This document shows positions 1 to 64,000 of a stretch of DNA of 64,000 nt, in pieces. The translations under genes were made by a program, and so were the position numbers. Location: assembly GCA_041648455.1 (NCBI GenBank), contig JBAZOZ010000001.1, positions 7,823 through 71,822 on the forward strand, given 5' to 3'. Numbering within the stretch: position 1 is the stretch's first letter; each line of letters begins with the position of its first letter. Origin of the DNA: Candidatus Pacearchaeota archaeon (lineage in GTDB: Archaea > Nanobdellota > Nanobdellia > Pacearchaeales > GW2011-AR1). A model generated the notes under the pieces. That model ran no database searches and was not told the DNA's origin. It was given only the letters and a program-made list of their open reading frames with translations.

Positions 1-1
1 G

Positions 2-538
2 ATAAGATTTAGTGTAGATGGTGTAAAAAAAGAAACATTTGAATCAATAAGAAGGGGTGCAAATTTCGAGGAGGTAATATCTGGAATAGAAAAATTATAT
101 AAAAGAAGAAATGAAATGGGAGAAAAATTCCCCATAATAGAAGTCTTTTTTACCTTGCTAAAAGAAAATAAAGATGAAAGTAAAAAATTTTTAGAATATT
201 GGAAAGACAAATGTGATTTTGCTTCAATTTATCCTGCAGATTCCAGAGATTCTGGAAAATTTGTTGGGGTAGATTATAAAAAGTTTAAACCATATCCTTG
301 TTTTAACCCAAAAAGAGTTATAATTTTAAGCAATGGGAAGGTTGTTTTGTGTTGTGTAGATATTGACGGGGATGTTGTATTGGGAGATTTGAAAAAACAA
401 GGTTTAAGAGAAATTTTAAATTCAGATAAATATAAGAAAATTCATCTTTCACAAATGAATCGAAGTTGCCAGATACCAATGTGCAAAGATTGTTCAAAAT
501 TTTATATTGACTCTGCCTTTCAATGGTGGGTTTATTGA
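2..538 (+). CDS. radical SAM/SPASM-domain protein, C-terminal part (5' end lies outside window)
   Basis: Frame 2 is open from base 2 (IRFSVDGVKKETFESIRRG...). The C-terminus carries Cys clusters typical of SPASM/twitch domains (CFNPK..LCCVDIDG; CQIPMCKDC). Confidence 0.6.
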   Translation: MRFSVDGVKKETFESIRRGANFEEVISGIEKLYKRRNEMGEKFPIIEVFFTLLKENKDESKKFLEYWKDKCDFASIYPADSRDSGKFVGVDYKKFKPYPCFNPKRVIILSNGKVVLCCVDIDGDVVLGDLKKQGLREILNSDKYKKIHLSQMNRSCQIPMCKDCSKFYIDSAFQWWVY

Positions 539-2283
539 GAATGAATTATCTCATAAACAAAAGCGTCTTCTTTGATTGCTATTAACTTAAATGTTAAATT
601 TCCATAGGTTTTTTCTTGTTTTATGTCTTGTTTATTATTGATGAAATCAATTGTTGTGTTCATAAAAGGAATTTCCCACTTGCTTAATGTAACCTCTCCG
701 GTTTGAGGATTTTGAACATATTCCTCTCCTTCTTTTCTCATCCAATCTGAATGGCCGGGTTCAGAAAAAGAAACTATAATATATTTTACGTTGCTGTTGT
801 TTTTTACTTTATCTAAAAATTCTTCAAAAGTAATTTTATTATTTGGCCTATTCTCGTCTACCAACCCTGCTGGACTTAAGGAAATTCTTTCTGAATAATA
901 TGCTGCTTGGGAAACTGGAACATTAATTATGATATCTTCAATATTGGAATTATCTTTTAAAAACAATCCCGCTTCTTTAATTCCCGAATAAGAATTAACT
1001 TTATTTTTTATAATCATATCTGCATGTTTATATTCATAATACCCGCCAAAACCAACTAAAAAGATTAATACAATCACTCCAATAGTTTTATAATATTTTC
1101 CTATAAAATTTGTAACTAAAAGAGTTCCTTTAGAAATACAAACAAAAGAACCTAAAAGCAGTGGAAAATACCATCGAGGTTCTCCCACTTGTCCGTTTCT
1201 ATTAATGAAGAAGAATAAAATTAAAGTTAAAACAATAGTTAAAAAAAAGAAAAAATCTGATTTTAATTCTTCATTACCTTCTTTTTTTCTTAAAAATTTA
1301 AAACCAATAAATAAATTAAATAATAAGATAAAAAAACCAATCCAAAAAAGCCAAATTAAAACGCTTAGGGCAGGATTGAAAACATTTCCAAAAAAAGCTC
1401 CAAATATCTGTAAGGCCGAAAAATCAGGAGAAAATCCAAATGCATCGGAGATTGTAGAAGAAATGTCTAAAGAAGAAATAAATACAAATTTATTGAAGAA
1501 TAAATATAGCAAACCAGCGAGGACAAGAGAAACCCAATTATATTTGTCTTTAATTAAAGTTTTGAAATCTTTAGTAGCCAACATATAAATCAAGAAAAAA
1601 ATTCCGAATAAAGCATAACTTTTCCTAATGGAATAAACAATAAACACAAAAAATACTGTTATCAAAATTGAATATTTTGAATTAATTTTTCCAAATATTT
1701 TTTCTTTTCTTTCATAACCCTGCCAAAATATATAAATTGAGAGAAAAGCAAAAAACAATGCAGGAACATCTAGTTGAAATCTAAACGATTCAAATAGAAT
1801 ATCCCAAAGAGTAGCCATTAAAAAAGTGGAAATTAATGCTATCTTTTTATCTTTATACATCAAGATACATATTTTGTAAGTCAGATAAACTAAAAGTATC
1901 GACGGAATTAACTCTAAAATAAATCTTGAAACTAATTCAGAAGAACTTAATTTTAATAAAGCTGCTGCAAGATATGGAAATAAAGAATTGTGTTTGGGTG
2001 TTACAATCCAATCAACATTTCCAATTCCTGCAAGATTTTTTGCATAAGCCATATAATCTGCTTCATCCCACCAAAGGGGCTGGTTTTTTGTAACAAAAAA
2101 GAAATATAATCTAATTATAATTCCCAAAATGAAAATTCCGATAAAGATGGCAGTATATTTATTTTTTATCAGAGAAGAAATTTTCTTTTTTGCCTTTTCC
2201 TTTCTTTCTTCAATCTCTTTTGAAGTTTCTCCCAATCCTTCCGACATATCGATTAAATCCCCTTTTTCTCCTTTTTCTTCCAT
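532..2283 (-). CDS. GT-C fold integral-membrane glycosyltransferase (ArnT/PMT-like)
   Basis: 583 aa with more than 10 predicted TM helices. LWWDEADY acidic motif sits in the first extracytoplasmic loop, characteristic of the PMT/ArnT (COG1807) family. Confidence 0.6.
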   Translation of the reverse strand: MEEKGEKGDLIDMSEGLGETSKEIEERKEKAKKKISSLIKNKYTAIFIGIFILGIIIRLYFFFVTKNQPLWWDEADYMAYAKNLAGIGNVDWIVTPKHNSLFPYLAAALLKLSSSELVSRFILELIPSILLVYLTYKICILMYKDKKIALISTFLMATLWDILFESFRFQLDVPALFFAFLSIYIFWQGYERKEKIFGKINSKYSILITVFFVFIVYSIRKSYALFGIFFLIYMLATKDFKTLIKDKYNWVSLVLAGLLYLFFNKFVFISSLDISSTISDAFGFSPDFSALQIFGAFFGNVFNPALSVLIWLFWIGFFILLFNLFIGFKFLRKKEGNEELKSDFFFFLTIVLTLILFFFINRNGQVGEPRWYFPLLLGSFVCISKGTLLVTNFIGKYYKTIGVIVLIFLVGFGGYYEYKHADMIIKNKVNSYSGIKEAGLFLKDNSNIEDIIINVPVSQAAYYSERISLSPAGLVDENRPNNKITFEEFLDKVKNNSNVKYIIVSFSEPGHSDWMRKEGEEYVQNPQTGEVTLSKWEIPFMNTTIDFINNKQDIKQEKTYGNLTFKLIAIKEDAFVYEIIHSQ

Positions 2284-2317
2284 TCTAATTTGAATTGTGA
2301 ATTGTTTTTATTAATTG

Positions 2318-3205
2318 CTATTTTGTGGTTTCCACTCGTTTCCATGCGTCAGAGTATTTTCTTTTTTTTACATAACTATTAAAAAATAAATTCATCCAAA
2401 TATAAAATCTTAATGGAAAAAGCCAGAGTGTCCAAAATAATTCTTTAATATTCTCTGGATAAAAGAAGAGTGTGTATCCATCTATAATTTCATTGAAAAA
2501 GGTTTTCATTCGAGGTATTCTTTTTAAATCAACATACTTGCCAATATTATCATGAGCTCCAGCAGTTCTTCTCTTTTGTTTTAGGAACTCTGATAATTTA
2601 AGAGGATATTTAACATAAACTTTTGCATTCCGAGCATATTTTATTTTGTATCCTTTAAGATAAAACATTATGGGAACTATTGTATCTTCTCCAACATCTA
2701 ATGGGAATTTTTTTATTACTTTATTTTTAAATGCCCACAAGTATCCGGAACATTCTAAAAATTGATTTTTAATATTTCTTTTCTGTCTCCATCTATCAGC
2801 AGAATTACATAGAATATAAGACCAATAACCGAACATAGTGTTTTTTGATTCTAATGATTCAGGACAACCAGCAACACAACCAACTTTTTTATCTTCAAAA
2901 AATTTTAATATTTCATTAACGGAATTTTCTGAAACATAAACATCTCCGTCAGTAAGAATAATAATTTCCCCCCTTAATCTTGGAAGTAAAAGATTTAGTG
3001 CATAGGATTTTCCTTTTCCTGGATCCTTGAAGAGTTTTATTTTTTTATTATTTTTCTGATGGTGTTTTACTATTTCCCATGTTTGTTTATCTGGAGCAGC
3101 CACAATTAATTCATATTTTTCTTTAATATCCTGATTTATAAAAGAGTCTATTGCTTTTCCAATCGTATTTGGTTCGTTGAAGGAAGTAATAACTATTGAT
3201 ATCAT
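2318..3205 (-). CDS. family 2 glycosyltransferase (GT-A fold)
   Basis: MISIVITSFNEPNTIGKAIDSF...LTDGDVYV matches the GT2 N-terminal signature and DxD region. Start was moved to the internal Met so the gene abuts its upstream neighbour. Confidence 0.75.
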   Translation of the reverse strand: MISIVITSFNEPNTIGKAIDSFINQDIKEKYELIVAAPDKQTWEIVKHHQKNNKKIKLFKDPGKGKSYALNLLLPRLRGEIIILTDGDVYVSENSVNEILKFFEDKKVGCVAGCPESLESKNTMFGYWSYILCNSADRWRQKRNIKNQFLECSGYLWAFKNKVIKKFPLDVGEDTIVPIMFYLKGYKIKYARNAKVYVKYPLKLSEFLKQKRRTAGAHDNIGKYVDLKRIPRMKTFFNEIIDGYTLFFYPENIKELFWTLWLFPLRFYIWMNLFFNSYVKKRKYSDAWKRVETTK

Positions 3206-3206
3206 T

Positions 3207-4748
3207 TTAAACCTTATAGCGTATTTTATCATACCAAACTTTAAATTCAACAGGCATTGATCTATAAATTTGCTTTGCAATTTTTTCTCTGAACACGTCG
3301 GAGATTCCAATAAAAAATAGAACAAAATAAGTTAAGATTGGATTTTTTAAATTCTCTTTTACTCTTTCTGGTTGAAGAAGATAATTGATTAAAAAATTTG
3401 GCATCGCCCCGAATCTTTTTTCAGTTACACTCCCCCTCATTAAATTCAATATTAAAACAAGATACATATTTTTCTTTTTTAAAAGAATATGTTTAGATCT
3501 GTCCCAATAATTTAATTTCGCACTCTTCAATATTTGCTTATTTAACATCGGATCATCTCTTGCTTTTTCATATAATCCAGAACCAGGAAAGAAAACTAAA
3601 TTATTTACTGATAAATAATATGGTTTTGGAATTTTTTGGAGAAGTCTTATCATACTTACAACATCTTCGGCTTTTTCATATGGATTGCAAGTTATAACGT
3701 CATACATCACAGTTAATTTATCTTTATATTCATTTATTATTCTTGCTGCATTTAGGACATCAGCGTCGGTTTGATTCCTGAAATAAATTTCTTTGTTTAC
3801 TCTCTCTGTTCCTTGAATTCCTATTATTATGTCTGTGCATCCGGCATCAACCAAGAGTTTTATTTTTTCATCTGAAATAGTTTTCGGATCCCCAAGACAT
3901 TTAAACCTCATATTTATTTTTTGTTTATATTTGTCACAGAAATCTTTTATTTGATTTAATGGCCTTAATGAAAATGTGTCATCTCTTATGTCAAAATAAT
4001 CTAGAGTTTTAAACTTCTTTTTCAAAAAAAGAATACAATTAATTATGTAATCTGAAGAGTGCCACCTTACAATGCTTTTGCACTTTCCTTTGTAAAGTTT
4101 GTTAAATAAATTATTGCTACAATAAGTGCAACCATAAGGACAGCCCCTTCCAGTCAAGAAAAAAATTCCTCCAGAAAGATCTTCTTCTTTGAATTTTCTT
4201 AGATTACTATTCTCTAAAATATAATGATATTGAACATCATAATCTGCAAAAGGCAATTCATCTAAATTATCTATTACTGGCCTAACTGAATTTTTTACTA
4301 TTTCATTATTTTTTTTATTTCTAACCCATAAATTTTTTATTTTATCGAACGATTTTTTGTTTTTAATCGCGTTGACTATATCTAAGATTGCTCCTTCTCC
4401 CTCGCCAACGCAAACAATGTCGACATATTTTATGCAATGCTCTGGAGAAATTGTTGCATGAACTCCGCCCCAAATTAAAGGCGCCTTAATCTTTTTTTCC
4501 AAGAATTTTATTATTTGTATTGCTCTTGGAGCTGTTGAAGCATAGGAACTTATTCCGATTAAATCCGAATTTCTGCAAATTTCTAATAGTTGATTTAATT
4601 CTCTTTTTTTATAAAATTTTGAATAATCTTCTGAATAAGCCATAAAAATTATTTTCACGTTGTGGCCTGATTTTTTTAGAACACTTGAAATGGTTCTTAT
4701 CCCCTGGTCTGAAGGAAATGTGGCCGTGGAAATCAAAGTTATTTTCAT
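3207..4748 (-). CDS. B12-binding domain radical SAM enzyme
   Basis: N-terminal Rossmann-like B12-binding region (IGISSYAS...WGGVHAT). Followed by a CxxxCxxC radical SAM cluster (GRGCPYGCTYCS). Confidence 0.8.
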   Translation of the reverse strand: MKITLISTATFPSDQGIRTISSVLKKSGHNVKIIFMAYSEDYSKFYKKRELNQLLEICRNSDLIGISSYASTAPRAIQIIKFLEKKIKAPLIWGGVHATISPEHCIKYVDIVCVGEGEGAILDIVNAIKNKKSFDKIKNLWVRNKKNNEIVKNSVRPVIDNLDELPFADYDVQYHYILENSNLRKFKEEDLSGGIFFLTGRGCPYGCTYCSNNLFNKLYKGKCKSIVRWHSSDYIINCILFLKKKFKTLDYFDIRDDTFSLRPLNQIKDFCDKYKQKINMRFKCLGDPKTISDEKIKLLVDAGCTDIIIGIQGTERVNKEIYFRNQTDADVLNAARIINEYKDKLTVMYDVITCNPYEKAEDVVSMIRLLQKIPKPYYLSVNNLVFFPGSGLYEKARDDPMLNKQILKSAKLNYWDRSKHILLKKKNMYLVLILNLMRGSVTEKRFGAMPNFLINYLLQPERVKENLKNPILTYFVLFFIGISDVFREKIAKQIYRSMPVEFKVWYDKIRYKV

Positions 4749-4757
4749 ATTCTAACC

Positions 4758-5933
4758 TTAAGAAGATATTTTATAAGGATTACGTATTAAAAGTTTTTCA
4801 TATTCATCCAGATACCTTCTGGTTATTGTGTCCCAATCAAATTCTTTTGATTTTTCAATATTATTTTTAGAAATTTGTTTTGCTAGATTTGGATTATCTA
4901 TAATTTTTAAAATATTTTCTTCCAAACTCTTCAAATCTCCATAATTGGAAAAAAAACCATTTTCTCCTTCAGTCATTTCAAAAGGAACACCATTAACTGG
5001 AGAGGCAATTATTGGCAATCCAGATGCCATTGCCTCAAACAGAGTAAGTGGAAGTCCTTCCCGATAACTTGGAAGAACATAAACATCTGATGCTTGATAC
5101 ATTTCGGCTATTTTTTCTTTTCCTTTAATTGGCCCTAAGTATTTCATATTTTTGTGTCCTTTTATTAAATTTTTGACTTCCTCTGCTTTTCCTTCGTCAG
5201 GCCCAACCCAAAAGAATGCGATATCTTTTCTCTTGTTAGAAATATTAATTGCAACTTGCGCCAACTTTTCTGGTCCTTTTGTTGGATTTAATCTTCCGAA
5301 AAATAAAACTAAATTTTTTTCCTTAATTTTATTTTTCTTCTTGAATTGATTATTTTTTATTTTTCTGAATAGAATTTTATCCATGCCATTCGGAATTACT
5401 TTTATTTTATTTTCTTCAGAATATTTCTTGAGAATATCTAATTCCCAGGGTGTTATGGCAATGATTTTGTCTACAAAATTAAAGGAAAATTTATTCACAA
5501 AGAAATCATTTAATAATAAAAATGGTTTTAAAATATTTGGACGAAAAGACGAATCCGTCCAAGGGCAATGAGTAGTGTGTATATGTTTAAATTTTCTTAT
5601 TCTAGAAACAAGCCCCACAAACAGAATATAATCATGTCCTGAAACATGAGTATGCACAATATCAAATTTCTCTTTAAATAATAAAAGTTTCCATAACAAT
5701 GACGGCCAGACAAAAGTATTTAGTGAAAGTCGTGCCCAATAAGGTAATCGATGAACATGAATTCCTTCAATTGTTTCTTCTTTTAATTTAATCCTCTTAT
5801 TTTTATCAGAATCACAACAAAAAACATGAACTTCATGCCCATCTTCAACTTGCCTTTTTGCCAATTCATACATGACTTGTTCTACACCCCCAAAAGTCGG
5901 AAAGAAGAACATATTTATGTGAGCGATTCTCAT
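4758..5933 (-). CDS. GT4 glycosyltransferase
   Basis: MRIAHINMFFFPTFGGVEQ N-terminus. C-terminal EGLPLTLFEAMASGLPIIAS matches the GT4 E-X7-E region. Confidence 0.75.
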   Translation of the reverse strand: MRIAHINMFFFPTFGGVEQVMYELAKRQVEDGHEVHVFCCDSDKNKRIKLKEETIEGIHVHRLPYWARLSLNTFVWPSLLWKLLLFKEKFDIVHTHVSGHDYILFVGLVSRIRKFKHIHTTHCPWTDSSFRPNILKPFLLLNDFFVNKFSFNFVDKIIAITPWELDILKKYSEENKIKVIPNGMDKILFRKIKNNQFKKKNKIKEKNLVLFFGRLNPTKGPEKLAQVAINISNKRKDIAFFWVGPDEGKAEEVKNLIKGHKNMKYLGPIKGKEKIAEMYQASDVYVLPSYREGLPLTLFEAMASGLPIIASPVNGVPFEMTEGENGFFSNYGDLKSLEENILKIIDNPNLAKQISKNNIEKSKEFDWDTITRRYLDEYEKLLIRNPYKISS

Positions 5934-6043
5934 ACTCTTTCCTGAATTTCTCATTAAAAATCTAAAAAAAAGAAGAGTTTAAAAGATTAGTGTAGTTGAG
6001 TTATGTTATATTGTGTTAATCACTTTTTTTGAACTTGTAAGAC

Positions 6044-6307
6044 TTAATTTCTCTTATAATAAATAGCAAATACAACAATATAAAATACAGATTCTAGAAT
6101 TCCCAATATATACTTAATAACAAGTGGCGGTTGAATTATCAAAAGGGCATAAATAAGAGCAATAATATTTGCTATAAAAAAGATGATAAATAACCATATA
6201 CTTACTCCCTCAGTACTCTTCCTCTTTAAAGTTTTAACTATTTGAGGAACTAATGCAACTGAAAACAAAATTGTCGCTGTCCAGCCAAGTAATTGTGTTA
6301 ATTGCAT
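6044..6307 (-). CDS. PQ-loop / SemiSWEET-like 3-TM transporter
   Basis: 87 aa with 3 TM helices. LVPQIVKTLKRKSTEGVS matches the PQ-loop consensus (PQ..k..k.kSteGlS). Confidence 0.5.
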   Translation of the reverse strand: MQLTQLLGWTATILFSVALVPQIVKTLKRKSTEGVSIWLFIIFFIANIIALIYALLIIQPPLVIKYILGILESVFYIVVFAIYYKRN

Positions 6308-6326
6308 TGTGTAAATAAAATTTTGA

Positions 6327-7094
6327 TTAGCTGTATCCCAGTGCTCTTAATTTTTCCATTATGGTCTCTCGTGCTACCCCCCTTCCTGCTCTTTCATGCG
6401 CATTAGGATCTTTATTGATGGACGTACATTCCATACAACCTAAAGAAGTATATCCTAATTTATATAATGGATTACATTCTATTTTTTCTTGCTTAATATA
6501 TTGCATAACATCTTGCGGTCTCCAAAATAATATCGGATGAACTCTCACATGTTTCGGACTTGCTCGAGGGGAAAAAATAGTTTCTTTTGCTCTTTCCTCA
6601 TGTTCTACTCCCCTAATTCCAGTAATTAGAGCATCCAGTTTTAATTTTTCAACTCCTCTCCTCATAGGTTCTATTTTATGGTACTCACAACAGACTTCTG
6701 TAAACTCCGGAGTTTTCAATCCAAACTTATCAATAAATTTTTTTACTTTATCTTCGTCTGCCTTGAAAGTATAAAAATTTGTAAGCTCCCATTCTCTTTT
6801 TACTTTTTCCAAGAATTCATAAGTTTCTTTGTGGTCGTGCTGCGTGTCTGAAAAAAGAACAGGAAGGTCACTTGGAAATTCTTTTAAAATTAAATGCAAC
6901 AAAACTAAACTATCTGAACCACCACTAAAACCAATTCCAACGTTATTATATTTTTTCTTGGCTTCTCTAATAATTTCCAAAGATTTTTCAATTTTTTCTG
7001 AAAGGGGCAAATCCAATAACTCTCTAACTTCTGGCCTCATTAAGTCTTCACACTTTTTTGTTCTAAACTCTTTTTGAAATCTTTGTTCAATCAT
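6327..7094 (-). CDS. PAPS reductase/ATP sulfurylase-type PP-loop ATP pyrophosphatase family protein
   Basis: SGGSDS PP-loop (GIGFSGGSDSLVLLH). C-terminal Cys pair (GCMEC). Confidence 0.6.
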   Translation of the reverse strand: MIEQRFQKEFRTKKCEDLMRPEVRELLDLPLSEKIEKSLEIIREAKKKYNNVGIGFSGGSDSLVLLHLILKEFPSDLPVLFSDTQHDHKETYEFLEKVKREWELTNFYTFKADEDKVKKFIDKFGLKTPEFTEVCCEYHKIEPMRRGVEKLKLDALITGIRGVEHEERAKETIFSPRASPKHVRVHPILFWRPQDVMQYIKQEKIECNPLYKLGYTSLGCMECTSINKDPNAHERAGRGVARETIMEKLRALGYS

Positions 7095-7150
7095 TATGTA
7101 TAATTATAGATAATTATGGTTTATAAACTTTTATATCTTGAAGAATACAA

Positions 7151-7363
7151 TTAAATATAACCTAATTTTTTTAGCCTGTTACTGATTTGAGTTCCATCTT
7201 CTTCGGACAAAATTTGCCTTAGAATAAACGCGATGTATGCTGATACCGAAGGCATTCCTGTTCCTTTAATTTTCTTTTTTACTTTTTCTATTAGAGGTAA
7301 GGGAAGAGAAATTGTTCCATATTTAACTTGTATCTCTTTTGCTTTTTTCTTTTTCATAATCAT
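7151..7363 (-). CDS. small basic protein, possible ribbon-helix-helix DNA-binding
   Basis: 70 aa. ISLPLPLIEKVKK resembles an RHH beta-strand/helix. Weak call. Confidence 0.3.
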   Translation of the reverse strand: MIMKKKKAKEIQVKYGTISLPLPLIEKVKKKIKGTGMPSVSAYIAFILRQILSEEDGTQISNRLKKLGYI

Positions 7364-7478
7364 ATATAATTGTAACAGTTATTAAAGTTTACTGATTTTA
7401 TTTGTAACATTTATTTTATCTATATTAAAGATATACAATCTTTAAAAATACTGAAATATAAATTAAATAATACAAAAA

Positions 7479-8762
7479 ATGGAAAACATAGCAATTATTA
7501 TAATTGACGCATTGAGGCCAAAGAATCTTAGTTTATTTGGATATGAAAAAGAAACTGATAAAAACTTAAAGAAAATAGCTGATGAGGGAATTTTATTCAA
7601 GAAGTTTTTTTCTGTTTCGAATTCAACTTTTCCCTCGATAACTTCTTTGTTTACAGGAAAATATCCAAACAACCACGGCATAATTCATCAAGCACCATAT
7701 GCAACTGACGAAGAATATGAAAAAATAGAGAGAGAAAAATTCTGGCTTGTTAATTTCTTAAAAGAAAAAGGTTACAGAACAATCGCAATTGACTGGATTG
7801 GATTATGGTTTAAGGAGGGATTTGATTATTATGGAGAGAGAAAAGAAGCATTTTATAAAAAATTTACAAAAAATTCTTTGGCGAAAAAAATCTTATTAAA
7901 TCTTCCAAGCTGGGCGTATAAATTTGGGAAAAGTTTTGTAAAAAAGAAAAATGAATCCTTGTTTCCTTCTGCAAAAGAAATGGTAGATGTGGCAATTTCG
8001 CAAATTAAAGAATCAAAAAAATTGGAAAAACCTTTTTTTCTGTTTATGCACTTTGAAGATACCCACTTTCCATATCCAAACGTTCCAAACCCCGAACCAA
8101 GCGGAGATAACGACATTGAAAAAGTATTAGAGAATATCAAATCACCCCCCCAAAGAGAATATTTCAAAAAAAGAATTGTTGATATTGAACTTAAATCAAT
8201 TAAAGATATGAAAAATAAATATGACTTGGCCATAGAGGGAATAGATAATCAAATTGGAAGACTAAGAGAATTTTTAATGAAAGATAAGGAATGGGAAAAT
8301 ACTTTATTTATCATCTTATCAGACCATGGAGATTCTTTGGATGAACATGAAATTTATTTTAGCCACGCCGGGCTTTTTGACGAATCAGTTCACGTTCCTT
8401 TAATAATAAAAATTCCAGGATTTGAAAAAAAAGAAATAAGCGAACTTGTGCAAACTGTTGATATTGCTCCAACTATCTTAGATAGATTTAACGAATCAAT
8501 AGAAGATTTTGATGGTAAATCTCTTCTTCCTTTAATTAAAGATGGAATTCCATTAAGAGACAAAGTATTCTTATTTGATGGTTTGGCAGAAAATATAAGA
8601 GCAATAAGAAGCAAAGATAAAAAAATAATTATTGCAGAAGGAAATAAATGTAATTTATGCAAATCGGAACATCATAAAAAATACGAAGAATATGATTTAA
8701 AAAAAGATCCCAGGGAATTGAATAATATATACAAAGAAAAAAAGAAAACAAAATTGAAATAA
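7479..8762 (+). CDS. sulfatase/alkaline-phosphatase superfamily enzyme (LtaS/EptA-like phospho-transferase more likely than formylglycine sulfatase)
   Basis: IIIDALRP...NSTFPSITSLFTGKYP metal/nucleophile region. SDHGDSLDEH..HVPLII. No C/S-x-P-x-R formylglycine motif seen. Confidence 0.7.
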   Translation: MENIAIIIIDALRPKNLSLFGYEKETDKNLKKIADEGILFKKFFSVSNSTFPSITSLFTGKYPNNHGIIHQAPYATDEEYEKIEREKFWLVNFLKEKGYRTIAIDWIGLWFKEGFDYYGERKEAFYKKFTKNSLAKKILLNLPSWAYKFGKSFVKKKNESLFPSAKEMVDVAISQIKESKKLEKPFFLFMHFEDTHFPYPNVPNPEPSGDNDIEKVLENIKSPPQREYFKKRIVDIELKSIKDMKNKYDLAIEGIDNQIGRLREFLMKDKEWENTLFIILSDHGDSLDEHEIYFSHAGLFDESVHVPLIIKIPGFEKKEISELVQTVDIAPTILDRFNESIEDFDGKSLLPLIKDGIPLRDKVFLFDGLAENIRAIRSKDKKIIIAEGNKCNLCKSEHHKKYEEYDLKKDPRELNNIYKEKKKTKLK

Positions 8763-8763
8763 A

Positions 8764-10230
8764 TTATCCTTGTTTTTCCCTTTTAATTCCTAAATTATAT
8801 ATTTTCTGAAGAAAAACTGGATGAGATAGATAAGTAATATGCCTCCATCTTAATGTGAACATTTTTTTAATACCAAATTGATTTGATGGTTCAAAAATTT
8901 CTAAAACTTTTCTCCAGCCAAATACATCGCTCGGTCCCAAAGATAAGATCTTAAACCAATAACTTCTCAGCACTTCTTTAGGAGTATCTAAACTTAAGGA
9001 ATAATTTTCATCGAAATCTAAAAATCTCCTGTCCTCTTCTTCAAAAATATCTTTTTTAATTAAATTATTTTTAATGGCATAATCCCATACAGGGGTATTT
9101 GGAAGAGGAGACATTTGAGCAATAACAAACCTGTCATGAATATATTTTTTTATAAATTCATAAGTATCTTTTAAATCTTCTTCTGTTTCATAAGGCATTC
9201 CAATCATAAACGCACCTAATGGTTGTATTCCATATTCTCTGCAAAGTTCTATTGCTTTAATATCATCCTGCAAGGTTATACTATCTTTAAGATATTTTAA
9301 CATTCTTTCACTTCCAGTTTCAATTCCAAAACTTACTTCAACAACATTTAATTCTTTTAACAACAAAGCTATTTCTTCATCAAAACAATTTCCTCTTCCA
9401 AATACCTTGAATTTTATTTTTCCTAATATTTTTTTCCTTTTCAATAATTCTATTATTTGCCTTAATCTTGGTTTATTCATTGAAAATAAATCATCATATA
9501 TTTGAATAATTTTGTAATGATATTTTTTATACAATATTTCTATTTCTTCGGTAACTCTTTCTGCTGAAAAAAATTTAACACACCTTCCCCAAAATTTTAC
9601 TGAACTGCAGAAAGAACAGGAATATGGGCAACCCCTACTTGTAAACATTAATCCCGTTGGTTCAAATGTATACTTGTTTGAAAACGAAGGAAAAGAATAA
9701 TAATCCATATTTAATAATTCTCTTGGTGGAATTGGCGTATCATCAAGATTTTCAATTCGTTCTCCATTGCCGGTATTATAGAATCTTCCTTTATATTCAA
9801 AAGCAAAGCCACTTATTTTTTTTAATTCATTAAAATTTATCCCATTATTTTTTTCTATATTTTCTAATAATTTTTTAAAGGTAATTTCTCCTTCTCCTAA
9901 AACTCCAATATCAAATGGTGAATTTTCAATGGTGGTTGGACAATTAGTAACATGAATTCCACCTAAAACAAATATTCCTTTAGAATAAAATTTTTTTATT
10001 TCAACAGCTAATTTTTTTACTTTCCAATGATGTGGACTTGTGGAAGAAAAACCAATAACATCTGGTTTTTCATTTAGTATTCTCTCAATTATCCTCTCCT
10101 TAGGAATTTGGTCTAAAATTTTTATATCCGCTTTCGGTATATATTTCTTAATGTAGCCTGCTATGTAAGCCAACCCCAATGGCGGAAATGGATAAAGAAG
10201 ATAATCTGGATTTATCAAAAAAACTTTCAT
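8764..10230 (-). CDS. B12-binding domain radical SAM enzyme
   Basis: N-terminal B12-binding-like fold followed by a radical SAM cluster (TSRGCPYSCSFCSS). Confidence 0.8.
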   Translation of the reverse strand: MKVFLINPDYLLYPFPPLGLAYIAGYIKKYIPKADIKILDQIPKERIIERILNEKPDVIGFSSTSPHHWKVKKLAVEIKKFYSKGIFVLGGIHVTNCPTTIENSPFDIGVLGEGEITFKKLLENIEKNNGINFNELKKISGFAFEYKGRFYNTGNGERIENLDDTPIPPRELLNMDYYSFPSFSNKYTFEPTGLMFTSRGCPYSCSFCSSVKFWGRCVKFFSAERVTEEIEILYKKYHYKIIQIYDDLFSMNKPRLRQIIELLKRKKILGKIKFKVFGRGNCFDEEIALLLKELNVVEVSFGIETGSERMLKYLKDSITLQDDIKAIELCREYGIQPLGAFMIGMPYETEEDLKDTYEFIKKYIHDRFVIAQMSPLPNTPVWDYAIKNNLIKKDIFEEEDRRFLDFDENYSLSLDTPKEVLRSYWFKILSLGPSDVFGWRKVLEIFEPSNQFGIKKMFTLRWRHITYLSHPVFLQKIYNLGIKREKQG

Positions 10231-10295
10231 AATTTTTATTTCTGAACCAAGTATTTAAGTTTTATCATATTCTTTAGTACAAAAAGATTTTTATA

Positions 10296-10904
10296 ATGAG
10301 TGTCGTTGGTTTTAAGATGGTTATAGAAAATGAATTGCAAATAGAATTCAGATATCAGTTACCAATTTTATTAAGAAAATTAGGGCTCGTAGATGTTGGT
10401 GTAGAGGTGGGTGTTCAAACTGGAGTTTATTCAGAAATAATTTTGAGATTAAGCAATTTAAAAAGATTGTATTCTATTGACTGCTGGAAGAGTTTCGAGG
10501 GATATAAAGACATTGCAAACAAAAATCAGATAAAACAATATTATTATTATCTGAAAACAATAGCGAGATTGTTTAAATTTGGAAAGAGAAGCAGAATTCT
10601 TAGAAAATTTTCAAAAGATGCTGCAAGATTGTTTAGAGGTAATTCATTAGATTTTATTTATATTGATGCTCAACATTCCTATGAAGGATGCAAAGAAGAT
10701 ATAGAATTGTGGTGGCCAAAATTAAAAAAAGGCGGAATTTTTGCAGGGCATGATTATGTTAATGGAAAACTTCTTGAAGGAGAATTTGGTGTTAAAAGAG
10801 CTGTTGATGAATTTATTAAAAAAGAAAAACAAAAATTATTTGTGGTGAATGCTAAAATAAGAAATGATTCAAAATGGCCAACATGGTATCTAGTAAAAAA
10901 TTGA
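10296..10904 (+). CDS. class I SAM-dependent methyltransferase (Methyltransf_24/TylF-like)
   Basis: VGVEVGVQTG glycine-rich motif. FIYIDAQHSYEGCKEDIELWWPKLKKGGIFAGHDY is typical of the macrocin-O-MTase/cephalosporin-hydroxylase-like fold. Confidence 0.6.
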   Translation: MSVVGFKMVIENELQIEFRYQLPILLRKLGLVDVGVEVGVQTGVYSEIILRLSNLKRLYSIDCWKSFEGYKDIANKNQIKQYYYYLKTIARLFKFGKRSRILRKFSKDAARLFRGNSLDFIYIDAQHSYEGCKEDIELWWPKLKKGGIFAGHDYVNGKLLEGEFGVKRAVDEFIKKEKQKLFVVNAKIRNDSKWPTWYLVKN

Positions 10905-11377
10905 ATCTTGATTGCGGAGAAGATTATAAACAAGGATGGATTAATTTAGACTTCAGGAAAAATGTGAATGCCGACGTTAAGCATGATCTGAATAAGTTCC
11001 CATATCCATTCAAAGAGAATTCCTTTGAGGAGATATTGTTAAAGATGATTTTAGAACATTTAGATAATCCTATAAAAGTTTTAAGAGAAGTTATAAGAAT
11101 ATCCAATGACAATGCAAAAGTAACAATAATTGTTCCACACGCATTTTCATATGCTAACAATACAGATATACAGCACAGGAGCAGATTCACAGAAAACTCT
11201 TTTGAAGAAAAATTATTAAAAGAATATGGATTGGGGGAGGGGTTGAGTTTGGTGAATAAGGAATTCTTATTTCCTGTAAATAAATGGAAAAAATATATTC
11301 TATTTAAGGGATTTTTAAAAATCTTTTTTAATGGCATCTATGATGATTTATTATTTGAATTTCAAATAAAAAAATAA
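10874..11377 (+). CDS. methyltransferase-like protein (degenerate SAM motif I)
   Basis: KLNLDCGEDYKQGWINLD...ILLKMILEHL resembles Methyltransf_11 proteins (LGCG..VD...VLEHL). Confidence 0.45.
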   Translation: MANMVSSKKLNLDCGEDYKQGWINLDFRKNVNADVKHDLNKFPYPFKENSFEEILLKMILEHLDNPIKVLREVIRISNDNAKVTIIVPHAFSYANNTDIQHRSRFTENSFEEKLLKEYGLGEGLSLVNKEFLFPVNKWKKYILFKGFLKIFFNGIYDDLLFEFQIKK

Positions 11378-11403
11378 AACTCTTCTTGAATAAAATAACA
11401 AAA

Positions 11404-11523
11404 ATGAAACAAAAATTAAGAATAAAGAAAATACAGAAATCGAAGATTTCTGTCCTTACAAAACAAGAAGTTTTGAAAGTAGGGAATTCTCTAATTCTCA
11501 TTTTTGGGAAACATAAAAAATGA
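11404..11523 (+). other. lysine-rich mini-ORF / intergenic repeat unit (39 codons); stop overlaps downstream start (ATGA)
   Basis: MKQKLRIKKIQKSKISVLTKQEVLKVGNSLILIFGKHKK. Shares the CCTTACAAAACAAGAAGTTTTGAAAGTAGG module with copies near 44430 and 44550. Confidence 0.4.
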
Positions 11524-12590
11524 GAATAGCTATATTTGAGCCATCCAGAAAATTTGTTGGTGGAGGACAGAAAGTTATTGCCAAAATAGCAGAGTATTTA
11601 TCTAAAGAGAATGACGTAGAATTATTTACACAAAGATATCCTCAAGAAGATTTAGATTTCGGAAAAACAAAAATTACATTAATAAAACCAAAAACAAGTT
11701 TCTTGGCTCCGATTGCATTTTTATTAAAAAAAGTCCGAGGATTTGATATAGTGATTCTTGGAGGATTTCCTGCAAATTTAGGGAGTATCAGAAATAAAAA
11801 TTGTGTGACCATATGTTATTCTCCAACTAGAGTGTTTTATGATTTACGGGACCATCTAATTAGAAATTCAAATTCCATAGATAAATTGAAAATTATAATA
11901 AAAAATATTTTCTTAAAGAAAATTGACTTTCTTGCTTCCCAGAAAACTAAAAAGATTTTTGCGATTAGTAAAACTAGTCAAAAAAGAATTAAAAAATATT
12001 ACAAAAGGGATTCAATGATAATTTATCCCGGCGTGGATATTAAAAAATTTAAAACCGGAAAATATGGAAATTATATTCTTAGTGTCGCCAGATTGGTTAG
12101 TGCAAAGCGCGTGGATGTGCTAGTTAAAAGTATGGATTATATAAAAAATAAAAAAATAAAAATGTATATTGTTGGTGATGGAAGGGAAAAGGAAAATATT
12201 AAAAAATTAGCATCAAGAAATTCAAATATAAAATTAATTGATTACGCAAATGATTCAGAATTAATTGAATTATATTCTAACTGTCTTGCAGTAGCATACA
12301 TACCCATAAACGAAGATTTTGGACTTGTCCCGGTTGAGGCGGGAGCATCTGGAAGAGCAACTATTGGAGCAGACGAAGGAGGATTAAGAGAAACAATCAT
12401 TAATGGAAAGACGGGATTTTTAATAAAAAAGGTGACCCCAAAAAATATAGCTGAAAAGATAGATTATTTTATAAATAATAGAAATTTTGCTAAGAAAATG
12501 GGGGAAAATGCAAGAGAGCACATAAAGAAATTTGATTGGAAAATTATATTGGAGGAATTTGATAAAAATTTAAGGAGGGTGTTTAAATAA
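11520..12590 (+). CDS. GT4 glycosyltransferase
   Basis: EDFGLVPVEAGASGRATIGADEGGLRETIINGKTGFL matches the GT4 EX7E motif region. Confidence 0.8.
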   Translation: MRIAIFEPSRKFVGGGQKVIAKIAEYLSKENDVELFTQRYPQEDLDFGKTKITLIKPKTSFLAPIAFLLKKVRGFDIVILGGFPANLGSIRNKNCVTICYSPTRVFYDLRDHLIRNSNSIDKLKIIIKNIFLKKIDFLASQKTKKIFAISKTSQKRIKKYYKRDSMIIYPGVDIKKFKTGKYGNYILSVARLVSAKRVDVLVKSMDYIKNKKIKMYIVGDGREKENIKKLASRNSNIKLIDYANDSELIELYSNCLAVAYIPINEDFGLVPVEAGASGRATIGADEGGLRETIINGKTGFLIKKVTPKNIAEKIDYFINNRNFAKKMGENAREHIKKFDWKIILEEFDKNLRRVFK

Positions 12591-12592
12591 AA

Positions 12593-13477
12593 ATGAATTA
12601 CGCAATAACCGGGCATAGAGGATTGATTGGAGAATATCTAAAAAAAAGATTGGACAGCGAAGGGCATAGGTGTGTTCTCAATATAGATCAAGATGAAGGA
12701 TTTAATGTTGTTGATTTGATGTTTAAAGAAACTAAATTAAATGATAAGATAGATATTTTCTTTCATCTGGCTGCACAATGCAAGATTAATGAATCAATAG
12801 CATCTCCAATGTTAGCACATAAAAATAATGTCGACGGAATAATTGCGGTTTTGGAATTTTGTAGAAAGCATAATATACCCAAAATAGTTGTTGCTTCTAC
12901 ATCTAGAGTTTTATCTCCTGAAAGAAATCCTTATGTTGCAAGCAAGATTTACGTCGAAGAATTGACAAAAGCTTACAGCGATTGTTATGGAATAAAATAT
13001 CTCATTGTCAGACCATCTACAGTTTATGGGCCGATGTTTGACAAGACAAGTAGATTAATGAATAATTTTATCACTGCTGCATTTAAAGGAGAAGACTTGT
13101 TAATTTATGGTGATGAAACTAAAACACTAGATTTTACCTATATTGATGATTTCGTAGAAGGAATAATGATTGCAATTAAAAATGATTGGAACAGAGAATA
13201 TAATATTAGTGGAGAACAAGAAGAATTAGTATTAAATGTAGCAGAAAAAATAATAAAAGAAATTGGAAGCGAGAGTGAAATAAGATTCCTTCCTCCAGAA
13301 AGAGCGCAACCGCAAAAAGTAAGTATAGATATTTCTGCTCTAAAAAAAATTGGATATTTCCCGAAGATAAATATAGGGGAAGGAATTAAAAAGATGATTA
13401 ATTGGTATAAAAATAATCCTAAAGCAATTGAAATGTATGAAGATAAGGGAATGAAATATTACAACGGGGGGGAATAA
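12593..13477 (+). CDS. NAD-dependent sugar epimerase/dehydratase (extended SDR)
   Basis: ITGHRGLIGEYL glycine-rich NAD motif. YVASK catalytic YxxxK. Confidence 0.75.
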   Translation: MNYAITGHRGLIGEYLKKRLDSEGHRCVLNIDQDEGFNVVDLMFKETKLNDKIDIFFHLAAQCKINESIASPMLAHKNNVDGIIAVLEFCRKHNIPKIVVASTSRVLSPERNPYVASKIYVEELTKAYSDCYGIKYLIVRPSTVYGPMFDKTSRLMNNFITAAFKGEDLLIYGDETKTLDFTYIDDFVEGIMIAIKNDWNREYNISGEQEELVLNVAEKIIKEIGSESEIRFLPPERAQPQKVSIDISALKKIGYFPKINIGEGIKKMINWYKNNPKAIEMYEDKGMKYYNGGE

Positions 13478-13481
13478 TTTC

Positions 13482-14294
13482 CTATTTCCTTTTTATTTTT
13501 TCAAAATCTTTAGTCATCTTTTTTAATCTTTCTTCAAAAGACATTGCAGGATAATGTTGAATAATTGGATTTGGGTGTTCATCTAATTTAATTAAACTAT
13601 CCCATTTTAAATCAAGCCATTTAACTTTTTTTAGATTATGTTTATATTTTTTATCTTGTGAAAAGTTCTCTTGTGATTTTTTCTTCAGTCTTGATCTGTT
13701 GTTTATTTTGAAAAAATATTTTACCTTGCTTAAAATCTTAGTTGCAATATTTTTTAATTTGAGTCTATATAAGATTCCTGAAATAAATAGTTTCCAAGGA
13801 CGATAATCAATTATATCTTTAAAACCTAAAAGCTCGTCGACGGCTGCATTTTCCCACCAATTGTGATAGGTATATTTCTTAAGATTCCACGTATCTTTTA
13901 AGAATTTTTTAGACCATTCGCTGTTTCTGATTAAAAATGCTCCAGTTAACGGAATATCAAATCCCGGGTAATTCGTTTTTACAAGATAAAAATCCTTGTC
14001 TGGTTCTATCTCTTGCCGAATATCCTCGTCAAATCTAAAAAATAATGTATCTGAATCTATCCAATATATAAAATCATATTTTTTTGGGTCGTTCAATAAT
14101 CTTTGTGTGATTAATATTTTATTCCAGGCCGGAGGTCTGTTTGATTTTATCTCGTTAAAAAGTCTGATATCAAAACCATATTTTTTGGCATACTTTTTCA
14201 TACCAATCAAAGAAAGTTTTCCTATTTTCTCAAAATTCTTATCAAAATGTGTAGTTATACAAACAGAATATTCCTTATAAGAATGTTTTTTCAT
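13482..14294 (-). CDS. GT-A fold nucleotide-sugar transferase, GT34 (Mnn10/GMA12)-like
   Basis: RPPAWNKILITQRLLNDPKKYDFIYWIDSDTLF parallels the GT34 'P.AWaKl..ir.a....e.eWiwWlDsDali' block. Confidence 0.45.
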   Translation of the reverse strand: MKKHSYKEYSVCITTHFDKNFEKIGKLSLIGMKKYAKKYGFDIRLFNEIKSNRPPAWNKILITQRLLNDPKKYDFIYWIDSDTLFFRFDEDIRQEIEPDKDFYLVKTNYPGFDIPLTGAFLIRNSEWSKKFLKDTWNLKKYTYHNWWENAAVDELLGFKDIIDYRPWKLFISGILYRLKLKNIATKILSKVKYFFKINNRSRLKKKSQENFSQDKKYKHNLKKVKWLDLKWDSLIKLDEHPNPIIQHYPAMSFEERLKKMTKDFEKIKRK

Positions 14295-14386
14295 AATTTG
14301 GAATGAATGACTTCTCTTTTAAATATAATGGTAAATGCAATTATCGGATATAAATATATTTAAAGAGAAAAATAAACGATAAGAAT

Positions 14387-15940
14387 ATGGTGAAATCACT
14401 TGAAAAAGAAGATATAATTTCTCTTAAAAATGAAAAAGAAGCTGAAAATAATTTGAAAAAAATAAGTAAGAAAATTTTATTTATTTATCGAGCAGAGGAT
14501 AGAGAGTCCTTGGGTATAGAATATCTTTCTTCAGTTCTTAAGAGTTCTGGACATAAAACAGACCTCCTTATTTATTATGAGAAAAATAATTTTAGAAATA
14601 GATTGATTAAAAGAATTAAGTATTTTAATCCAGATTTTATTTGTTTTTCAGTTGTAACGGATAATTATCATTGGGCTTCTGAAATAGCTAAACTTGTTAA
14701 AAAAAATACAGAAACACCGATTGTCTTCGGAGGAATACAGGTAACTTCTTGCCCTGAAGAAGTGATAAACAGAGATTTTGTTGATTTTATTGTCATAGGA
14801 GATGGAGAATATGCTCTCTTAGAATTAGTTGAAAATCCGAAAAAAGAAAATATAAAAAATGTCTGGCTAAAAAAAAATGGAAAGATAATTAAAAACCCAT
14901 TAAGACCCTTAGTTGATTTGAATTCTCTACCTTTTCCAGATAAAGAACTTTTTTATAAAGAAGCTCCTTACCTCAAACACCAATATATGTGTATGACTAG
15001 CATAGGATGTCCATTTAATTGTTCTTTCTGTTTTAACTGCCATTTAAAAGAATTATATAAAAATCAAAAATGGTTTAGGAGATTAAATGTTGAAAGAATT
15101 ATTAACCAATTAAAAATAGCCAAAAAAAAGTTTAATTATTCTAGTATAAGATTTGATGATGATTGTTTTACTGCAAATAAAGAATGGCTAAAAGAATTTC
15201 TGAAAGAATATATAAAAGAGATAAATGTCCCGTTTAATATGGCCTCTCATTCTATTTTTATCGATGAGGAAATAGCTTCTTTGCTTAAAAAAGCAGGGTG
15301 TTTAGAAATAGAAATTGGTGTTCAGTCGCCAATAGAAAGAATAAGAAAAGATATATGCAAAAGAAACGATAGTAACGAATTAATTATAAATGCTGTAAAA
15401 AAAATAAAAAAACAGGGATTAGAACTTAACATAGACCATATTTTTTGTCTCCCGAGTGAGAAAATAAGCGATTATCAAGAAGGGGGTGGGTTAGATTTTT
15501 ATATAAATTTAAGACCGACCAGAATGACCAACCATATATTGCAATATTATCCAAATACAGAAATGGTTGAAATTGGGAAAAAATATGGAGAAATAACAGA
15601 AGAAGATGTGAAAGAAATCATAAGGGGGGATTATAAAAATACAACATTTAATATGTATAAGATTGACCCAAAAAAAGTCAGAAAGATTGATGAAAGATTA
15701 ATCGCTATTTCTAATTTTTTATGCTGGACTCCAATATTGCCTTTAAGTTTTAACAAATTTATACTTAAAAGAAAATTATATTTTAAACTATTTAATAGCC
15801 AAGTATTTAAAACATTAAATAAATTAACTTTAATAATTCCTTATTTTTATTCATTGGAATTAATGAGATATTTTTGGTTTTCTAGAAAATCTAGAATGTT
15901 ATTCCATGTTTGCAGAATAAGAGCAAGGAATGAGAGATAG
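14387..15940 (+). CDS. B12-binding domain radical SAM enzyme
   Basis: B12-like N-terminal domain (FICFSVVTD..FGGIQVT). Radical SAM cluster (TSIGCPFNCSFCFNCH). Confidence 0.8.
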   Translation: MVKSLEKEDIISLKNEKEAENNLKKISKKILFIYRAEDRESLGIEYLSSVLKSSGHKTDLLIYYEKNNFRNRLIKRIKYFNPDFICFSVVTDNYHWASEIAKLVKKNTETPIVFGGIQVTSCPEEVINRDFVDFIVIGDGEYALLELVENPKKENIKNVWLKKNGKIIKNPLRPLVDLNSLPFPDKELFYKEAPYLKHQYMCMTSIGCPFNCSFCFNCHLKELYKNQKWFRRLNVERIINQLKIAKKKFNYSSIRFDDDCFTANKEWLKEFLKEYIKEINVPFNMASHSIFIDEEIASLLKKAGCLEIEIGVQSPIERIRKDICKRNDSNELIINAVKKIKKQGLELNIDHIFCLPSEKISDYQEGGGLDFYINLRPTRMTNHILQYYPNTEMVEIGKKYGEITEEDVKEIIRGDYKNTTFNMYKIDPKKVRKIDERLIAISNFLCWTPILPLSFNKFILKRKLYFKLFNSQVFKTLNKLTLIIPYFYSLELMRYFWFSRKSRMLFHVCRIRARNER

Positions 15941-15949
15941 ATTAAAATT

Positions 15950-16627
15950 TTGACGAAAAATTATTCCATAAGTTATATAAATAAAATTAGGGGAATATTA
16001 AGAATGGTATATATTACACACAAGAATAAGGAAATCTTAAGATTGATTAAAAAGTATAATAAAGAAGAAGAGATTAAAATTTTAGATGTTGGGGCAGGAG
16101 AAAAGCCGTTGGAGAAATTTCTTCCTGAGAATATAAAATATTCCTCGCTGGACATTGATCCTAAAAGAAATCCGGATATTGTTGCAAATCTGGAAAAGAA
16201 ACTTCCAATAAAGGATAGGAGTTATGATTTTGTTATCGCCAGCGAAGTCTTAGAACATACAATTTATCCAAAAAAAATCGTCAAAGAATTAAAGAGAATA
16301 ACAAAAAATGGCGGTTTTATAATAATCAGCATGCCAAATGAATATAATCTTTATCTGAGATTAAAATTTTTTTTAGGAATACAAAATAATACAGAGATTC
16401 CCTTTAGAGAAGATTTGTATCGAAATCACATACATAAGGCAAGGGTTAAGGATTTATTAAAATTTTATAAAGAAGAATTTAATGTGAATGAAATCGTTTA
16501 TTCTTGGGATAGTTTTTCCGATAGAAAATTCTTACAGAAAATAGACAGAATTATATACCATTTTTTAATGCCCGTTTCGAAGAATTTATTTTCTAGGAGT
16601 GTAATTATGATTGGAAAAAATGATTAA
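15950..16627 (+). CDS. class I SAM-dependent methyltransferase (true start possibly Met at 16004)
   Basis: ILDVGAGEKP motif I. DFVIASEVLEHT and ITKNGGFIIISMPN. Confidence 0.7.
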   Translation: MTKNYSISYINKIRGILRMVYITHKNKEILRLIKKYNKEEEIKILDVGAGEKPLEKFLPENIKYSSLDIDPKRNPDIVANLEKKLPIKDRSYDFVIASEVLEHTIYPKKIVKELKRITKNGGFIIISMPNEYNLYLRLKFFLGIQNNTEIPFREDLYRNHIHKARVKDLLKFYKEEFNVNEIVYSWDSFSDRKFLQKIDRIIYHFLMPVSKNLFSRSVIMIGKND

Positions 16628-18155
16628 ATCTCTTGAAATTCAAAATACTCCTTAAAACAACAAAATCATTTTTATCCAAACAATTAGTAATGAGGATTAA
16701 TAAAATATACACTGATAAAAATAAGAACCCCAATAAGAACATGCTTAGAAAATTAATAAGAATTATCTTTCTAGAGTAAAATAAAAGTATCGTAGGTATT
16801 AATGAGATAAATAAGATTTTAAACATTTTTCTTCTTATTGGAATAATCGAAAGATAATATTTAGTCTCAATTATTAGTGCTAGGCCCAATAAAACTTGTG
16901 TTATTGTTGCAGACATGGCTGCCCCAGTTATTCCATATCTTGGGACCAGAAAAATGTTTAACAAAAAATTAAGTATCGCAGCAAAAATAATATTTATCAT
17001 AATTAATTTTGATTTTCCTTTCATGGATAAAAGGTTATCTGAGATGTAAATTGTTGAACATGCAATAAATGTGCCTACAGATAATATTCTCAGAGCTGTC
17101 TCTGCAATAATATATTCCTTACCGAACAATAAGTTAATAATTGCTCCTGGAAAGAAAAAGAGAATTATGAAAAGAGGTAGATTGAGGATAAATATCCATT
17201 TTCCAAGTTGTTTGCTTAATTCTTTAATCACATTCAAATTCTTTTTTGAATATTCTCTAGTTATTAATGGGAAGAATAATTGAATAAAAAGTTCTGGGAA
17301 AAAACCCAATAAAGAAGCTAATGGAACCGCGGCATTATAAAATCCAACCTCTAATGCACCTTTAAAATACCCTATGGAAAAAGAACCTATCCAGAAAAAA
17401 ATAGTGTTAACTACTCCAAAAAACATTATTGGCCAAGAATAGACTAAAAAATCTCTTCTTAGTATTAACTTATTTTTCTTTTTTAATTTACTTTTTTTAA
17501 AGATTGTTGGAAAACTAATTCTGCAGAAAATATAAGACGCAACCAACATTCCCAAAATCCCAATGGAATAAGAATAAGAAATAGAGTTCAGACTAAAACC
17601 CAGATAAATTAAAACCAGAAGAGAAATTGGCTTTAGAATATTTTGAAGTATATTGAGTATAAAAGAATACCAAGAAATTTTTTCGTATGCCCGAATAATG
17701 GATAAAAAGAAAGTTGAGAAGATAAATAATGGAATTATAAAACTAAAAATTTTAAGAAATGGTACTAGATTTGAATTGTCAAAAATTTTCGAAGAAATTA
17801 TATCTGCCAATGAAAATAATATTATAGAGGCAAAAATACTTGAGACCAACAAAAATTTTATTGAAAAAGAAACTAAATATTTTATCTTTTGTGTATTTCT
17901 CTCTCCACGATACAAGGAGACAAATCTTAAAATTCCCCTGTCAAACCCAAGCATAGGAAAAAGAGTAAAGATAATAAATATTGCGAGAGCTAAAGAGAAA
18001 ACTCCATAAATTTCTGGCCCAAAAAATCTAGCGATAATAAAACGATAAACATAAAAAAGAACCTTAGAAAGGAAGAGTCCAATAAATACAACGATAGAAG
18101 ATTTTACCAATAATTTTAGCCCCTGATTCAAATCTTCTTCTTTTGTTTCTTCCAT
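16605..18155 (-). CDS. oligosaccharide/polysaccharide flippase (Wzx-like, MOP superfamily)
   Basis: 516 aa with about 14 TM helices. N-terminal LLVKSSIVVFIGLFLSKVLFYVYRFIIARFFGPEIYG is typical of polysaccharide biosynthesis protein families. Confidence 0.65.
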   Translation of the reverse strand: MEETKEEDLNQGLKLLVKSSIVVFIGLFLSKVLFYVYRFIIARFFGPEIYGVFSLALAIFIIFTLFPMLGFDRGILRFVSLYRGERNTQKIKYLVSFSIKFLLVSSIFASIILFSLADIISSKIFDNSNLVPFLKIFSFIIPLFIFSTFFLSIIRAYEKISWYSFILNILQNILKPISLLVLIYLGFSLNSISYSYSIGILGMLVASYIFCRISFPTIFKKSKLKKKNKLILRRDFLVYSWPIMFFGVVNTIFFWIGSFSIGYFKGALEVGFYNAAVPLASLLGFFPELFIQLFFPLITREYSKKNLNVIKELSKQLGKWIFILNLPLFIILFFFPGAIINLLFGKEYIIAETALRILSVGTFIACSTIYISDNLLSMKGKSKLIMINIIFAAILNFLLNIFLVPRYGITGAAMSATITQVLLGLALIIETKYYLSIIPIRRKMFKILFISLIPTILLFYSRKIILINFLSMFLLGFLFLSVYILLILITNCLDKNDFVVLRSILNFKRFNHFFQS

Positions 18156-18158
18156 AGT

Positions 18159-19415
18159 TTAATAACCATCAACACTAGCAATCCATTCTCCTTTCTTATC
18201 TTTAATAGCAGAAATATGATGCATGCCCCGTTTATTCCATTTTTCACATCCCTTTAAAATTGGTTTATTGCCTATTCTCTTTTCTTCATAATCTTCTTTT
18301 GTTAATTTTGTTATCTCAAAGGCCCATACCTGATTTCCATAATTGGATTCATCGTCTTGGGCAAATCTAATAATTTCTTTATTATAAAAGACTACATTTC
18401 CAGCGGGTCTGGCAATTGATGAATCTCCGTCGACAATTGGGCTTTTTTTATGTTCTTTCCATGGACCTAAAGGAGTGTCGGAATAATATAATTTTAAAAC
18501 AGAATTGTTTTTTGTTTCTGTAAAAAGCCACCATAAATTAGCATAATAGAAAATTGTTGAGTCCATAAATTCTTTTCCATGAAGAATTTCTTTTACAAAA
18601 TCCCATTGATATGGGAATTCTCTTGCTTTGTAAAGCCGAAGGGATTTGATTTTACCTGTCTCAGGCAACATATAATATTCTTCCTTCCATTTAAAAACAT
18701 GGGGATAAGATAAATGAAATTTTTCTTTCAAGATAATCTTTTCATAACTCCAGTTAACAGCGTCTACGCTTGTGGCCAGAGCAATTTCTCCCTTTTCTGT
18801 CTTAGAATTAAATGCTTCAAAAAAAAGATAATATTTTTCTTTTTCTTGTATGAGAAACGGATCTGCTACGAATTTTGCATTAATGTCATTTACTTCCTTG
18901 AAAGAAATGACCGGATTCGAAGTTCCATTTCCAGTTAGAGTTAACGGAGATTTGGATTTGTATATTCCAATGGACCATTTATTTGGACAAATTTTCTCGA
19001 GTTCATAACTTTTCCATAAAATAAATAATCCAAAAAGACATGAAAAAGAAAAGATAAAAATAGATATTAAAATACTAACCGAATATAAAATTCCGGCAAA
19101 AGCAAACGAAGAAGAAATTAAAATTAAAATTAAAATTACCTCAAATAAATTTACCTTTGATGAAAAAAATCCTTTCTTCTCGTAAAAAGAATATCTCCTA
19201 TATATTAAAAAGATAAAGAAGACAATTAAAAGAATAGAAAGGTTAATCAACAGAATAAGATAAATCAACTTCATCTGATCCAATGAAATAATATATTTAT
19301 TTGCAAAAATTAACACCAAAACCAAGATTATAAATAGAAATATTAGAAAAAATATTCCCTTCTTTCTACTTATATAAAAATTTCGGTTCTCCACAAAAAA
19401 GTAGATTAACCCCAT
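18159..19415 (-). CDS. membrane-anchored beta-propeller glycoside-hydrolase-like protein (GH43/GH130 clan-like)
   Basis: N-terminal TM helices. Then ADPFLIQEKEKYYLFFEAF...SVDAVNWS...WWLFTE, resembling 5-bladed propeller glycosidase/phosphorylase blades. Confidence 0.4.
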   Translation of the reverse strand: MGLIYFFVENRNFYISRKKGIFFLIFLFIILVLVLIFANKYIISLDQMKLIYLILLINLSILLIVFFIFLIYRRYSFYEKKGFFSSKVNLFEVILILILISSSFAFAGILYSVSILISIFIFSFSCLFGLFILWKSYELEKICPNKWSIGIYKSKSPLTLTGNGTSNPVISFKEVNDINAKFVADPFLIQEKEKYYLFFEAFNSKTEKGEIALATSVDAVNWSYEKIILKEKFHLSYPHVFKWKEEYYMLPETGKIKSLRLYKAREFPYQWDFVKEILHGKEFMDSTIFYYANLWWLFTETKNNSVLKLYYSDTPLGPWKEHKKSPIVDGDSSIARPAGNVVFYNKEIIRFAQDDESNYGNQVWAFEITKLTKEDYEEKRIGNKPILKGCEKWNKRGMHHISAIKDKKGEWIASVDGY

Positions 19416-19476
19416 TATTTAAATTTATTTAAGGAAAACTACATAAATTTATAAGAAACATAAACCTCCAAAAAAT

Positions 19477-21267
19477 ATGGATGGACAAAAATCAAAGATA
19501 TTTGATAGGTTCCTTAATTTTGTACTTAGAAAGAGAAATCTTTATCTAATTTTGATAATTTTAATTGCATTAGTTCTTAGAATTACCATAGCCTCCAATG
19601 TATATCCTCTTGCAGATGAAATGAATGTTGCAGTGAGATCTATAAATATCCATAATTCCGGAACAATGAATTCTATAGATGAAAGTCACAGCTTTTATTT
19701 TTTAACTGAAATAGGATATAAATTAACTGGCTACATAAATCTTATTACAGCAAGAGCACCATCCATATTATTTGGAATATTATCAATCTTATTGATTTAT
19801 TTAATCGTTCTTAAGTTATACAGAGACGAAAAAATAGCATTGGTTTCTGCGTTTCTTGTTGCGATATCTGGATTTCAAATAAGATACAGCCTAGCTGAAA
19901 TGGATATCACCATGGCTTTTTTTGTTCTTCTTAGTTCTTACGCATTCCTCTCAGCAATTTATGACAAAAAAGATTATATGTATTATATTTCAGCGTTATT
20001 TTTAGGATTGGCTATAGCAACCAAAACTTTTGCAGGAGTATGGGTTTTGAGTTATCTTGCATTCGGAATTTTTTATATTTCTAAGAATAAAGAATATGGG
20101 AAGGAATATATTGGTAAAAAAGGATTAAAAATAATTTTAATTTGTTTTTTTATTGTTCTAATTAGTTTGGTTCCTGTAATTATTGCGAACTATCTTTTAT
20201 ACAAAGACAGGGGAATTGTAGATTTTCAAATAGCGAGATATCTGAATATAAACAAAGAATATTATGCAGGTATTAGCGGCATTGAATCTCCATTTTTATT
20301 AAGTCAAATTTTTACTGGAATGAAATCTGGAATTAATACATTTTGGATTTTAGACCCTGCAATAAGTGTGTTAGCGATTCTTGGATTCATATTAACCTTT
20401 AAAAAATATAGGGAAGCTAATATTTTTTTGTTCCTTTGGTTTTTGTTTACTTTTTTATTTATTTCTGGAACTGCCTGGTTAGAAACTCATTTTGTTTATA
20501 ACACGCTTATTTTTTCTATTTTTTCTGCATTATTTATAGTTAATTTCGACAAAATGTTATTGAAAAAAGGGGTTAAATTTTTCATTCCAGTTGCATTAAT
20601 TTTAATTTTGATGATAAATTTGTGGATTCTTGCTCCCCATTTGACAAGTAAAACGGCAATTTCAAAAATGAGAAGTTATACCATCGAGAATATTGAAAAA
20701 GATAGTTTAGTTATTGTTGATCAAAGAATTTTCAGAGGAAGAACTGCATTTATATTTAATGATAGATATTATTTAGAAGCAGCTTATTTACCACAAATTA
20801 TAAATCAATTTGGTTCTAGTTCGGTAGAAAAAGTTCGAGTCAAAACTTACTTTATAGAATGTTTAAAAGATGATTGTGGTTGGGGAAATATAAAAGACCA
20901 ACCTGAATTAAATAAAAGCATGGAGGATTTAATAAAAACATTCCAAGGTATTTCTTCGGAAAAGGCAACTATCTATGCGGGTGGCGGGGGCGATGAAAAA
21001 AAAGGTGAACCTTATTTTAAAATTTATGAAACTGCAATTGAATTAAATCCCGCAGCATTGAAAGCAACCGAACAAACCCATGTTCACTTTTTTTATCCGG
21101 TTAATTGGAAAGGGGAAATTTATGATAAGTACAATGTAAAAAATTCCGTGGATGGGATTGCAAATGAAATTGGGTTCTTTATTTTTTATTTAACAATCTT
21201 ATTAGAGATTTTATCTCCTTTTATACTAATCTGGTTTTTTAAAAGAGAAAAGATTAATCCAAATTAA
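19477..21267 (+). CDS. GT-C fold integral-membrane glycosyltransferase (PMT_2/ArnT-like), second copy
   Basis: 596 aa, polytopic. PLADEMN acidic motif in the first loop. Architecture similar to 532..2283. Confidence 0.55.
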   Translation: MDGQKSKIFDRFLNFVLRKRNLYLILIILIALVLRITIASNVYPLADEMNVAVRSINIHNSGTMNSIDESHSFYFLTEIGYKLTGYINLITARAPSILFGILSILLIYLIVLKLYRDEKIALVSAFLVAISGFQIRYSLAEMDITMAFFVLLSSYAFLSAIYDKKDYMYYISALFLGLAIATKTFAGVWVLSYLAFGIFYISKNKEYGKEYIGKKGLKIILICFFIVLISLVPVIIANYLLYKDRGIVDFQIARYLNINKEYYAGISGIESPFLLSQIFTGMKSGINTFWILDPAISVLAILGFILTFKKYREANIFLFLWFLFTFLFISGTAWLETHFVYNTLIFSIFSALFIVNFDKMLLKKGVKFFIPVALILILMINLWILAPHLTSKTAISKMRSYTIENIEKDSLVIVDQRIFRGRTAFIFNDRYYLEAAYLPQIINQFGSSSVEKVRVKTYFIECLKDDCGWGNIKDQPELNKSMEDLIKTFQGISSEKATIYAGGGGDEKKGEPYFKIYETAIELNPAALKATEQTHVHFFYPVNWKGEIYDKYNVKNSVDGIANEIGFFIFYLTILLEILSPFILIWFFKREKINPN

Positions 21268-21288
21268 AATACGACTGATGAAGTAAAA

Positions 21289-21999
21289 ATGAAATTTTTT
21301 AAAAATTATCTTAATTATAAGGTAAGTGCTCTTTTAAAAGAACATAATTTTAAATCTCCGATATTGGAAGTTGGATGTGGGACAGGGGAGACATTAGAAT
21401 TATTAAATAAAAACTACAAAATCGAAGGATTGGATTTTTCAGAACATGCAATAAAAAAATGCAAAGAAAAAAAATTGAATGCGCGAGTTGGAGATTTTTT
21501 TGAGAATAAAAAAAAATATAATTCTATTATTTGCCTGGATGTTATAGAACATGTAAAAGAAGATTCTAAATTTATACGGCATATAAACAAATGTTTGAAT
21601 AAAAACGGGAAATTATTTGCTTTAGTTCCGTCGGGAAAAATGATGAATGATGACGTGGGATATGGACATTATAGAAGATATTCTAAAGAAGAGATAATCA
21701 AAAAGATAGGGGGAGCAAACTTTAAAATTGAACATGCAGAAATGTTTGGCTATCCCTTTCTTCATTATTTGAGAATCGCCATGAATTATTTAATTTCGGG
21801 AAAGGAAGTTGAAAAAGAAGAAAAAGAAGAAAAAACAAAAAAGAGCTCTTATGAGAGTTTATTTGATAAAAGTTTTTTTAGCAAAATTGCTGATTTTTTT
21901 AACAACAGCAAGATTGTCCTTAAATTCTTATTATTGCAAGATTTTTTTATTAACCGAAACAAGGGGCTCGCAGTGATTGTTATTGCTAGGAAGATTTAG
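21289..21999 (+). CDS. class I SAM-dependent methyltransferase
   Basis: ILEVGCGTGETLELL motif I. ICLDVIEHV post-II motif. Confidence 0.75.
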   Translation: MKFFKNYLNYKVSALLKEHNFKSPILEVGCGTGETLELLNKNYKIEGLDFSEHAIKKCKEKKLNARVGDFFENKKKYNSIICLDVIEHVKEDSKFIRHINKCLNKNGKLFALVPSGKMMNDDVGYGHYRRYSKEEIIKKIGGANFKIEHAEMFGYPFLHYLRIAMNYLISGKEVEKEEKEEKTKKSSYESLFDKSFFSKIADFFNNSKIVLKFLLLQDFFINRNKGLAVIVIARKI

Positions 22000-22047
22000 A
22001 GTTAAGAATATAATTCTTTTCTTATCTAGTTAATGAATTTAATTTCC

Positions 22048-22728
22048 CTAAATTTGTCGTTGACTATAAATATTCTTTTTACGAGCATTAAGTATCTTCC
22101 CCATAAATGCAGTTAATCCATAAAAAGAAAATTTAGGATTATTTCCGTAGGTTAAGGCATGGAAGGGGTGTATTGTTTCCATATAATTTTGTATTGCTTT
22201 AGTGTCTCCATCTTTAATATTTAGAAAATCTAACTTAAGTGCTTGAAAAGTTACTCCTTCATGCATCTGTTTAACAATTCCCCGAATTATATCGGGTTCT
22301 GAACTAAAAGGAATAAAATCTGCCATGTCAGAAAATACTTTTGTTGCACACCATAATCCTCTTTGCATATGCCCTACTTCTGTAAATAATCCAATATCAT
22401 GAAATTTTTTTGGGATAATTTCATTTGCAAAAGCAAAATTTGCTATAGTATCTAAAGAACAAACACCTTGTCTCTTCTCTTCTAAAATTAAATATTCGTC
22501 TTTTACTCCTTTTTGCAAAGCATAATCTCTCGCTTGTTCACAAATTGGTTTTTCTCCTTCTAATAGATAAATTCCATTTAAACCAGAGTGAGAACCAGTA
22601 AGATAAAGGGGGATGCGAGCTCCATGAACGGTTCCTATTTCATTATGAATTTTTATTACATGATTTGTTCTTGGTCTTGTTTTAGCATTTTCTCCTGCTA
22701 ACACCATTAAAAGTTCTAAGTTTTCCAT
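22048..22728 (-). CDS. DUF218 (YdcF/ElyC-like) domain protein
   Basis: LLMVLAGEN...IPLYLTGSHSG...YALQKGVKDEYLILEEKRQGVCSLDTIANFAF parallels the DUF218 core (vvLGg...iisGg...yl...Gvp.e.illE.qS.nTyeNa.fs). Confidence 0.5.
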   Translation of the reverse strand: MENLELLMVLAGENAKTRPRTNHVIKIHNEIGTVHGARIPLYLTGSHSGLNGIYLLEGEKPICEQARDYALQKGVKDEYLILEEKRQGVCSLDTIANFAFANEIIPKKFHDIGLFTEVGHMQRGLWCATKVFSDMADFIPFSSEPDIIRGIVKQMHEGVTFQALKLDFLNIKDGDTKAIQNYMETIHPFHALTYGNNPKFSFYGLTAFMGKILNARKKNIYSQRQI

Positions 22729-22776
22729 TAAAGGGCAATTTGGGAAGAGTTTATAAGTTTTATTATAGAAATCTAT

Positions 22777-23340
22777 TTAGTTTGGAGTAAGTAAATATAT
22801 ACAAAGAGTAATTATTAAAGATATTAAGATTAATAAGATCAATAAAATTATTTTAGATATTTTAGAAATTAAATGTAGTTTTTTAGGATAGATTTTTCTT
22901 TCGCATTTTTTTAATCCTGAAAGGTCTCTAAATGAATCTATAAAGAAACCCATTGGAGCTCCAATAAATAAAGCAAAAATAGAAGTCAAAAGAGTTGCGG
23001 AGAGTATTTTAAAAAAATTAGTTTCTCCTGCAATAAAATAAATAATTGGTGCTGTTAATAAATTAAAGATTCCTAGATAAATAGCATCGTGAAAAATTTG
23101 TATTTTTTCATTAGTTTTATGAGTGATATGAAAAAGTTTTCTTGAAAGATCTCTGCCTCCAGAAATTAATTTTCCTAAACCTAAAAAAGATAGTATTATA
23201 GCATAAGCCCGAGCACGAATAGAATTTAAATCGCTTATTTTGGATATGGCATTTTCTAAAAAAACAAAAAATGGTGTAGAAAAAGTTATTATAGCAGTAG
23301 TATCTATTAAATGATATTTTATAAATTTCTTAAATCCCAT
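22777..23340 (-). CDS. integral membrane protein, function unknown
   Basis: 187 aa with 5-6 TM helices. No recognisable motif. Confidence 0.4.
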   Translation of the reverse strand: MGFKKFIKYHLIDTTAIITFSTPFFVFLENAISKISDLNSIRARAYAIILSFLGLGKLISGGRDLSRKLFHITHKTNEKIQIFHDAIYLGIFNLLTAPIIYFIAGETNFFKILSATLLTSIFALFIGAPMGFFIDSFRDLSGLKKCERKIYPKKLHLISKISKIILLILLILISLIITLCIYLLTPN

Positions 23341-23429
23341 AATTTTTCCATGATGGAGTTATTTTTAAAATTAACGAGTATATTACAGATTATAACAAAT
23401 CTTTAAAACACATACATATAGAGAAATAC

Positions 23430-24113
23430 ATGATTGAATCAAAAAAAGAATACATCGTCATCCCGGCATACAACGAAGAAAAGAGTTTGGGGAAAGTTGT
23501 AGATGATTTAAGAAAAAATAAATTTGAAAATATAATCGTTGTTAATGATGGTTCTATAGACAATACATTTGAAGTTGCCAAGAACAAAAAAGTAAAGATA
23601 TATTCTCATATAATTAATCGCGGTTTGGGAGGAGCATTGAATACCGGAATTTCAGCAGCACTAATGAACCATGCAGATATTATTGCAACTTGCGACGCTG
23701 ATGGGCAGCACGACCCAATGGATGTTAAAAGAGCTATAGAATTTTTAAAAAAAGAAAATTTAGATGTTGTTATTGGTTCAAGGCTAATAAACTCAAAAGG
23801 AATGCCCATATCAAGAAGAATTATTAATTCTGGCGCTAGTTTTGTTACTCAATTATTATTTGGAATTTATTCAACAGACACCCAATCTGGATTGAGAGTT
23901 TTTACTAAAGAAGCTGCAGAAAAGATAATAATAAAAACAAATAAAATGGAAGTCTCGTCGGAGATTATTAAAGAAATAGGAAGGAATAAATTAAAATTTA
24001 AAGAAATTCCTATAAAAGCTATATACACTGATTATTCTATAGAAAAAGGCCAAAGAGGATTAAATGCTTTTAACATTGCATACAAACTTATGTTAAGGAA
24101 AATTATGAAATGA
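23430..24113 (+). CDS. GT2 polyprenol-phosphate glycosyltransferase (DPM1/GtrB-like)
   Basis: YIVIPAYNEEKSLGKVVDDL...IIVVNDGSIDNT...TCDADGQHDP is typical of dolichyl-phosphate mannose/glucose synthases. Confidence 0.8.
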   Translation: MIESKKEYIVIPAYNEEKSLGKVVDDLRKNKFENIIVVNDGSIDNTFEVAKNKKVKIYSHIINRGLGGALNTGISAALMNHADIIATCDADGQHDPMDVKRAIEFLKKENLDVVIGSRLINSKGMPISRRIINSGASFVTQLLFGIYSTDTQSGLRVFTKEAAEKIIIKTNKMEVSSEIIKEIGRNKLKFKEIPIKAIYTDYSIEKGQRGLNAFNIAYKLMLRKIMK

Positions 24114-24135
24114 AAAATTTTCAATTTTTCAATCA

Positions 24136-24180
24136 TTTAAACACTCACGCGACACGGCGTCACAGGAACGTGTTCAAATA
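24136..24180 (+). promoter_or_regulatory. palindromic box TTTAAACAC-N7-ACACGGCGTCAC-N5-CGTGTTCAAATA ending 2 nt before the ATG (copy 1 of 3)
   Basis: Near-identical copies at 39218..39261 and 40253..40297. Inner inverted repeat ACACGG/CCGTGT. TTTAAA could serve as a TATA box. Confidence 0.5.
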
Positions 24181-24182
24181 AA

Positions 24183-24506
24183 ATGATAATTCAATGGGTA
24201 ATCTTAATTTTAGTACTTTTTATGTATTTCAAACTTTTAATGGATTTGAAAAAAGGGAGAATTTCCTTGAGAAGATTTTTCTTTTGGTTGTTTATCTGGA
24301 CAGGACTTTCGTTAATTACATATTTTCCTCAAATAGTTTTCTTTTTTTCTAATTTAATTGGTATTGAAAGAGCCAAGGATTTGCCTATTTATGTTTCTAT
24401 AATTTTATTATTTTATCTATTATTCAAAATAAGTATAAGAATAGAAGAAATTGAACAGGGAATAACTAAAATAGTTAAAAAGATTGCGCTGGGAGTTAAG
24501 GAATGA
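24183..24506 (+). CDS. DUF2304-family small membrane protein (GtrA-like partner of DPM1-type GT2)
   Basis: 107 aa with 3 TM helices. Immediately downstream of the GT2. The hydrophobic pattern WVILILVLFMYFKLLMDLKKGRISLRRFFFWLFIW fits the family. Confidence 0.45.
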   Translation: MIIQWVILILVLFMYFKLLMDLKKGRISLRRFFFWLFIWTGLSLITYFPQIVFFFSNLIGIERAKDLPIYVSIILLFYLLFKISIRIEEIEQGITKIVKKIALGVKE

Positions 24507-24712
24507 AAATACAAAAATTAAAAATTTTTACCCTTCCACATGGAAAACAAGAAATTTTAGAAGAAATAAGAATTTTTTTACCACTTATGGAAAATAAGAA
24601 AAACAGAAAAGTTTTTCATCTCTCCAAATCAAGAAGATTTGAAGATAAGAAATTTTCTGTCCCATTCAAAATAGGAAATTTTGAAGACAAACATAGGAGA
24701 TGTTCGAGATGA
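24503..24712 (+). other. 69-codon mini-ORF / intergenic repeat element (paralogous to 57374..57505)
   Basis: MKIQKLKIFTLPHGKQEILEE... The first 45 nt are almost identical to 57374-57418. ATGA overlaps at both ends (24503/24506 and 24709/24712). Confidence 0.4.
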
Positions 24713-26184
24713 AAATAGAAAAGAAAATTATCTTTGTAAATCCACCCTCGGAGACAAAAATTATTAGAGAGGGAAGATGTGAACAAAGAGCAGATTCTTA
24801 TCAATATCTTATGGTTCCAATTTCTTTACCGTCGAGTGCGGCAGTTTTGCGTGAAGCTGATTTTGATGTTAAGATAATTGATTGTATTGCAGATGAAATA
24901 AATTTAAAAGAACTAGAAGAAATATTAAAAAAGGAATCTCCGTTTTTTGTTATCATTAATGTTGCTACTATGTCTTTTGCAAAAGATAAACTTGCTGCGG
25001 AAATTTGTAATAAATTGAAAATTCCGTGCGCAGCAATGGGAATGCATGTAACAACTCTTCCTGAAGAATCACTTAAAGAATCAAAATTTGATTTTGTTAT
25101 TCGTGGAGAACCAGAAATGACTGCATTAAATCTTGCAAAAGCAATTGGAAAAGATAATTTGTTAAAGCAAGTTAGAGGAATTAGTTATACAGAAAATAGG
25201 GAATTTTCTGTCTCACAAACTTCTAAGGGAAAACAAGAAGTTCGTGATAGAAAAAAGGAAAAAATAATTCATAATAAGGATGCTGAATTAATTCAGAATT
25301 TAGATGAATTGCCTTTTCCTGCCAGAGATTTATTAAAAAATGAAAAATATATTGAACCATTGACGCAAGATCCTTATACTCTTGTAATTACTGGTAGGGG
25401 TTGCCCATATGGTTGCATCTTTTGCACTGCAGATAAATATTATGGAAAAAAACAACGAATAAGAAGTCCTAAAAATATTGTGGATGAGATTGAAGAAATT
25501 ATAAGAAAATATGGAATTACTCATATTGGGATGTGGAATGATACATTCACCTTTAATAAAGAACAAGTAATAGGCATATCAAAAGAAATATTAAAAAGAA
25601 ATATTAAAATAATTTGGTTTTGCAACAGCAGAGTTGATACTTTCGACGAGGAAAGGGCAAAATGGATGTCCCAATCTGGATGTAAGGTAATAACTTTCGG
25701 AGTTGAGAGTTTGGACGAAGAAATTTTGAAAAGAGCAAAGAAAAATATAACTTTAGAACAAGTAAAGAACGCTGTTGAAATATGCAAGAGGTATAATATC
25801 GGAAGTCAACTACATTTGATATTCGGCTTGCCTGGAGAAACAGAAAAAACAATCGAAAACACAATAAAGAACGTCATAAAATTAGACCCCGACTATGCAC
25901 AATTTTATTGTGCCGTCCCATTTCCTGGAACAGAATTTAGAGAATATGTTTTAAAAAATAATTTTCTTAAAGAAGTTCCATGGAGCCAATATGAAATAAA
26001 TAACTCGCTGATTTCTTATCCTAATCTTTCCAGCAAGAAAATTCAATATGCAAGAAAAAAAGCATATAGAAAATTTTATCTAAGACCAAAATATATTCTT
26101 AAAAAAATGAAAAAATTCCCAATGAAAGAATGGAGGAAAATTTCTGTTCAAGCTTATAATTTTTTTAAGGGGTGGGTTTTCTAA
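24709..26184 (+). CDS. B12-binding domain radical SAM enzyme (start more likely 24709 than 24700)
   Basis: B12-like N-terminal domain (FFVIINVATMSF...AMGMHVT). Radical SAM cluster (TGRGCPYGCIFCTAD). Confidence 0.8.
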   Translation: MKIEKKIIFVNPPSETKIIREGRCEQRADSYQYLMVPISLPSSAAVLREADFDVKIIDCIADEINLKELEEILKKESPFFVIINVATMSFAKDKLAAEICNKLKIPCAAMGMHVTTLPEESLKESKFDFVIRGEPEMTALNLAKAIGKDNLLKQVRGISYTENREFSVSQTSKGKQEVRDRKKEKIIHNKDAELIQNLDELPFPARDLLKNEKYIEPLTQDPYTLVITGRGCPYGCIFCTADKYYGKKQRIRSPKNIVDEIEEIIRKYGITHIGMWNDTFTFNKEQVIGISKEILKRNIKIIWFCNSRVDTFDEERAKWMSQSGCKVITFGVESLDEEILKRAKKNITLEQVKNAVEICKRYNIGSQLHLIFGLPGETEKTIENTIKNVIKLDPDYAQFYCAVPFPGTEFREYVLKNNFLKEVPWSQYEINNSLISYPNLSSKKIQYARKKAYRKFYLRPKYILKKMKKFPMKEWRKISVQAYNFFKGWVF

Positions 26185-26195
26185 TTTAGTTAATT

Positions 26196-26645
26196 TTATT
26201 TATATTTTATAATATCATATATTATTGATAGTTTGAGAGTTTTTTCCCAATAAGTTGTTTGATCTACCAAATCTAAAAGCAAATGAAATCCAAATCCGAC
26301 AAAGATAAAAATAAAATAATTGAAGGCAAAAGAGAGAAAAATAAGAATTATCAAAACTTCTATTCCGTGAAAAATAAATATCTTCCTCGGCAATTTATTT
26401 CTTTCTTCCCAAGGCAAACTTCTGCAATATTTATCTTCTTGGATAAATAAATGATATGCTTCTTTTAGATTAAAATCTTTTTTTTTGTAAATATAAAATA
26501 AATAGTGATCAAAATCTATTAACACCGACGACAAAATTATTATTGAAAATCCAAAATAATTTATTTTTGGAAAGAGCAGGAAAAGTGCTGCGGCAAAAAC
26601 AAACCCGAAAAAAATATGTTGTTTTAGATACATTTTAACTCTCAA
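26196..26645 (-). CDS. small polytopic membrane protein (possible YdjM-like membrane-bound metal-dependent hydrolase)
   Basis: 149 aa with 4 TM helices. IDFDHY motif. Weak call. Confidence 0.3.
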   Translation of the reverse strand: MRVKMYLKQHIFFGFVFAAALFLLFPKINYFGFSIIILSSVLIDFDHYLFYIYKKKDFNLKEAYHLFIQEDKYCRSLPWEERNKLPRKIFIFHGIEVLIILIFLSFAFNYFIFIFVGFGFHLLLDLVDQTTYWEKTLKLSIIYDIIKYK

Positions 26646-28185
26646 TATTTTTTATTATTTCTGCAAATGCTGGCCGAGTTATTAATATTCCAACACTCAC
26701 CCCGATTATAGTTGTTATCGCGAATCCCTTTAACATTCCTGCACCTGCCCACATCAAAGGAAGCATTGCGGCGATTATTGTAAAAAATGCCCCTAAAATA
26801 ATAAATAAAGCTCGTTTTATTCTTTCTTTAATTCCAAGATTAATATTAGAAATTGATTCATCGATAATAACTATTTGGTCATTAACCCCCGTACCCATCC
26901 CTGCAATTATTCCTGCAATACTTGGTGCATCTAAATTCCAACTAATAAATGCTGCAATTCCCAATGTTATAAATGCCTCGGAAAACATAGTCATAATTAC
27001 GGATAAAGTAACTTTAAACTTTTTATAGGTAAAAAATAAAATTATAGAAATTATTGCAAAAACTAATAACGCCAATAAAATTATATTTTTTAAGAATTCT
27101 TTTCCTAAAGAAGGAGAAATTGTATCTAATTTTACTATTTTTAATTTGTAAGGCAAACTGCCAGTTATTAACACAGTTTGCAATTTATGCATAGATTCTG
27201 TTGCGCTATCATATGCTTCAGATTGTGTTGCACCACCTCCAGATCCTGAAATTTGTATTTGAGTTGTAACTCTCCCCTTAAGATCTTCGCTGATTAATAA
27301 ACTGTCAACTAATTTGTCATCGAGATATAAATCTAATTTTTGACTTAGATAATTTCCTTGCTGTGTTGAATTGACATCTAATTTTTTTGTTATCTCTGCG
27401 TGCCTTTCCGCGGCTTGCTGGCTTAGATAAACAGCAAATCTGAATGTACAAAAATAAATTCCATCCTGAGCTTTATTACAGGCTTCTATTCCTGCACAAG
27501 TAGCATCATTTCTACATACAGAAGATATATCTTTTTCACCTCCGATAAATACTGTTTCGTTTCCAATTTTAGCTTCGAATTTTCCCTGTTTTGAAATTAA
27601 ATCTTCTAAATCCTTCGGTGTTGCGCCCGCAATTTCAATAAGAATAAAACGATTTCCAGATAAATCTGAAACTGGAAGTATTTTCATATCACTTATACCA
27701 TAGACATTCATCCTATTTTCTATTACTGCAATTAAATCAGTAATTTCATTGGAAGAAAGTTTTTTCTCTTCTGCTTCTATGAGTGCACGGGAACCTCCAG
27801 ACAAATCCAAACCAGTTTGTATATTTGTTTTCTTAATAGTTGAAATGGTAATCTCGGGAACATTTCTTGAAAAATAAATTATCTCTAAATCTTTCGTTTT
27901 AAAAATAATTTTCTCGCTTTCGTTTGAATTAAATTTTCCTTCAAGAGATTCTGTAAAATCATCTATGTTTTCTATTTTTTTATCATCTATAAAAGTAATT
28001 ATTTGCCCTTGTCTAAATCCTTGTTCAAATGCGCTTGAATTCGCCTCGACGCTGGTTATTTCTATCCCTTTTTCCAAAGCTTTCCATGGAGAGATTGCTA
28101 AAAGTGCTAAAATTAATGCTATGATTAATATCCAAATTCTAAATCCAATTTTCATTTTATAAAAATCCTCCAGATTTTTAAACAT
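26635..28185 (-). CDS. secD: protein-export membrane protein SecD
   Basis: 516 aa. N-terminal TM helix, large extracytoplasmic domain and C-terminal 5-TM bundle (LFIILGAFFTIIAAMLPLMWAGAG...). Directly downstream of secF, the archaeal secF-secD order. Confidence 0.8.
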   Translation of the reverse strand: MFKNLEDFYKMKIGFRIWILIIALILALLAISPWKALEKGIEITSVEANSSAFEQGFRQGQIITFIDDKKIENIDDFTESLEGKFNSNESEKIIFKTKDLEIIYFSRNVPEITISTIKKTNIQTGLDLSGGSRALIEAEEKKLSSNEITDLIAVIENRMNVYGISDMKILPVSDLSGNRFILIEIAGATPKDLEDLISKQGKFEAKIGNETVFIGGEKDISSVCRNDATCAGIEACNKAQDGIYFCTFRFAVYLSQQAAERHAEITKKLDVNSTQQGNYLSQKLDLYLDDKLVDSLLISEDLKGRVTTQIQISGSGGGATQSEAYDSATESMHKLQTVLITGSLPYKLKIVKLDTISPSLGKEFLKNIILLALLVFAIISIILFFTYKKFKVTLSVIMTMFSEAFITLGIAAFISWNLDAPSIAGIIAGMGTGVNDQIVIIDESISNINLGIKERIKRALFIILGAFFTIIAAMLPLMWAGAGMLKGFAITTIIGVSVGILITRPAFAEIIKNIES

Positions 28186-28204
28186 GAAAAATCATAAAGA
28201 CTTT

Positions 28205-29125
28205 TCATTGTATTCCTTTCTTTTCACAATACCATTTAATTATGCTTACATTCGTAACCCAAGTATTCAAAATATCAGCAAGTAATCCTAACGCTAAAAT
28301 AAGAAAAATTTGCCTGAAGGAATTTGGAAGGGCAGTTATTAATAGAAAAGCTGGAAGAACTGCGGCCAAGGCAGTTAGTGTCATTAAAATTCCAGTTTTA
28401 AATGACCTAAAAATTCTGAAATTTAAACTTCCTTCTGAATTTTTCAAAACTCTTGTTGTTAAAAGTATATCTGTATCCACGCTATAACCAACTAGCATCA
28501 AGAATGCTGCTATTCCTGCTGCAGAAATTTTCATTCCAAAATAATCAATTAATGCCAAGGGCATTACTATATCTGCAAATACTGAAAAAATAACAGCAAT
28601 ACTCGGAATAAAAGTTCTGAATAAAATAAATATAACTAGGGACATTAAAATAAAAGATATGACTAATGCAAATATTAATTGTCTATAAAAATCCTTACTT
28701 AAACTTGAACCAGTAAACTCTATGCTTGAATTTTCGTCATTCAACGAATACCCCAAAATTTTTTCTATTTCTGGCTTTAACTCTTCTATTGAAGAAGAAC
28801 TTTGAATAACTAAAGCTATTGGTTTTCTCGTGGTCAAATCTGTAAGTTTATTAAAAGAAATTCCCGGAAATTCTTCTTCTAAACCTAATTCTAAATTAGT
28901 TGAATCTATATCTCCCTTCAGAGTAATAGTAGTTCCTCCAGAAAGAGAAACATCTCTTATGATAAAATCTCCCGTCCTCGAATAAAAACTAAAAAGATAA
29001 ACTAAAGAAATTATTAAAATGATTATCGGAACTAATAAAAATAATTTATAGTATTTGTCATGGAATTTTCCAAAATTGAATTTTTCTTTTTTAAGCGACT
29101 CTGCAGTTTGTTGTTCTGATTCCAT
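28205..29125 (-). CDS. secF: protein-export membrane protein SecF
   Basis: 306 aa. N-terminal TM helix, periplasmic domain and C-terminal 5-TM bundle (GILMTLTALAAVLPAFLLITALPNSFRQIFLILALGLLADI). Confidence 0.8.
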   Translation of the reverse strand: MESEQQTAESLKKEKFNFGKFHDKYYKLFLLVPIIILIISLVYLFSFYSRTGDFIIRDVSLSGGTTITLKGDIDSTNLELGLEEEFPGISFNKLTDLTTRKPIALVIQSSSSIEELKPEIEKILGYSLNDENSSIEFTGSSLSKDFYRQLIFALVISFILMSLVIFILFRTFIPSIAVIFSVFADIVMPLALIDYFGMKISAAGIAAFLMLVGYSVDTDILLTTRVLKNSEGSLNFRIFRSFKTGILMTLTALAAVLPAFLLITALPNSFRQIFLILALGLLADILNTWVTNVSIIKWYCEKKGIQ

Positions 29126-29254
29126 TAAAATATAGAAGAAATATGTTTTTTAAAGTTATTTATCAAGTTATAGTGAAAGACGTAAGTCTCTCCCTAAATA
29201 CTCAACGACAAATTGGGGAAATATCAATGTCGTTGACTATAATTAAATAAAAAT

Positions 29255-29325
29255 GCGCCGGCCGGGAATTGAACCCGGGCCCTCAGCTTGGAAGGCTGAC
29301 ATTCTACCGTTAAACCACCAGCGCA
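29255..29325 (-). tRNA. tRNA-Gly (anticodon UCC)
   Basis: Minus-strand GCGCTGGTGGTTTAACGGTAGAATGTCAGCCTTCCAAGCTGAGGGCCCGGGTTCAATTCCCGGCCGGCGCA. Full cloverleaf, loop CUUCCAA. CCA not encoded. Confidence 0.85.
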
Positions 29326-29360
29326 TAAATTAATCATCGCAAAAGAGTTTTAAAGTTTTA

Positions 29361-30545
29361 CTATCTTCTGGACTCTATTACTTCTTTAATCAGTCTAGAA
29401 AGAAACAACATGATAAACATGACTATTGCAAATAAAATAAAAAGATATTTGAATGGAAAAAATAAAAGCAAAATAGCAGAAGAAAAAGTTCCTAAAAGAT
29501 GACCAGTATCAACGGCAGTATTATAGATTCCATAATATTTGTCTCTTTGAGATTCTTTGATTATATCAAAAAAATATGCTTCAGTTGTTGGCTCTAGCAT
29601 AGAGACACCGACACTCGCAAGAACTAATAGAACAAGAACATAATAAAAATTGGGCATAAAAAAACTTAAAATAGAAAGAACCCCTATGATAAGATATCCG
29701 GTAAAAAATAATTTCTTAAATCCTTTTTTTGAGGCAATTCTTCCAAAAAAAGATTCCAGGAATACTAATGGAAGAACTATCATAGATAAAAATAAACCAA
29801 CCAAAAAACCACTATATCCATTATCAACAAGATATATTGGAATATAAATATAAATTAATGCCCACCAAAAATTTACGGCACCATGTAACAAATAGATTAT
29901 TGCTCTTTCTTTTTTAGAGAAAAAATTAACAAGAAGTTTAAATACATTATAATCTATCTTTTTTGTTTTTCTATTATCTCTAATTTTAAAAAAGGTGAAA
30001 GAAAAAATTGAGAGGAGTGCTAAAGCTGATGTTAAAATAAAAACCGGACCGAATCCATATCTTTGTGCAATATATCCTGCAATTAAAGGGGAAATTAACC
30101 AAGCTAAATTTAAAAGAGTATAAATGGTGGCTTCATTTTTTGAAACATCTTGATTCGGGGTTTTATCCCTAACTAAAATCCCGAAAGCCGTTATTCTTAA
30201 ACTCCCAACTATTGCTAAAATAGTTCCTAAAATAATAATCAAATAAAAATTAGTATAAAAAGCAAAAATAGAGTAAGAAATTACAAACAAGAGCAAAGAG
30301 AATATTACTAATTTTATTTTATTATATTTTTCAACAATTGGAATTAAAATCAAATAAGATAAAAATCCGACTACTGAAAAAAAGGTAGATAAAAAACCAA
30401 CTAAAGAAGAATTGTGAATTATAGATTCTAAAAAAATTGCCCAGATTGTTGAAACTGCTGCTGCACCCAAAGATAAAAATAAATAAGAAATACTAATTCT
30501 ATCTATGTTTTTCAGATTGTGCCCTCTTTTTCTAAAAAAATGCAT
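29361..30545 (-). CDS. MFS transporter
   Basis: 394 aa with 12 TM helices. A basic loop sits between TM6 and TM7. Confidence 0.7.
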   Translation of the reverse strand: MHFFRKRGHNLKNIDRISISYLFLSLGAAAVSTIWAIFLESIIHNSSLVGFLSTFFSVVGFLSYLILIPIVEKYNKIKLVIFSLLLFVISYSIFAFYTNFYLIIILGTILAIVGSLRITAFGILVRDKTPNQDVSKNEATIYTLLNLAWLISPLIAGYIAQRYGFGPVFILTSALALLSIFSFTFFKIRDNRKTKKIDYNVFKLLVNFFSKKERAIIYLLHGAVNFWWALIYIYIPIYLVDNGYSGFLVGLFLSMIVLPLVFLESFFGRIASKKGFKKLFFTGYLIIGVLSILSFFMPNFYYVLVLLVLASVGVSMLEPTTEAYFFDIIKESQRDKYYGIYNTAVDTGHLLGTFSSAILLLFFPFKYLFILFAIVMFIMLFLSRLIKEVIESRR

Positions 30546-30843
30546 GTCAATTTATGTAAAAAGAAGTTTTTAAATTATACAGAGAAATTAATTTTTACTC
30601 CTCAGAAATTCTTTTTTGTTCTTCTAAAGAAAGAAAAGCCCTATTTGGAAAAAGTGTCATAGTAGAGAATCTTCCATCTCTAGTCATATATCAAACTTCT
30701 TCAGAATAATCATTATTATCTCTTGGTGGACGAACATTTCTTCCTTTTGCTCTTTGTTCATACCAAATATTAATTCGTGAAAACATATTAAAGATAATTA
30801 AAAAGTATATTTAAAGATTATTACTTTCTGTTCAAATCCTAAA

Positions 30844-30918
30844 CGGCCTTGACAGGATTTGAACCTGCGACCCCTTCCTTAGGGGGGAAGTGCTCTATCC
30901 AGACTGAGCTACAAGGCC
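30844..30918 (-). tRNA. tRNA-Arg (anticodon CCU; unusual C at position 33)
   Basis: Minus-strand GGCCTTGTAGCTCAGTCTGGATAGAGCACTTCCCCCCTAAGGAAGGGGTCGCAGGTTCAAATCCTGTCAAGGCCG. Stem CTTCC/GGAAG, loop CCCCUAA. Confidence 0.7.
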
Positions 30919-30937
30919 AACATGATAATTTTTTAAA

Positions 30938-31231
30938 GTGGTTTCATATTTAAAAAATATGCTAATAAAGATTTTAGGGGCTTTCGATATAATTATTGGA
31001 GCTATCTTAATTTTTGGAACTGGATCAGATTTTCCATTGAGAGTTTTAATATTTCTGGCCGTGATTATGATAGCAAAATCTTCTCTTAGTTTTTGGCAAG
31101 ATTTTGGAAGTTGGGTTGATTTAGCTGTTGGATTTATTTTTTTATTAATGATAATTATTTCAATTCCGAAATTTATAGGAATTATTTTGGGAATTTTGGC
31201 AATTCAAAAAGGATTTATCAGTTTTTTGTGA
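30938..31231 (+). CDS. small membrane protein
   Basis: 97 aa with 3 TM helices. Confidence 0.35.
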   Translation: MVSYLKNMLIKILGAFDIIIGAILIFGTGSDFPLRVLIFLAVIMIAKSSLSFWQDFGSWVDLAVGFIFLLMIIISIPKFIGIILGILAIQKGFISFL

Positions 31232-31257
31232 ATTTTTATATTTAGGATTTTAAATAA

Positions 31258-31398
31258 TGCGGGAAGTAGGGATCGGACCTACGCAGGCACTAAGCCATCA
31301 GCTATCTCACGAGTATGCTCGTTATTAATCGAAAACGTTTGTCTTCGCGAACTCACTCGACCTTAGGCTGACCCATTTGACCACTCTGGCATTCCCGC
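31258..31398 (-). tRNA. tRNA-Leu with ~57-nt intron in the anticodon loop (anticodon UAA or AAG, register ambiguous)
   Basis: Acceptor GCGGGAA/TTCCCGC+A and T-arm GTAGG-TCCGATC-CCTAC. Class II variable arm and D-arm nearly identical to tRNA-Leu(CAA) at 43406. Exon 1 ends ...GGGTCAGCCTAAGG. The intron is rich in palindromes (TTCGCGAA, AAACGTTT). Confidence 0.7.
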
Positions 31399-31459
31399 CC
31401 AAAATTATAGAAATTATCAATATAAAAAGTTTTATAAACACATTCTTTCTTGAAATTTT

Positions 31460-31574
<115 letters not shown>

Positions 31575-31619
31575 ATATTCTCTTGAAGGTTTTATAAAAT
31601 ATAATTTCTTTGTTAATGG

Positions 31620-32105
31620 ATGAATAAAAAATCTTTATTAAAAGAAGTTGATGGAATTTATGGCAAATATAGGAAAATTATATGGAAAGAAATTCCCAAA
31701 AAAACAAAAGTTACATGGAAAATAAAAGAGATAAAATTTGAATCTTGGGATAGGGGTTATTGGGCTGCGGAAAATAATAAGATATTTGTGGGATATGACT
31801 ATAAACCAAAATCCAAGATATTAACTTCAATAATTCACGAAGCGATTCATCTAAACACAATTAATAAGAAAAATCAAAAAAGATTTAGTAATTCCGAAAA
31901 AAATGCTATCACCAGAGAAATTGCTACTTGTATTTTAACTAATTTTATCATTCAAAAAATAAATAAAAAGCTAAAGAAGAAATTCAAGAAAAATAGATTT
32001 GATGAGTGGTATAAAAAATATGAAGGAAAATCAAAAGAATTTGAAAAGTTGAGTGAGGATAAAAATTTCTATGAATTTTTTAGTATAATAAAAGAAAGAA
32101 TATAA
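31620..32105 (+). CDS. small HExxH-motif protein (putative zinc metalloprotease-like)
   Basis: 161 aa. IIHEAIHLN is the only recognisable motif. No TM segment. Confidence 0.3.
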   Translation: MNKKSLLKEVDGIYGKYRKIIWKEIPKKTKVTWKIKEIKFESWDRGYWAAENNKIFVGYDYKPKSKILTSIIHEAIHLNTINKKNQKRFSNSEKNAITREIATCILTNFIIQKINKKLKKKFKKNRFDEWYKKYEGKSKEFEKLSEDKNFYEFFSIIKERI

Positions 32106-32380
32106 TGAATAAAAAACTTTCAAAAACAGAAGCTCTGAAAGAAATTGAAAATTTTTTTAAAGACATCCAAGGTAAAACACCGAAGGAAATTAAAAAAATT
32201 AAGAAACTTGCGATGTCTTACAATATTCCCTTGAAAGAAAAAAGAAAATTATTCTGCAAGAAATGTTTTGCAATTTATAAAAATCCCAAGATAAGAATAA
32301 AAAATAAAATGAAGTCAGTGACGTGTGAGAATTGTGGAAATGTTGGGAGATGGAAGATAGGAAAGATTAATAATTCTTAA
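32105..32380 (+). CDS. rnp4: RNase P protein subunit Rpp21/Rpr2 (zinc ribbon)
   Basis: 91 aa. KLAMSYNIPLKEKRKLFCKKCFAIY...VTCENCGNVGRW reproduces the Rpp21 pattern (LA..y.....kr.fCk.C...l.pG....C..Cg). Confidence 0.7.
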   Translation: MNKKLSKTEALKEIENFFKDIQGKTPKEIKKIKKLAMSYNIPLKEKRKLFCKKCFAIYKNPKIRIKNKMKSVTCENCGNVGRWKIGKINNS

Positions 32381-32768
32381 CTAAACGTATTTCATCATCT
32401 TTGAGAAATCCTTTTTCCCTTAAATTATTAATTTGTTCCTTAGAGATTTCTTCAAATCCAATTTTTTTATGTGCTTTAATAGAAGCCGAGTTTGACTTTT
32501 TAATAGTCGCGAATAATGTTTTAATTTTATATTTTTTTACTAAAAGATCTTCTGCTTGTTTTACTAATCCCTTTCCTCTGAATTCTAATGCTAAAATAAT
32601 TTGAACAAAACCAGCATGGGCCGGAAATCTTGCTGGAATAAATCCAATGATACCTATTTTTTTATTATCAACTATAACTGTGTAATAAGTAGCTCTTGTG
32701 TCGAGTGGAAGTTTTTTATTATCTGAAATTGATTCATAAAACTCTTTATCAAATTTTTTGAGTTGCAT
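32367..32768 (-). CDS. GNAT family N-acetyltransferase
   Basis: IILALEFRGKGLVKQAEDLL matches acetyl-CoA binding motif A (R/Q-x-x-G-x-G/A). Confidence 0.7.
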   Translation of the reverse strand: MQLKKFDKEFYESISDNKKLPLDTRATYYTVIVDNKKIGIIGFIPARFPAHAGFVQIILALEFRGKGLVKQAEDLLVKKYKIKTLFATIKKSNSASIKAHKKIGFEEISKEQINNLREKGFLKDDEIRLVKNY

Positions 32769-32798
32769 AAGTAATATAAGAATAACTAGATTAAAAAA

Positions 32799-32996
32799 TT
32801 AACTTTTCTTAAATCTTCCAGTAAGTTCGATCAAATCTTCGTGGCCGAGGAAAATACTTCTGCAACAAAATCTTTCCAAACCAAGCTCATCCAATACTTT
32901 CGACGAAGATTCACCCTGTGCTGTTCTTTTCTTGAATTCTTCCCATAAATGACCAATTGGCTTTCCACATGAGAAACATCTAACTGGAATTATCAT
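32799..32996 (-). CDS. rpoN: DNA-directed RNA polymerase subunit N (Rpo10/Rpb10)
   Basis: MIIPVRCFSCGKPIGHLWEEF...LGLERFCCRSIFLGHEDLI is near-identical to the archaeal RpoN consensus. Confidence 0.9.
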   Translation of the reverse strand: MIIPVRCFSCGKPIGHLWEEFKKRTAQGESSSKVLDELGLERFCCRSIFLGHEDLIELTGRFKKS

Positions 32997-33055
32997 AATA
33001 TTATTCCTTCAAAGTGGTTTAAAAAGTTTTGTATTAGTTAAATTTATAAAATCTA

Positions 33056-33598
33056 ATGAGGGAGAATTTAGACATGGTAAATAAAATAATGAGACTTGGA
33101 AAATTAGAAATTGATTTAAAAGAATTATCTAAATTTTTAGTCGGGGCTAAAAAAAATTGCTATGCTGGAAATGGTGAAGAAAAAAGATTATCTGATGGTT
33201 CAAAAATCTTAACTTTTCAAGAAGGAAATTTTCATTATGAAGATAATTATGATGGCTTTTATCAAGCTCCTGGAAGAGAATTGGTAAGATGGAAAAACGA
33301 AAACGGGCAGAGAATCTGGCAAATGTCTTATTGTGGAGGAATGAATCCAGAATATTTTAGAAACAAAAAATTTAGTGAAGATGTTTTTAGATTTTTGAAA
33401 ATCGCGCTGGGACGAGTTAGTGAAGAGATGCCTTTTAGAGGACCAGAACAATATGAATGGAATATAAATGGGTGGAATTATAGTTCCAATATAATTGGTG
33501 ATGTAAAAAGATTTATAGGTAATGAATTTATAAAAGCACCATCTGAAGATATTTTATTTTCATTAGACTTTATTGGGGGTTTATTTACTCCAAAATGA
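33056..33598 (+). CDS. hypothetical protein
   Basis: 180 aa, soluble. The stop overlaps the start of the following mini-ORF (ATGA). Confidence 0.4.
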   Translation: MRENLDMVNKIMRLGKLEIDLKELSKFLVGAKKNCYAGNGEEKRLSDGSKILTFQEGNFHYEDNYDGFYQAPGRELVRWKNENGQRIWQMSYCGGMNPEYFRNKKFSEDVFRFLKIALGRVSEEMPFRGPEQYEWNINGWNYSSNIIGDVKRFIGNEFIKAPSEDILFSLDFIGGLFTPK

Positions 33599-33648
33599 AA
33601 AAAACAAAAAGTTTTTTGCCTTTTCAAAATAGGAAGTTTTTAAGATGA
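33595..33648 (+). other. 17-codon lysine-rich mini-ORF / repeat unit ([17 protein letters not shown]), ATGA-coupled on both sides
   Basis: Near-identical copies at 39081 and 43967. TGA at 33646 overlaps the ABC ATPase ATG at 33645. Confidence 0.4.
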
Positions 33649-34397
33649 AAAATAAAGAAAACAAGAATATAATTGAATTAAGGAATGTTGCAAGATATTA
33701 CGAGATGGGAGAATCTTTAGTTAAAGCTCTTGATTGTGTTGACATCAAAATTGAAGAGGGAGATTTTGTAGCAATTATGGGGCCGAGTGGAAGCGGGAAA
33801 TCAACGAGCATGAATCTAACTGGAAGTTTAGATTATGCAACGCACGGAGATATTTTTCTTGATGGAATAAATATTGAAAATATGACTGAATCTGAGCTTG
33901 CACAATTAAGGGGGAAGAAAATAGGATTTATTTTTCAGCAATTTAATCTTATTCCAAATTTAACTGCAAAAGAAAATGTTATGCTTCCAATGATGTTTCA
34001 GGGAATTGACATTGAAGAAAGAAAAGAAAAAGCAGAAGAAGTTTTGAAAATGGTTGAACTTTCTGATAGGGTGGATTTTTATCCTAACCAACTTTCGGGA
34101 GGACAACAGCAAAGAGTTGCGATTGCTCGTGCACTTGCAAATAATCCAGAAGTCATTCTTGCCGACGAGCCAACAGGAAATCTTGACACGAGAACAGGAG
34201 AGATTGTTATGAAATTCTTGAACAAATTAAATGAAGAAGGAAAAACAATAATCATTGTTACTCACGACCCAAATGTTGCAAGAAACCATGCTAAGATAAT
34301 TTACTCTTTAAGGGATGGGAAGGTTGAAGCTGTGGAAAAAAAGATGAATGGAAAGTGGAAGAAAACTTCTATGAAAGAATGTGTCCCAAAGAAATAA
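33645..34397 (+). CDS. ABC transporter ATP-binding protein (MacB/LolD-type)
   Basis: Walker [10 protein letters not shown]. Signature [15 protein letters not shown]. Walker [12 protein letters not shown]. Confidence 0.9.
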
Positions 34398-34459
34398 TGT
34401 TTTTACTTTAACGGAGTAACAATAATAAGATTTATAAATACTAAAATATATGAAAAAAT

Positions 34460-35374
34460 ATGGAAATGAAAACTAAAACAATAATCGCAATAGCAATCTT
34501 ATTGATTTATGTAGCAAGCATAATTTCATTTGCATCTGCAATTTTAGTTGATGCTGATTATATTACAATTTATCCTGGAGAACAGGGAAATGTGAAAATT
34601 AAAGTAGAAAACAATGAGAATTTTGACATTGAAAGTGTTTCAGTTGGAATTGTATTAAGTACTGTAACTCAAACAGGAGAAATTGTTTCTCTTCCATTCA
34701 GTGTTGTTGGAAGTTCTGAAAAAAGTTTAGATGATTTAAATGAAGATGACGATGATTCTGCAACATTCACAATAAAAGCTTCAACAGATATAAAACCAGG
34801 TGATTATAATATTCCTTATGTTGTTAAATACACTAATATTGATACAGAGGAAAAAGTTCAAAAGCAGGGTAGTTTTGGAATAAGAGTTTCTGCTAAGACG
34901 GATTTAGATTTTGGTGTTGAAGTTAACGGGGCTAATACTGAATCTGCAATTGTCGGACAGCAAGGAAAAATTACCTTAGAAATAATTAATAGAGGTTTAG
35001 GAGATTTAAAATCTGTTTCAGTCGTGGCGACTCCGAATGGTTATGATTTAATCTCAAAAGAAAAAGTTTTTGTTGGAACTGTTAGTGCGGAAGATTCCGA
35101 CACGATTTCATGGGATGTTTTATTCAAAACAAAAAATCCTACATTGAATGTTGTGATAACTTATAATGATTTTGACAACAAGGCACAGACAAAAACAATT
35201 AGTTTACCTTTGCAAGTTTATACTCGGCAAGAAGCTCTTCAATTAGGGTTAATAAAGAAAAGTAATACTGGAATTTATGTTGGTGTTATTATAATATTAA
35301 TAATTGTTTGGTTTGTTTATAGAAAAATAAAAAAATCTAGAAAAAAGAAAGCAAAAGAGCAAGGGAGAAATTGA
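34460..35374 (+). CDS. secreted surface protein with C-terminal TM anchor (COG1361/CARDB-like, ABC-transporter associated)
   Basis: Signal peptide and beta-rich repeats. C-terminal hydrophobic helix followed by a basic tail (YRKIKKSRKKKAKEQGRN). Confidence 0.5.
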   Translation: MEMKTKTIIAIAILLIYVASIISFASAILVDADYITIYPGEQGNVKIKVENNENFDIESVSVGIVLSTVTQTGEIVSLPFSVVGSSEKSLDDLNEDDDDSATFTIKASTDIKPGDYNIPYVVKYTNIDTEEKVQKQGSFGIRVSAKTDLDFGVEVNGANTESAIVGQQGKITLEIINRGLGDLKSVSVVATPNGYDLISKEKVFVGTVSAEDSDTISWDVLFKTKNPTLNVVITYNDFDNKAQTKTISLPLQVYTRQEALQLGLIKKSNTGIYVGVIIILIIVWFVYRKIKKSRKKKAKEQGRN

Positions 35375-35682
35375 ATATGGAAATATCTCAAGAATTTAGA
35401 AACCAAATTAAATCAAGTTTATTAAGAATAGTTTTACTTACTTCCGTAACTACTGTGGTTGCCATAGGTATCTCTAAATATCAAAATAAGGAAAAATCTC
35501 AACAAAAATCAAAATTAATTCAAAAAGTTCGATCACCTCCTCCAACACCTACTGTTTTTAGAAATGATAATGGAACGACAAATACTATTTATGCTCATAG
35601 AGATGCTAAAGGACAACTTTATTTTGATAATAATCCATCTACAGATAGTTTAGTTGAAAAATATGAATATGATTGGAGGTAA
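35371..35682 (+). CDS. small membrane protein
   Basis: 103 aa with one TM helix. Start overlaps the upstream stop. Confidence 0.35.
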   Translation: MNMEISQEFRNQIKSSLLRIVLLTSVTTVVAIGISKYQNKEKSQQKSKLIQKVRSPPPTPTVFRNDNGTTNTIYAHRDAKGQLYFDNNPSTDSLVEKYEYDWR

Positions 35683-35688
35683 CTCCAG

Positions 35689-36906
35689 ATGATTCTCGAT
35701 TATTTTAAACTCGCCTTGGGAAATTTGAGGCATAGAGGAATTAGATCGTGGTTGACAATTCTTGGAATCTTTATTGGAATTGCTGCAGTTGTTGCTTTGA
35801 TTTCTATGGGAGCTGGATTAAAATCGGCAGTCATAGGACAATTTGGAGCGCTTTCGGTAGATAAACTCACAATTCAAAATAAGGGAACTGGATTTGGACC
35901 TCCAGGAAGCACAGTTGTTGAAAAATTAAATAATCATGATATTCAAATTATAGAAAATGTTCGGAGAGTTGATTTAGTTATTCCGAGATTAATTCGAATT
36001 GCCAAAGTAGAATATAATAAAATTCCAACTTATACTTACATTACAGATCTTCCAGATACTTCGAAAAAAATGGATTTGGTTTACGAATCTTTTAATGTTA
36101 TGGTCAGCGACGGAAGATTATTAAGGCCAGATGATAGTGGAAAAATTTTAATTGGAGCGGATTTTGCGAAAACAAAAACTTTTGAAAAAGATTTAGCTGT
36201 TGGAAAAAATATACAAATTAATGGAAAAGATTTTCAAATTATTGGAATCTTAGAAAAATCAAGTAGTCTCCAATTAAATAATGTTATTTTAATGCCGACA
36301 AAAGATTTGCAAGAACTTTTAGGAATTAAAGACGAATGGGATTTGATTGTTGCACAAGTTCATGATAAAAATAAAATTCAAGAAGTTGCAAAAGATATAG
36401 AAAATGCACTAAGAAAAGACAGGAATGAAAAAATTGGTGGGGAAACTTTCAGTGTTCAAACTCCCTTGCAAGCACTTGGAGCAGTTAATACTATATTAAA
36501 TATAATTAATGCAATTGTCGTCGGTATCGCGATGATTTCTCTTGTTGTTGGTGGTGTTGGAATTGCAAATACGATGTATACTTCAGTTATAGAAAGAACA
36601 AAAGAAATTGGAATTATGAAAGCAATTGGAGCTAAGAACAAAGATATTTTATGGATATTTTTAATTGAGTCTGGTTTGCTCGGATTGGTTGGTGGAATCG
36701 TAGGAGCATTGATAGGTTTGGGGGGAGCAATTGGAATTTCAAATATTGCAAACAGCGCGTTAGGAAATGATTTATTTAAGGTAACAGTTTCTTATCCATT
36801 ATTATTTGCAGCAATTTCATTTTCATTTATTCTTGGAATTATCTTCGGTGTTTTTCCTGCTTTGCAAGCAAGTAAATTAAAACCAGTTGAGGCGTTGAGA
36901 AAATAA
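35689..36906 (+). CDS. ABC transporter permease, FtsX/MacB family
   Basis: N-terminal TM helix, large extracytoplasmic domain and C-terminal 3-TM FtsX domain (SVIERTKEIGIMKAIGAKNKDILWIFLIESGLLG). Confidence 0.85.
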   Translation: MILDYFKLALGNLRHRGIRSWLTILGIFIGIAAVVALISMGAGLKSAVIGQFGALSVDKLTIQNKGTGFGPPGSTVVEKLNNHDIQIIENVRRVDLVIPRLIRIAKVEYNKIPTYTYITDLPDTSKKMDLVYESFNVMVSDGRLLRPDDSGKILIGADFAKTKTFEKDLAVGKNIQINGKDFQIIGILEKSSSLQLNNVILMPTKDLQELLGIKDEWDLIVAQVHDKNKIQEVAKDIENALRKDRNEKIGGETFSVQTPLQALGAVNTILNIINAIVVGIAMISLVVGGVGIANTMYTSVIERTKEIGIMKAIGAKNKDILWIFLIESGLLGLVGGIVGALIGLGGAIGISNIANSALGNDLFKVTVSYPLLFAAISFSFILGIIFGVFPALQASKLKPVEALRK

Positions 36907-36907
36907 A

Positions 36908-37216
36908 ATGGAAGAAAGGACAACAATTCAAGGAAAATTAGAATTAAAAATTCGTGGAGAAGGTGTTTGTGGAGAATTGGAATTAACTTATATGCCCATT
37001 GAAAATATAGAAGGAGCACAAAATATTAATTGTACAATGAAAACAACAATAAATGCAAGAGATTATTTGAGTTTAGCAAAAGATGTAAATAATATAGTTA
37101 GAGGGTTTGGATGTTCTGTTGGATTAAGGAATACAAAATATGATTTACAGGTAGTAGGGGATAAAAAAGAATTTGAGCAAGAAGATATAGATTATATTGC
37201 GGAGTTAATAAAATGA
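36908..37216 (+). CDS. small soluble protein encoded between the two permease genes
   Basis: 102 aa. Both ends overlap the flanking permease genes. Confidence 0.35.
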   Translation: MEERTTIQGKLELKIRGEGVCGELELTYMPIENIEGAQNINCTMKTTINARDYLSLAKDVNNIVRGFGCSVGLRNTKYDLQVVGDKKEFEQEDIDYIAELIK

Positions 37217-38424
37217 TCTCCGATTATTTTAAAATTGCAATAAAAAATTTGAAACAAAGAAAACTTAGAAGTTGGTTGACTATGTTGGGAATTTTTATTT
37301 CGATTGCAACAATATTTACTTTGATAAGTTTGTCTCTTGGTTTGCAAGGCGCGATTAATGAACAATTCCAAATTTTAGGTGTGGATAAATTTTTTATTAT
37401 GCCGAAAGGACAATTAGGTGCGCCTGGAACTGGCGGGGCTGTTGAATTAACATTAAAAGATGTAAATGTCGTCGAGAAGACTTCTGGAGTCAAGGACGTT
37501 ACTTATGCTACTGTAGCAAATGCAAAAGTCGAATTTAATAAACAAACAAGATATATGATGGTTGTTGGACTTCCCACAGATAAAATAGAATTATTTAAAG
37601 AATCTACCAGTCTAAAGATTGAAGATGGAAAATTTATTGAAAAAAGTGTAACAGGAAAAATTGTTTTAGGATATGATTACAAATATGGAAATATTTTTGG
37701 AAAACCCATTATTGTTGGAGAAATCATTTTAATTAACGGACAGAAATTTAGAGTGATTGGAATCTTAGGACAAATTGGGAATCCCCAGGACGATAAAAAT
37801 ATTTATATGTCAATTGACGATGTGAAATCTGTATTTAATACCAGAGATAGAATTGATGAAATAATTATTCAAATAAATTATGGAGAAAATATTAAAGATG
37901 TTGCAAACAAAGTTGAAGATAAATTAAGAAAATCGCGAGGTGTGACTGAAAAAACGCAAGACTTCAGTGTTTTAACCCCGGAAGAACTTTTACAAAGTTT
38001 TGGAAATATTCTTACAATAATCACTGCCTTTTTAGGGGGAATTGCGGCAATATCTTTAATTGTCGGGGGAGTTGGAATCACAAACACAATGTATACTTCA
38101 GTTATAGAAAGAACAAAAGAAATTGGAATTATGAAAGCGATTGGTGCAAAAAATAAAGATATTTTATGGATTTTTTTAATTGAATCTGGTTTGCTCGGAC
38201 TTGCTGGAGCAATTATTGGTGTTGTCTTGGGTTATGGATTAAGTAATGGAATAGTATATATTGTAACTAATTTATATAATACAAATTTATTACAAGCAGC
38301 GGCACCGATTTATTTAATTGCCGGCTGTTTAGCATTTGGTTTTTTAATTGGCGCAATTTCCGGAGTTTTACCTGCGTGGCAAGCATCAAAAACAAATGTT
38401 GTAGATGCATTGAGATACGAATAG
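37213..38424 (+). CDS. ABC transporter permease, FtsX/MacB family (paralog)
   Basis: The SVIERTKEIGIMKAIGAKNKDILWIFLIESGLLG block is identical to the one in 35689..36906. Confidence 0.85.
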   Translation: MISDYFKIAIKNLKQRKLRSWLTMLGIFISIATIFTLISLSLGLQGAINEQFQILGVDKFFIMPKGQLGAPGTGGAVELTLKDVNVVEKTSGVKDVTYATVANAKVEFNKQTRYMMVVGLPTDKIELFKESTSLKIEDGKFIEKSVTGKIVLGYDYKYGNIFGKPIIVGEIILINGQKFRVIGILGQIGNPQDDKNIYMSIDDVKSVFNTRDRIDEIIIQINYGENIKDVANKVEDKLRKSRGVTEKTQDFSVLTPEELLQSFGNILTIITAFLGGIAAISLIVGGVGITNTMYTSVIERTKEIGIMKAIGAKNKDILWIFLIESGLLGLAGAIIGVVLGYGLSNGIVYIVTNLYNTNLLQAAAPIYLIAGCLAFGFLIGAISGVLPAWQASKTNVVDALRYE

Positions 38425-38512
38425 AATTTTATAATTAAATAAAAAATTATACAAAAATTTAAAAACCAAATTATTTTTACAATTAAACTAACTCTATAAG
38501 GAGATTTTTAAA

Positions 38513-38713
38513 ATGACAAAAAAATGTGTTTATTGTGATTCAGAAGTTCCTGTGGATAGAGCTATGCAAATCTGTGATAGATGTGGGGTTGGAGTTTGGG
38601 GACGTAAACAATGGGAACATATAAAGCAAACAACTAATGAGGCACAAGATAAGGGGGATTTATGCTCAACAAATATGGCTCCTGATTTCTTGAATAAGAA
38701 GTTGATAGAATAA
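38513..38713 (+). CDS. small zinc-ribbon protein
   Basis: CVYCDSEVP...CDRCGV, two CxxC pairs. Confidence 0.35.
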   Translation: MTKKCVYCDSEVPVDRAMQICDRCGVGVWGRKQWEHIKQTTNEAQDKGDLCSTNMAPDFLNKKLIE

Positions 38714-38820
38714 CAAAAGATAGTTTTTTAAATAGAATTTTTCTGGCTTATTTATGGTTATAGAGAATAGTAAATTCTCTATCCCCACAAAATTTAATAA
38801 ACACAGAATAGGAAAATTTT

Positions 38821-39078
38821 ATGGTTCAAAGAAAAAATGTTAGGTCTAGGGGAAAATTGCAATTCAGCAAATATTTCCAAGAATTTGAGAAGGGAGATAG
38901 CGTAGCAATTAATAGAGAAAGATCAATAAATTCAAATTTTCCAAAAAGATTGCAAGGAAGAACTGGAAAAATCGATGGAAAAAAAGGGAGAGTATATATA
39001 ATTAAAATCAAGGATCTTGAAAAAGAAAAAAAATTTTTAATAGAACCTATACATTTAACGAAAATCAAAAATCAATAA
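38821..39078 (+). CDS. rpl21e: 50S ribosomal protein L21e
   Basis: VRSRGKLQFSKYFQEFEKGDSVAI...RLQGRTGKIDGKKGRVYIIKIKD follows the L21e consensus (..R.r..f.r.f...G.....Y...kGD.VdI....HGKTGrV). Confidence 0.85.
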   Translation: MVQRKNVRSRGKLQFSKYFQEFEKGDSVAINRERSINSNFPKRLQGRTGKIDGKKGRVYIIKIKDLEKEKKFLIEPIHLTKIKNQ

Positions 39079-39080
39079 AA

Positions 39081-39134
39081 ATGAAAAAAACAAGAAGTTT
39101 TTTGCCTTTTAAAAACGGGAAGTTTTCAAAATGA
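39081..39134 (+). other. 17-codon mini-ORF / repeat unit (MKKTRSFLPFKNGKFSK)
   Basis: Copy of the 33595 and 43967 units. TGA at 39132 overlaps the next ATG at 39131. Confidence 0.4.
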
Positions 39135-39265
39135 TGAAAATAAGAAATTTTCAAACATGTCAGAAATCCTCACGAAAAGGGATTTCTGAACACCTTCCAA
39201 ATTTTACAATTTGGAAGTTTAAACACTTACGCTACACGGCGTCACGGAACCGTGTTCAAATATGA
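39131..39265 (+). ncRNA. ~135-nt three-hairpin intergenic element (type B); also readable as a 44-codon ORF ending in ATGA with rpoF
   Basis: Hairpins at 39160-39188 (10-bp stem), 39194-39217 (10-bp stem) and 39232-39256. Homologous to 40176..40301 with compensatory base changes. Confidence 0.45.
39218..39261 (+). promoter_or_regulatory. palindromic box TTTAAACAC...ACACGGCGTCAC...CCGTGTTCAAATA (copy 2 of 3), abutting the rpoF ATG
   Basis: Same motif as 24136..24180 and 40253..40297. Confidence 0.5.
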
Positions 39266-39567
39266 TAAAAAATGCTGAGCCAGTGAGCATGGCTGAATCG
39301 CTTGAATATGTCAAGGAAGACAAAGAAGGCAACGCAGAGATAATTGGATTTATAAAAAAATTCACTGCATTAAAATCTAAGGAAGCGAAGGAATTCAGAA
39401 AAAAAATTCAGGATTTAAATTTAATAAAAGTCAAACAAGATTATGTTGTAAAGATAATTGATTTAATGCCTGAAAGTACAGAAGAATTAAATAAAATTTT
39501 TGTCGATGTGAGTTTAGATGAGGATGAGTCAAAAAAAATACTTGAAATTATCAAAGAATTCAAATAA
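39262..39567 (+). CDS. rpoF: DNA-directed RNA polymerase subunit F (Rpo4/Rpb4-like)
   Basis: 101 aa, acidic. Sits in the conserved archaeal neighbourhood L21e-RpoF-DUF655. LSEAK...ELNKI helical pattern. Confidence 0.55.
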   Translation: MIKNAEPVSMAESLEYVKEDKEGNAEIIGFIKKFTALKSKEAKEFRKKIQDLNLIKVKQDYVVKIIDLMPESTEELNKIFVDVSLDEDESKKILEIIKEFK

Positions 39568-39635
39568 TGAAAAAATAGATTTTTTCAATCTATTCAAATT
39601 TAAAAATAGAAATCCAAAATTTAAATATAAAAAAA

Positions 39636-40172
39636 ATGGAAAAAGAAGAATATGCAATAGTGCTAGAATATTTACTAAATGGTTATCCGCTAGAAAGAAA
39701 AATGATGCCCATAGTCCAGGCAATAGGAGAAAAGAATTTGATTCTTCTAGAATTAGTTCCGAGAAAAGGAATTTCTTTAGAAATTGGTGAAAAGGTTTAT
39801 ATAGGAGAAGGTAAGAGAGATAAAATATATTATATCCTTGGAAGACTTCATAGAGAAAAACTCACAGAGCAAGCGAAGGAACAATTACAGGAATTTATTG
39901 CAAAAACAATTAGCGAAAATGAAAAAAAATTTATTGAGTTTTATAACAAATCGGAAGCGATAAATAAGAGAGTTCATCAGATAGAATTGATTCCCGGAAT
40001 GGGTAAAAAACATATGCAAGAAATTATAAAGGAAAGAGAAAATAAGGAATTTGAAAGTTTTGACGAAATGAGAAATAGAATTCCTAATTTGCCCGACCCA
40101 GAAAAAGCAATAGAAAAAAGAATAGTACAAGAACTAATAAATATGGAGAGATTCAATCTTTTTGTAAGATAA
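39636..40172 (+). CDS. DUF655-family HhH nucleic-acid-binding protein
   Basis: EEYAIVLEYLLNGYP...PIVQAIGEKNLILLEL...ELIPGMGKKHMQEIIKERENKEFESFDEMRNRIP matches DUF655 (LDyLp.G......p.vqaiGe..f.lLE...H.LeLLPGIGkK). Confidence 0.75.
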   Translation: MEKEEYAIVLEYLLNGYPLERKMMPIVQAIGEKNLILLELVPRKGISLEIGEKVYIGEGKRDKIYYILGRLHREKLTEQAKEQLQEFIAKTISENEKKFIEFYNKSEAINKRVHQIELIPGMGKKHMQEIIKERENKEFESFDEMRNRIPNLPDPEKAIEKRIVQELINMERFNLFVR

Positions 40173-40175
40173 AAA

Positions 40176-40301
40176 ATGAAAATAAGAAATTTTCAATCAC
40201 GTCAGAAATCCTCTAGATTTCTGAACGCCATCCAAATTGTGAAATTTGGATGTTTAAACACCCACACAACACGGCGTCACAGACCCGTGTTTAAATAAAA
40301 T
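40176..40301 (+). ncRNA. ~126-nt three-hairpin intergenic element (type C), paralog of 39131..39265; also readable as a 40-codon ORF
   Basis: Same first 21 nt (ATGAAAATAAGAAATTTTCAA). Hairpins TCAGAAATC/GATTTCTGA and CATCCAAATT/AATTTGGATG. Confidence 0.45.
40253..40297 (+). promoter_or_regulatory. palindromic box TTTAAACAC...ACACGGCGTCAC...CCGTGTTTAAATA (copy 3 of 3), abutting the rps13 ATG
   Basis: See 24136..24180. Confidence 0.5.
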
Positions 40302-40800
40302 GGAAATAAAAAACCAACTCGTAGAGGCAAGAGAGGATAGGGTAGTTAGAATTATGTCAAAAGATATAGAAGGTAAAATGAGTGTTTATTCTGGATTAGC
40401 AAAAATAAAAGGAATTTCATGGGGTTTTTCAAATGCAATATGTAATTCATTAGGACTTGATAAAAAAAGAAAAATTGGGTTGTTAAGTACAGAAGAAATA
40501 AATAAAATTTCTGAATTTATAAAAAATCCGAAAGTTCCACCATTTTTATTAAATAGAAGAAAAGATTTTCAATCTGGAGAAGACATACACCTAAATGGGA
40601 GCAATCTTGAATTACAACAAGAATTCGATATTAAAAGATTGAAGAAAATAAAAAGTTATCGTGGTTTAAGACACATGAGTAACCTTCCCGTAAGAGGACA
40701 AAGAACAAAAAGTCATTTTAGAAAAAATAGAAGAAAAGGAAGTGGAATTAAAAAGAAAGCGAAGAAAGAAGGAGAGGTAAAAAAATATGAAAAAAATTGA
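40300..40800 (+). CDS. rps13: 30S ribosomal protein S13
   Basis: VVRIMSKDIEGKMSVYSGLAKIKGI...IKSYRGLRHMSNLPVRGQRTKSHFRKNRRKG follows the S13 consensus. Confidence 0.9.
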   Translation: MEIKNQLVEAREDRVVRIMSKDIEGKMSVYSGLAKIKGISWGFSNAICNSLGLDKKRKIGLLSTEEINKISEFIKNPKVPPFLLNRRKDFQSGEDIHLNGSNLELQQEFDIKRLKKIKSYRGLRHMSNLPVRGQRTKSHFRKNRRKGSGIKKKAKKEGEVKKYEKN

Positions 40801-40888
40801 AAATTTTTTGCCTCTTAAACTTGGGAAAAGTTCAAAATACAGAAAATCAGGAAAATTTTCTGTCTCATTAAAAATAGGAAATTTTTAA
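40787..40888 (+). other. 33-codon mini-ORF / repeat unit (MKKIENFLPLKLGKSSK...KIGNF) between rps13 and rps4
   Basis: Starts inside the last codons of rps13 (+1 frame). Ends 1 nt before the rps4 ATG. Confidence 0.35.
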
Positions 40889-40889
40889 G

Positions 40890-41369
40890 ATGAAAAGAAA
40901 GCATAAATTATATTCTAGGCCGAAAAGACCTTTTGATAAAAAAAGAATTGAAGAAGAGGCAAAGATAAAGGAAGAATTTGGCCTAAAAAATAAAAAGGAA
41001 ATTTGGAAAACCGAGGCTAAAGTAAAATTAATAAGAGAAAGAGCGAAAAGAATTATACATACAAATCAAGATGAACAAAAAAGTTTTTTTAATAGATTAA
41101 ATAAAATCGGAATAAAGGCAAATTCAATTGCAGATGTTTTATCCTTAGATAAAAAAGATTATCTAAAAAGAAGGTTACAGACAATTGTGTTTAGAAGGAA
41201 ATTAGCAAATACAATAAAACACGCAAGACAGATGATTGTTCACAAAAATGTTTTAGTTGATGGAAGAGTGATTAATTCTCCTTCTTATATTGTTCCAATT
41301 GAATTAGAAAACAAAATAAATTTAAAAAAGAAAAACAAAAAAATAAATTCTGAGGAAATTAAAAAATAA
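40890..41369 (+). CDS. rps4: 30S ribosomal protein S4
   Basis: MKRKHKLYSRPKRPFDKKRIEEE... with S4 domain (LDKKDYLKRRLQTIVFRRKLANTIKHARQMIVHKNVLVDGRVINSPSYIV). Confidence 0.85.
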   Translation: MKRKHKLYSRPKRPFDKKRIEEEAKIKEEFGLKNKKEIWKTEAKVKLIRERAKRIIHTNQDEQKSFFNRLNKIGIKANSIADVLSLDKKDYLKRRLQTIVFRRKLANTIKHARQMIVHKNVLVDGRVINSPSYIVPIELENKINLKKKNKKINSEEIKK

Positions 41370-41370
41370 A

Positions 41371-41793
41371 ATGGATGAAGAAGATAAGATAGAAAATGAA
41401 GCAATAAAGAAGAAAAAGAAAGATATTGAAGCAATAGTGCATATTTATACATCATTTAATAATACAATTGCCCATGTTACAGATATGTCGGGTAAAACAA
41501 TTGCGAAAGTTACGGGAGGGCAAATCACAAAGCATGACAGATTAAAAGCTAATCCAACAATTGCTATGTTTATTGCAAAAAGAATTTCAGAGATTATAAA
41601 AGAATCTGGAATTAATTCATTGTATGTTAGAATTAGAGCGAAGACAGGAAATCCTGCTCCCGGACCTGGCGCTCATGCAATAGTAAAAAGTTTGTCGAGA
41701 GAGGGATTTAAAATTTTGAATATATCTGACACAACTCGAATGAAGCGTGGGGGGCCAAAGAAAAAAGGGGGTAGAAGAGGCAGAAGACCATAA
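41371..41793 (+). CDS. rps11: 30S ribosomal protein S11
   Basis: AIVHIYTSFNNTIAHVTDMSG...ALYVRIRAKTGNPAPGPGAHAIVKSLSREGFKI follows the S11 consensus. Confidence 0.9.
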   Translation: MDEEDKIENEAIKKKKKDIEAIVHIYTSFNNTIAHVTDMSGKTIAKVTGGQITKHDRLKANPTIAMFIAKRISEIIKESGINSLYVRIRAKTGNPAPGPGAHAIVKSLSREGFKILNISDTTRMKRGGPKKKGGRRGRRP

Positions 41794-41823
41794 GTTTAAG
41801 AATAAAGATTAATAAAAATTAAA

Positions 41824-42111
41824 ATGGATAAAAATCAAAGGAAAATTGTTGAAGGACTAACATTATTAGTTGATATAAATTTAAATGAAGTTGAGCTCGT
41901 GCTTAAAAAATATTTTAAAGACATCCCTATTTGCGAGGATGGACCAAATATCTCTGAATTATATCTAGCATCAGAAGTATTAAATGTTATTGATGGTGTT
42001 TCATACTTTCCAAAAATGGAAAGAGAAAGGTTAAATAAAAGATATTGTGATTTATCTGACAATGCTCATCAAAAACATATTCGAAGTGTTCGTATGGAGG
42101 TTACTGCTTAA
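41824..42111 (+). CDS. hypothetical 95-aa protein inserted between rps11 and rpoD
   Basis: ORF with good coding periodicity. No recognisable motif. Confidence 0.35.
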   Translation: MDKNQRKIVEGLTLLVDINLNEVELVLKKYFKDIPICEDGPNISELYLASEVLNVIDGVSYFPKMERERLNKRYCDLSDNAHQKHIRSVRMEVTA

Positions 42112-42117
42112 ATTACA

Positions 42118-42822
42118 ATGAAACTAATAAATAAAAAAAATAATCAAATTGTTTTCAGGGCAGAAATTGGAGAGACAATAGCTAACTCTATAAGAAGATA
42201 TCTAAATGAAATTCCTATTCTTGCAGTTGACGAAGTTGAAATTTTCAAGAACGATTCTCCACTTTACGATGAAACTATTGCCCATAGAATTGGTTTTATT
42301 CCATTAAAAATGGAAAAAGCATCTAAAGAAGAAAATTTAAAATTAGTCTCCAAAAAAGAGGGGATTGTTTATTCCGGAGAAATGCATGGAGCAATAAAAC
42401 CAGTTTATGACAAGATACCAATAACTTCATTAAATAAAGGACAAGAAATGGAAATTATCGCAAATACCAAATTTGGAAAGGGGAAAGAACATTCAAAATT
42501 TTCTCCGGGATTAATGTTTTACAGAAATGTTTTGGAGATAAAAATGGATAAGAATTTCCAAGATAAAATAAAAAGAGTTTGTCAGAATTCAGAGATTAAG
42601 GAAAAAGGAGACAAGATAATTATTATTGATGATAAAGAAAAAGAGATTTGTGATGTTTGCGAGGGTATTTGTGAAAAAGTTGGAAAGAAAGCAGAAGTAG
42701 AAATTAAAGATGAATTGATAATCACACTGGAATCTTTTGGACAATTGAGTGTTGAAGAAATTTTTAAGAAAGCTGTTGATGAATTGAAGAAAGACCTTTC
42801 CGATATTTCTAAAAAGATATAA
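42118..42822 (+). CDS. rpoD: DNA-directed RNA polymerase subunit D (Rpo3/Rpb3)
   Basis: ANSIRRYLNEIPILAVDEVEIFKNDSPLYDETIAHRIGFIPLK matches the RpoD dimerisation domain. Cys-rich insert (CDVCEGICEK). Confidence 0.85.
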   Translation: MKLINKKNNQIVFRAEIGETIANSIRRYLNEIPILAVDEVEIFKNDSPLYDETIAHRIGFIPLKMEKASKEENLKLVSKKEGIVYSGEMHGAIKPVYDKIPITSLNKGQEMEIIANTKFGKGKEHSKFSPGLMFYRNVLEIKMDKNFQDKIKRVCQNSEIKEKGDKIIIIDDKEKEICDVCEGICEKVGKKAEVEIKDELIITLESFGQLSVEEIFKKAVDELKKDLSDISKKI

Positions 42823-42886
42823 AAGATAGTTCTAAAGAAATTGAAGTTATGAAAAGATTATTAAATAAGATTTTATTAGATTAATT

Positions 42887-43123
42887 ATGAATTTTAAACT
42901 AACATTGTGGAAAAGTATTGTTTCTTTAATTATAGGATTAATTGTAGATTTTTGGGTTAACTTTTATACTATCTGTCTAACAATAGTTGGACCTGCTGTT
43001 GGAAAAGGTAAATGCTCAACTACTTTTGAAGCAATGTCTAGTGTATCTGGAATAATCATAGTTATTATTGTATCTATAATCATTTATTTTATCTGGAGCT
43101 TATTTGAAAAGAAGAGAAAATGA
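42887..43123 (+). CDS. small 2-TM membrane protein (paralog 1 of tandem pair)
   Basis: MNFKLTLWKSIVSLIIGLIV...IWSLFEKKRK. Stop overlaps the next start. Confidence 0.4.
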   Translation: MNFKLTLWKSIVSLIIGLIVDFWVNFYTICLTIVGPAVGKGKCSTTFEAMSSVSGIIIVIIVSIIIYFIWSLFEKKRK

Positions 43124-43350
43124 ACTTTAAACCGACATTGTGGAAGAGTGTTGTTTCTACATTGATTGGATTTATTGCTAAAATATTATTCATTTTTATT
43201 TATACTATTTCATCAGTTAAAGGTGCTGTAGAGCATAATTCTTTAATTTATAAATTAGGGGTATATGATGTCAAATTTCCAGAAATTTTTATAATTACAA
43301 TTGCATTAATAGTTTATATCATCTGGAGTTTATTTCAAAAGAAAAAGTAA
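43120..43350 (+). CDS. small 2-TM membrane protein (paralog 2 of tandem pair)
   Basis: MNFKPTLWKSVVSTLIGFIA...IWSLFQKKK. About 45% identical to the preceding ORF. Confidence 0.4.
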   Translation: MNFKPTLWKSVVSTLIGFIAKILFIFIYTISSVKGAVEHNSLIYKLGVYDVKFPEIFIITIALIVYIIWSLFQKKK

Positions 43351-43405
43351 TCCCATCTAATAGAAGGTTTTTTAAGATATTTATTTCTTGTATTTTTGTT
43401 GTTTA

Positions 43406-43489
43406 GGCGGGCGTGCCGGAGTGGTCAAACGGAGCAGACTCAAAATCTGTTAGCTTAGTGCTTGCGAAGGTTCGAATCCTTTCGCCCGC
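43406..43489 (+). tRNA. tRNA-Leu (anticodon CAA)
   Basis: GCGGGCGTGCCGGAGTGGTCAAACGGAGCAGACTCAAAATCTGT...GGTTCGAATCCTTTCGCCCGCA. Loop CUCAAAA. Long variable arm. Confidence 0.85.
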
Positions 43490-43601
43490 ATTTTTATTTC
43501 ATCATTTTAAAAACGAAGATTTTATAAACCATTTTCCTCTTGAATTTTTATCTGCGAGTTAACGCGTTCAGCAGAGAAAAATATTTCTCTGTTTATTTAA
43601 A

Positions 43602-43970
43602 ATGAAATCAAAAACCAGAATAGAAAAACAAACAAAAAGAAAAACAAATCCCAATTTAGTTGAAACTATTAGAAATGCTAGAAAAAATAAAAAATGGCTA
43701 GAAGTGGCTGGTTTGCTTTCCAATTCAAGAAAAAAAAGGGCAGAAATTAATTTGGACAGAATAAATAAGGAAGCAAAAGAAGGAGATATTGTTGTCGTTC
43801 CGGGAAAAGTTTTGTCTCAAGGGGAATTAACTAAAAAAATAAAGATTATAGCATTTGGTTTTTCAGAAAATGCAAGGGAAAAGATATTAAAATCAAAAAG
43901 TGAATTAAATTATATCTATGACGAAATTAAGAAAAATCCAGAAGCGAAAGGAGTTAAGATTTTAAAATGA
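43602..43970 (+). CDS. rpl18e: 50S ribosomal protein L18e
   Basis: KTNPNLVETIRNARKNKKWLEVAGLLSNSRKKRAEINLDRIN...VVVPGKVLSQGEL matches L18e. Confidence 0.85.
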   Translation: MKSKTRIEKQTKRKTNPNLVETIRNARKNKKWLEVAGLLSNSRKKRAEINLDRINKEAKEGDIVVVPGKVLSQGELTKKIKIIAFGFSENAREKILKSKSELNYIYDEIKKNPEAKGVKILK

Positions 43971-44020
43971 AAAAAACAAGAAATTTTTCACTTTTTCAAA
44001 ATAGGAAATTTTTAAAATGA
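43967..44020 (+). other. 17-codon mini-ORF / repeat unit (MKKTRNFSLFQNRKFLK) bridging rpl18e and rpl13 by two ATGA overlaps
   Basis: ATG at 43967 overlaps the rpl18e TGA. TGA at 44018 overlaps the rpl13 ATG at 44017. Confidence 0.4.
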
Positions 44021-44406
44021 AAATAATTGATGGAACAAATGCTATATTGGGAAGGCTTGCGAGTTATGCTGCGAAAGAGGCGCTAAAGGGTGAAGAATTA
44101 GTAATCTTAAATTGTGAGAAAATTATAATCACAGGAAATAAAAAAAATATTGAGAAAGAATTTCAGGAAAAACGAGATCGTGTGGGTAGTGGACAGAAAG
44201 GACCGAAAATTTCAAGATCATCGGATAAGATTGTTAAAAGAACCATAAGGGGCATGGTTGCACATAGATATAAAAGAGGTAAAGATGCACTAAAAAAAAT
44301 AAGATGTTATGTTGGAGTCCCAAAAGAATTTGAAAACCAGAAAAAAATAATAGCTGGAAAAGAAAAACCAATTAAATTTATTAGTGTAGAAGGCATTTCA
44401 AAATGA
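44017..44406 (+). CDS. rpl13: 50S ribosomal protein L13
   Basis: MKIIDGTNAILGRLASYAAKEALKGEELVILNCEKIIITG...KRTIRGMVAHRYKRGKDALKKIRCYVGVP matches the L13 consensus. Confidence 0.9.
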   Translation: MKIIDGTNAILGRLASYAAKEALKGEELVILNCEKIIITGNKKNIEKEFQEKRDRVGSGQKGPKISRSSDKIVKRTIRGMVAHRYKRGKDALKKIRCYVGVPKEFENQKKIIAGKEKPIKFISVEGISK

Positions 44407-44504
44407 AAAAAATACAAAAATCAGAGATTTTTGTCCTTACAAAACAGGAAATTTTGAAAGTAGGAAATTTTTTACCTTTTAAACTTAGGAAAAATTCAAA
44501 ATGA
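44403..44504 (+). other. 33-codon mini-ORF / repeat unit (MKKIQKSEIFVLTKQEILKVGNFLPFKLRKNSK)
   Basis: ATG overlaps the rpl13 TGA. Its TGA overlaps the next mini-ORF ATG at 44501. Confidence 0.4.
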
Positions 44505-44602
44505 AAAAAACAAAAAGTTTTTTATCTTTTACAGAAATTTCTAATTTCTGTTCTTACAAAACAAGAAGTTTTGAAAGTAAAAACAGGAAGTTTTCAAAAT
44601 GA
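44501..44602 (+). other. 33-codon mini-ORF / repeat unit (MKKTKSFLSFTEISNFCSYKTRSFESKNRKFSK)
   Basis: TGA at 44600 overlaps the rps9 ATG at 44599. Confidence 0.4.
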
Positions 44603-45003
44603 ATGAAAAAATATTTACTTCTGGGAAAAGAAAAACTGCTGTTGCAAGGGCGAGAATTTTAGAAGGTAGTGGAAAAATTAAAATAAATAACAAAAACTAT
44701 TTATCTCTTCAAAAATTTGATAGGCTGAAGATAGAAGAACCGATAAGAATTGCGGAAAGAGTTCTTGGAAAAAAGAATTTTGATGTTTTCATAAATGTGC
44801 GTGGTGGTGGAGAAAAAAGCCAGATTGAGGCTGCTAGATTGGCTTTGGCTAGGGCAATATTAAAATATACAAATAACGACAAATTAAGAGATGCTTATAA
44901 CGATTACGATTGGTCTTTATTGGTAGCTGATGTAAGAAGAAAAGAGCCTTACAAGCCCGGAGATTCTAAAGCAAGAAGTAAAAGGCAGACGAGTTATAGA
45001 TAA
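44599..45003 (+). CDS. rps9: 30S ribosomal protein S9
   Basis: FTSGKRKTAVARARILEGSGKIKINN...RRKEPYKPGDSKARSKRQTSYR. The S9 C-terminus ends in the conserved basic tail. Confidence 0.9.
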   Translation: MNEKIFTSGKRKTAVARARILEGSGKIKINNKNYLSLQKFDRLKIEEPIRIAERVLGKKNFDVFINVRGGGEKSQIEAARLALARAILKYTNNDKLRDAYNDYDWSLLVADVRRKEPYKPGDSKARSKRQTSYR

Positions 45004-45310
45004 TTAAGAATTTTTCTTGATATAGTAAAGTAAACCCTGAAACTTAACATAAAAGACTATCTTAAAATATAACTCAATCATCGGAAAATTAAATGAATAA
45101 TAAATTACTATTTTCCAATAATTTCGCTACTCCTATCGTCGCAAATTGATAAAATTAAACTAATGATAAAAACATCGCCGATAATTATAATTAAAAGTTG
45201 TTTCTTCAATTATCAATCTAAAAAATATTACGAGTGAAGACGAGTGTAAAATGTTAAGTTATGAACTTGACTTAACAAATAGCAAAGTTATTAAATAATA
45301 TTTTAGTTAG

Positions 45311-45769
45311 TTGATTATGAAAAAAGAGAATAAAAGAGGTTTATTAAAAAAATCTAAAGTTCGAAGAGAAGCCCTAAGTCGTGCAGATATATCTCTTAAC
45401 GAAGGAAATGCGTGTTTGGAATCTGCTGAAAAAATGTCGAAATATGCAGAGGATTCTGAATCAAAAAATGAAAGAAATAAATTTCTTAGTAGAGCCAAAA
45501 GCTATCATAAAAAAGCAGATAGTTATATTAATGCCGCCAAAAAATATGAAAGGGTTGGTAGTGGTGAAGGTGCATTTAAAATAGGAAATTTAAAAAAAAC
45601 AGCTTCAGCATTAACAGCAATTATTGGTATTCTTATTGGGTTTTTTATATTGGCACCACAAATTAATGGAGCAGTTATTGGAGTTGTTAATTCTTCTCAA
45701 AGTTTTTTAGGAGTTATTGCTCTTTTTATTGGATTTATTGGAATGTACTTATTTTTTAAGAAGAAATAG
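45311..45769 (+). CDS. membrane protein with N-terminal basic/coiled region and two C-terminal TM helices
   Basis: 152 aa. Function unknown. Confidence 0.35.
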   Translation: MIMKKENKRGLLKKSKVRREALSRADISLNEGNACLESAEKMSKYAEDSESKNERNKFLSRAKSYHKKADSYINAAKKYERVGSGEGAFKIGNLKKTASALTAIIGILIGFFILAPQINGAVIGVVNSSQSFLGVIALFIGFIGMYLFFKKK

Positions 45770-45834
45770 TTAATTATTAGACTTATTCTTGAAATCATGG
45801 AAAGATTTTTAAACTAAAAAAGAGTTAATAATAT

Positions 45835-46137
45835 ATGGGTAAGGGATTAGCAATAACTGGATTTATACTTTCATTAATTTCTTTGATTATTTCTTCGATT
45901 TTGTTTTTTGCGGCATTATCTATAAATTCGAATTGGGGGTTTATTGGTCTTAGTTTTATGGAGTCTAGTTTTATTTTAGTTATAGTTTTGATAAATTTAT
46001 TATTAGCTATTATTGGATTTATTATAAATTTGATTGTTTTAATAAAGAAATTGGAAGGAAAAAGTTTTGCTATTGTGGGGATAATTTTTAATCTTTTAAT
46101 GGTGATGTCGAACCTTATTCCTCCAATTGCCAATTAG
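45835..46137 (+). CDS. small 3-TM membrane protein
   Basis: 100 aa, highly hydrophobic. Confidence 0.35.
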   Translation: MGKGLAITGFILSLISLIISSILFFAALSINSNWGFIGLSFMESSFILVIVLINLLLAIIGFIINLIVLIKKLEGKSFAIVGIIFNLLMVMSNLIPPIAN

Positions 46138-46149
46138 ATTATAATTATT

Positions 46150-46686
46150 CTATAATTTTTTACTCAATCTTTCAAGTTTATTCTGAACGTGATTAAATAG
46201 GGTGGATGATACTATAGGTTGATGATTGCCGGGATGAATCATGCCGTTAAATTTTATCTTTCCTATATAGGTAAAGTTTTTTAATATTTTCTTTAATCCG
46301 TTAACCGAAAAAGTGTGTTTCTTTGCTAATTGGGTTAAACTTATATTTGTTGTGAGAAATTCTTCGAAAATCTCTTCAACTTCCCTATAGTTTTCAGCAG
46401 GAATAAGTCTCCCTTTTTCTATTTTATAGCCGAAAGGGACTCTGGACATTAATTCACCCTTCTGGGCTTTTTGAATCATCCCTTTTTTCTGGTTCTCTCC
46501 AAAAAAAACCAAGTGTTTTCTAAATGTCTCTAACATAACTCCATCAACCTTTTCATTAAGATATTCCTTAAAAGAATCTTCATTATCTGGAGCAAATTTA
46601 AAGCAAATAACACAAAGGGGGTGGTTATATTTCATTTTTGTCTCACATTCATAACCACATTTTGAACATTTTGTTTTTTCTGACAT
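46150..46686 (-). CDS. zinc-ribbon + 'Recombinase'-domain protein lacking a resolvase catalytic domain
   Basis: N-terminal CSKCGYEC...CVIC. C-terminal VPFGYKIEKGRLIPAENYREVEEIFEEFL...SLTQLAKKHTFSVNGLKKILKNFTYIGKIKFNGMIHPGNHQPIVSSTLFNHVQNKL follows the serine-recombinase 'Recombinase' (PF07508-like) pattern. Confidence 0.45.
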   Translation of the reverse strand: MSEKTKCSKCGYECETKMKYNHPLCVICFKFAPDNEDSFKEYLNEKVDGVMLETFRKHLVFFGENQKKGMIQKAQKGELMSRVPFGYKIEKGRLIPAENYREVEEIFEEFLTTNISLTQLAKKHTFSVNGLKKILKNFTYIGKIKFNGMIHPGNHQPIVSSTLFNHVQNKLERLSKKL

Positions 46687-46744
46687 TTTGAAAATTTTGT
46701 TTCTTTAATTTTGAGATATCCAAGAATTCTTAATTCTTGGTATT

Positions 46745-47608
46745 TTATACAACCTTTACCTCTTTTTTCATTAACTCATCTAATGGAGATTTTATCTTTT
46801 TTAATTCTTCTGATGATACATGAGCATAGATCTGAGTAGTGGACAAATCTGCATGTCCTAAAAGCTCTTGAATTTTCCTAATATCAACTCCATTTTCTAA
46901 GAGATGTGTTGCAAAACTATGCCTTAAAGTATGACAATGTACATCTTTTTTTATGCCTGCTTTTTTTGAAGCTTTATTTACAATCTTCTGAAGATTTCTT
47001 GAAGAAAGTTTTCCTTTTGGTCCTGTAAATAAATATTCTTGGTTTTCTTTTTTTTGTTGCACTATTTGTTTTTTCAAATCATTAGATAAGAATTCGGGTA
47101 TATTAAACATCCTATCTTTTTTTCCTTTTCCCTGCCTTATAGTTCCTATTTTCTCCTCAAAATTTAATTCTTTCATTTGTAGGTTAACAAGCTCAGAAAC
47201 ACGCAAACCAATTGCATACATTAAGGAAATCATTAGTTTAGATTTTTTATTCTCTGTAGCGTCGATAATCATAGTAATTTCCTCTTTTGTTAAAACTGTA
47301 GGTAACTTTTTTTCTCTTTTTGGACGTTTAATTCCGGCTGTTGGGTCTTTTCCTAAAACATTACCGTACGCATATTTTAGTGCAGATAAAAAAAGAATTA
47401 TAGATGTTGATGAATTATTTGAAAGATTTTCTGAAAGATAATATTTTACATCATTACTAGTAATTTCATCAGGGTTTTTGTTTACAAATTTCAAGAATCT
47501 TTCATTTGAGTTTAAATAATTTCTAAGAGTGTATGGAGAATTTTTTGATATTCTTAATTCAATCCTTGTCTTTTCTAAAAATTCGTTGGAGGTTAGCTTG
47601 TTTTCCAT
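46745..47608 (-). CDS. tyrosine recombinase / integrase (XerC/D-like)
   Basis: GLRVSELVNL (catalytic R). HCHTLRHSFATHLLENGVDIRKIQELLGHADLSTTQIYAHV (H-x-x-R ... Y). Confidence 0.85.
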   Translation of the reverse strand: MENKLTSNEFLEKTRIELRISKNSPYTLRNYLNSNERFLKFVNKNPDEITSNDVKYYLSENLSNNSSTSIILFLSALKYAYGNVLGKDPTAGIKRPKREKKLPTVLTKEEITMIIDATENKKSKLMISLMYAIGLRVSELVNLQMKELNFEEKIGTIRQGKGKKDRMFNIPEFLSNDLKKQIVQQKKENQEYLFTGPKGKLSSRNLQKIVNKASKKAGIKKDVHCHTLRHSFATHLLENGVDIRKIQELLGHADLSTTQIYAHVSSEELKKIKSPLDELMKKEVKVV

Positions 47609-48252
47609 AGATTTTTCCAGAGTTTATTTTTGAATAACTGTGAGTTTGTTTTGAATTGAATTACTTTTATTCCAATCTTCTTAGCTGGAAAAAGATTCCA
47701 TTTTTGATTATCAATAAATAAGCATTCTTTTGGGGGCAAATCTAACTTCTCTAAGATTAATTTATAGATTTTGGGATTTGGTTTTCTAATGCCAACTTCA
47801 TAAGATATAACGACCAGGTTAAATTTTTTATAGAGTTTTTTAGGCATTACTGCATTTCTTGAAATAAGCCATTGATCAGACAAAATAGCTATTTTATAAC
47901 CTATCTGTTTAAGCTTAAACGCCTGTTTGAACAGCTGTTCGTTTTGCTTAAAATTATGTCTATAGGCATCAATAATTATCTTTTCTAATTTCATTGAAGA
48001 TATTTTGTTATTTTTAGCTATTATTTTTAATGCTTTTTCTCCAGATATTTTTCCTTCTACAGCATCTGAATAGCTAGAATCAATAGAATCAAACCATTGG
48101 TCTATAGAAATATTAAGTTTCTTTGCAATATATTCATGGACTCCTTTGGTTCTTTCATGTTTTTGTTTTGGAGAAGGTTTATTTCCTAAAGCCAATACTC
48201 CACCTACATCAAAGATTACTGCCTGAATGTCTGAACTCTTTCCTCTCTTCAT
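47593..48252 (-). CDS. HAD-superfamily hydrolase
   Basis: AVIFDVGGVL (DxDx(V/T) motif I). Overlaps the integrase start by 16 nt. Confidence 0.6.
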   Translation of the reverse strand: MKRGKSSDIQAVIFDVGGVLALGNKPSPKQKHERTKGVHEYIAKKLNISIDQWFDSIDSSYSDAVEGKISGEKALKIIAKNNKISSMKLEKIIIDAYRHNFKQNEQLFKQAFKLKQIGYKIAILSDQWLISRNAVMPKKLYKKFNLVVISYEVGIRKPNPKIYKLILEKLDLPPKECLFIDNQKWNLFPAKKIGIKVIQFKTNSQLFKNKLWKNLWKTS

Positions 48253-48314
48253 AAAATGAATTGTACGAACTTGTTTAAATATGTTTTGTTAAAAATTAAA
48301 ATAAGGTGATTAAA

Positions 48315-48794
48315 TTAAAATTTATTTGAATTAAAATCAATTTTTATATCTTCAGGAAGCTTGAATCCCTTTTGTTTTAATATATCTCTTATTTCTCTTC
48401 TAAACTTGAAATCATGAATCATTTTATGATGATTTGGACAAAGTCCAATAAAATTTTCTTCTAAATTATTCTTATTATTTTCATCTAAGTGGTGCAAATC
48501 TACAATTTTATCAAACCCACAAACAACACATTTTTCTGTTATTTTTTTATAGAGTTCTGTAGAAATATTATGTCTTTTATTTCTAGACCAATCTTTATTT
48601 TTCTGCAAATGAAAAACAAAATTATAGCACCCCGGACATAATCCTTTCGAATGTAATGCCATTTCTCTGCCACAGCGTTTGCAAATCATCTTTTTTGGTT
48701 TCCAAGATAATTTCCTGTAACAGTTGAAACAATATCCTTTAGCATGATGTTCTTTTTCCTTTTTGCAGCTAGGACAAATAATCTTCGCGCTCAT
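48315..48794 (-). CDS. HNH endonuclease with Cys4 zinc ribbons
   Basis: CPSCKKE...CFNCY, CKRCGRE...CPGCY, then CVVCGFDKIVDLHHLDENNKNNLEENFIGLCPNHHKMIH (HNH core). Confidence 0.7.
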   Translation of the reverse strand: MSAKIICPSCKKEKEHHAKGYCFNCYRKLSWKPKKMICKRCGREMALHSKGLCPGCYNFVFHLQKNKDWSRNKRHNISTELYKKITEKCVVCGFDKIVDLHHLDENNKNNLEENFIGLCPNHHKMIHDFKFRREIRDILKQKGFKLPEDIKIDFNSNKF

Positions 48795-48929
48795 GAATAT
48801 GAGAAAAGATTGGATTATAAAAAAAGATGTATTAATTTTGGAATAATAACGTTCGCATATAGACAAAAAGCGAATTACCGACAATACATCTTGTGCGTAG
48901 TTTTTTGTGTAGAAGTGATTTTTAGATAA

Positions 48930-49238
48930 TTATAGGGGTATTTTGCATTCTCTTATGGTATTTTCTAGTGATTCTGGTAACTTAGGTTGGGTTTGTGCAT
49001 CTTGGGATTTTCTCTTGGGAACATACTCTTCATCCTGCCAGTGATCGTTAATTTCCAATAGGCCTTCTCTCCCACTCATGAATTTTGCTAGAATTTGTGG
49101 TGAACGAGGGTGGGGTCTCTCCGCTTCTTTCTGATTAAGATATTTTATGTCTAATACCTTATATTCATCATCTGAACAAACAAAGGTACGATCCTTAATT
49201 CCTCCAAATAAAGCATAGTCTCTCAATGTTTTTACCAT
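48930..49238 (-). CDS. hypothetical protein
   Basis: 102 aa. No recognisable motif. Confidence 0.3.
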   Translation of the reverse strand: MVKTLRDYALFGGIKDRTFVCSDDEYKVLDIKYLNQKEAERPHPRSPQILAKFMSGREGLLEINDHWQDEEYVPKRKSQDAQTQPKLPESLENTIRECKIPL

Positions 49239-49327
49239 CTTTTATCCAATATTCTCGGGTTTTTAAGAATTTCTATAGAAAAATAGCTATTTTCCTCTCT
49301 TTTGTGCACATAGGTTAGGTTCATGCA

Positions 49328-49498
49328 TTAGCCAAAAGGTGATAAAAGAATATTGTTTACACTTAGTAAGCCAAGAATTCCCGCAATAACCAAATATAAT
49401 CCAACTGCATAACGAAGAAATTTTGGAAATGCTAATATCAAAATACCAACAATTATAGCTAAAATTGCAACAATATTTAAAACAACTGAAATGGCCAT
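49328..49498 (-). CDS. 56-aa two-TM mini membrane protein
   Basis: MAISVVLNIVAILAIIVGILILAF...GILGLLSVNNILLSPFG. Below the ORF-track size cutoff. Confidence 0.3.
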   Translation of the reverse strand: MAISVVLNIVAILAIIVGILILAFPKFLRYAVGLYLVIAGILGLLSVNNILLSPFG

Positions 49499-49604
49499 AT
49501 TATTCTATGTGTTTAAAGTTTTTAAATCTTATTATAGGGGGCTTTGTCCGGAGTTCCAAAAATAAAACCGAAAAATAATTATTCTGAAGATAATTAGATG
49601 GGAT

Positions 49605-50534
49605 ATGTATCAACAAATTATCCCATCTAAATTTAATAATCAAATGGAAGAGCAGTTAATTAAACTTTTCCATGAGTCTGATTTACCATTACATTTTAAC
49701 AAAACTGGAAATAAGGAATTTACAAATTATCAAAGAGTTTCTTTAATCATTTTATTTCACCGAAGCAAAAAATCAATTAGGGATTTTATCGACGAGGTTT
49801 CCGAATCAAAATGGATTTCTTATCTCGGATTGAAGAAAATTCCAAAGAAAAGCACCTTGCATGATTGGTTGAAAATTTTCGACTTGAAAATAATAAGAGA
49901 AATTTGCAAGGTGCTTTTGCCGACAGAGATTAAAGTAACTGCAATCGATGGAACCGGATTTGATTCATGGCAAAGGTCGAGGCATTATGAAAAAAGAGCT
50001 GAAGAAATAAAACCTCTTCCTAAGATGCCTTATTTTAAAACATGCCTTTTTATCGACGTGGGAACAAAATCAATAATTGATTTTGAAATTGTTCTGCATC
50101 ATGAACATGATGTAAAAATGGCGGAGAGAATTTTTAAAAGAAATAAACTAGAAAATATTTGGGGGTTGGGAGATAAGGGTTTTGATTCTGAAAATTTGCA
50201 CGAAATTGCTCGTGCAAATGGAATTATATTTTATGCTCCAGTTCGAAGGATGAATAAAAGAGCATTAAGCAAAAAGAAACCAAAAGGAAAATACCGACGA
50301 GAATGTATCGAAGTTCCAGATTTTGCTGGGAAAAGAAGTTTAGTTGAAAATGTGAATTCTGTTTTAAAAAGAACGCAAATTCATTTTCTAAGAAGCAAGA
50401 AAGACATTATGAAAGAAAGAGAATTTGGCTGGCAAATTGTTTTATATAATATTAAAAGAAAAATAAAAGTTTCATCTTTAGGAAAAATTCAAACTTTTAT
50501 TTTTTGGAAATTTAGAATTTTATTTCATTCCTGA
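49605..50534 (+). CDS. DDE-type transposase (IS4/IS5-superfamily-like)
   Basis: VTAIDGTGFDS (D1), GLGDKGFDSENL (D2) and the downstream ...NSVLKRTQ region give DDE_Tnp_1-like spacing. Confidence 0.6.
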   Translation: MYQQIIPSKFNNQMEEQLIKLFHESDLPLHFNKTGNKEFTNYQRVSLIILFHRSKKSIRDFIDEVSESKWISYLGLKKIPKKSTLHDWLKIFDLKIIREICKVLLPTEIKVTAIDGTGFDSWQRSRHYEKRAEEIKPLPKMPYFKTCLFIDVGTKSIIDFEIVLHHEHDVKMAERIFKRNKLENIWGLGDKGFDSENLHEIARANGIIFYAPVRRMNKRALSKKKPKGKYRRECIEVPDFAGKRSLVENVNSVLKRTQIHFLRSKKDIMKEREFGWQIVLYNIKRKIKVSSLGKIQTFIFWKFRILFHS

Positions 50535-50722
50535 CAGAGCCTATAGGGTGTAGTTTTTGCAGTATTTTTGATTAATTTCTTTCGTTTTTGAGAAATGTTG
50601 TGCACTTAGGTTAACTTAGTTAAAATGTGGTGGAGATTGAGAATATCATTGAAATGTGTTCAGGGAGAAATTTAAGATAAAAAAGAAGTGAAAATAAAAG
50701 AGTAAGGAAAAAAAGAATGATT

Positions 50723-50890
50723 TTATCTTTTCTTTTTACTATAGTTTCTAATAAGTTTTCCTACACCTATTATAAGGACACCTATAGCAATTAACCAATC
50801 ATTGTACTGAGCAAGTTGATCAACACCTAGCAAAGGTAAGACCAAAAGGACACCAATGATTGTTACAACCCATGCCGTCAATTTTGCCAT
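50723..50890 (-). CDS. 55-aa two-TM mini membrane protein
   Basis: MAKLTAWVVTIIGVLLVLPLLGVDQLAQYNDWLIAIGVLIIGVGKLIRNYSKKKR. Confidence 0.3.
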   Translation of the reverse strand: MAKLTAWVVTIIGVLLVLPLLGVDQLAQYNDWLIAIGVLIIGVGKLIRNYSKKKR

Positions 50891-51040
50891 CTTAACACCC
50901 TCCTTTAATCCATATTAAGGGCGAGAATGGATTATAAATCTTTCCAATATTGTGCACTTAGGTTAACTAAGTATCTGTTGGATATATGTTGGAATGTGGA
51001 ATTATGTGTTGGAAAGAAAGATTTTTTATAGGTGTTTGTT

Positions 51041-51200
51041 GGTTTTATGGGTGTTTAAATTGGTGTTTAAGATTTTTATCGTCGGAAAAAAATTAATGAG
51101 ATTTATTTAATTTAAATAGTTAGCTGTATTATTTTGTTGAATTTTGTATTTTTTTAATTAAATCTCTTGGGTTTTATGGGTGTTTAATGGTGTTTAAACA
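51041..51200 (+). repeat. two ~30-nt iteron-like direct repeats GGTTTTATGGGTGTTTAA(AT)TGGTGTTTAA about 130 nt apart
   Basis: Copies at 51041-51070 and 51169-51200. TGTTGG x3 upstream (50978-51020). Confidence 0.6.
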
Positions 51201-51310
51201 GGCTGTTTTCTATATTTTTTTAGAACAAACACCCAATATTCACACACAAAAACATCGAAAAATATACAAACTGATTCAAATTCCTCGTCGATAAAAATAA
51301 TCTTCTATCG

Positions 51311-51958
51311 ATGGGCAAAAAGATTTTTAAAGTATCTTTTCTAATTGTTTATATGGTTTGGTGGCTTTTTGGGACTAAAGGAGAGGTTGAACGTGTTGAA
51401 GAAGAAACAAAAAAAGGATTTGAGTTAGTAAAAAAAGACATGAACGCCATAAGTGAATGGATTAAACACCTGGATTCTGAAAAAAATATGAATAAAAAAA
51501 ATATTGAGAGCCTAAAAGAAAGTTTGTCGTCGATAAATGAAGAAATTGAAGGTGTAAAAAATGTTCTTTCATTAATGAATGATCTAAAGCCGAGAGCTAG
51601 ATTTAAACAAAACAAACAACAACTAGATAAACAGACAGCTGTTTATGCTGTCCAAACAGCTGTCCAAACAGCTGTCCAAACACCAAATTTAGACCAATTT
51701 TCTATTACTGAACGGGCAATTATTTGGATCTTGCTAAACAATGAAATGAAATTGAGCTATGATGATTTGGCGGCGATACTTGGGAAAGAAAAATCAACTA
51801 TAAGGGGACAAATAAACAGCATAAAACAAAAAAGTGAAGGTATGTTGGAAGAACAAATAGAGAAAAATGGCAAAAAGAGAGTATTTATAGCTGAACAAGT
51901 CAGGGAAAAACTCTTAAGAAAGCAAAAAGTGAGAGTTAAAAATAATAAAAATATCTAA
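51311..51958 (+). CDS. coiled-coil / tandem-repeat / C-terminal winged-helix protein
   Basis: N-terminal TM/coiled coil. (QTAV)x3 linker encoded by a 12-nt repeat. C-terminal ERAIIWILLNNEMKLSYDDLAAILGKEKSTIRGQINSIKQK is wHTH-like. Confidence 0.5.
   Translation: MGKKIFKVSFLIVYMVWWLFGTKGEVERVEEETKKGFELVKKDMNAISEWIKHLDSEKNMNKKNIESLKESLSSINEEIEGVKNVLSLMNDLKPRARFKQNKQQLDKQTAVYAVQTAVQTAVQTPNLDQFSITERAIIWILLNNEMKLSYDDLAAILGKEKSTIRGQINSIKQKSEGMLEEQIEKNGKKRVFIAEQVREKLLRKQKVRVKNNKNI
51633..51682 (+). repeat. 12-nt tandem repeat CAAACAGCTGTC (about 3.5 copies) inside CDS
   Basis: Read directly from the sequence. Encodes AVQTAVQTAVQT. Confidence 0.8.
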
Positions 51959-52101
51959 AAAAAGGGAAAAATAGATTTAAAAAAAGTTTAAATGAGAGTC
52001 ATGTGGTTTGATTAAGAGAAAAATGAGATAAAGTTTAAAGAAAGTAGTTAGTAAATTTGAAGAAAACCAATTAAAAATTATTCGGTGAAGGGAATAATTG
52101 G

Positions 52102-52887
52102 TTAAATATCTTTTAAATGTAATATTGTTTGCAAAGAAGCTATTTTTTTAAGATTTTTGGAAATGGAAAGACGAATATTTTTGTTGTTTATCTTGCTTTT
52201 TTCGAGGGGAATTTCTTTTTTCAGCAATCTTCCAACATAATCCCTAATAGAACTTTCAGTTAGGTTTAATTTATCTGAGATAGATTTATAGTCGGCAAAC
52301 CCGTGCTCTTCTTCTAGCTGATATATTGTCGAGAAGATTAATAACTCTTGATCGGTTAATTTTTTGAATTTTAATCTAATTTCCTTCTTTAAGGTATCTA
52401 AAGAATCCAAGAGGTTATAGGCATTTTCTATTGAATTTTCTTTATTGTGCGAACCTTTATTTATTGATTTGTTTGTCTGTTGGTCTGTCTGTCTGTCTGT
52501 TGGAACCCTTTCATTTCCAGTGGAAATATCTAAAATTTGTCCTTTTAAAGAGCTAATATCTGCTGGATGTGCTGGAATTATCTGTTGATGTGCTGGAATT
52601 ATCTGTTGATGTGCTGGAATTATCTGTTGATGTGCTGGAATTCCTTCTATTTGGAAAATTGGCCTATTTGGAGAATATAATTGTTTTTTATCTTGTTTTA
52701 ACTCTTCAAGAATTTTTAGAAGATTTGAATTGACTTCTGCTAATTGCTTGATTAATTCTATGATCTCTGACATCTTCTCTCTTGTTTCAATAATGGCATT
52801 CTCAAACAAATTGTTCTCTTTTTTTAAATAGTCAATATCTTGCTTAATTTTTTGAAATGCCTCTTTCAGTTGATCTTCTTTCTCCAT
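52102..52887 (-). CDS. coiled-coil / tandem-repeat / C-terminal winged-helix protein (paralogous architecture to 51311..51958)
   Basis: N-terminal coiled coil. (IPAHQQ)x4 from a perfect 21-nt repeat. TDRQTDQQT from a CTGT-rich repeat. C-terminal LTDQELLIFSTIYQLEEEHGFADYKSISDKLNLTESSIRDYVGRLLKK is wHTH-like. Confidence 0.5.
   Translation of the reverse strand: MEKEDQLKEAFQKIKQDIDYLKKENNLFENAIIETREKMSEIIELIKQLAEVNSNLLKILEELKQDKKQLYSPNRPIFQIEGIPAHQQIIPAHQQIIPAHQQIIPAHPADISSLKGQILDISTGNERVPTDRQTDQQTNKSINKGSHNKENSIENAYNLLDSLDTLKKEIRLKFKKLTDQELLIFSTIYQLEEEHGFADYKSISDKLNLTESSIRDYVGRLLKKEIPLEKSKINNKNIRLSISKNLKKIASLQTILHLKDI
52561..52645 (+). repeat. perfect 21-nt tandem repeat (GATGTGCTGGAATTATCTGTT) x4 inside CDS
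   Basis: Read directly from the sequence. Confidence 0.85.
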
Positions 52888-52945
52888 CAGAATTTAAAAG
52901 AATAGAAATATAAAAATGTTGAGATAACAGAATATATACTACAAA

Positions 52946-53212
52946 TTATTGATAACTTTTATAAGTTTGATATGCTAAATTTGAAAGATTCCATCTGGCT
53001 CTTCTTATATAAAAATTGCCTTTATTATTTTTCTTTATTTCTATAACTAGTTTTTTTTCTTTTAGTTCTAAAAGGAGTTTTTTTATGAATTCTTCATCTC
53101 TCGCTATCCCTTGAGCTATTTGAGAAGTAAATAGGGCTTTTGGTGTAGATCCATATAAAAAAGCCAAGATTTGTTCAAAAATTTTTTCTTTCTTTTTTTC
53201 TGAAATCCTCAT
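52946..53212 (-). CDS. small winged-helix DNA-binding protein
   Basis: 88 aa. ILAFLYGSTPKALFTSQIAQGIARDEEFIKKLLLELKEKKLV is a wHTH (PadR/MarR-like) pattern. Confidence 0.45.
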   Translation of the reverse strand: MRISEKKKEKIFEQILAFLYGSTPKALFTSQIAQGIARDEEFIKKLLLELKEKKLVIEIKKNNKGNFYIRRARWNLSNLAYQTYKSYQ

Positions 53213-53271
53213 AAAAAAATAAGGGGATTGTATTTAAAAATATATTTAAAAATATATTCAACAATAAAAAA

Positions 53272-53694
53272 TCAATTTTTTTCTGAATTTTCTGGATTTT
53301 TTAGAACGGGCATAGGGATATGATAAGGGAGATTCATTTCCTCTTCAAACTCCAATGCTTTTATAGAAGACTTTCTCATTATGATATTAAACAAAGATAT
53401 CCTAAAATCGTCGGGAATTTCCTTATTTTCCCATTTTTTCAATAGGTCTTTAGTTATCTTAGAATCTAAAGATATCAAAAGATTTCCTGAAAATTCTATT
53501 TTTGCTACTTGTGGTTCGTAATTAATAATATAATTAAATTTAATCCCTAAAAGTTCTTCCTTTGATTTAATCGCTTCTGTTTCAACAATGCTTATATCAG
53601 AAATATCTATATTTGTATTAATTTTTAATTCACCTAACTTCTCCGGAAATCTTTCTACATTTATTTTATTAAAATTAAATCCAAGTAATTTCAT
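53272..53694 (-). CDS. hypothetical protein
   Basis: 140 aa. No recognisable motif. Confidence 0.3.
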   Translation of the reverse strand: MKLLGFNFNKINVERFPEKLGELKINTNIDISDISIVETEAIKSKEELLGIKFNYIINYEPQVAKIEFSGNLLISLDSKITKDLLKKWENKEIPDDFRISLFNIIMRKSSIKALEFEEEMNLPYHIPMPVLKNPENSEKN

Positions 53695-53765
53695 TTTATT
53701 TTGAAAAGATAGATGTTTTTAAGTATTTAGATTATTCGAAAATATTATCCAGACTAAATAATAAA

Positions 53766-54026
53766 TTAAATTAAATCTTCTTCAGAAACGATGACAAAAT
53801 CACCAATGGCAATTATGGCTGAGTAAGGTATCAAAAATTCATCGGATTTTGTTTTTTCTAAATTAAGATTTTTTGTATAGGGTGTAGGATCTTTGATTAC
53901 CATATTTATTAATTCTCCCGAACGTGTTTCAAAAGTTACATCCTTAAGAAATCCTAATCTCTTTCCTTCTTTAGTTACAATCATTTTTCCAGTTATTGAA
54001 CTAAACGGATGTTTTTCTGTTTGCAT
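53766..54026 (-). CDS. PRC-barrel domain protein
   Basis: ITGKMIVTKEGKRLGFLKDVTFETRSGELINMVI is the PRC barrel core. Confidence 0.55.
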   Translation of the reverse strand: MQTEKHPFSSITGKMIVTKEGKRLGFLKDVTFETRSGELINMVIKDPTPYTKNLNLEKTKSDEFLIPYSAIIAIGDFVIVSEEDLI

Positions 54027-54518
<492 letters not shown>

Positions 54519-55727
54519 ATGGCACCGAACATCGATCAAATTTTTGATTCTTTTGATAAGAATAGCGTGTTTAAAGACAAATTTATTTTACAAACAACCT
54601 ATAAACCCTCGGAAATTCCTCACCGAGATATGCAAATAAAACAAATAGCATCTATTCTCGCTCCAGTTTTGAGGGGAGAAAGAACGAGTAATTTATTTGT
54701 TTATGGAAAGACCGGAACTGGAAAAACCTTGTCAATTCAATATGTAAGAGACGAGCTTTTAAAGAGAGCAGAAAAGAATTTAGATTTTAAATTAAAAATA
54801 GAATATTTAAATTGTAAACTAAAAAAAGTTTCTGATACTGAATATAGAATTCTTGCAGAACTTATTAAAAAATTAGGAGGAAATGTTCCAATAACTGGAC
54901 TTCCCACAGAATCGGTTTATAGTAAATTTATTGAACTTATAGATAAAGAAAAACTATTATTGGTGTTAGTTTTAGATGAAATTGATCAAGCAGTTAAAAA
55001 AATTTCAGATGGTTTCTTATATAATCTTACCCGGCTTAATTCAGAGTTGTCTAAAAGTCAGATTTGTCTTGTTGGAATAAGCAATGATTTAACATTTTTA
55101 GATGAAATTGATCCAAGAATTAGGAGTTCCCTTAGTGAGGAAGAAATTGTTTTTCCTCCATATAATGCTTTACAATTACAAGATATTTTGAATAAACGGG
55201 CCAAGGAGGCATTTAAAGAGAATATTATTCAAGATGGTGTTATTGCTAAATGTGCTGCTTTTGCTGCAAGAGAGCACGGAGATGCAAGAAGAGCCTTAGA
55301 TTTATTAAGGATTGCCGGAGAATTAGCGGAGAGAGATAGTTCACCCAAAATTCTTGTAAAGCATATAGATGAAGCAAACAATAAAATTGAAAGAGATAAG
55401 ATCTTAGACGTTATTAAAACAGAGCCGAAGCAATTTCAAATAGTTTTATCTTCAATAATTCAACTTTCCGAGAAGCAAAAGGAATTAATTTTTACTGGAG
55501 ATATTTATAATCTTTATGAAGATATTTGCAGACAAAATCGGTGTGAGATTTTAACGCAAAGAAGGGTTTCAGATATAATTCAAGAATTTGATATGCTTGG
55601 AATTATTAATGTTAAAGTAATTTCAAAAGGCAGAGGAGGAAGAATGAGGGAGATTAAATTGGCCATTTCGAAAAATATTGCAGAAAAAGCTAAAGAAATT
55701 ATTAAGGATTCGTTAAATTATAGTTAA
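54519..55727 (+). CDS. cdc6: Orc1/Cdc6 replication initiator
   Basis: Walker A GKTGTGKT. Walker B LVLVLDEID. C-terminal winged helix. 402 aa. Confidence 0.9.
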   Translation: MAPNIDQIFDSFDKNSVFKDKFILQTTYKPSEIPHRDMQIKQIASILAPVLRGERTSNLFVYGKTGTGKTLSIQYVRDELLKRAEKNLDFKLKIEYLNCKLKKVSDTEYRILAELIKKLGGNVPITGLPTESVYSKFIELIDKEKLLLVLVLDEIDQAVKKISDGFLYNLTRLNSELSKSQICLVGISNDLTFLDEIDPRIRSSLSEEEIVFPPYNALQLQDILNKRAKEAFKENIIQDGVIAKCAAFAAREHGDARRALDLLRIAGELAERDSSPKILVKHIDEANNKIERDKILDVIKTEPKQFQIVLSSIIQLSEKQKELIFTGDIYNLYEDICRQNRCEILTQRRVSDIIQEFDMLGIINVKVISKGRGGRMREIKLAISKNIAEKAKEIIKDSLNYS

Positions 55728-55811
55728 TTTTTAATAAGATGGAATTCCTTTTATAATTTAAATTTAGAAAACAAAGATTATCTAAAATCAAAAATTTTAT
55801 ATTAAATTAAA

Positions 55812-57377
55812 ATGGATTCAGAAGAAATATTCAAATTTTGTTTGGAAAATGGACTCTTAGTGGACAAAGAAGTTTTAAAATTGTTCAGTGAATCAGGGGA
55901 CATAGAATCGGCTAAATTAATTATCCGAAAAATTAAAAATCATACTCAACAAAAAATAATTACAAAAAATCTTTTTTATGAAAATAAAGACAAGGTTAAT
56001 CAATTCTTTGATGATCTTCCAGAAGAAAATAGAAAAGGTTTAGAAAAATTAAAAATCAAACTTGGGTTGAGTATAGAAATTTCACGTGAAATTTCTACGA
56101 CGGAAATAAAAAAAGATGTTCAAGAAAATATAGATGGTTCTGTTAGGATCACTACAATGAATCAAAGTTTTAGCAAGAAAATTGAAGTTTCGGATTTTGT
56201 CAAATACTTTAGGGGGCGACTAAATGAAATGAAAAGTTATTTGCAGGAAAATTCTCAATTAGATGGACTCACTTCCATAAATAAAATTTCCGGAGAAAAA
56301 CAAAATTTTTCAATTATAGGGTTAGTTTATGAAAAAAGAATTACTAAAAATAAAAACATCTTGTTAGATATAGAAGATTTGACTGGAAGGGTTAAGGTTC
56401 TTATAAGTCAAAATAAAGAAGATCTTTACAAAAAGGCAGAAGATATAACTCTTGATGCGGTTTTAGGTTTTAAGGGAAGTGGGAACAGGGAAATTATCTT
56501 TGCAAATGAAATTGTTTTTCCTGATTCAATAATTCAAGAGAGAAAAAAATCTCCATTCGAAGAATATGCTTTATTTACAGGAGATTTGCACATTGGCAGT
56601 AAATTATTCATGAAAGAAAATTTTTTGAAATTTATCGATTATCTTAATGGAAAAATTCTCGATACACCTGAAGTTTCTAAAATTAAATATCTATTTATCG
56701 TTGGGGATTTGATTGCTGGTGTTGGGATTTATCCCGGGCAGGAAGAGGATTTAGAATTTCCAGATATTGAAAGACAATTTGAAGAAGCAGCAAGGATTTT
56801 GAGTAAAATAAGAAAAGATATTAAAATAATTATTTCTCCAGGCAATCACGATGCATTGAGAATTATGGAACCCCAGCCACTTTTCGACGAGAAATACGCC
56901 TGGCCACTTTATGAATTGGAAAATGTAGTTCTGACGGGAAATCCGGTTTCAGTCAATATTGGCGCCAGAAAAGGATTTAATGGATTTAATGTTTTGACTT
57001 ATCATGGTTATTCTTATCATTATTATGCAAATGTTATTCCTAAATTAATTATAGAAAAATCTGTTCATACTCCGGAAAAAATCATGGCTTATCTTTTGAA
57101 ATATCGTCATTTAGCACCTACACATTCTTCTACATTATATTTTCCTTCTGAAGAAGATCAGTTTATTATCAGAGATATTCCAGATATTTTTGTTTCTGGA
57201 CACACCCATAAAAGTGCCGTGACATATTACAATAATATTTTGATAATTTCAAGTTCCAGCTGGGAAAGTTTGACTCCCTTTCAGGAGAAGATGGGGAATC
57301 AGCCAGATTTTTGCAAGGTTCCGATGTTTAATCTTAAAACCAGGGGAATTAAGGTTTTGGATTTTGAGGGAGAATGA
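55812..57377 (+). CDS. DNA polymerase II (PolD) small subunit DP1
   Basis: Calcineurin-like phosphoesterase motifs GDLHIG, VGDLIAG, PGNHD and GHTH. 521 aa. Confidence 0.9.
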   Translation: MDSEEIFKFCLENGLLVDKEVLKLFSESGDIESAKLIIRKIKNHTQQKIITKNLFYENKDKVNQFFDDLPEENRKGLEKLKIKLGLSIEISREISTTEIKKDVQENIDGSVRITTMNQSFSKKIEVSDFVKYFRGRLNEMKSYLQENSQLDGLTSINKISGEKQNFSIIGLVYEKRITKNKNILLDIEDLTGRVKVLISQNKEDLYKKAEDITLDAVLGFKGSGNREIIFANEIVFPDSIIQERKKSPFEEYALFTGDLHIGSKLFMKENFLKFIDYLNGKILDTPEVSKIKYLFIVGDLIAGVGIYPGQEEDLEFPDIERQFEEAARILSKIRKDIKIIISPGNHDALRIMEPQPLFDEKYAWPLYELENVVLTGNPVSVNIGARKGFNGFNVLTYHGYSYHYYANVIPKLIIEKSVHTPEKIMAYLLKYRHLAPTHSSTLYFPSEEDQFIIRDIPDIFVSGHTHKSAVTYYNNILIISSSSWESLTPFQEKMGNQPDFCKVPMFNLKTRGIKVLDFEGE

Positions 57378-57505
57378 AAATACAAAAATTAAAAATTTTT
57401 GTTCTTCCACATGGAAAAGATGAAAATCAAGAATTTTCATTCTTACAAAACAAGAAATTTTGTAAGCAAAAAATTTTCCATGCCATTCAAAACAAGAAGT
57501 TTTGA
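57374..57505 (+). other. 43-codon mini-ORF / repeat element (MKIQKLKIFVLPHGK...), paralog of 24503..24712
   Basis: ATG overlaps the DP1 TGA. First 45 nt nearly identical to 24503-24547. Confidence 0.4.
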
Positions 57506-57689
57506 AGGAAATAAGAAGTTTTAGAAGAAATAAGAAATTTTTTATACATCAAAAATTGTTTTTTGCGTAAACTCCCAGTTTTAACTCGTGAGAAAGCAAA
57601 AACAATTTTTGGGATGTTCAAGAACTCGAGACACGCCCCGGAATTTATTCCGAGGGTTCTTGACATTTCCAAATCAAGAAAATTTGAAA

Positions 57690-58661
57690 ATGAAAATAGA
57701 AGATAGAGTTTATGGAGAAGAAGAAATTGAAGAAGAAGTTTTAATTGATTTAATTAATTGTAAATCTGTTCAACGATTAAGGGGATTGGCTCAATATGGA
57801 TTTCCCGACGAATATTATCCTAAATGCGGTTTTTCAAGATATGAACATTCTTTAGGAGTTTTAATTTCTCTTCGAAAGTTGGGAGCTGATTTAACTGAAC
57901 AAATTGCGGGTTTATTACATGATGTTTCTCATACATCTTTTTCTCATGTTATTGATTGGGCAATTGGGAATCCAGAAAAAGAAGATTTTCAAGATAAAAA
58001 CCATTTAAATGTAATAAAGAATTCCGAAATACCTCAGATCCTAAATAGATATGGTTTTGATTACAAGGTTGTTTCTAGAATTGAAGATTTTCATTTATTG
58101 GAAAAGGAAGCTCCGATTTTATGTGTTGATAGAGTTGATTATACCTTAAGAGAAATAGTCTTTGATGGAGATGCGGATTTATCTAAAAAATTTTTATTTA
58201 ATTTGAAAAATAGCAATAACGATTTATTTTTTGTTGGAAGAGATATTGCTGATGAATTTGGGAGAGCATATGCCAAACTGAATAGAGAACATTGGGCAGG
58301 AGTGGAAGCTAGAGCAAGATATTATCTTTTGGCAGATATTTTAAAAAGATCTTTCGAGAGAGGAATAATTACTGAAAAAGATATATACAAAACAGATTAC
58401 GAATTGATAGATCAACTTTATGAGTTTGGTACTTCAGACATGATTAAGGATTTAACTTTTTTGAAAAGAAAGAAAGTTGCTGTGTCTTGCAATAATGGAA
58501 ATGGAATTTTGATGAGGAAAAAATATCGACGAGTGGACCCGCAAATATCTGAAGATGGAAGACTAAAAAGATTAAGCGAGGTATCTGAAGATTATAGATT
58601 ATTTTTAGAGAATGAAAAATCTTTTTTGGAGGAAGCTAAATATATAAAATTTTTAAAATGA
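57690..58661 (+). CDS. HD-domain metal-dependent phosphohydrolase
   Basis: HSLGVLISLRKLGADL...AGLLHDVSHTSFSHV (H...HD). The ORF is open in frame back to 57588, but that extension is repeat/hairpin sequence. Confidence 0.7.
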   Translation: MKIEDRVYGEEEIEEEVLIDLINCKSVQRLRGLAQYGFPDEYYPKCGFSRYEHSLGVLISLRKLGADLTEQIAGLLHDVSHTSFSHVIDWAIGNPEKEDFQDKNHLNVIKNSEIPQILNRYGFDYKVVSRIEDFHLLEKEAPILCVDRVDYTLREIVFDGDADLSKKFLFNLKNSNNDLFFVGRDIADEFGRAYAKLNREHWAGVEARARYYLLADILKRSFERGIITEKDIYKTDYELIDQLYEFGTSDMIKDLTFLKRKKVAVSCNNGNGILMRKKYRRVDPQISEDGRLKRLSEVSEDYRLFLENEKSFLEEAKYIKFLK

Positions 58662-58665
58662 AAAA

Positions 58666-61600
58666 ATGAACACCCAAACATATTTTGAAAATATTGAAAG
58701 AGAAGTGAGAAATGTTTACGCCATTGCAGAAGAAGCTAAAAAAACCGGGCTGGACCCTGTGGATAAGGTTGAAATTCCATTGGCGATGACAATGGCTTCA
58801 AAAGTTGTTAGTTTGATTTCTACGATTTATCCCCAGATGGAAAATTCAGGAATTGACAAAAGAATTTTGGAACTTGAAAAAGAATATGGAAAATTAGATG
58901 CGACGGTTATTTTTAAAATTGCAGAAGAGGTTGCGAAACAAAAATTTTGCAAATTCTCTTCGCTGTTGGAAGCTATTGATGCCGGAATTAGAATTGGTTT
59001 TGCGTATAATACTTTAGGGGTTGTTTCTTCCCCTATTGAAGGATTCACTCAACTTAAATTAGGAAGAACTAGAGAAGGAAAAGAATATTTTATTGCTTAT
59101 TTTTCCGGGCCTATAAGGAGTGCAGGAACAACTGCATCTTGCTTGGTTTTGATTTTGATAGATTATCTTCGGGAAATGTTTGGTTTTGCAAAATATGATC
59201 CGAGTGAGGAGGAAATAAAAAGATATGTTACAGAAAATGCAGATTATCATGAAAGAGTTACCAACTTGCAATATTTTCCTAGTGAAGAAGAAATAATTTT
59301 TCTTGCCAGAAATCTTCCAATTCAACTTGCTGGAGAGCCGACAGAGAAAATGGAAGTCAGTAATTACAAAAATTTGCCGAGAGTGGAGACAAATTATATT
59401 CGTGGAGGAATGTGCTTGATTTTTTCGGAAGGGCTTGCACAAAAGGCTGCGAAAGGTTTTCGACTTTTGAGCGGAGCAAAGAAAAATGGAATTAGTTCTA
59501 CTGGTTTTGATTTTTTACAAGAGTATATTAAATTACATGAAAAAAGAAATCTTGGAAAGTTAAGTTCGGAATCTCCGACATATATAAAAGATTTAGTTGC
59601 CGGAAGACCTGTTTTCGGGCATCCTTCTAGGTCTGGAGGATTTAGATTCAGATATGGAAGAAGCAGGGTGAGTGGATTCAGTGCCACTTCTTTTCATCCA
59701 GCCACGATGGCAATTACAGATAATTTTATTGCGATTGGGACTCAATTGAAAATCGAGAAACCAACAAAAGGGTGTGCGGCAACAGTTTGTGATTCTATCG
59801 ACGGCCCAATTGTTAAATTATTTAATGGAAGTGTTAAAAAAATTAAAGATAAAGACGAGGCTAAGAAATTATACCCGGATGTCGAAGAAATTATTTATCT
59901 TGGAGATATTTTATTTCCTTTTTCCGATTTGGCAAATCGAAATGCAAAACTCATCAACCCAGGGTATGTTGAGGAGTGGTGGAATTTAGAGTTAAAAGAA
60001 AAGGGATGCGAGGAAAAAATTGATTTTTATAATATTGGGTTTGAAAAAGCAGTTGAACTGAGCAAAAAATTTGAAATACCTTTTCATCCTAATTTTATTT
60101 TTTATTGGAGCCAAATTAATAAAGAAGAATTTTTGGGGTTGATTGAATGGCTTAAATTTTCAGTTATTCGAAATGGAAAATTAATTTTTCCTTATACAAA
60201 AAACGACAAAGAAAAATATGTCTTGGGAAAAAGAGCTTTAGAGTTAATTGGAGTAGAACATATGGTTGGTATAGAAAATGTTATTGTTGACGAAGAAATT
60301 TCCAATGCCCTTTTATTTAATTTGGGAATCGATTTTAATTGTTTTAATAGCGAGGAAATTTTTCTAAAAGATTTCATTATAGAATCTAAATTTTCTTTTG
60401 ACGATGACAAAAAAGTATTAGAATTTATAAATAATTGTTGTGAACTTGAAATAAAAGACAAGGCTGGAGAATTTATAGGATCTAGGATGGGGAGACCGGA
60501 AAAGGCAAAACTTAGAAAACTTGTTGGAAGTCCGAATGTCCTTTTTCCAGTTGGTGCTGAGGGCGGAAGATTGAGGAGCTTGCAGGCTGCGTGCGAGAAA
60601 GGAAAGGTGAATGGTATTTTCCCTATTTATTTTTGTGATAAATGTAAAAAAGAAACTATATATAAAATTTGTGAAAATTGCGGTGAAAAAACAAAAAAAT
60701 TATTTTATTGTAAAACATGTGACAAAAAATCTTTAGAATCTTGCAAAGAGCATACGGGTTTAAGATATGCTAACTTAAATTTGGATATTAATTATTATTT
60801 TGAAAAAGCAATTCATGGGCTTGGTTTGTCGAGGGAGGAGGTCCCTCTTTTGATTAAGGGGGTTAGAGGAACATTTTCTGGAAATCACGTTATGGAAAAT
60901 CTTGCCAAGGGAATTTTAAGGGCGAAATATGATTTGCAAGTTAATAAAGATGGAACAATTAGATTCGATGCAACTGAATTACCTCTAAGTCATTTTAAAC
61001 CAAAAGAAATTTCAGTTAGTATTGAAAAATTGAAGGAGCTCGGATATGAAAATGATATTTATGGAAAATTATTGAAGAATGAAGAACAAATTTTGGAATT
61101 AATGCCCCATGATATTTTGCTTCCAAGTGCGAAAGAATCTCCAGATGAGAGGGCAGATCATGTTTTTATGAAAATTTCCAAGTTTGTCGACGAGGAGCTC
61201 TTGAGATTTTATAAATTAAAAAGTTTTTACAATTTGGAGAAGAGAGAAGATCTTGTTGGACAGTTGGGAGTTTGCATGGCTCCGCATAATTGTGCGGGAG
61301 TTATCTGCAGGTTTATTGGTTTTTCAAATACCCAGGGACTTTTAGCAAGTCCATACATGCATGCAGCTATTCGACGAGATTGTGACGGAGATGAAGCTGC
61401 AATAATGTTGCTTTTGGATGTTTTATTAAATTTTTCTCGAGAATTTCTTCCAGGGCATCGAGGAGGAACGCAGGACGCTCCTTTAGTTTTGAATGCAAAG
61501 ATTGACGCTGGAGAAGTTGATGATCAAATTTTGGATTGGGAATTTGTTCCTGAAGGAAATTATCCATTAGAATTATATAGAAAAGCCGAACAACGATTTC

Positions 61601-62136
61601 ATTCTTCTGAAGTTAAAATAAAAAATTGCAAATCTATTTTGAAAGAAGGAAAGAACCCGTTTGTTAATTCTGGGTTTACTCATGATACCTCTGATTTTAA
61701 TGGGGGTGTTGTTTGTTCTTCCTATAAACTTTTAGCGACGATGCAGGAAAAAGTTCAGCATCAAATGGAACTTGTTGATAAAATACGGGCAGTGGATAGT
61801 TCAGACACGGCCAGATTGATTATAGAAAGGCATTTTATTCGAGACATGAGGGGTAATTTAAGAAAATTTTCTATGCAACAATTTAGATGCGTGGCTTGCA
61901 ACGAAATTTTGAGAAGACCTCCATTAACGGGAATTTGTCCTGCATGCGGAGGAAAAATAATTTTTACAATTCACGAAGGAGGAATTAAAAAATATCTCGA
62001 GCCTGCGATAGACCTCGCTAAAAAATATCATCTTTCTAAATATATTGAACAAAGTTTAGAATTAACTAAAAGATATATTGATTCTGTTTTTGGGAAGGAA
62101 TTGGAAAAACAGGAAGCGTTGGGGAAGTGGTTTTAG
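58666..62136 (+). CDS. DNA polymerase II (PolD) large subunit DP2 (catalytic), intein-free
   Basis: 1156 aa. FSGPIRSAGTTAS block. Cys clusters CDKCKKE..CENCGEK..CKTC. C-terminal CVACNE..CPACGG. Confidence 0.95.
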   Translation: MNTQTYFENIEREVRNVYAIAEEAKKTGLDPVDKVEIPLAMTMASKVVSLISTIYPQMENSGIDKRILELEKEYGKLDATVIFKIAEEVAKQKFCKFSSLLEAIDAGIRIGFAYNTLGVVSSPIEGFTQLKLGRTREGKEYFIAYFSGPIRSAGTTASCLVLILIDYLREMFGFAKYDPSEEEIKRYVTENADYHERVTNLQYFPSEEEIIFLARNLPIQLAGEPTEKMEVSNYKNLPRVETNYIRGGMCLIFSEGLAQKAAKGFRLLSGAKKNGISSTGFDFLQEYIKLHEKRNLGKLSSESPTYIKDLVAGRPVFGHPSRSGGFRFRYGRSRVSGFSATSFHPATMAITDNFIAIGTQLKIEKPTKGCAATVCDSIDGPIVKLFNGSVKKIKDKDEAKKLYPDVEEIIYLGDILFPFSDLANRNAKLINPGYVEEWWNLELKEKGCEEKIDFYNIGFEKAVELSKKFEIPFHPNFIFYWSQINKEEFLGLIEWLKFSVIRNGKLIFPYTKNDKEKYVLGKRALELIGVEHMVGIENVIVDEEISNALLFNLGIDFNCFNSEEIFLKDFIIESKFSFDDDKKVLEFINNCCELEIKDKAGEFIGSRMGRPEKAKLRKLVGSPNVLFPVGAEGGRLRSLQAACEKGKVNGIFPIYFCDKCKKETIYKICENCGEKTKKLFYCKTCDKKSLESCKEHTGLRYANLNLDINYYFEKAIHGLGLSREEVPLLIKGVRGTFSGNHVMENLAKGILRAKYDLQVNKDGTIRFDATELPLSHFKPKEISVSIEKLKELGYENDIYGKLLKNEEQILELMPHDILLPSAKESPDERADHVFMKISKFVDEELLRFYKLKSFYNLEKREDLVGQLGVCMAPHNCAGVICRFIGFSNTQGLLASPYMHAAIRRDCDGDEAAIMLLLDVLLNFSREFLPGHRGGTQDAPLVLNAKIDAGEVDDQILDWEFVPEGNYPLELYRKAEQRFHSSEVKIKNCKSILKEGKNPFVNSGFTHDTSDFNGGVVCSSYKLLATMQEKVQHQMELVDKIRAVDSSDTARLIIERHFIRDMRGNLRKFSMQQFRCVACNEILRRPPLTGICPACGGKIIFTIHEGGIKKYLEPAIDLAKKYHLSKYIEQSLELTKRYIDSVFGKELEKQEALGKWF

Positions 62137-63146
62137 GCAGAAATTTCAACCTTATATTTTTGACATGCTGTTTGAATATAACTCGAAAATGAAGTTGGAA
62201 TTTTAATCCCTCTATGATCTAGTTCAATTATCTCTTCTTCTTTATGCAATCCTTTTTTCAAGGCCTTTTTTAATGTTTCTTCAATTGAGCCAACAGTCCT
62301 TTCTAGCTGGCCTCTATCTTCATATGTCCATAATTTAGCTGCAACTTCATCTACAATTGCGTCAGGGCATATTTCAACACTAGCAAAAACACCTTGGATT
62401 TTTGTTCTTAATTTGGCTTCTTGGTCAAATAAACCTTCTAAAGTATGAATTACTCCCAATTTATCTTTTTGCACTTTTTCCTGATATTTTTTGTCGAGTT
62501 CCGCTGGAAGTGTAAGGCCGAGCAAAGCCAAACCATTTGCATATTCTAATTCTCCTGGAGAGGCATGTGTTTTAAAGTATTTTTTTACCTCATCTCCAAA
62601 ATGAAAATTTATTTTTTCCCTATTTACAAATCCGGAAGGGTAGAGGCTAGGAATCAATCCAATTTTTAATAAATCCATAGAATCTAAGAGAATATCTCCA
62701 TCTTGAATTTCCCAATATTCTCCATTAATTGGATTATTACTTGTTAAATGTTTTTCAGTTGGAATTGTAAATGTTCCATCTTTTATATTTACTCTAAGTT
62801 CTTGTTTTATCTGACCTAATTTAAAGTTATAAATATTTGTCATAAAATTATCTTGTCTAGAATGTGGAAACATGTAATGAATCATACTTTCTTGATGTTT
62901 TTCAATCCTTAATACCAGATTATTTATATTTTCATTTACTTGTGATTGAAATATTCTGAAATTATCTGCTACTTCTGGAGAATCCCTTGCATAAATGAGT
63001 ACAAAATCTCTAATGGGATCTCCTGTTGTTTCTCCTTCTAGAATTCTTTTTCTTAATTCTTGATATTTTTTGGAACTCTCTTCTTTTAGCTTTTCTTCTC
63101 TTTTTCCAAGAGTTTGAATTTCAGAGAGTTCTTTTTCGAGTTCCAT
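62133..63146 (-). CDS. hypothetical protein (N-terminal coiled coil)
   Basis: 337 aa. No recognisable motif. Confidence 0.35.
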   Translation of the reverse strand: MELEKELSEIQTLGKREEKLKEESSKKYQELRKRILEGETTGDPIRDFVLIYARDSPEVADNFRIFQSQVNENINNLVLRIEKHQESMIHYMFPHSRQDNFMTNIYNFKLGQIKQELRVNIKDGTFTIPTEKHLTSNNPINGEYWEIQDGDILLDSMDLLKIGLIPSLYPSGFVNREKINFHFGDEVKKYFKTHASPGELEYANGLALLGLTLPAELDKKYQEKVQKDKLGVIHTLEGLFDQEAKLRTKIQGVFASVEICPDAIVDEVAAKLWTYEDRGQLERTVGSIEETLKKALKKGLHKEEEIIELDHRGIKIPTSFSSYIQTACQKYKVEISA

Positions 63147-63495
63147 TTGTTTGAGAAGGAAGAGTCTTTTTTAAGTATGATTGTTCTTCATTGTTATTCA
63201 ATTCAAAACTATCTTTATTTTAAAGGAATTGTTGATGATAGAGAAATTAAAAAAACTCCAATGAGATTTACATGAATTCCAGGAATTAATCCTGTGAAGA
63301 CTCCAACAAAAGTTCCTGCAAAAATTGCCAAAAGAATTTGAATGGGCATTTTATTTTTAAAGAATTTTCGCTTTCTATTTTTATAGAGATTTTACTGCAA
63401 TTAAATTTATTTTTAATTCATCCAAGAAAATCCAAAATTTTCAATAAATTCAGCAGTTCAATTAAATTTATAAACTTCTTTTTCCTAAAATAATT

Positions 63496-64000
63496 ATGCA
63501 GAAAAAGAGTTTGGTAATTCTTAGTTTAGCATTTTTAATGGGTTTTGTTTTTATTGCAAGTATTTTCGCTCAAGATATTTCTCCAGATATAACTCCTTCA
63601 ACTTTAACAGCTGAACCAACAAATGCAGTTGAACCTGCAACCTCAACAACAGAAACTGAAACATCTGTTACGCCAACAACCGAAGAGGATAAAGTTAATA
63701 CTTTGGTTGAAGAGGCAAAAGGATTTGATGAAAAATTAAGTGTTGGACCAGGAATAACTCCTGATAGCCCATTATCTTTTATAGATGCTGCTTTTGATGG
63801 ATTTGCTAATCCTGCTGATGTTAGAGTAGAAAAAATTGCTGAAATGAAAACATTATCTGAAGAGTGCGGTCAAGGAGATGAAAGAGCATGCGAATTTATG
63901 AAGAAATCTTTTGAGAGGTATCAAAAATATGCTAACAATTTTGAAAGAGATGTTTCTCCTGACCAAAGAGATAAAGCATTAGAAAGTTCAAAGGCGATAA
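63496..64000 (+). CDS. secreted protein, N-terminal part (3' end outside window)
   Basis: MQKKSLVILSLAFLMGFVFIASIFA signal peptide. Thr/Glu-rich linker. The frame is open to the window end. Confidence 0.45.
   Translation, partial: MQKKSLVILSLAFLMGFVFIASIFAQDISPDITPSTLTAEPTNAVEPATSTTETETSVTPTTEEDKVNTLVEEAKGFDEKLSVGPGITPDSPLSFIDAAFDGFANPADVRVEKIAEMKTLSEECGQGDERACEFMKKSFERYQKYANNFERDVSPDQRDKALESSKAI

Follow-up and report, generated by a model that had tools for sequence, protein, structure and literature searches.

The stretch of DNA analysed here (64 kb, hereafter the window) originates from a Candidatus Pacearchaeota MAG (DPANN) and has a G+C content of ~29%; it contains many A and T runs. 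Adjacent genes of its otherwise compact ribosomal-protein operons are separated by long spacers of variable length that are occupied by short ORFs, and the locus raises the question of what these spacers are and how they are tolerated. Examination of the window identified inserts of 46-210 nt at 10 gene junctions, eight of which are bridged by ORFs of 17-69 codons (Table 1). All eleven mini-ORFs (17-69 codons) listed in an earlier note on this DNA were present, and one further copy (24110-24181) was absent from that list. [quoted passage not shown] This is correct at both ends for those starting at 33595, 39131, 43967, 44403, 44501 and 24503, but not for three others: the ORF at 39081 does not overlap the L21e stop, the ORF at 11404 overlaps only at its 3′ end, and the ORF at 57374 overlaps the DP1 stop but ends at 57505, far short of the next gene. 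In the latter case additional hairpin modules extend to ~57545 and the chain is broken. The 1-nt gaps ascribed to the ORFs at 40176 and 40787 were confirmed, both ending 1 nt before the next ATG.

Table 1. Repeat elements of the window and the ribosomal protein genes of the L18e-S9 region.
Feature	Position	Strand	Remarks
Composite	11404..11523	+	39-codon mini-ORF; start 27 nt past methyltransferase stop; ATGA on GT4 glycosyltransferase
Short type-2 copy	24110..24181	+	23-codon ORF; from ATGA on GT2 stop to TAA-A-ATG of DUF2304
Composite	24503..24712	+	69-codon mini-ORF; 5′ ATGA on DUF2304 stop, 3′ ATGA at second ATG (24709) of B12/radical-SAM gene
54-nt two-hairpin unit	33595..33648	+	17-codon mini-ORF; between DUF5680 protein and ABC ATPase
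54-nt two-hairpin unit	39081..39134	+	17-codon mini-ORF; start 2 nt past L21e stop (TAA, 39076-39078)
Type-2 composite	39131..39265	+	44-codon mini-ORF; ends with ATGA on rpoF (Rpb4)
Type-2 composite	40176..40298	+	40-codon ORF; between DUF655 and S13; gaps 3 nt upstream, 1 nt downstream
~77-nt insertion close to S13 end	40787..40888	+	33-codon ORF; TAA-G-ATG before S4
L18e ribosomal protein gene	43602..43970	+	Pfam Ribosomal_L27A/L18; ORF list; TGA overlapped by ATG of first mini-ORF
54-nt two-hairpin unit (start + end module)	43967..44020	+	17-codon mini-ORF MKKTRNFSLFQNRKFLK; ATGA at both ends
L13 ribosomal protein gene	44017..44406	+	100% identity to P0001, named L13 of Candidatus Pacearchaeota
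Composite, ~4 hairpin modules	44403..44504	+	33-codon mini-ORF; ATGA at both ends
Second composite	44501..44602	+	33-codon mini-ORF; last hairpin AAAAC-AGGAA-GTTTT 4 nt before S9 ATG
S9 ribosomal protein gene	44599..45003	+	Direct ATGA overlap with L13 in relatives L004/L005
Composite after DP1 (DNA polymerase II small subunit)	57374..57545	+	43-codon ORF overlapping DP1 stop

The answer that we favour, with a probability of about 0.6, is that the spacers are occupied by a non-autonomous, lineage-specific repeat family made of hairpin modules, whose copies are kept only where translation relays across them by termination-reinitiation. There are repeat units of 50 and 98 nt as well as composites of up to ~200 nt. 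All are placed on the + strand, within clusters of + strand genes, and they constitute ~2% of the window, as estimated from the spacer lengths. The statement of the earlier note that the units have DNA cores in common proved true: the core AAAAYARGAARTTTT is present in the window in 15 copies on the + strand and in none on the - strand (0.06 expected from shuffles), and all 15 are located within the mini-ORF spacers. An in-window BLASTN census revealed no substantial repeat copies outside these spacers. In the composite at 39131, one core hairpin is followed by two longer hairpins and then by the stem TTTAAACAC...GTGTTCAAA around ACACGGCGTCAC; the copy at 40176 is read in a different frame from this one.

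The repeat is dispersed, as had been proposed, since many DPANN genomes carry the family with the same ATGA phasing. It is present at more than 100 loci of other DPANN MAGs and groundwater metagenomes (46 genome loci, ~39 of them DPANN, in a scan with the two-core pattern, and 83 metagenome stretches in a scan with the start-module pattern), and nearly identical units were seen at loci unrelated to each other and in assemblies made independently from several sites. Dozens of copies come from the 0.1-µm groundwater fractions of Hainich H43/H51. Seven bacterial matches of the genome scan were discounted, being probably due to chance or to tandem repeats of another kind. Viral contigs yielded two identical single-core matches, apparently in coding sequence and without element structure. 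Copies sit directly upstream of start codons, at operon junctions or at would-be leaderless starts: out of 85 clusters, 55 are placed upstream of, at the N-terminus of, or inside an ORF of the same strand and 2 inside an ORF of the opposite strand, with 28 unclassified. ATGA junctions, where the elements had originally been noticed, are therefore not their sole site, as promoter-proximal starts are also occupied. In some copies the 5′ ATG is absent (ATA in L044 and L050, for instance).

Comparison with relatives, which were found through L13 homologues after a look-up of identical proteins for the L13 of the window had given no match, revealed how the spacers relate to the operon without them. 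An ATGA overlap joins L18e and L13 in L001 (L13 80% identical) and in L004/L005 (85%); it also joins L13 and S9 in L004/L005, but in L001 these two genes are separated by 18 nt. Since the genes of the relatives overlap directly by ATGA, the spacers of the window are exact insertions at the stop/start overlap, of exactly 50 nt at L18e/L13 (unit 43967..44020, with the direct repeat TTTTAAAATGAAAA on both flanks) and of exactly 2x98 nt at L13/S9. In a comparison of 8-10 genomes, the spacer lengths of given adjacent gene pairs of the operon vary between -20 and 338 nt, with a pattern that differs in each genome. The L13/S9 junction is occupied by different elements in the window, L105 and L054, and the L18e/L13 junction is occupied in the window and in the more distant L061, yet empty in closer relatives. 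ATGA junctions are empty in L001-L005 and L054, and filled in the window, L061 and L105. The comparison of related genomes suggested in the earlier note thus identified the elements as insertions; at single junctions, judging from these alignments, there may have been either a gain in the window or a loss in the relatives. Direct repeats of 5-16 nt, in which the ATG is always included, are present at the element ends. The ORF at 40787 starts 14 nt within S13; the insertion there lies upstream of an end hairpin, and this hairpin is also found in L001. At S13/S4 of this relative, a solo end hairpin is native.

The elements are built of a hairpin module of 22-27 nt, in which the stem N3-AAAA-Y, paired with R-TTTT-N3′, encloses the loop A(A/G)GAA; the arrays comprise 2 to ~8 modules per insert. 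This hairpin and its covarying stems had gone unnoticed in the earlier description of the repeat unit. Pairing was observed in 80.4% of cells (68.4% in shuffles), and the covariation score of 0.282 (0.116 shuffled) was reached by none of 500 shuffles, with slid controls at ≤0.12. As RNA at 37 °C, though, the two-hairpin unit is barely stable (z = +0.77). The last hairpin ends at a fixed distance of 4 nt upstream of the ATG. Its loop is AGGAA in 63/67 cases, compared with 104/192 elsewhere (Fisher p = 3e-10), and in 50/67 last hairpins AGGA ends 10 nt before the ATG, which agrees with the proposal that the repeat carries its own initiation context. At the other end of the elements, the ATG of the mini-ORF overlaps or abuts the stop of an upstream long frame in 41/85 cases, and the start overlaps an upstream TGA in 23/85. 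The sequence TTTA[AT]A, starting at -33 to -26, precedes 14/37 of the other starts not preceded by another element versus 0/42 of the coupled ones, and its spacing equals that of ordinary promoters of the window (box 28-30 nt upstream of the ATG). The end module was also considered as a promoter and rejected: its TTTTAAAA is only 23-24 nt from the ATG and not 28-30 nt, and therefore a leaderless mRNA for the downstream gene is impossible from this module.

The mini-ORFs form chains with the genes that follow them. Out of 87 mini-ORF starts, 46 lead by chaining to an ORF of ≥60 aa, 10 continue in frame as fusions, and in 12 the contig ends while the chain is still unbroken, so that the mini-ORF runs into the host gene in 56-68/87 cases; the chain breaks in ~19/87, and in the window 2 of the 10 spacers are not bridged. 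Of control short ORFs starting with ATGA, only 12% chain. Every chain junction is either the canonical -4 overlap or a spacing of ≤5 nt, and an SD-like motif often precedes it; ATGA accounts for 40/53 junctions among the 87 family members. When each spacer was dinucleotide-shuffled, an ORF spanned the five bridged long spacers (69-202 nt) in only 0.2-4% of shuffles, and for the four longest of these a 1-nt indel interrupted the chain in 92-100% of trials. The 46-nt spacers are open in 50-60% of such shuffles, and the 17-codon ORFs are therefore informative through their length phase and terminal ATGs and not through their lack of stops. In the two-hairpin units the distance from ATG to ATG is 50 (23 cases), 47, 53, 51 (6 cases), 48 or 45 nt, and never 49 or 52 nt; long composites all keep the phase, although the order of their modules differs. 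Since the modules are intrinsically stop-poor (each is open in two of the three frames) and the 46-nt spacers are so often open, part of the ORF signal is due to composition and shared descent. Simulation of substitutions in the stop-free 17-codon ORF gave 0.78 per unit (product 5e-5, with a star phylogeny assumed). Stop-codon avoidance in this ORF was set aside as a stand-alone argument, being weak by the shuffles.

In archaea, genes that overlap by ATGA are translationally coupled (PMC6728339; Huber et al. 2019, 2023), and a gap of ~20 nt almost abolishes the coupling (PMC10666635). The arrangement by which the latter study recognises coupling (co-directional ORFs with a 4- or 1-nt overlap or a few-nt gap) is also that of the elements. 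Known cases of termination-reinitiation at ATGA/TGATG couple two real genes, whereas one of the two partners in the present chains is a repeat-derived mini-ORF. We propose that arrays of 2 to ~8 modules would be copied in exactly at start codons, leaving the host ATG(A) at both ends of the insert. The old ATG would keep its context, i.e. the overlap with the upstream stop or a position ~28 nt after a TATA-like box, and would now start a mini-ORF that remains open through the insert and stops in the ATGA of the host gene, while the loop of the last hairpin would present AGGA at a distance of 10 nt upstream of the new ATG. With the stop of the mini-ORF in the host ATGA and the AGGA loop at this distance, ribosomes would be relayed across the insert by termination-reinitiation, so that the essential gene downstream would still be expressed after an insertion that otherwise breaks coupling. 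The mini-ORFs would then be translated, and selection for the relay would keep them open. The spread of the elements may have involved short AAAATGA(AAA) repeats, as sites of recombination or template switching, or some enzyme. Two suggestions of the earlier note, a proliferating repeat and a device for ribosome re-initiation, are thus jointly supported by the empty sites of the relatives, the ATGA phasing and the AGGA loop, as far as can be judged from the DNA. Weighing against the relay are the broken chains, the copies with no 5′ ATG, the stop-poor modules, the low RNA stability of the two-hairpin unit and the negative outcome of the search for a mobilising enzyme, terminal inverted repeats and a clear target-site duplication. 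The family explains the long and variable spacers of otherwise compact ribosomal-protein operons.

Other explanations have to be weighed against this relay. ATGA-phased ORFs might arise by chance in AT-rich, low-complexity spacers, or through slippage or misassembly, and the 29% GC genome with many A/T runs and the 46-nt spacers, open in more than half of the shuffles, would make this easier; nevertheless, chance or artefact is effectively refuted by the excess of the core motif (15 vs 0.06 expected), by the near-identity of units from unrelated loci, independent assemblies and several sites, and by the covarying stems. It is also highly improbable that the mini-ORFs encode functional lysine-rich micropeptides or leader peptides, the latter having been considered in the earlier note. 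Strings such as MKKTRSFLPFKNRKFLK recur in many genomes, but substitutions are distributed over the three codon positions as 75/113/42, and hence the third positions vary least; to the question, also raised earlier, of whether selection acts on the peptide or on the nucleotide sequence, this gives the reply that the peptides are not conserved. Moreover, one DNA module is read as HSKQEVLK in L040 and as PFKTRSFE in L013, single ORFs contain the core in each of the three frames, and type-2 copies are read in two. As the same DNA modules are read in different frames, the similarity of the peptides follows from that of the DNA.

The hairpins could instead be cis-acting RNA or DNA signals (for protein binding, RNase processing or stability, or as pieces of internal promoters or terminators), with the ORFs as a by-product of stop-poor A/T runs. 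What is conserved is indeed a hairpin with a purine loop and not a peptide, the orientation is strictly sense, type-2 copies contain a TTTAAAC box, and the fold of the spacer between L21e and rpoF is much more stable than that of shuffles (z = -4.47); in bacterial operons, REP/BIME elements have this role (PMC3184786). When the whole window was compared with Rfam 15 at the gathering score, only tRNAs and 5S rRNA matched and the elements were assigned to no family, while a relaxed E-value for 38400-45100 gave only sub-threshold matches (E > 0.2) overlapping or adjoining elements. A C/D-box sRNA at 39131 (ATGATGA ... CTGA) was ruled out because the paralogous copy at 40176 has no C box. Signals of this kind leave unexplained why the ATG of the 5′ edge lies on the upstream stop or at the leaderless TATA distance, and why there are length classes and in-phase composites with varied module order; they also do not fit the short spacing of the TATA-like stretch in the end module, and we consider them improbable. 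Somewhat less doubtful, but still unlikely, is the view that the elements are host-beneficial translation cassettes (a natural 'bicistronic design'), spreading because they help expression and not as tolerated selfish DNA. The enrichment of the AGGA loop in the last hairpin at a fixed 10 nt from the ATG would suit such cassettes, as would the native solo hairpin of L001, the location of elements upstream of highly expressed ribosomal-protein and RNA polymerase subunit genes, and an architecture that fits engineered bicistronic designs and uORFs 'delivering' ribosomes (PMC12548453). On the other hand, the internal modules, up to 8 per spacer, contribute nothing to this function, relatives do with the direct ATGA overlap, and the same junctions are patchily occupied among close relatives, which resembles recent gain and loss and not a conserved requirement.

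The earlier note held the arrangement to be undescribed, which is wrong in general, as mycobacterial interspersed repetitive units (MIRUs) share the architecture (PMC12548453, PMC3184786). MIRUs are described as mobile repeats of 40-100 bp, intergenic within operons, oriented as the flanking genes and sometimes tandem (Supply et al. 1997, summarised in PMC12548453 and PMC3184786). Start codons are given as their insertion sites, and their internal ORF as coupled to the host gene at -4 nt. They show filled and empty sites between relatives with tetranucleotide direct repeats at their ends, and have been interpreted as inserting with minimal effect on expression (PMC12548453, PMC3184786). Similarly, the elements of the window are dispersed operon-intergenic units in gene-sense orientation, whose internal ORFs overlap the stop and start of the neighbours (six with ATGA at both ends), and the archaeal elements have filled and empty sites between relatives and short direct repeats at their ends. 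By analogy, start-codon repeats with a putative relay of this type are an archaeal variant of the MIRU-type architecture. The two differ in (i) their hosts, Actinobacteria (Mycobacterium) for MIRUs and DPANN archaea for the present elements, (ii) base composition, the archaeal units being very AT-rich and the internal inverted repeats of MIRUs G-C-rich (PMC3184786), as compared by description only, (iii) the short archaeal hairpin module with a conserved A(A/G)GAA loop, the last loop being SD-like, and (iv) the presence of archaeal elements also at promoter-proximal, apparently leaderless starts. Because of the contrast in composition, common descent is unlikely. Literature searches found no report of an archaeal precedent for start-codon hairpin repeats with relay mini-ORFs, and the family is apparently undescribed for DPANN archaea. 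If the relay is real, it would represent an independent, cross-domain case of the MIRU principle, in which (semi-)selfish DNA is rendered harmless by termination-reinitiation, and would support stop/start overlaps and leaderless starts as real functional constraints in uncultured archaea.

Partial resemblance to other systems was also observed. Rickettsia palindromic elements (RPEs) are likewise small palindromic repeats that are tolerated since frames stay open, as in the 10/87 DPANN copies that are in-frame N-terminal fusions (PMC10969869); however, RPEs (~150 bp) lie within coding regions and add a peptide segment to the protein, whereas the DPANN copies are mostly separate mini-cistrons between genes, with a non-conserved peptide. 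The arrayed 20-40-nt hairpin modules of REP/BIME elements, located between operon genes (PMC3184786, PMC3733652), have a counterpart in the covarying 22-27-nt modules, which form stem-loops of imperfect palindromes in arrays. REPs, in contrast, have G-C-rich stems and a GTAG/CGTC tag, are linked to RAYTs, and are placed after stop codons and untranslated; the archaeal stems are A-U and positioned at start codons, and no GTAG or CGTC tag was seen in the 129 aligned modules, which start with A-runs. Engineered bicistronic designs and ribosome-delivering leaderless uORFs (Shell et al. 2015, cited in PMC12548453) share with the elements a short leading cistron that contains an SD-like motif and whose stop overlaps the start of the gene concerned, but they are synthetic or confined to a single locus, and not a dispersed repeat family.

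As regards mobility, the term MITE-like used in the earlier note applies only loosely, the elements having neither terminal inverted repeats (the longest terminal inverted match is 4-6 nt of an A/T run) nor a partner transposase that could be found. No multi-copy ORF cluster that might represent such a partner (e.g. RAYT-like) was detected in 677 ORFs from the family loci. The larger ORFs of the window include, by Pfam, one DDE transposase (49605-50534) and one XerC-like integrase; the flanks of the former are unrelated to the hairpin modules. No clear target-site duplication beyond ATGA was found, and as the ATG(A) end repeat varies from 5 to 16 nt, microhomology fits as well as duplication. 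PATEs of Haloquadratum are archaeal, non-autonomous elements derived from IS200/IS605, defined by hairpins without terminal inverted repeats; they are strand-specific and insert beside a short target without classical duplication. In comparison with PATEs, no TnpA/TnpB partner was seen here, and the repeats are much shorter, with the start codon as their putative target. A tentative and rather doubtful extension of the relay is that they form a self-contained cassette (start codon, hairpins, SD-like loop motif and stop-start overlap) homing on AAAATGA-type start sites, perhaps through single-stranded DNA hairpins processed by some enzyme, which would be expression-neutral owing to the relay, would have evolved independently of MIRUs and would be reshaping DPANN ribosomal-protein operons.

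Gene callers will misplace start codons in the presence of such elements (N-terminal extensions via in-frame copies) or call spurious small proteins. The presence or absence of an element at fixed junctions could be used as a strain marker, as in mycobacterial MIRU-VNTR typing. An orthologous copy of the element 24110..24181 is located upstream of DUF2304 in L051.

A comparison with related genomes was suggested in the earlier note. Set against two sets of close relatives found via L13 homologues (locus L001, with an L13 protein 80% identical, and loci L004/L005, 85%), the spacers in the ribosomal protein operon of the window are insertions. L18e and L13 are joined by a direct ATGA overlap in both sets, and L13 and S9 by an ATGA overlap in L004/L005 and an 18-nt gap in L001. 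In junction alignments, the L18e/L13 spacer of the window is an exact 50-nt insert between direct repeats TTTTAAAATGAAAA, and the L13/S9 spacer consists of two 98-nt inserts. An operon table covering up to ten genomes gave each genome its own set of widened junctions (adjacent-pair spacers of -20 to 338 nt). Three distinct elements occupy L13/S9, one each in the window and in loci L105 and L054. At L18e/L13 the window has an element, as does the more distant L061, and the closer relatives have none. These differences in filled and empty junctions argue that the elements are quickly gained or lost, time and again at sites of one kind.

All eleven mini-ORFs listed in the earlier note are present at the lengths given, and an additional copy was found at 24110-24181. 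The ATGA overlaps ascribed to both ends exist in six of them (33595, 39131, 43967, 44403, 44501 and 24503), but three fail: that at 39081 starts 2 nt past the L21e TAA, that at 11404 starts 27 nt past the upstream stop, and that at 57374 ends 83 nt short of the next ORF start (57588). The flanking genes were identified by Pfam as L18e, L13, S9, L21e, Rpb4, DUF655, S13, S4, ABC ATPase, GT4, DUF2304, radical SAM and DP1. The G+C content of the window is ~29%, and its L13 protein is 100% identical to a named protein of a Candidatus Pacearchaeota MAG.

The DNA cores said to be shared by these spacers were recovered: the window has 15 copies of core AAAAYARGAARTTTT versus 0.06 expected, on the plus strand only and always within spacers. 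The repeat unit is a hairpin and not the peptide. A 9-bp stem was scored in the sequences flanking 129 distinct cores, taken from the window and from other genomes: 80.4% of its cells are paired (68.4% in shuffles), and its covariation score is 0.282, a value attained by 0 of 500 shuffles (score in shuffles, 0.116; slid controls, maximum 0.12). Covarying stems include CAGAAAAC-AAGAA-GTTTTCTG, TTCAAAAC-AAGAA-GTTTTGAA, TGGAAAAT-AAGAA-ATTTTCCA and TTAAAAAC-AGGAA-GTTTTTAA. The elements are arrays of such modules, most commonly the 54-nt two-hairpin unit ATGAAAAAAAYARGAARTTTTTTGCCTYNNAAAAAYAGGAARTTTTNAARATGA, whose RNA fold is weakly stable at 37 C; no Rfam family matched them. The loop-closing pair in 129 aligned hairpins (alignment A1) is C-G in 38, U-A in 37, C-A in 51 and U-G in 3; U-G is avoided far more than C-A, the reverse of what a sense-strand RNA helix predicts. 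Two hairpins, TTGGAAAAT-TTCTT-ATTTTCCAA and one with CAGAAAAC on the gene strand and loop TTCCT, have a reverse-complemented loop with stem and flanks intact, in composites otherwise sense-oriented, which looks like DNA-level loop inversion mediated by the hairpin.

A longer, type-2 module, also located 5′ of DUF2304 in locus L051, adds GC-containing hairpins and the stem TTTAAACAC...GTGTTYAAA. This stem is invariant (TTTAAACAC ... ACACGGCGTCAC ... GTGTTYAAA) just 5′ of DUF2304, rpoF and S13, and two genomes share the copy 5′ of DUF2304 as orthologues; the type-2 repeat possibly serves as a promoter or as a leader. The fold of the L21e-rpoF spacer has z = -4.47.

Coordinates of type-2 modules and of other features (positions in the window or in the named locus)
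Feature	Sequence	Position	Strand
Type-2 module	window	24110-24183	
Type-2 module	window	39131-39262	
Type-2 module	window	40176-40300	
Type-2 module	L051	7911-7986	minus
Loop-reversed hairpin	L013	~3030-3064	
Loop-reversed hairpin	L029	~2030-2055	
27-nt tandem units, GW2011_AR19	L026	3014-3070	
27-nt tandem units, GW2011_AR19	L045	4885-4935	
27-nt tandem units, GW2011_AR19	L049	7620-7700	
S13 and S11 ORFs, GW2011_AR19	L045	3762-4355, 4948-5550	
Paralogous small ORFs	window	42887-43123, 43120-43350	
tRNA-Leu	window	43407-43490	
MacB/FtsX-like permease genes	window	35689-36906, 37213-38424	
DDE transposase gene	window	49605-50534	
Motif near transposase gene	window	~49301, ~50595, ~50950	
21-nt tandem repeat	window	52566-52642	
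ORF spanning this repeat	window	52102-52887	minus

The last hairpin ends at a constant distance of 4 nt 5′ of the host ATG. Its loop is AGGAA in 63/67 cases versus 104/192 other modules (p = 3e-10), with AGGA ending 10 nt 5′ of the ATG in 50/67, and displays an SD-like motif. Most start modules carry an ATG at their 5′ edge; in 41 of 85 this ATG overlaps or abuts the stop codon with which a long frame 5′ of it ends (23 of these as ATGA). A TTTA[AT]A box beginning 26-33 nt 5′ accompanies 14 of 37 uncoupled ATGs without a preceding element versus none of 42 coupled ones. Because the box-to-ATG spacing matches that of the ordinary first genes of the window, the mini-ORF ATG seems to occupy the position expected of a leaderless start.

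Translation was traced from 87 distinct start-module ATGs: 46 lead through at least one mini-ORF to a frame of 60 aa or more, 10 give in-frame fusions, 12 remain intact to the contig end and 19 are broken. ATGA forms 40 of 53 junctions; among control short ORFs with ATGA initiation, 12% chain. For 46-nt spacers, 50-60% of shuffles are open, so that an open frame by itself carries no significance; the long spacers that are bridged, five in number, are bridged in 0.2-4% of shuffles, and a 1-nt indel breaks the chain in 92-100% of trials in the four longest. The ATG-to-ATG length of two-hairpin units is 50 nt in 23 cases, otherwise 47, 53, 51, 48 or 45, and never 49 or 52; this small sample therefore lacks the phase in which ribosomes would enter the gene out of frame. 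Substitutions at codon positions 1/2/3 number 75/113/42, one DNA module is read as HSKQEVLK in locus L040 and as PFKTRSFE in L013, and two reading frames are used in type-2 elements. Selection does not act on the peptide itself.

Archaeal ATGA overlaps show strict termination-reinitiation coupling (PMC6728339), which is almost abolished by a gap of ~20 nt (PMC10666635). A 50-200-nt insert at an ATGA junction or in a promoter/leaderless-start gap would therefore be expected to shut off the gene 3′ of it, unless the insert were itself translated and ended on the host-gene ATG; the form of the elements, open inserts with their end on this ATG, would fit exactly. We consider it probable (about 0.6) that they constitute a non-autonomous repeat family persisting where this relay of ribosomes is preserved. 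The earlier ideas of a proliferating element and of a coupling device, taken together, are supported in substance by the dispersed family, the filled and empty junctions and the ORF chaining.

As regards their spread, the elements contain no terminal inverted repeats, and no repeated transposase-like ORF was found among the ORFs of the collected loci. The variable direct repeats (5-16 nt) centred on the ATG are equally compatible with target duplication and with copying mediated by microhomology. The single DDE transposase of the window (IS4/IS5-type, PF01609) has flanks unrelated to the elements; the motif TTGTGCAC(A/T)TAGGTTA, which recurs near its gene, is unrelated to the hairpin modules.

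A two-core pattern scan of species-representative genomes yielded 46 loci, ~39 of them in DPANN MAGs (labelled Woesearchaeota, Nanoarchaeota, Pacearchaeota or GW2011_AR19), with up to ~20 in a single MAG. The start-module pattern matched 83 stretches of metagenome sequence, of which many come from groundwater at Hainich, and viral contigs gave two identical single-core matches only, without element structure. Among 85 clusters, 55 have a same-strand ORF context (upstream, N-terminus or inside), 2 lie inside an opposite-strand ORF and 28 are unclassified.

The arrangement had been thought undescribed, but mycobacterial MIRUs already show it: they are 40-100 bp repeats within operons, with ORFs overlapping neighbouring genes, filled and empty sites, and tetranucleotide direct repeats (PMC3184786). 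The DPANN family shares all the architectural features by which MIRUs are recognised. Common descent is unlikely because of the archaeal host and AT-rich sequence, the MIRUs being taken by their description. Unlike MIRUs, the DPANN family is (i) constructed of hairpin modules, (ii) provided with an SD-like loop and (iii) used at apparently leaderless starts. Searches of the literature outside subscription journals turned up no description of comparable elements from DPANN or any other archaea; what appears to be new is the archaeal case, the architecture itself being known from MIRUs.

In GW2011_AR19 the hairpin forms 27-nt tandem units GATACAAAACAGGAAATTTTGCATAAN, which lengthen the ORF N-terminus in frame with the downstream ATG, since 27 nt equal 9 codons. 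Its S13 and S11 ORFs have in-frame upstream extensions with a K/E-rich translation at places of spacers or elements in other genomes; wrongly set start codons or fixed fusions may account for them. The Nanoarchaeota MAG JAHIRT01 (L016, L018, L028, L029, L007) carries a larger composite, with an ATG at its 5′ end, an 11-bp long-range stem ATCAAAAATGC...GCATTTTTGAT, then the two core hairpins, and a 3′ end just short of a gene start.

The window also contains two paralogous small ORFs (76-78 aa) joined by an ATGA overlap, with hydrophobic products that are probably membrane proteins, which adjoin tRNA-Leu and the L18e operon on the 5′ side. The tandem MacB/FtsX-like permease paralogues share ~70-76% DNA identity over parts and are separated by a 102-aa ORF, and a perfect 21-nt tandem repeat GATGTGCTGGAATTATCTGTT lies within the coordinates of a minus-strand ORF.

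Follow-up and report, generated by a model that had tools for sequence, protein, structure and literature searches.

A predicted DNA-binding relic of an HNH–Recombinase-domain nuclease, conserved beside xerA in Nanoarchaeota

The locus and its genes

The window analysed here is a 64-kb stretch of a Candidatus Pacearchaeota archaeon contig. It carries a string of three genes in one orientation, HAD–xerA–ZnRD (Table 1), in which “ZnRD” is our working name for a protein made of a degenerate HNH Zn module, the end of helix E with its linker, and a Recombinase domain (RD); the window sequence is 100% identical to a database entry named [quoted passage not shown]. The ATG of ZnRD lies only 58 nt from the stop codon of xerA. 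As an earlier note on this DNA had said, the neighbouring gene encodes a complete tyrosine recombinase: its product matches Pfam Phage_integrase at 158 bits together with a SAM-like N-domain, and reaches 243.9 bits against the NCBIfam equivalog recomb_XerA_Arch (NF040815; cut-off 220). Together with the predicted dif-type site of 11-6-11 layout found upstream, the equivalog match marks the neighbour of ZnRD, as judged from sequence, as a chromosomal XerA and not the integrase of a mobile element. A weak tblastn hit to a second tyrosine recombinase at 39636-39977 (E 0.024) was spurious, its ORF standing where locus L001 has the DUF655 gene of the ribosomal cluster.

Table 1. Genes, protein regions and DNA sites at the ZnRD locus (positions in the window).
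Feature	Position	Strand	Basis or context
ZnRD CDS (178 aa, ATG start)	46150..46686	−	ORF list, Pfam PF07508
Degenerate HNH (His-Me finger) module, residues 1-32	46591..46686	−	Alignment with HNH-intact positional orthologues
C-terminal half of serine-recombinase helix E and linker GENQKKGMIQKAQKGELMSRVPF, residues 58-85	46432..46515	−	hhalign, tblastn
Recombinase domain (RD), residues 86-176	46159..46431	−	Pfam, alignment, Foldseek, hhalign
xerA, complete tyrosine recombinase, 287 aa	46745..47608	−	Immediately upstream of ZnRD, same orientation
HAD-family hydrolase, first gene of the HAD–xerA–ZnRD string	47593..48252	−	Pfam Hydrolase and HAD_2; overlaps xerA start
“ZnHNH189”, double-zinc-ribbon and HNH-like protein	48315..48796	−	Directly downstream of dif-like site
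Ribosomal protein S9 gene, end of L18e-L13-S9 cluster	44599..45003	+	Converges on ZnRD; synteny anchor
Predicted dif-like core ACTACGCACAA-GATGTA-TTGTCGGTAAT (11-6-11)	48874..48901	−	Motif search
“P-box” GTTCGTACAAT, dif-arm-like half-site	48260..48270	−	Zero-mismatch match 48251-48270
Perfect 9-3-9 palindrome CCAAGAATT-CTT-AATTCTTGG	46720..46740	.	Repeat search; in the xerA–ZnRD spacer
dif-proximal CCTAAGT element	48976..48988	−	~87 nt upstream of dif-like site
Degenerate oriented-repeat copy AACCTATGTGCAC	49304..49316	−	
Oriented “cassette repeat” CTAAGTTAACCTAAGTGCACAA	50598..50619	−	
Oriented “cassette repeat” CTTAGTTAACCTAAGTGCACAA	50950..50971	−	72 nt upstream of 56-aa membrane-protein ORF

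The true start of ZnHNH189 is probably the ATG at 48794-48796. Its Pfam matches are all below threshold (DZR_2, 24.0 bits against a cut-off of 27; RecA_dep_nuc, 19.3 against 26.9; HNH_2, E 0.58), and the HNH-like label rests on these and on an HH/HH motif read in the sequence. In six other loci (L004, L034, L035, L044, L067 and L073) a homologue of the same orientation precedes the xerA operon, and in the last five of these a dif-like site lies just upstream of it.

Among the 82 loci fetched for comparison, all of them chosen for carrying ZnRD, the S9 gene lies downstream of ZnRD and convergent with it in 80, across a gap of 0-3 kb, and is followed by L13 and L18e wherever the contig reaches far enough. 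With this ribosomal-protein cluster on one side and the Orc1/Cdc6-PolD genes on the other, the locus shows synteny across 80 genomes; GC skew tracked the coding strand and gave no origin position. ZnRD follows xerA in 41 loci and a serine recombinase with Resolvase and RD domains in about 21, and the two kinds of recombinase gene never occur together in the upstream sequence available. The linkage to the recombinase gene is genuine: ZnRD starts within 3 nt of the xerA stop codon, or overlaps it, in 19 of the 41 XerA-type loci, overlaps the serine-recombinase gene in three loci, and lies 12 nt from it in one. Of the 82 loci, 43 include a HAD gene in this string. About nine loci with sufficient upstream sequence have no recombinase gene within 5-6 kb, and there ZnRD has a TATA-like promoter of its own. 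Given these recombinase-free loci and the frequent HAD partner, the synteny may partly reflect ancestral gene order kept in a stretch, close to Orc1/Cdc6 and the ribosomal genes, that rearranges slowly.

Domain structure of ZnRD

The earlier note had assigned the C-terminal part of the protein to the Recombinase domain of large serine recombinases (LSRs), unaccompanied by a Ser-nucleophile domain, and both statements are borne out by profile and structure searches. Residues 116-172 match PF07508 at 33.3 bits (cut-off 21.1, E 6e-8); weak NCBIfam matches to XisF, CcrB and CcrC fall on the same part of those enzymes as the PF07508 region; and the RD motifs SVNGLKKIL-N--Y-GK-KF and LFNHVQN are invariant among 24 diverse homologues. 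For the AF2 model (pLDDT 91.2), the top PDB matches in Foldseek were the complexes of the LI integrase C-terminal domain with DNA, 4KIS and 6DNW (probability 1.0; E from 2e-6, for 4KIS, to 9e-6; TMq 0.52-0.57; rmsd 1.9-3.4 Å over ~120 residues), and other large serine recombinases were also matched. A family-profile sequence search of the PDB returned nothing at E ≤0.01, and the LSR relationship was detected by fold search only. Alignment of the ZnRD family with serine recombinases of the neighbouring type (hhalign, probability 99.9%, E 3.6e-36) pairs ZnRD residues ~58-176 with serine-recombinase residues ~137-252; tblastn concurs, and the AF2 model has a helix at residues 64-75, within the counterpart of helix E and the linker.

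The Resolvase catalytic domain (PF00239) has no Pfam match in ZnRD, and with two serine recombinases as tblastn queries the whole window gave matches from helix E onward only. This empty search and the short spacer to the xerA stop rule out a fused or frameshifted resolvase domain. PF13408, the zinc ribbon with coiled-coil insertion, is not matched at E up to 1, and the protein ends 2-6 residues past the RD. Of the parts that make up a large serine recombinase, ZnRD has the RD following helix E; it has neither the Ser catalytic domain nor the C-terminal zinc ribbon.

Origin of the N-terminal module

The cysteines C7, C10, C25 and C28 are invariant across the 24 diverse homologues, and the AF2 model has strands at 17-19 and 22-24 (β-hairpin 17-24) followed by a helix at 26-31. 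Where the earlier note had seen a Cys4 zinc ribbon, the four cysteines stand; the generic ribbon was superseded by a degenerate HNH active site once positional orthologues were aligned. Seven of these, of ~210 aa (L051, L056, L065, L066, L067, L070 and L081), score 32-46 bits against Pfam HNH and match the IscB HNH domain 9k2z at E 5e-5, and both of their CxxC pairs align with the Cys4 of the window ZnRD. Relative to them, the window protein has an 18-aa deletion that takes out the catalytic ELEvHH segment, their final C-x2-C-H has become C-x2-C-F, and Pfam gives no HNH match. What is left of the HNH (His-Me) finger is the two CxxC zinc-knuckle pairs and the predicted ββα element; the catalytic His and the metal-binding His/Asn are missing. 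Such catalytically inactive derivatives with a structural or binding role are known in the HNH family (PMC5714182).

The nuclease motif is gone in at least 65 of 80 loci, and the family comprises forms with the HNH intact, forms with Cys4 only, and forms in which the N-terminus is swapped for a short coiled coil. All seven HNH-intact forms directly abut a recombinase gene, and HNH-RD paralogues sit directly after the recombinase genes that we term type B (see below) in L009 and L075. The alignments indicate that ZnRD descends from a fusion of an HNH endonuclease with those parts of a small serine recombinase that target DNA: helix-E end, linker and RD. With the active site deleted in the window protein and in most relatives, DNA cutting has presumably been lost, and we regard ZnRD as what remains, conserved and predicted to bind DNA, of a site-specific nuclease whose DNA-binding domain came from a serine recombinase. 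In the literature searched, we found no description of an HNH domain fused to a Recombinase domain (HNH + PF07508).

Serine recombinases in place of xerA

The earlier note had envisaged a pairing with a tyrosine integrase, but the partner is not of this kind in all related genomes: at ~21 loci xerA is replaced in situ by serine recombinases of ~250 aa with Resolvase and RD domains (for example L012:4452-5210 and L081:4596-5345). These enzymes, themselves uncharacterised, are the closest RD relatives of ZnRD, at 35-53% identity (45-53% for type A), and keep an intact catalytic domain (RVSTxxQ) whereas the window ZnRD has none. Many of these enzymes have a recognition-helix motif in common with ZnRD, as is the case for type A; the helix of type B is different. 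A precise exchange of xerA and serine recombinase is seen between closely related genomes in L028/L082 and L066/L070. A leftover xerA 3′ end in L082 and L007 shows that in at least two lineages the slot held xerA before the serine recombinase. In a neighbour-joining tree of S9 and L13, which is poorly resolved, XerA-type and serine-recombinase-type loci are interspersed.

The palindrome ACTTAGGG-CA-CCCTAAGT precedes the type-A genes, and the palindrome of type B differs (TAAGGG-AA-CCCTTA). Type-B genes also have a CCCTAAGT half-site before the RBS despite their different RD helix, an observation that can be read either way.

Family distribution and selection

Homologues of ZnRD occur in at least 247 Nanoarchaeota species genomes; 1817 were found, and the best 120 of the 1817 span 162-197 aa. 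None was found on the viral contigs of IMG/VR. The gene occupies the same slot in all 80 genome loci, and we saw no pseudogene except possibly in L077. It is a chromosomal protein specific to one lineage, Nanoarchaeota (Pacearchaeota/Woesearchaeota-type), and our search of the DPANN and XerA literature yielded no account of the family. Forty-eight residues, the RD helix motif included, are invariant among the 24 diverse members. The dN/dS ratio is 0.03-0.10, with 0.02-0.09 for the RD part and 0.03-0.17 for the degenerate Zn module, and these sequence comparisons indicate strong purifying selection on both parts. At such ratios ZnRD is not a decaying remnant; the earlier note, which had offered a remnant of domain shuffling as one option, was right about the shuffling, since the protein does join HNH and serine-recombinase helix-E/RD parts, but not about a remnant.

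DNA sites around the operon

The dif-like core of the window resembles the dif of P. abyssi, ATTGGATATAA-TCGGCC-TTATATCTAAA (PMC2958812). Upstream of the xerA operon in 30 loci, the pattern TTCGYAYAA-N6-TTRT gave 34 plus-strand matches, against 4.5 expected on both strands. The P-box precedes the ATG of the leading operon gene by a few nucleotides, by 5-9 nt in about 30 XerA-type loci, and is a candidate XerA autoregulatory site. The palindrome in the xerA–ZnRD spacer, for which operator and hairpin are candidate roles, is not conserved in other loci.

The window contains four CCTAAGT repeats, all on one strand and at this locus only, with 0.29 expected. Across loci, the repeat consensus ACTAAGcTaACCTAAGTGcAcAA has 61 plus-strand and 3 minus-strand copies, and 58 of the plus-strand copies are located 1-6 kb upstream of ZnRD. 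The last CCTAAGT precedes the dif-like site by 47-202 nt in 17 loci, and the dif-proximal element of the window is a candidate accessory or RD-binding site. A search of viral contigs with the repeat 16-mer gave one match, which is uninformative beside a rough chance estimate for a collection of that size.

Motifs of the form AAACAGCTGTTT were considered as binding sites and rejected: one cluster is a coding repeat (the QTAV linker of a 215-aa protein), the matches within HAD and RD genes arise by chance from the encoded residues (QLFEQ/QLFKQ), and the non-coding copies by the Orc1/Cdc6 region, which look like origin or operator elements, were set aside.

Discussion

To our knowledge FtsK is absent from archaea, and we know of no protein that controls archaeal XerA/dif recombination. 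The reading that best fits the locus, and one that we put forward tentatively, is that ZnRD belongs to the xerA/dif recombination module as a non-catalytic accessory or regulatory subunit that binds specific DNA sequences, and may assist Xer recombination in archaea. By analogy with the type-A recombinases, which have the same recognition helix and have sites upstream of their genes, the RD of ZnRD would probably recognise the CCTAAGT-containing repeats. These putative targets occur on one side of the dif-like site at a distance of 47-200 nt, just ahead of the replacing serine-recombinase genes, and in the oriented array further upstream. Bound there, ZnRD would help to assemble or to restrict synapses of XerA, or of the serine recombinase, in a manner analogous to the accessory proteins at cer/psi or the non-catalytic subunits at res, and it may additionally repress adjacent promoters. 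No partner of archaeal Xer is known, and one has been postulated (PMC2958812; PMC8371274). The original XerA paper left room for a partner binding dif-flanking sequences; counting against an accessory role, the same paper reports that P. abyssi XerA recombines dif in vitro without one (PMC2958812).

The main rival sees in ZnRD a transcription factor of local scope, a helix-turn-helix protein that represses or activates from oriented CCTAAGT repeats upstream of small membrane-protein and recombinase genes, with no part in synapsis or strand exchange. We consider this possible, though on balance rather improbable. The repeats are followed by small co-oriented ORFs at a distance of 70-120 nt and adjoin TATA-like boxes, CCCTAAGT half-sites fall between TATA box and RBS of the serine-recombinase genes, some loci have a ZnRD promoter and no adjacent recombinase gene, and one JGI record names a homologue “sigma subunit”; yet the spacing between repeat and TATA box is not fixed, conservation ends 13 nt past the core, and the protein is made of nuclease and recombinase parts and encoded in translational abutment to two unrelated recombinase families. 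The two readings are compatible, as resolvases and Xis-type proteins also autoregulate. That ZnRD is instead a regulatory or dominant-negative partner of serine recombinases, occupying their half-sites or pairing with their subunits and left over in XerA-type genomes, seems to us distinctly unlikely. The identity to type A, the same recognition-helix motif, an hhalign match that covers the end of helix E, and the HNH-RD paralogues behind type-B genes all speak for such a partner; in most loci, however (41 and the window), xerA is present without a serine recombinase in the vicinity while ZnRD is equally conserved, the xerA remnants make xerA the earlier occupant in at least two lineages, and the window encodes no resolvase domain.

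Both readings that tie ZnRD to mobile DNA fare worse. A free-standing HNH-RD homing endonuclease, lodged by rpS9, fixed, and now losing its nuclease without a function for the host, would explain why ZnRD lies right against the rpS9 3′ end, with 0-20 nt between them in many loci, and why graded forms exist, from an intact HNH through Cys4 only to a short coiled-coil N-terminus. Such endonucleases have an active nuclease and a sporadic, mobile distribution; in the ZnRD family most loci have lost the nuclease motif and the distribution is not sporadic, and low dN/dS in the Zn module as well, the invariant residues, the constant slot with hardly a pseudogene and the lack of copies on IMG/VR viral contigs make this explanation very improbable. 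Least credible of all is a recombination directionality factor (Xis-like) for the tyrosine integrase of a mobile element, close to the directionality factor that the earlier note had named alongside a DNA-binding accessory. A small DNA-binding protein gene adjoining a tyrosine recombinase gene is what one would expect of it, but Xis-type genes stand beside their integrase on a mobile element, whose excision or integration they control, and that context is absent here: no att-flanked element is evident, no relatives were found on viral contigs, and the locus keeps its place between the ribosomal cluster and Orc1/Cdc6-PolD. Because the neighbour scores above the XerA equivalog threshold and is a chromosomal XerA with a dif-like site upstream, a classical excision factor is unlikely, and of the two roles named it is the accessory one that we retain.

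For such an accessory subunit, known systems offer partial parallels. The RD of LI integrase (4KIS/6DNW) has the same fold and belongs to the same sequence family as ZnRD residues ~86-176, and the end of helix E with its linker precedes it in both; unlike LSRs, ZnRD has a degenerate HNH N-terminus in place of the Ser catalytic domain, and no zinc ribbon or coiled coil after the RD. The small Resolvase+RD recombinases of the same archaeal lineage are its RD kin and occupy the slot just upstream, and it is their catalytic domain that ZnRD lacks. Compared with HNH endonucleases, ZnRD keeps the zinc knuckles and has lost the catalytic His with the segment around it. Accessory proteins of Xer recombination include ArgR, PepA and ArcA at the plasmid sites cer and psi, and FtsK at dif (PMC5357621); to these the likeness is one of analogy only, a non-catalytic binder beside an 11-6-11 core, without homology. 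Among archaea, Orf2 and Orf3 of the haloarchaeal pleolipovirus SNJ2 are non-essential cofactors of IntSNJ2, the only ones named (PMC8371274). They are small coiled-coil and DNA-binding proteins co-transcribed with a tyrosine recombinase, comparable to the coiled-coil-RD variants of the ZnRD family, but they have MarR-like folds, a viral context, and are not universally present with the integrase. The xerS/difSL system and the “individual xerA/dif modules” reported in some archaea (PMC5357621) have the recombinase gene beside the core site, as here, with no RD- or HNH-derived companion gene described.

A more far-reaching reading, which we think doubtful, joins three claims: that ZnRD is the accessory or controlling factor that archaeal Xer has been missing, conferring selectivity on XerA recombination by binding oriented CCTAAGT beside dif; that the serine recombinases with the same DNA-binding domain, which have taken over the xerA slot repeatedly, are functional resolvases; and that the HNH-intact orthologues are natural nucleases. 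Were all of this true, the slot serine recombinases would be chromosome-dimer (or cassette-array) resolvases and the first serine-recombinase-based substitute for Xer, and the HNH-intact orthologues would be site-specific nucleases targeted by a recombinase DNA-binding domain.

The ZnRD locus offers a concrete candidate controller for archaeal XerA/dif, with a predicted dif-like core, a one-sided CCTAAGT element and a promoter half-site. The exchange of tyrosine and serine recombinases in situ suggests that the two may be functionally interchangeable in a chromosomal maintenance module, and the HNH plus helix-E/RD architecture, undescribed in the literature searched, could in its active forms provide compact protein-guided site-specific nucleases. 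Even if the accessory role is wrong, ZnRD would still define a widely conserved, Nanoarchaeota-specific family of DNA-binding proteins, at present misleadingly annotated as “recombinase family protein”.

Domain identity of ZnRD

The earlier note described ZnRD as a stand-alone Recombinase domain behind four N-terminal cysteines, with no serine catalytic domain, next to a complete tyrosine recombinase gene; this description is correct, since Pfam, structure, the cysteines, the missing Resolvase domain and the neighbouring gene all agree. Pfam places a Recombinase domain (RD; PF07508) at 33.3 bits (E 6e-8; gathering cut-off 21.1), and weak NCBIfam matches to XisF, CcrB and CcrC align on the post-catalytic portion of those enzymes. 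The AlphaFold2 model, made from 24 homologues, is confident (mean pLDDT 91.2), and its top PDB matches are 4KIS and 6DNW, complexes of the Listeria innocua prophage integrase C-terminal domain with attP (E 2e-6 to 9e-6, TMq 0.52-0.57, rmsd 1.9-3.4 Å, ~120 residues), followed by Bxb1, PhiC31 and other large serine recombinases. Pfam finds no Resolvase domain in ZnRD, nor did tblastn with two serine recombinases as queries reveal a serine-recombinase catalytic domain in the whole 64-kb window; 58 nt separate the ZnRD ATG from the end of the upstream gene. Lacking both the catalytic and the zinc-ribbon/coiled-coil domain, ZnRD falls outside the large serine recombinases.

We fetched 80 related loci from species-representative genomes for comparison (L numbers, with coordinates within each locus). 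Profile-profile comparison with their 250-aa “Resolvase + Recombinase” proteins (probability 99.9%, E 3.6e-36) aligns ZnRD residues ~58-176 to recombinase residues ~137-252, which comprise the C-terminal half of helix E, the linker and the RD, with 35-53% identity between the RDs. These small serine recombinases fall into type A, which has the nearly invariant ZnRD helix motif ..GLKK(I/L)L.N.TY.GK.KF, and type B, in which this motif differs.

Cysteines C7, C10, C25 and C28 are invariant in the homologue alignment, as the earlier “zinc ribbon” would have it, but the module they belong to is a nuclease-dead HNH (His-Me finger). In seven loci the same slot holds a gene of 210-225 aa with a Pfam HNH domain ahead of the RD (32-46 bits; cut-off 21.4); one of these HNH-intact orthologues matches the IscB HNH domain (9k2z, E 5e-5). 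They share 51-55% identity with ZnRD, and their motif C-x2-C...ELE(V/I)HH...NL..LC-x2-CH aligns onto both ZnRD CxxC pairs, whereas the ~18-residue segment bearing the catalytic His is missing from ZnRD and the final CxxCH reads CxxCF; the degenerate assignment follows from this alignment, and without the catalytic His ZnRD stands outside the active HNH nucleases. The AlphaFold2 model has a beta-hairpin and a helix between and after the Cys pairs. ZnRD joins a dead HNH nuclease to the DNA-targeting module of a recombinase. A third form of ~140-150 aa, in ~10 loci, has a short coiled coil in place of the N-terminus. With four kinds of partner (serine-recombinase core, HNH nuclease, dead HNH and coiled coil), the RD is therefore a shuffled DNA-targeting module in this lineage. 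In L077 the ZnRD match (6001-6722) spans 713 nt with 18 stop codons in straight translation, and a separate 142-aa ORF (6294-6722) covers the RD; the N-terminus may be disrupted or rearranged there.

Distribution and conservation

ZnRD matches occur in at least 247 genomes, almost all labelled Pacearchaeota, Woesearchaeota or Nanoarchaeota. The best 120 of 1817 homologues have 162-197 aa and 61-88% identity to ZnRD, and clustering at 50% yields a tight family proper, the remoter matches being ordinary serine recombinases. For pairs with unsaturated dS, dN/dS is 0.03-0.10 overall, 0.03-0.17 in the Zn module and 0.02-0.09 in the RD. The earlier suggestion of a domain-shuffling remnant thus holds for the shuffled RD, but the gene is maintained under strong purifying selection and is not debris. 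The IMG/VR viral contigs contain no family member. Some records carry the archaeal L18e-L13-S9 order, XerA and ZnRD under bacterial labels (L021, Patescibacteria; L039, Bacillota; L072, “bacterium”; and P0104), probably through mis-binning or mislabelling. Databases call the family “recombinase family protein,” and the literature searched gives no description of it or of an HNH-Recombinase-domain fusion.

The gene neighbourhood and exchange of recombinase genes

The ZnRD gene is convergent with the L18e-L13-S9 ribosomal cluster in virtually all loci (gap 0-3 kb). Its co-oriented upstream neighbour is xerA in 41 loci and in the window, where the product passes the NCBI archaeal XerA equivalog model (243.9; cut-off 220), and a small serine recombinase gene in ~21 loci; within the upstream sequence available no locus has both, and neither is present in ~9 loci that extend at least 5 kb upstream. 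The same gene string frequently includes a HAD hydrolase. The ZnRD gene starts at most 3 nt from the xerA stop, or overlaps it, in 19 XerA-type loci, and all seven HNH-intact forms abut a recombinase gene. L009 and L075 have, besides a ZnRD gene further downstream, a recombinase-plus-nuclease pair in which an HNH-intact HNH-RD paralogue (L009:861-1541, L075:2117-2770) overlaps the 3' end of a type-B gene. In one clade without an adjacent recombinase gene (L011, L013, L014, L021, L024, L031, L045), the ZnRD gene carries, ~90 nt ahead of the ORF, a TATA-like box of its own, TTTTATAAAG, preceded by a conserved element, TTAGAACAAGACTAAGCCTGTCC. The palindrome in the window's xerA-ZnRD spacer was not observed in the other loci.

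Serine-recombinase cassettes have replaced xerA repeatedly and precisely while the HNH-RD/ZnRD gene stayed, as related pairs are collinear outside the swap, xerA 3' remnants persist, and the two states intermingle on a rough tree of S9+L13. L028 (xerA) and L082 (type A), with ~78% DNA identity, are collinear save between the dif-like site and the final ~45 nt of xerA, a stretch still found in L082 beyond the recombinase stop codon; L007 likewise retains an xerA 3'-end remnant, and the pair L066 (xerA) and L070 (type B) shows the same kind of difference.

A predicted dif-like site and oriented repeats

Comparison of closely related locus pairs brought out a conserved 11-6-11 inverted repeat (e.g., CTTCGTACAAC-CTATA-TTGTGCGAAC, CTTCGTATAA-TGTATA-TTGTAACAAC) 0.1-5.8 kb upstream of the xerA-containing string; its regular expression matches 34 times on the plus strand, across 30 loci, where 4.5 matches would be expected for the two strands together. 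The window site has dif architecture, with inner arm positions like those of Pyrococcus abyssi dif, ATTGGATATAA-TCGGCC-TTATATCTAAA (PMC2958812). Judged from sequence, xerA and the predicted site form one module, because the site adjoins the xerA operon and is kept in ~30 related loci, ~5-6 kb from the Orc1/Cdc6 gene. Side-by-side xerA/dif modules have been described for some archaea, and difSL is the direct neighbour of xerS (PMC5357621). In ~30 loci a half-site, AAGTTCG[TC]A[CT]AAT, precedes the ATG of the first xerA-operon gene by 5-9 nt and may be autoregulatory for XerA. The window's dif-like site is followed directly, as in five related loci, by the gene for a second HNH-like protein, whose Pfam matches all fall below gathering cut-offs; its true start is more likely the ATG at 48796, since the annotated TTG overlaps the site.

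The stretch from the Orc1/Cdc6-proximal region to the dif-like site holds one to four co-oriented copies, mostly 300-500 nt apart, of a 23-nt element (consensus ACTAAGcTaACCTAAGTGcAcAA) flanking small, mostly membrane-protein ORFs, a layout reminiscent of a gene-cassette array ending at the dif-like site. The strand bias is 61 plus to 3 minus, with 58 of the 61 placed upstream of the ZnRD gene; in 17 loci 47-202 nt separate the final copy from the dif-like site. The window has four matches to AMCCTAAGTKMAC, every one on the minus strand within 48976-50964 (0.29 expected). An IS-type transposase is inserted in this array, between paralogous 56-aa membrane-protein ORFs.

The CCTAAGT heptamer of these repeats also makes up the palindrome ACTTAGGG-CA-CCCTAAGT overlapping the promoter of type-A genes, with a further half-site, CCCTAAGT, ahead of the RBS; type-B genes, with their different RD helix, have another palindrome, TAAGGG-AA-CCCTTA, together with the CCCTAAGT half-site. 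This layout resembles the res-type sites of autoregulated resolvases, and the palindromes are most simply read as the recombinases' own sites, by analogy with xerA, which has a half-site of its dif arm in front of it. In XerA-type loci ZnRD is the obvious candidate for reading the CCTAAGT repeats, since it has the type-A recognition helix and is the sole RD protein there.

AAACAG(C)CTGTTT-family motifs (also TTAAACACC) occur 2-4 kb upstream of the ZnRD gene in most loci; copies outside coding sequence may serve as origin (ORB-like) or operator elements, and the tandem 12-mers code for a low-complexity QTAV linker in a conserved 215-aa protein.

Features of the ZnRD locus in the window and in related loci
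Feature	Coordinates	Strand	Remarks
ZnRD ORF	46150-46686	-	178 aa
Palindrome CCAAGAATT-CTT-AATTCTTGG	46720-46740		perfect; in 58-nt xerA-ZnRD spacer
Tyrosine recombinase gene (xerA)	46745-47608	-	complete; upstream neighbour of ZnRD gene
dif-arm-like half-site GTTCGTACAAT	48260-48270 (search match 48251-48270)	-	few nt before first operon ATG
Double-zinc-ribbon HNH-like protein	48315-48884	-	others: L034:1922-2377, L035:1452-1973, L044:1291-1764, L067:104-568, L073:3867-4304
Predicted dif-like site ACTACGCACAA-GATGTA-TTGTCGGTAAT	48874-48901	-	just upstream of xerA-containing operon
dif-like site, other loci	L028:2757-2786, L046:3671-3700, L065:5051-5080, L066:5033-5062, L082:3674-3703
Co-oriented 23-nt array	48976-50971	-	others: L007:3012/3408/3824, L061:3159/3635/4095, L077:4234/4605/4931
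Membrane-protein ORFs	49328-49498, 50720-50890
Transposase (DDE_Tnp_1)	49605-50534	+	50.9 bits
AAACAG(C)CTGTTT-family motifs	51020-51215, 51654-51682		non-coding; in ORF 51311-51958
Orc1/Cdc6	54519-55727		beyond motif cluster
PolD DP1/DP2	55812-57377, 58666-62136		beyond Orc1/Cdc6
TATA box and palindrome before serine-recombinase genes	L012:3436-3490, L082:3724-3780; L070:1640-1710, L009:60-150		type A; type B
Swapped segments	L082:3701-4855 vs L028:2784-3895; L070:1517-2461 vs L066:4958-5939; L007:4015-5810

Possible role of ZnRD

The ZnRD gene ends the xerA (or serine-recombinase) string, beside the predicted dif-like site and the oriented repeat array. Of the accessory or directionality factor proposed in the earlier note, we tentatively favour the former, with ZnRD as a possible accessory subunit of the recombination module; the chance that it is an Xis-like factor is small. 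ZnRD would bind CCTAAGT-type sites as a non-catalytic subunit and so shape or restrict synapsis by XerA or the serine recombinase, while HNH-intact orthologues might cut or nick at such sites. Adjacent promoters may also be repressed by ZnRD; that it is purely a transcription factor seems rather unlikely. A role confined to serine recombinases, whose type-A members have the ZnRD helix motif, is more doubtful still, the gene following xerA in the window and in most loci with a recombinase neighbour. Nor is there much chance that this nuclease-dead protein, under the selection described, is a decaying homing endonuclease.

As a putative DNA-binding accessory of site-specific recombination, ZnRD may be likened to ArgR/PepA/ArcA at cer/psi and to SNJ2 Orf2/Orf3, non-essential archaeal cofactors of the SNJ2 integrase (PMC8371274), although it belongs to none of these families. 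Its domain architecture is new and made from known kinds, an RD DNA-binding module and an inactivated His-Me finger, and the ZnRD locus makes the question of an XerA partner directly testable.

Follow-up and report, generated by a model that had tools for sequence, protein, structure and literature searches.

The repeat-bearing linkers of two convergent genes, here called A and B, are probably disordered segments that carry conserved cis-acting DNA elements, with the peptide repeats arising as by-products. Both genes lie in a 64 kb stretch of Candidatus Pacearchaeota archaeon DNA (the window), and the features discussed below are collected in Table 1. Across 50-68 species the synonymous sites within these elements are frozen, rare codons included, while synonymous change in the winged-helix domains of the same two proteins is saturated, which argues for selection on the DNA rather than on the peptide. 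The genes belong to a block of conserved order (PolD-large <- PolD-small <- Orc1/Cdc6 <- origin -> PRC-barrel -> 140-aa protein -> 88-aa winged helix -> B -> <- A), with Orc1/Cdc6, at 54519-55727, and PolD identified beside the origin in the window and the 88-aa winged-helix protein at 52946-53212. The locus is chromosomal and at least 298 species genomes contain the element set, with 3176 homologues in the A family and more than 2000 in the B family. Neither the ORB composite of B nor the A repeat was found in viral contigs, and a mobile or viral origin of the motifs was rejected.

Table 1. Genes, linker elements, upstream repeats and origin features, in coordinates of the window
Feature	Position	Strand	Remarks
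Gene A	51353..51958	+	201 aa from conserved start; longest ORF 51311-51958, 215 aa
Inverted iteron copy AGGTGTTTAATCCA	51458..51488	-	beneath frozen WIKHLDSEKN codons of A
TCGTCGATAAA motif in A	51527..51537	+	LSSI codons; repeat family D20
Frozen element in A linker	51629..51693	+	array of TGTT/AACA half-sites; holds 12-nt x3 repeat
Gene B	52102..52887	-	261 aa; N-terminal helix nt 52678-52884; C-terminal helices and winged helix nt 52108-52434
TTCCAACA and (ACAG)n tract	52470..52506	-	encodes PTDRQTDQQT
ORB-like element in B	52504..52527	-	TTTCCACTGGAAAT-GAA-AGGGTT; translates to ISTGNERV
21-nt x4 repeat (IPAHQQI)	52557..52642	-	each unit carries TTCCAGCACA
TGTTGG cluster	50976..51041	+	four repeats, degenerate, iteron-like
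First iteron pair, GGTTTTATGGGTGTTTAA then TGGTGTTTAA	51041..51070	+	
Second exact GGTTTTATGGGTGTTTAA	51170..51187	+	abuts palindrome
Operator-like palindrome TGGTGTTTAAACAGGCTGTTT	51188..51208	.	conserved upstream of A
Predicted chromosomal origin	54027..54518	.	upstream of orc1/cdc6
ORB	54136-54157	-	left of AT-rich stretch
AT-rich stretch with (AAT)n run	54224-54279		
ORBs, two	54325-54346 and 54423-54449	+	

An earlier note, made from the sequence alone, had described a convergent pair of genes, each with an N-terminal coiled coil, a repeat linker and a C-terminal winged helix, and this architecture was borne out, with one long helix at each N-terminus, by AlphaFold2 models built on alignments of about 120 sequences and by Foldseek. 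Family alignments place the real start of A at Met15 (ATG at 51353), which opens a conserved N-terminus MFxWFxGKK; the model of A comprises a helix at residues 2-78, a low-confidence linker at 79-117 and a winged helix at 118-188, and the corresponding divisions in B are a helix at 2-70, a low-confidence linker at 71-148, and helices with a winged helix at 152-260. The winged-helix domains were modelled with pLDDT of 84-97. For the linkers the values fall below 50, a prediction of disorder in keeping with tolerance of embedded elements. Searched against PDB with Foldseek, both C-terminal domains match MarR/ArsR-type winged-helix regulators (MepR, MarR, AbfR2 and CzrA, with E = 3e-4 to 5e-3) and have the helix-turn-helix and beta wing that mark this fold. 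In sequence searches, A and B fall below every family cut-off in Pfam/NCBIfam, the best sub-threshold Pfam scores being 17.4 bits for HTH_11 (cut-off 25) and 23.1 bits for Fe_dep_repress (cut-off 26), and a sequence search of PDB returned no relative below E = 0.002. One homologue of B (P0001), also from a Candidatus Pacearchaeota archaeon, is 100% identical. Close paralogy of A and B was rejected, as BLASTP gave only E = 0.018 and a profile-profile comparison 60% probability over the first helix only; they are at best distantly related proteins of the Woese/Pace/Nanoarchaeota group of DPANN. The haloarchaeal 'oap' origin-associated genes constitute an unrelated GTPase system. The peptides of the A and B linkers appear in no paper found.

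The element within B, with the family consensus aTTTCCAnnGGAAAt.aaGGGGtT, spells TTTCCAnnGGAAAT-n3-GGGG, i.e. an ORB-like sequence resembling the boxes on either side of the AT-rich origin, at a distance of 1.6 kb. Only three exact copies of the dyad TTTCCAnnGGAAA exist in the 64 kb, one in B and two in the orc1-proximal origin, against 0.27 expected. A dyad core of the TTCCAnnGGAAA type is supplied in B by TTTCCACTGGAAA at 52514-52526, which is exact in most of roughly 75 loci, and the GGGG G-string is present in 65 of 66. The orc1-proximal ORBs of 24 species yield the consensus tTTCCA.aGGAAAt..a.gtG.GgG, and in a comparison with P. furiosus ORB1-3 the B copy has 18 of 19 nt in common with the ORB1 core and shares TTTCATTTCCAsTGGAA with ORB1 and ORB2 (PMC1904270). 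The B box has the orientation of the left-hand origin box and is intragenic. Its dyad and G-string are separated by about 3-4 nt, versus about 6-7 nt in the origin boxes of the same genome and about 9 nt in Pyrococcus ORBs (PMC1904270), and Orc1 contacts could therefore differ; another protein, e.g. B itself, might bind the box. GC skew was also considered as an origin marker, and follows gene orientation without locating the origin.

At the codon level, seven four- or six-fold-degenerate codons of the B motif are represented by a single codon in 100% of 50 species, including the minority codons TCC, GGG and GTT (background shares 17%, 29% and 47%), and its two-fold codons are similarly skewed, GAC standing at 100% against a background of 35% and CAG at 93-96% against 33%. 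For the conserved residues in the rest of gene B the modal-codon average is 0.51, a contrast with the motif of p = 2e-5. The box itself (TT TCC Ann GGA AAY) stays the same where the encoded residues change, such that I/F/V/L are all written nTT and T/I/S/N/K all Ann, with Ser as AGT. The adjoining (ACAG)n tract, which is without counterpart at the origin boxes, was scored by Tandem Repeats Finder as TGTC x 7.8 copies at 52470-52500 and has 7.5-10.8 copies in most species; its GAC, AGA, CAG and ACA codons are likewise frozen across species. The peptide TDRQTDQQT sits in a near-invariant block, ISTGNEGVPTDRQTDRQT, which on the preferred interpretation would be the reading of an ORB, then TTCCAACA and (ACAG)n.

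A comparable pattern is seen in the linker of A, whose element has the family consensus AAACAg.TGTTTAtgCTGTtCAAACAG.TGTtCAAACAG.TGTtCAAACACC. The modal-codon frequency is 0.91 in this element versus 0.62 elsewhere in gene A (p = 1e-4), and the codons GTA, ACT, GGA and GCA are absent from the three repeat units in about 70 species. Where the residue is G, A or P the codons are all nnT, i.e. the nucleotide is fixed and the amino acid variable. The repeat consists of three TGTTCAAACA sites 12 bp apart, read in the protein as (x-V-Q-T)x3. To judge from the sequence, TGTTCAAACA is as near to the palindrome TGTTTAAACA as a stop-free form can be, since GTT-TAA-ACA would put a stop codon in frame. Matches to TGTTYAAACA number 119 inside A in 78 loci, with about one further site per locus upstream of A, and are rare outside these two regions. 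Two further motifs lie within the gene: the inverted iteron position has 43 minus-strand matches in 78 loci, and the TCGTCGATAAA motif, a second copy of which occurs upstream of A at 51285-51295, has its Ser codon as TCG in 91% of species.

The region upstream of A contains related sequences, described in the earlier note as iterons, and these are real conserved cis-elements. Of 77 species, 55 have GGTGTTTAAACAGGCTGTTT ahead of A, usually some 175 nt from the start codon. The perfect palindrome TGTTTAAACA, which spans 51191-51200 in the window and keeps a fixed distance from the ATG (about -175 in 30 of 55 species), is followed by a T-rich, TATA-like stretch, such that the palindrome and the GGTGTTTAA-type iterons are placed just upstream of that stretch before A; palindrome k-mers were recovered from 50-54 of 68 upstream regions. 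GGTTTTATGGGTGTTTAA has two exact copies only, at 51041 and 51170, and with a 3-mismatch match at 40254 included there are 3 versus 0.17 expected, a number that no shuffle reached. Consistent with an iteron or operator array, i.e. copies of a short motif in helical phase conserved in relatives, GTGTTYAA recurs at a spacing of 10-12 bp, both within A and, in about 75 loci, upstream of it. Two other observations in this region were set aside: a 15-nt match of 50997-51011 to the 21-nt unit (repeat family D3) was judged compatible with chance, and a sigma-70 promoter scan, irrelevant to archaea, returned fewer sites than expected.

Every repeat listed previously was found in the sequence, with some adjustment of counts. 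The GGTTTTATGGGTGTTTAA-type repeat is indeed present twice, but TGTTGG occurs four times rather than three. The 12-nt repeat, put at 3.5 units, exists as 3.0 copies of 100% identity at 51647-51682 (Tandem Repeats Finder), preceded by a degenerate fourth unit. Its unit number is exactly three in 117 of 121 homologues, as it is in essentially all of the 68 species compared, and its sequence is nearly identical across about 70. The 21-nt repeat of B comprises 4.0 copies (Tandem Repeats Finder), in which three overlapping 35-nt copies are 100% identical, and the TTCCAGCACA within its units is a relative of a family-wide TYCSACASA motif. Over 12.8 kb, the window and an independently assembled sequence of the same strain (L001) disagree only in 2 SNPs, one 6-bp change in a microsatellite, and 42 bp that are missing from L001. 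The missing stretch is exactly two 21-nt units, giving 4 copies versus 2, a difference that rests on two short-read assemblies of one strain pair; a scaffold gap at the 21-nt region of one relative (L065) shows that assemblers struggle there. Searching the exact flank of the 21-nt array against JGI metagenome contigs gave 0 matches. The length of the tetranucleotide tract is unchanged in L001 and differs between species only in 12-nt steps. Consequently, the claim that perfect repeat identity implies length-variable linkers, and the repeat-number heterogeneity anticipated among related strains, hold for the 21-nt array but not for the 12-nt repeat or the CTGT tract, which are fixed; only the 21-nt (heptad) part of the B linker expands and contracts freely.

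This mixture of fixed and variable copy numbers bears on the proposal that A and B are contingency-type simple-sequence loci, in which slippage would give variable linkers that tune both regulators. Bacterial phase-variable contingency loci have perfect intragenic tandem repeats, as do A and B, and it is in keeping with such a process that the 21-nt difference is one of only four in 12.8 kb between near-identical strains, that unrelated near-perfect 21-nt arrays occur at the matching place in two other lineages (L002 and L056), that B genes have 1, 2 or 3 xxQT units, and that the A repeat units co-vary within species (GCT GTC x3, GGT GTT x2, ACG ACG), a pattern indicative of concerted evolution. 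Even so, the proposal is unlikely, given that the A repeat has remained at three near-identical units across so many species, i.e. that two of the three repeats are evolutionarily fixed, and that the non-repetitive B motif (TCC Ann GGA AAT nnn GGG GTT) is equally frozen, for which slippage provides no explanation. Nor was there any sign of on/off phase variation of the contingency kind, since the 12-nt and 21-nt units are multiples of three and keep the reading frame, and no frameshifted B was seen: all 66 B motifs examined are in ORFs of 219-273 aa, except at the L065 scaffold gap and in one 164-aa ORF (L036), B being in frame unless a scaffold gap or contig end intervenes.

Action at the RNA level, whereby an mRNA structure or a site for an RNA-binding regulator or small RNA would control the translation or stability of A and B, appears quite unlikely. 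The A element has a predicted folding energy of -22.1 kcal/mol in the window (z = -4.4), with z = -3.3 to -6.4 relative to shuffled sequences in all 68 species, and a terminator-like scan picks up its hairpin on the minus strand. However, folding is a built-in property of palindromic half-sites set in an array, the dinucleotide at the centre, on which perfect A stems would depend, varies (GG, GC, CC) without compensation, and the B element is without a folding signal (z = 0.28). Further, there was no Rfam match within 50400-54600, even at E = 1, and the A motif is found ahead of the TATA-like stretch as well, where the palindrome is presumably not transcribed. Very improbable is the remaining reading, that the peptides are the functional units, acting as short linear motifs with nucleotides frozen by homogenisation and codon preference, as although more than 100 homologues have the motifs without amino-acid change and all three tetranucleotide frames encode cyclic TDRQ, such that homogenisation with peptide selection could hold (ACAG)n, rare codons are fixed at single-copy positions, DNA-motif nucleotides are fixed where the amino acid varies freely, and the DNA motifs recur in non-coding DNA (the origin ORBs, the iterons upstream of A, and the B-type composite, found upstream of A in at least four species).

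Returning to conserved DNA elements within the linkers as the preferred explanation, the proteins that bind them, and the effect of binding, can be proposed from the identity of the motifs. Orc1/Cdc6 would bind the B box as an outlying origin site, in the manner of the ORB3/mini-ORB cluster of Pyrococcus dp1, and a dimeric winged-helix protein would bind both the TGTTCAAACA array and the upstream palindrome TGTTTAAACA with the GGTGTTTAA-type iterons. The most likely binder of the TGTTCAAACA/TGTTTAAACA sites would be A itself, because the motif is almost confined to its own gene. A more far-reaching scheme, decidedly unlikely on present indications, is that A and B form an undescribed origin-proximal nucleoprotein system in which the linkers are captured regulatory DNA. 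Each gene would then have arisen when a coiled-coil gene fused to the winged-helix gene downstream of it, leaving the former intergenic control region (initiator box or operator array) translated and yet functional, and the proteins would bind sites in their own genes in the manner of ParB-parS. B might modulate Orc1-driven initiation by binding ORB dyads or competing for them, and A might tether the origin region to the membrane or division machinery. The MFxWFxGKK N-terminus of A is hydrophobic, of the membrane-targeting-peptide kind, and the gene adjoins a conserved PRC-barrel operon; this N-terminus may resemble those of ESCRT-III or Noc-type proteins, although it gave no Snf7 or other match.

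Conserved sites in the coding sequence of origin-proximal DNA-binding genes have bacterial parallels, i.e. parS inside spo0J/parB and DnaA boxes inside the dnaA/dnaN coding regions, but the proteins are unrelated, and the A and B sites take up a disordered linker, whose repeat peptide they determine. The iteron and operator arrays of plasmid and partition systems, e.g. parC/ParR, are composed of short direct or inverted repeats and, as in A, have these at about one helical turn before the gene of a small, here putatively dimeric, DNA-binding protein, whereas part of the A array lies within coding sequence at a chromosomal locus conserved in at least 298 species genomes.

Among archaea, Cdc6 of Pyrococcus binds in vivo to a cluster of ORBs that lies within the coding sequence of dp1, the gene of the PolD small subunit (PMC1904270), and the dp1 ORB3 and mini-ORB of Pyrococcus/Thermococcales (Matsunaga et al. 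2007, PMC1904270) are likewise ORBs in a gene near oriC/cdc6. The dp1 cluster and the B box both lie 1-2 kb from oriC, are conserved among relatives and share the core TTTCATTTCCAsTGGAA (PMC1904270); however, the B box is on the other side of the origin, in the disordered linker of a DNA-binding protein, where binding is predicted, makes a family-wide pseudo peptide motif, and is fused to TTCCAACA(ACAG)n with a shorter G-string spacer. In the canonical archaeal oriC, ORBs flank an AT-rich unwinding element beside orc1/cdc6 (PMC4010727), an arrangement seen at 54027-54518; the B element shares its dyad and G-string but lies within a gene, 1.6 kb away from that unwinding element. As described in PMC4010727, a downstream ORB cluster at oriC2 of Haloarcula hispanica regulates negatively (Wu et al. 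2014); going by that description, both this cluster and the B box are extra initiator boxes outside a core origin for which a regulatory role is proposed, in a different lineage and ORB family.

No paper was found on ORBs in DPANN archaea, in which origins and the control of initiation are apparently unstudied, and the present analysis supplies testable origin sequences for these uncultured organisms. As candidates for experiment it puts forward two protein families, highly conserved and uncharacterised, together with the DNA sites likely to belong to them. That a conserved peptide motif or protein repeat can be the by-product of a DNA element calls for care in annotating motifs and repeats and in taking perfect repeats for contingency loci. 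Should the embedded boxes prove functional, origin architecture and gene content would be interlocked in these lineages, which would help to explain the stability of the gene block.

The convergent genes A and B lie in a DPANN archaeal genome (G+C approximately 29%) beside genes for Orc1/Cdc6 and both PolD subunits, in the conserved order PolD-large <- PolD-small <- Orc1/Cdc6 <- ~500 bp intergenic -> PRC-barrel (86 aa) -> 137-140 aa -> 88-92 aa winged helix -> B -> <- A, and synteny of the A/B block holds down to approximately 50% protein identity. Every relative examined has the PRC-barrel operon on the upstream side of B, and no family match was found for its 140-aa protein; PRC-barrel proteins have been linked to archaeal cell division. 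An IS5-family transposase gene (49605-50534), present in the window and in the near-identical strain L001 and absent at the equivalent place in three related loci (L003, L005 and L006), separates the upstream region of A from its conserved neighbours, a HAD hydrolase and a XerA-like recombinase. The PolD large subunit has 1156 aa and no intein in the window, and 1659 aa in L003 (1-1890), where it carries an intein identified by Intein_splicing and LAGLIDADG matches.

AlphaFold2 models built on alignments of approximately 120 sequences predict that each protein has a single long helix joined by a low-confidence linker to a C-terminal winged helix, which matches MarR/ArsR-type regulators in Foldseek. 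Similarity between A and B is weak and confined to the first helix. Family alignments, in which the N-terminus MFxWFxGKK is conserved, place the real start of A at Met15 (ATG 51353); a 215-aa gene is called for A in L001. In homology searches a hypothetical protein from 'Candidatus Pacearchaeota archaeon' matched the B product at 100% identity, and no protein identical to A was found (best match 70% identical), possibly because of an index gap. Both families are large and uncharacterised (more than 2000 matches for B, 3176 for A), and family searches found no curated assignment for either. A pattern-based scan, with a single genome for each GTDB species, detected A relatives in 298 genomes; the best 80 were nearly all labelled Woese-, Pace- or Nanoarchaeota.

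Features of the A/B locus and predicted origin (window coordinates)
Feature	Position	Strand	Basis or remark
Palindrome GGTGTTTAAACAGGCTGTTT	51188-51208		upstream of A; conserved in relatives
ORF A	51311-51958	+	ORF prediction; converges on B
12-nt repeat x3.0, 100% identity	51647-51682		in A; Tandem Repeats Finder
ORF B	52102-52887	-	ORF prediction; converges on A
TGTC tract x7.8	52470-52500		in B; Tandem Repeats Finder
ORB-like element of B, TTTCCACTGGAAATGAAAGGGTT	52504-52526	-	window copy
21-nt repeat x4.0	52557-52642		in B; Tandem Repeats Finder
Operon: PRC-barrel (86 aa), 140-aa protein, 88-aa winged helix	52946-54026	-	adjoins origin; conserved
Origin ORB, left-hand	54136-54157	-	one-mismatch variant of core
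AT-rich stretch with (AAT)n run	54224-54279		between origin ORBs
Origin ORB	54325-54346	+	exact dyad
Origin ORB	54423-54449	+	exact dyad

The earlier note, made from the sequence alone, described this architecture correctly, given the models and the recovery of all three of its tandem repeats, with 3.0 copies of the 12-nt unit in place of 3.5. Its upstream repeats were also present: the 18-mer GGTTTTATGGGTGTTTAA in exactly two exact copies in the window, at 51041 and 51170 (three matches including a 3-mismatch copy at 40254, against 0.17 expected from shuffles), and TGTTGG four times, rather than three, within 50976-51041.

Its interpretation, that these are contingency loci whose linkers vary in length by slippage, was supported in part. 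L001, an independent assembly (ENA ERZ27249422; like the window, from short reads) aligned over 46102-58893, showed only four differences: two SNPs, a 6-bp change in the (AAT)n run of the predicted origin, and a 42-bp deletion of exactly two 21-nt units of B. Other lineages carry near-perfect 21-nt arrays, unrelated in sequence, at the same place, and this part of the linker expands and contracts. A run of N in the related locus L065 (7185-7581), a scaffold gap lying exactly in the tract of B that combines an origin recognition box (ORB) with ACAG repeats, indicates that assemblers struggle with the region; this, and the short-read origin of both assemblies, qualifies the copy-number difference. 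The remaining repeats, however, do not vary in this way: 117 of 121 homologues have exactly three xVQT units in A (2.8-3.1 copies of the 12-nt unit in essentially all 68 species), and 'TDRQTDQQT' is a portion of the near-invariant block ISTGNEGVPTDRQTDRQT, with two or three xxQT units. A contingency model fits the 21-nt array alone and is unlikely as an account of the locus; no frameshifted gene was seen among the B genes examined.

Coding DNA alignments (50 species for B, 68 for A) revealed that the motif regions of both genes are conserved at synonymous positions, with no such conservation in the remainder of each gene. In the B motif, codons TCC, GGA, GGG, GTT, ACA and GAC showed 100% identity between species and CAG 93-96%, TCC, GGG, GAC and CAG being minority codons in B genes; modal-codon frequency at four- and six-fold-degenerate residues was 1.00, versus 0.51 elsewhere (p = 2e-5), and codon entropy at conserved residues of the winged-helix domain was at background level. 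In A, almost no variation is seen along AAACAg.TGTTTAtgCTGTtCAAACAG.TGTtCAAACAG.TGTtCAAACACC, the codons GTA, ACT, GGA and GCA are never present in the three repeat units across approximately 70 species, and modal-codon frequency was 0.91 in the element versus 0.62 elsewhere (p = 1e-4). Motif nucleotides are fixed even where the amino acid varies (I/F/V/L all nTT and T/I/S/N/K all Ann, with Ser as AGT, in B; G/A/P as GGT, GCT and CCT in A), and, together with the frozen codons, this is the hallmark of selection on DNA (or RNA) and not on peptide. That the stretches act as RNA is likewise unlikely: in every species the A element has a better fold than its shuffled counterparts, but palindromic half-site arrays fold by construction, the central dinucleotide of the A units varies without compensation, no folding signal was found for the B element, and Rfam gave no family match across 50400-54600. 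Repeat homogenisation combined with peptide selection could hold the (ACAG)n tract but cannot explain single-copy frozen codons or motifs recurring in non-coding DNA, and is very improbable. A further frozen stretch, CAAAAAGTGAGAGTTAAA (51923-51940; codons KQKVRVK), lies at the 3' end of A; exact copies are present in 64-69 of 77 species, and its Val codon is GTG in 100%.

The family consensus of the B element, aTTTCCAnnGGAAAt.aaGGGGtTcCaACAGACAgACAGACA, is ORB-like, comprising a TTCCAnnGGAAA dyad and a G-string, and shares TTTCATTTCCAsTGGAA with ORB1 and ORB2 of P. furiosus (PMC1904270). The intergenic interval 54027-54518, on the upstream side of orc1/cdc6, is predicted to be the chromosomal replication origin, its inverted ORBs around an AT-rich stretch being the classical arrangement. 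The exact dyad TTTCCAnnGGAAA occurs in the 64 kb only in B and in the two plus-strand origin boxes (0.27 expected), and the orc1-proximal box in 24 other species has the consensus tTTCCA.aGGAAAt..a.gtG.GgG. The B element, oriented as the left-hand origin box, has a shorter spacer to its G-string than the origin boxes, followed by TTCCAACA(ACAG)n. In four related loci (L018, L032, L066 and L073) a second B-type composite (TTTCCAnnGGAAAnnnnGGGGCTTCGACA), in the opposite orientation to that of B, is present between the palindrome and the A start, approximately 410-430 nt upstream of the A motif; at least five more species have degenerate versions, and the window has none.

Within A, the invariant part of the 12-nt unit, TGTTCAAACA, is spaced by a variable dinucleotide (GG, GC or CC), and TGTTTAAACAG-type sequences lie upstream of the gene in 50-54 of 68 species. 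In 30 of 55 species the palindrome is found approximately 175 nt ahead of the ATG. GGTGTTTAA-type repeats stand before it and a T-rich TATA-like stretch after it; palindrome and repeats are the 'iterons' of the earlier note. Inside the gene, the motif has C instead of T at the sole position where TGTTTAAACA would give an in-frame TAA (GTT-TAA-ACA versus GTT-CAA-ACA), and the frozen WIKHL codons (TGGATTAAACACCT) contain the upstream repeat in inverted orientation. The concentration of this motif upstream of and inside A, and its rarity elsewhere in the loci, suggests a protein with a regulatory or marking role specific to A, for which A itself would be the simplest candidate.

Several other elements were observed around A. 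Extra motif copies lie inside the HAD hydrolase gene (TGTTCAAACA, 47924-47933, minus strand) and in an intergenic region (TGTTTAAACA, 40251-40260), and roughly 14 of 64 loci have a weak cluster of A-type sites approximately 3 kb upstream of A. Two 93% identical copies of a 27-nt element containing a short palindrome, AATrTTGTGCACTTAGGTTAACTwAGT (50594-50620 and 50946-50972), flank a 55-aa hydrophobic ORF (50723-50890, minus strand); 46 of 77 related loci share the core, TTGTGCACTTAGGTTA, which the position profile places upstream of A. The CG-containing TCGTCGATAAA is found upstream of A (51285-51295), within A (51527-51537; its Ser codon is TCG in 91% of species) and within the IS transposase gene (49785-49795, minus strand), with seven matches at one mismatch or fewer versus 1.0 expected, and many species have related TATCGTCGA/TCGACGG motifs upstream of A.

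The nearest known parallel is in Pyrococcus, where Cdc6 is reported to bind in vivo to an ORB3/mini-ORB cluster within the dp1 coding sequence that is also conserved among Thermococcales (PMC1904270), a precedent for intragenic ORBs next to cdc6. Unlike that cluster, the elements described here are embedded in linkers, with resulting pseudo-motifs and a fused ACAG tract, and are paired with an iteron system in the neighbouring gene. Selection at the nucleotide level, the identity of the motifs, the synteny and the behaviour of the copy numbers are established here; which proteins bind the two elements, and to what effect, we infer. The disordered linkers of these two origin-flanking DNA-binding genes probably carry conserved cis-elements, an ORB-like initiator site in B and an operator or iteron array in A, whose translation would produce the 'repeat peptides'.
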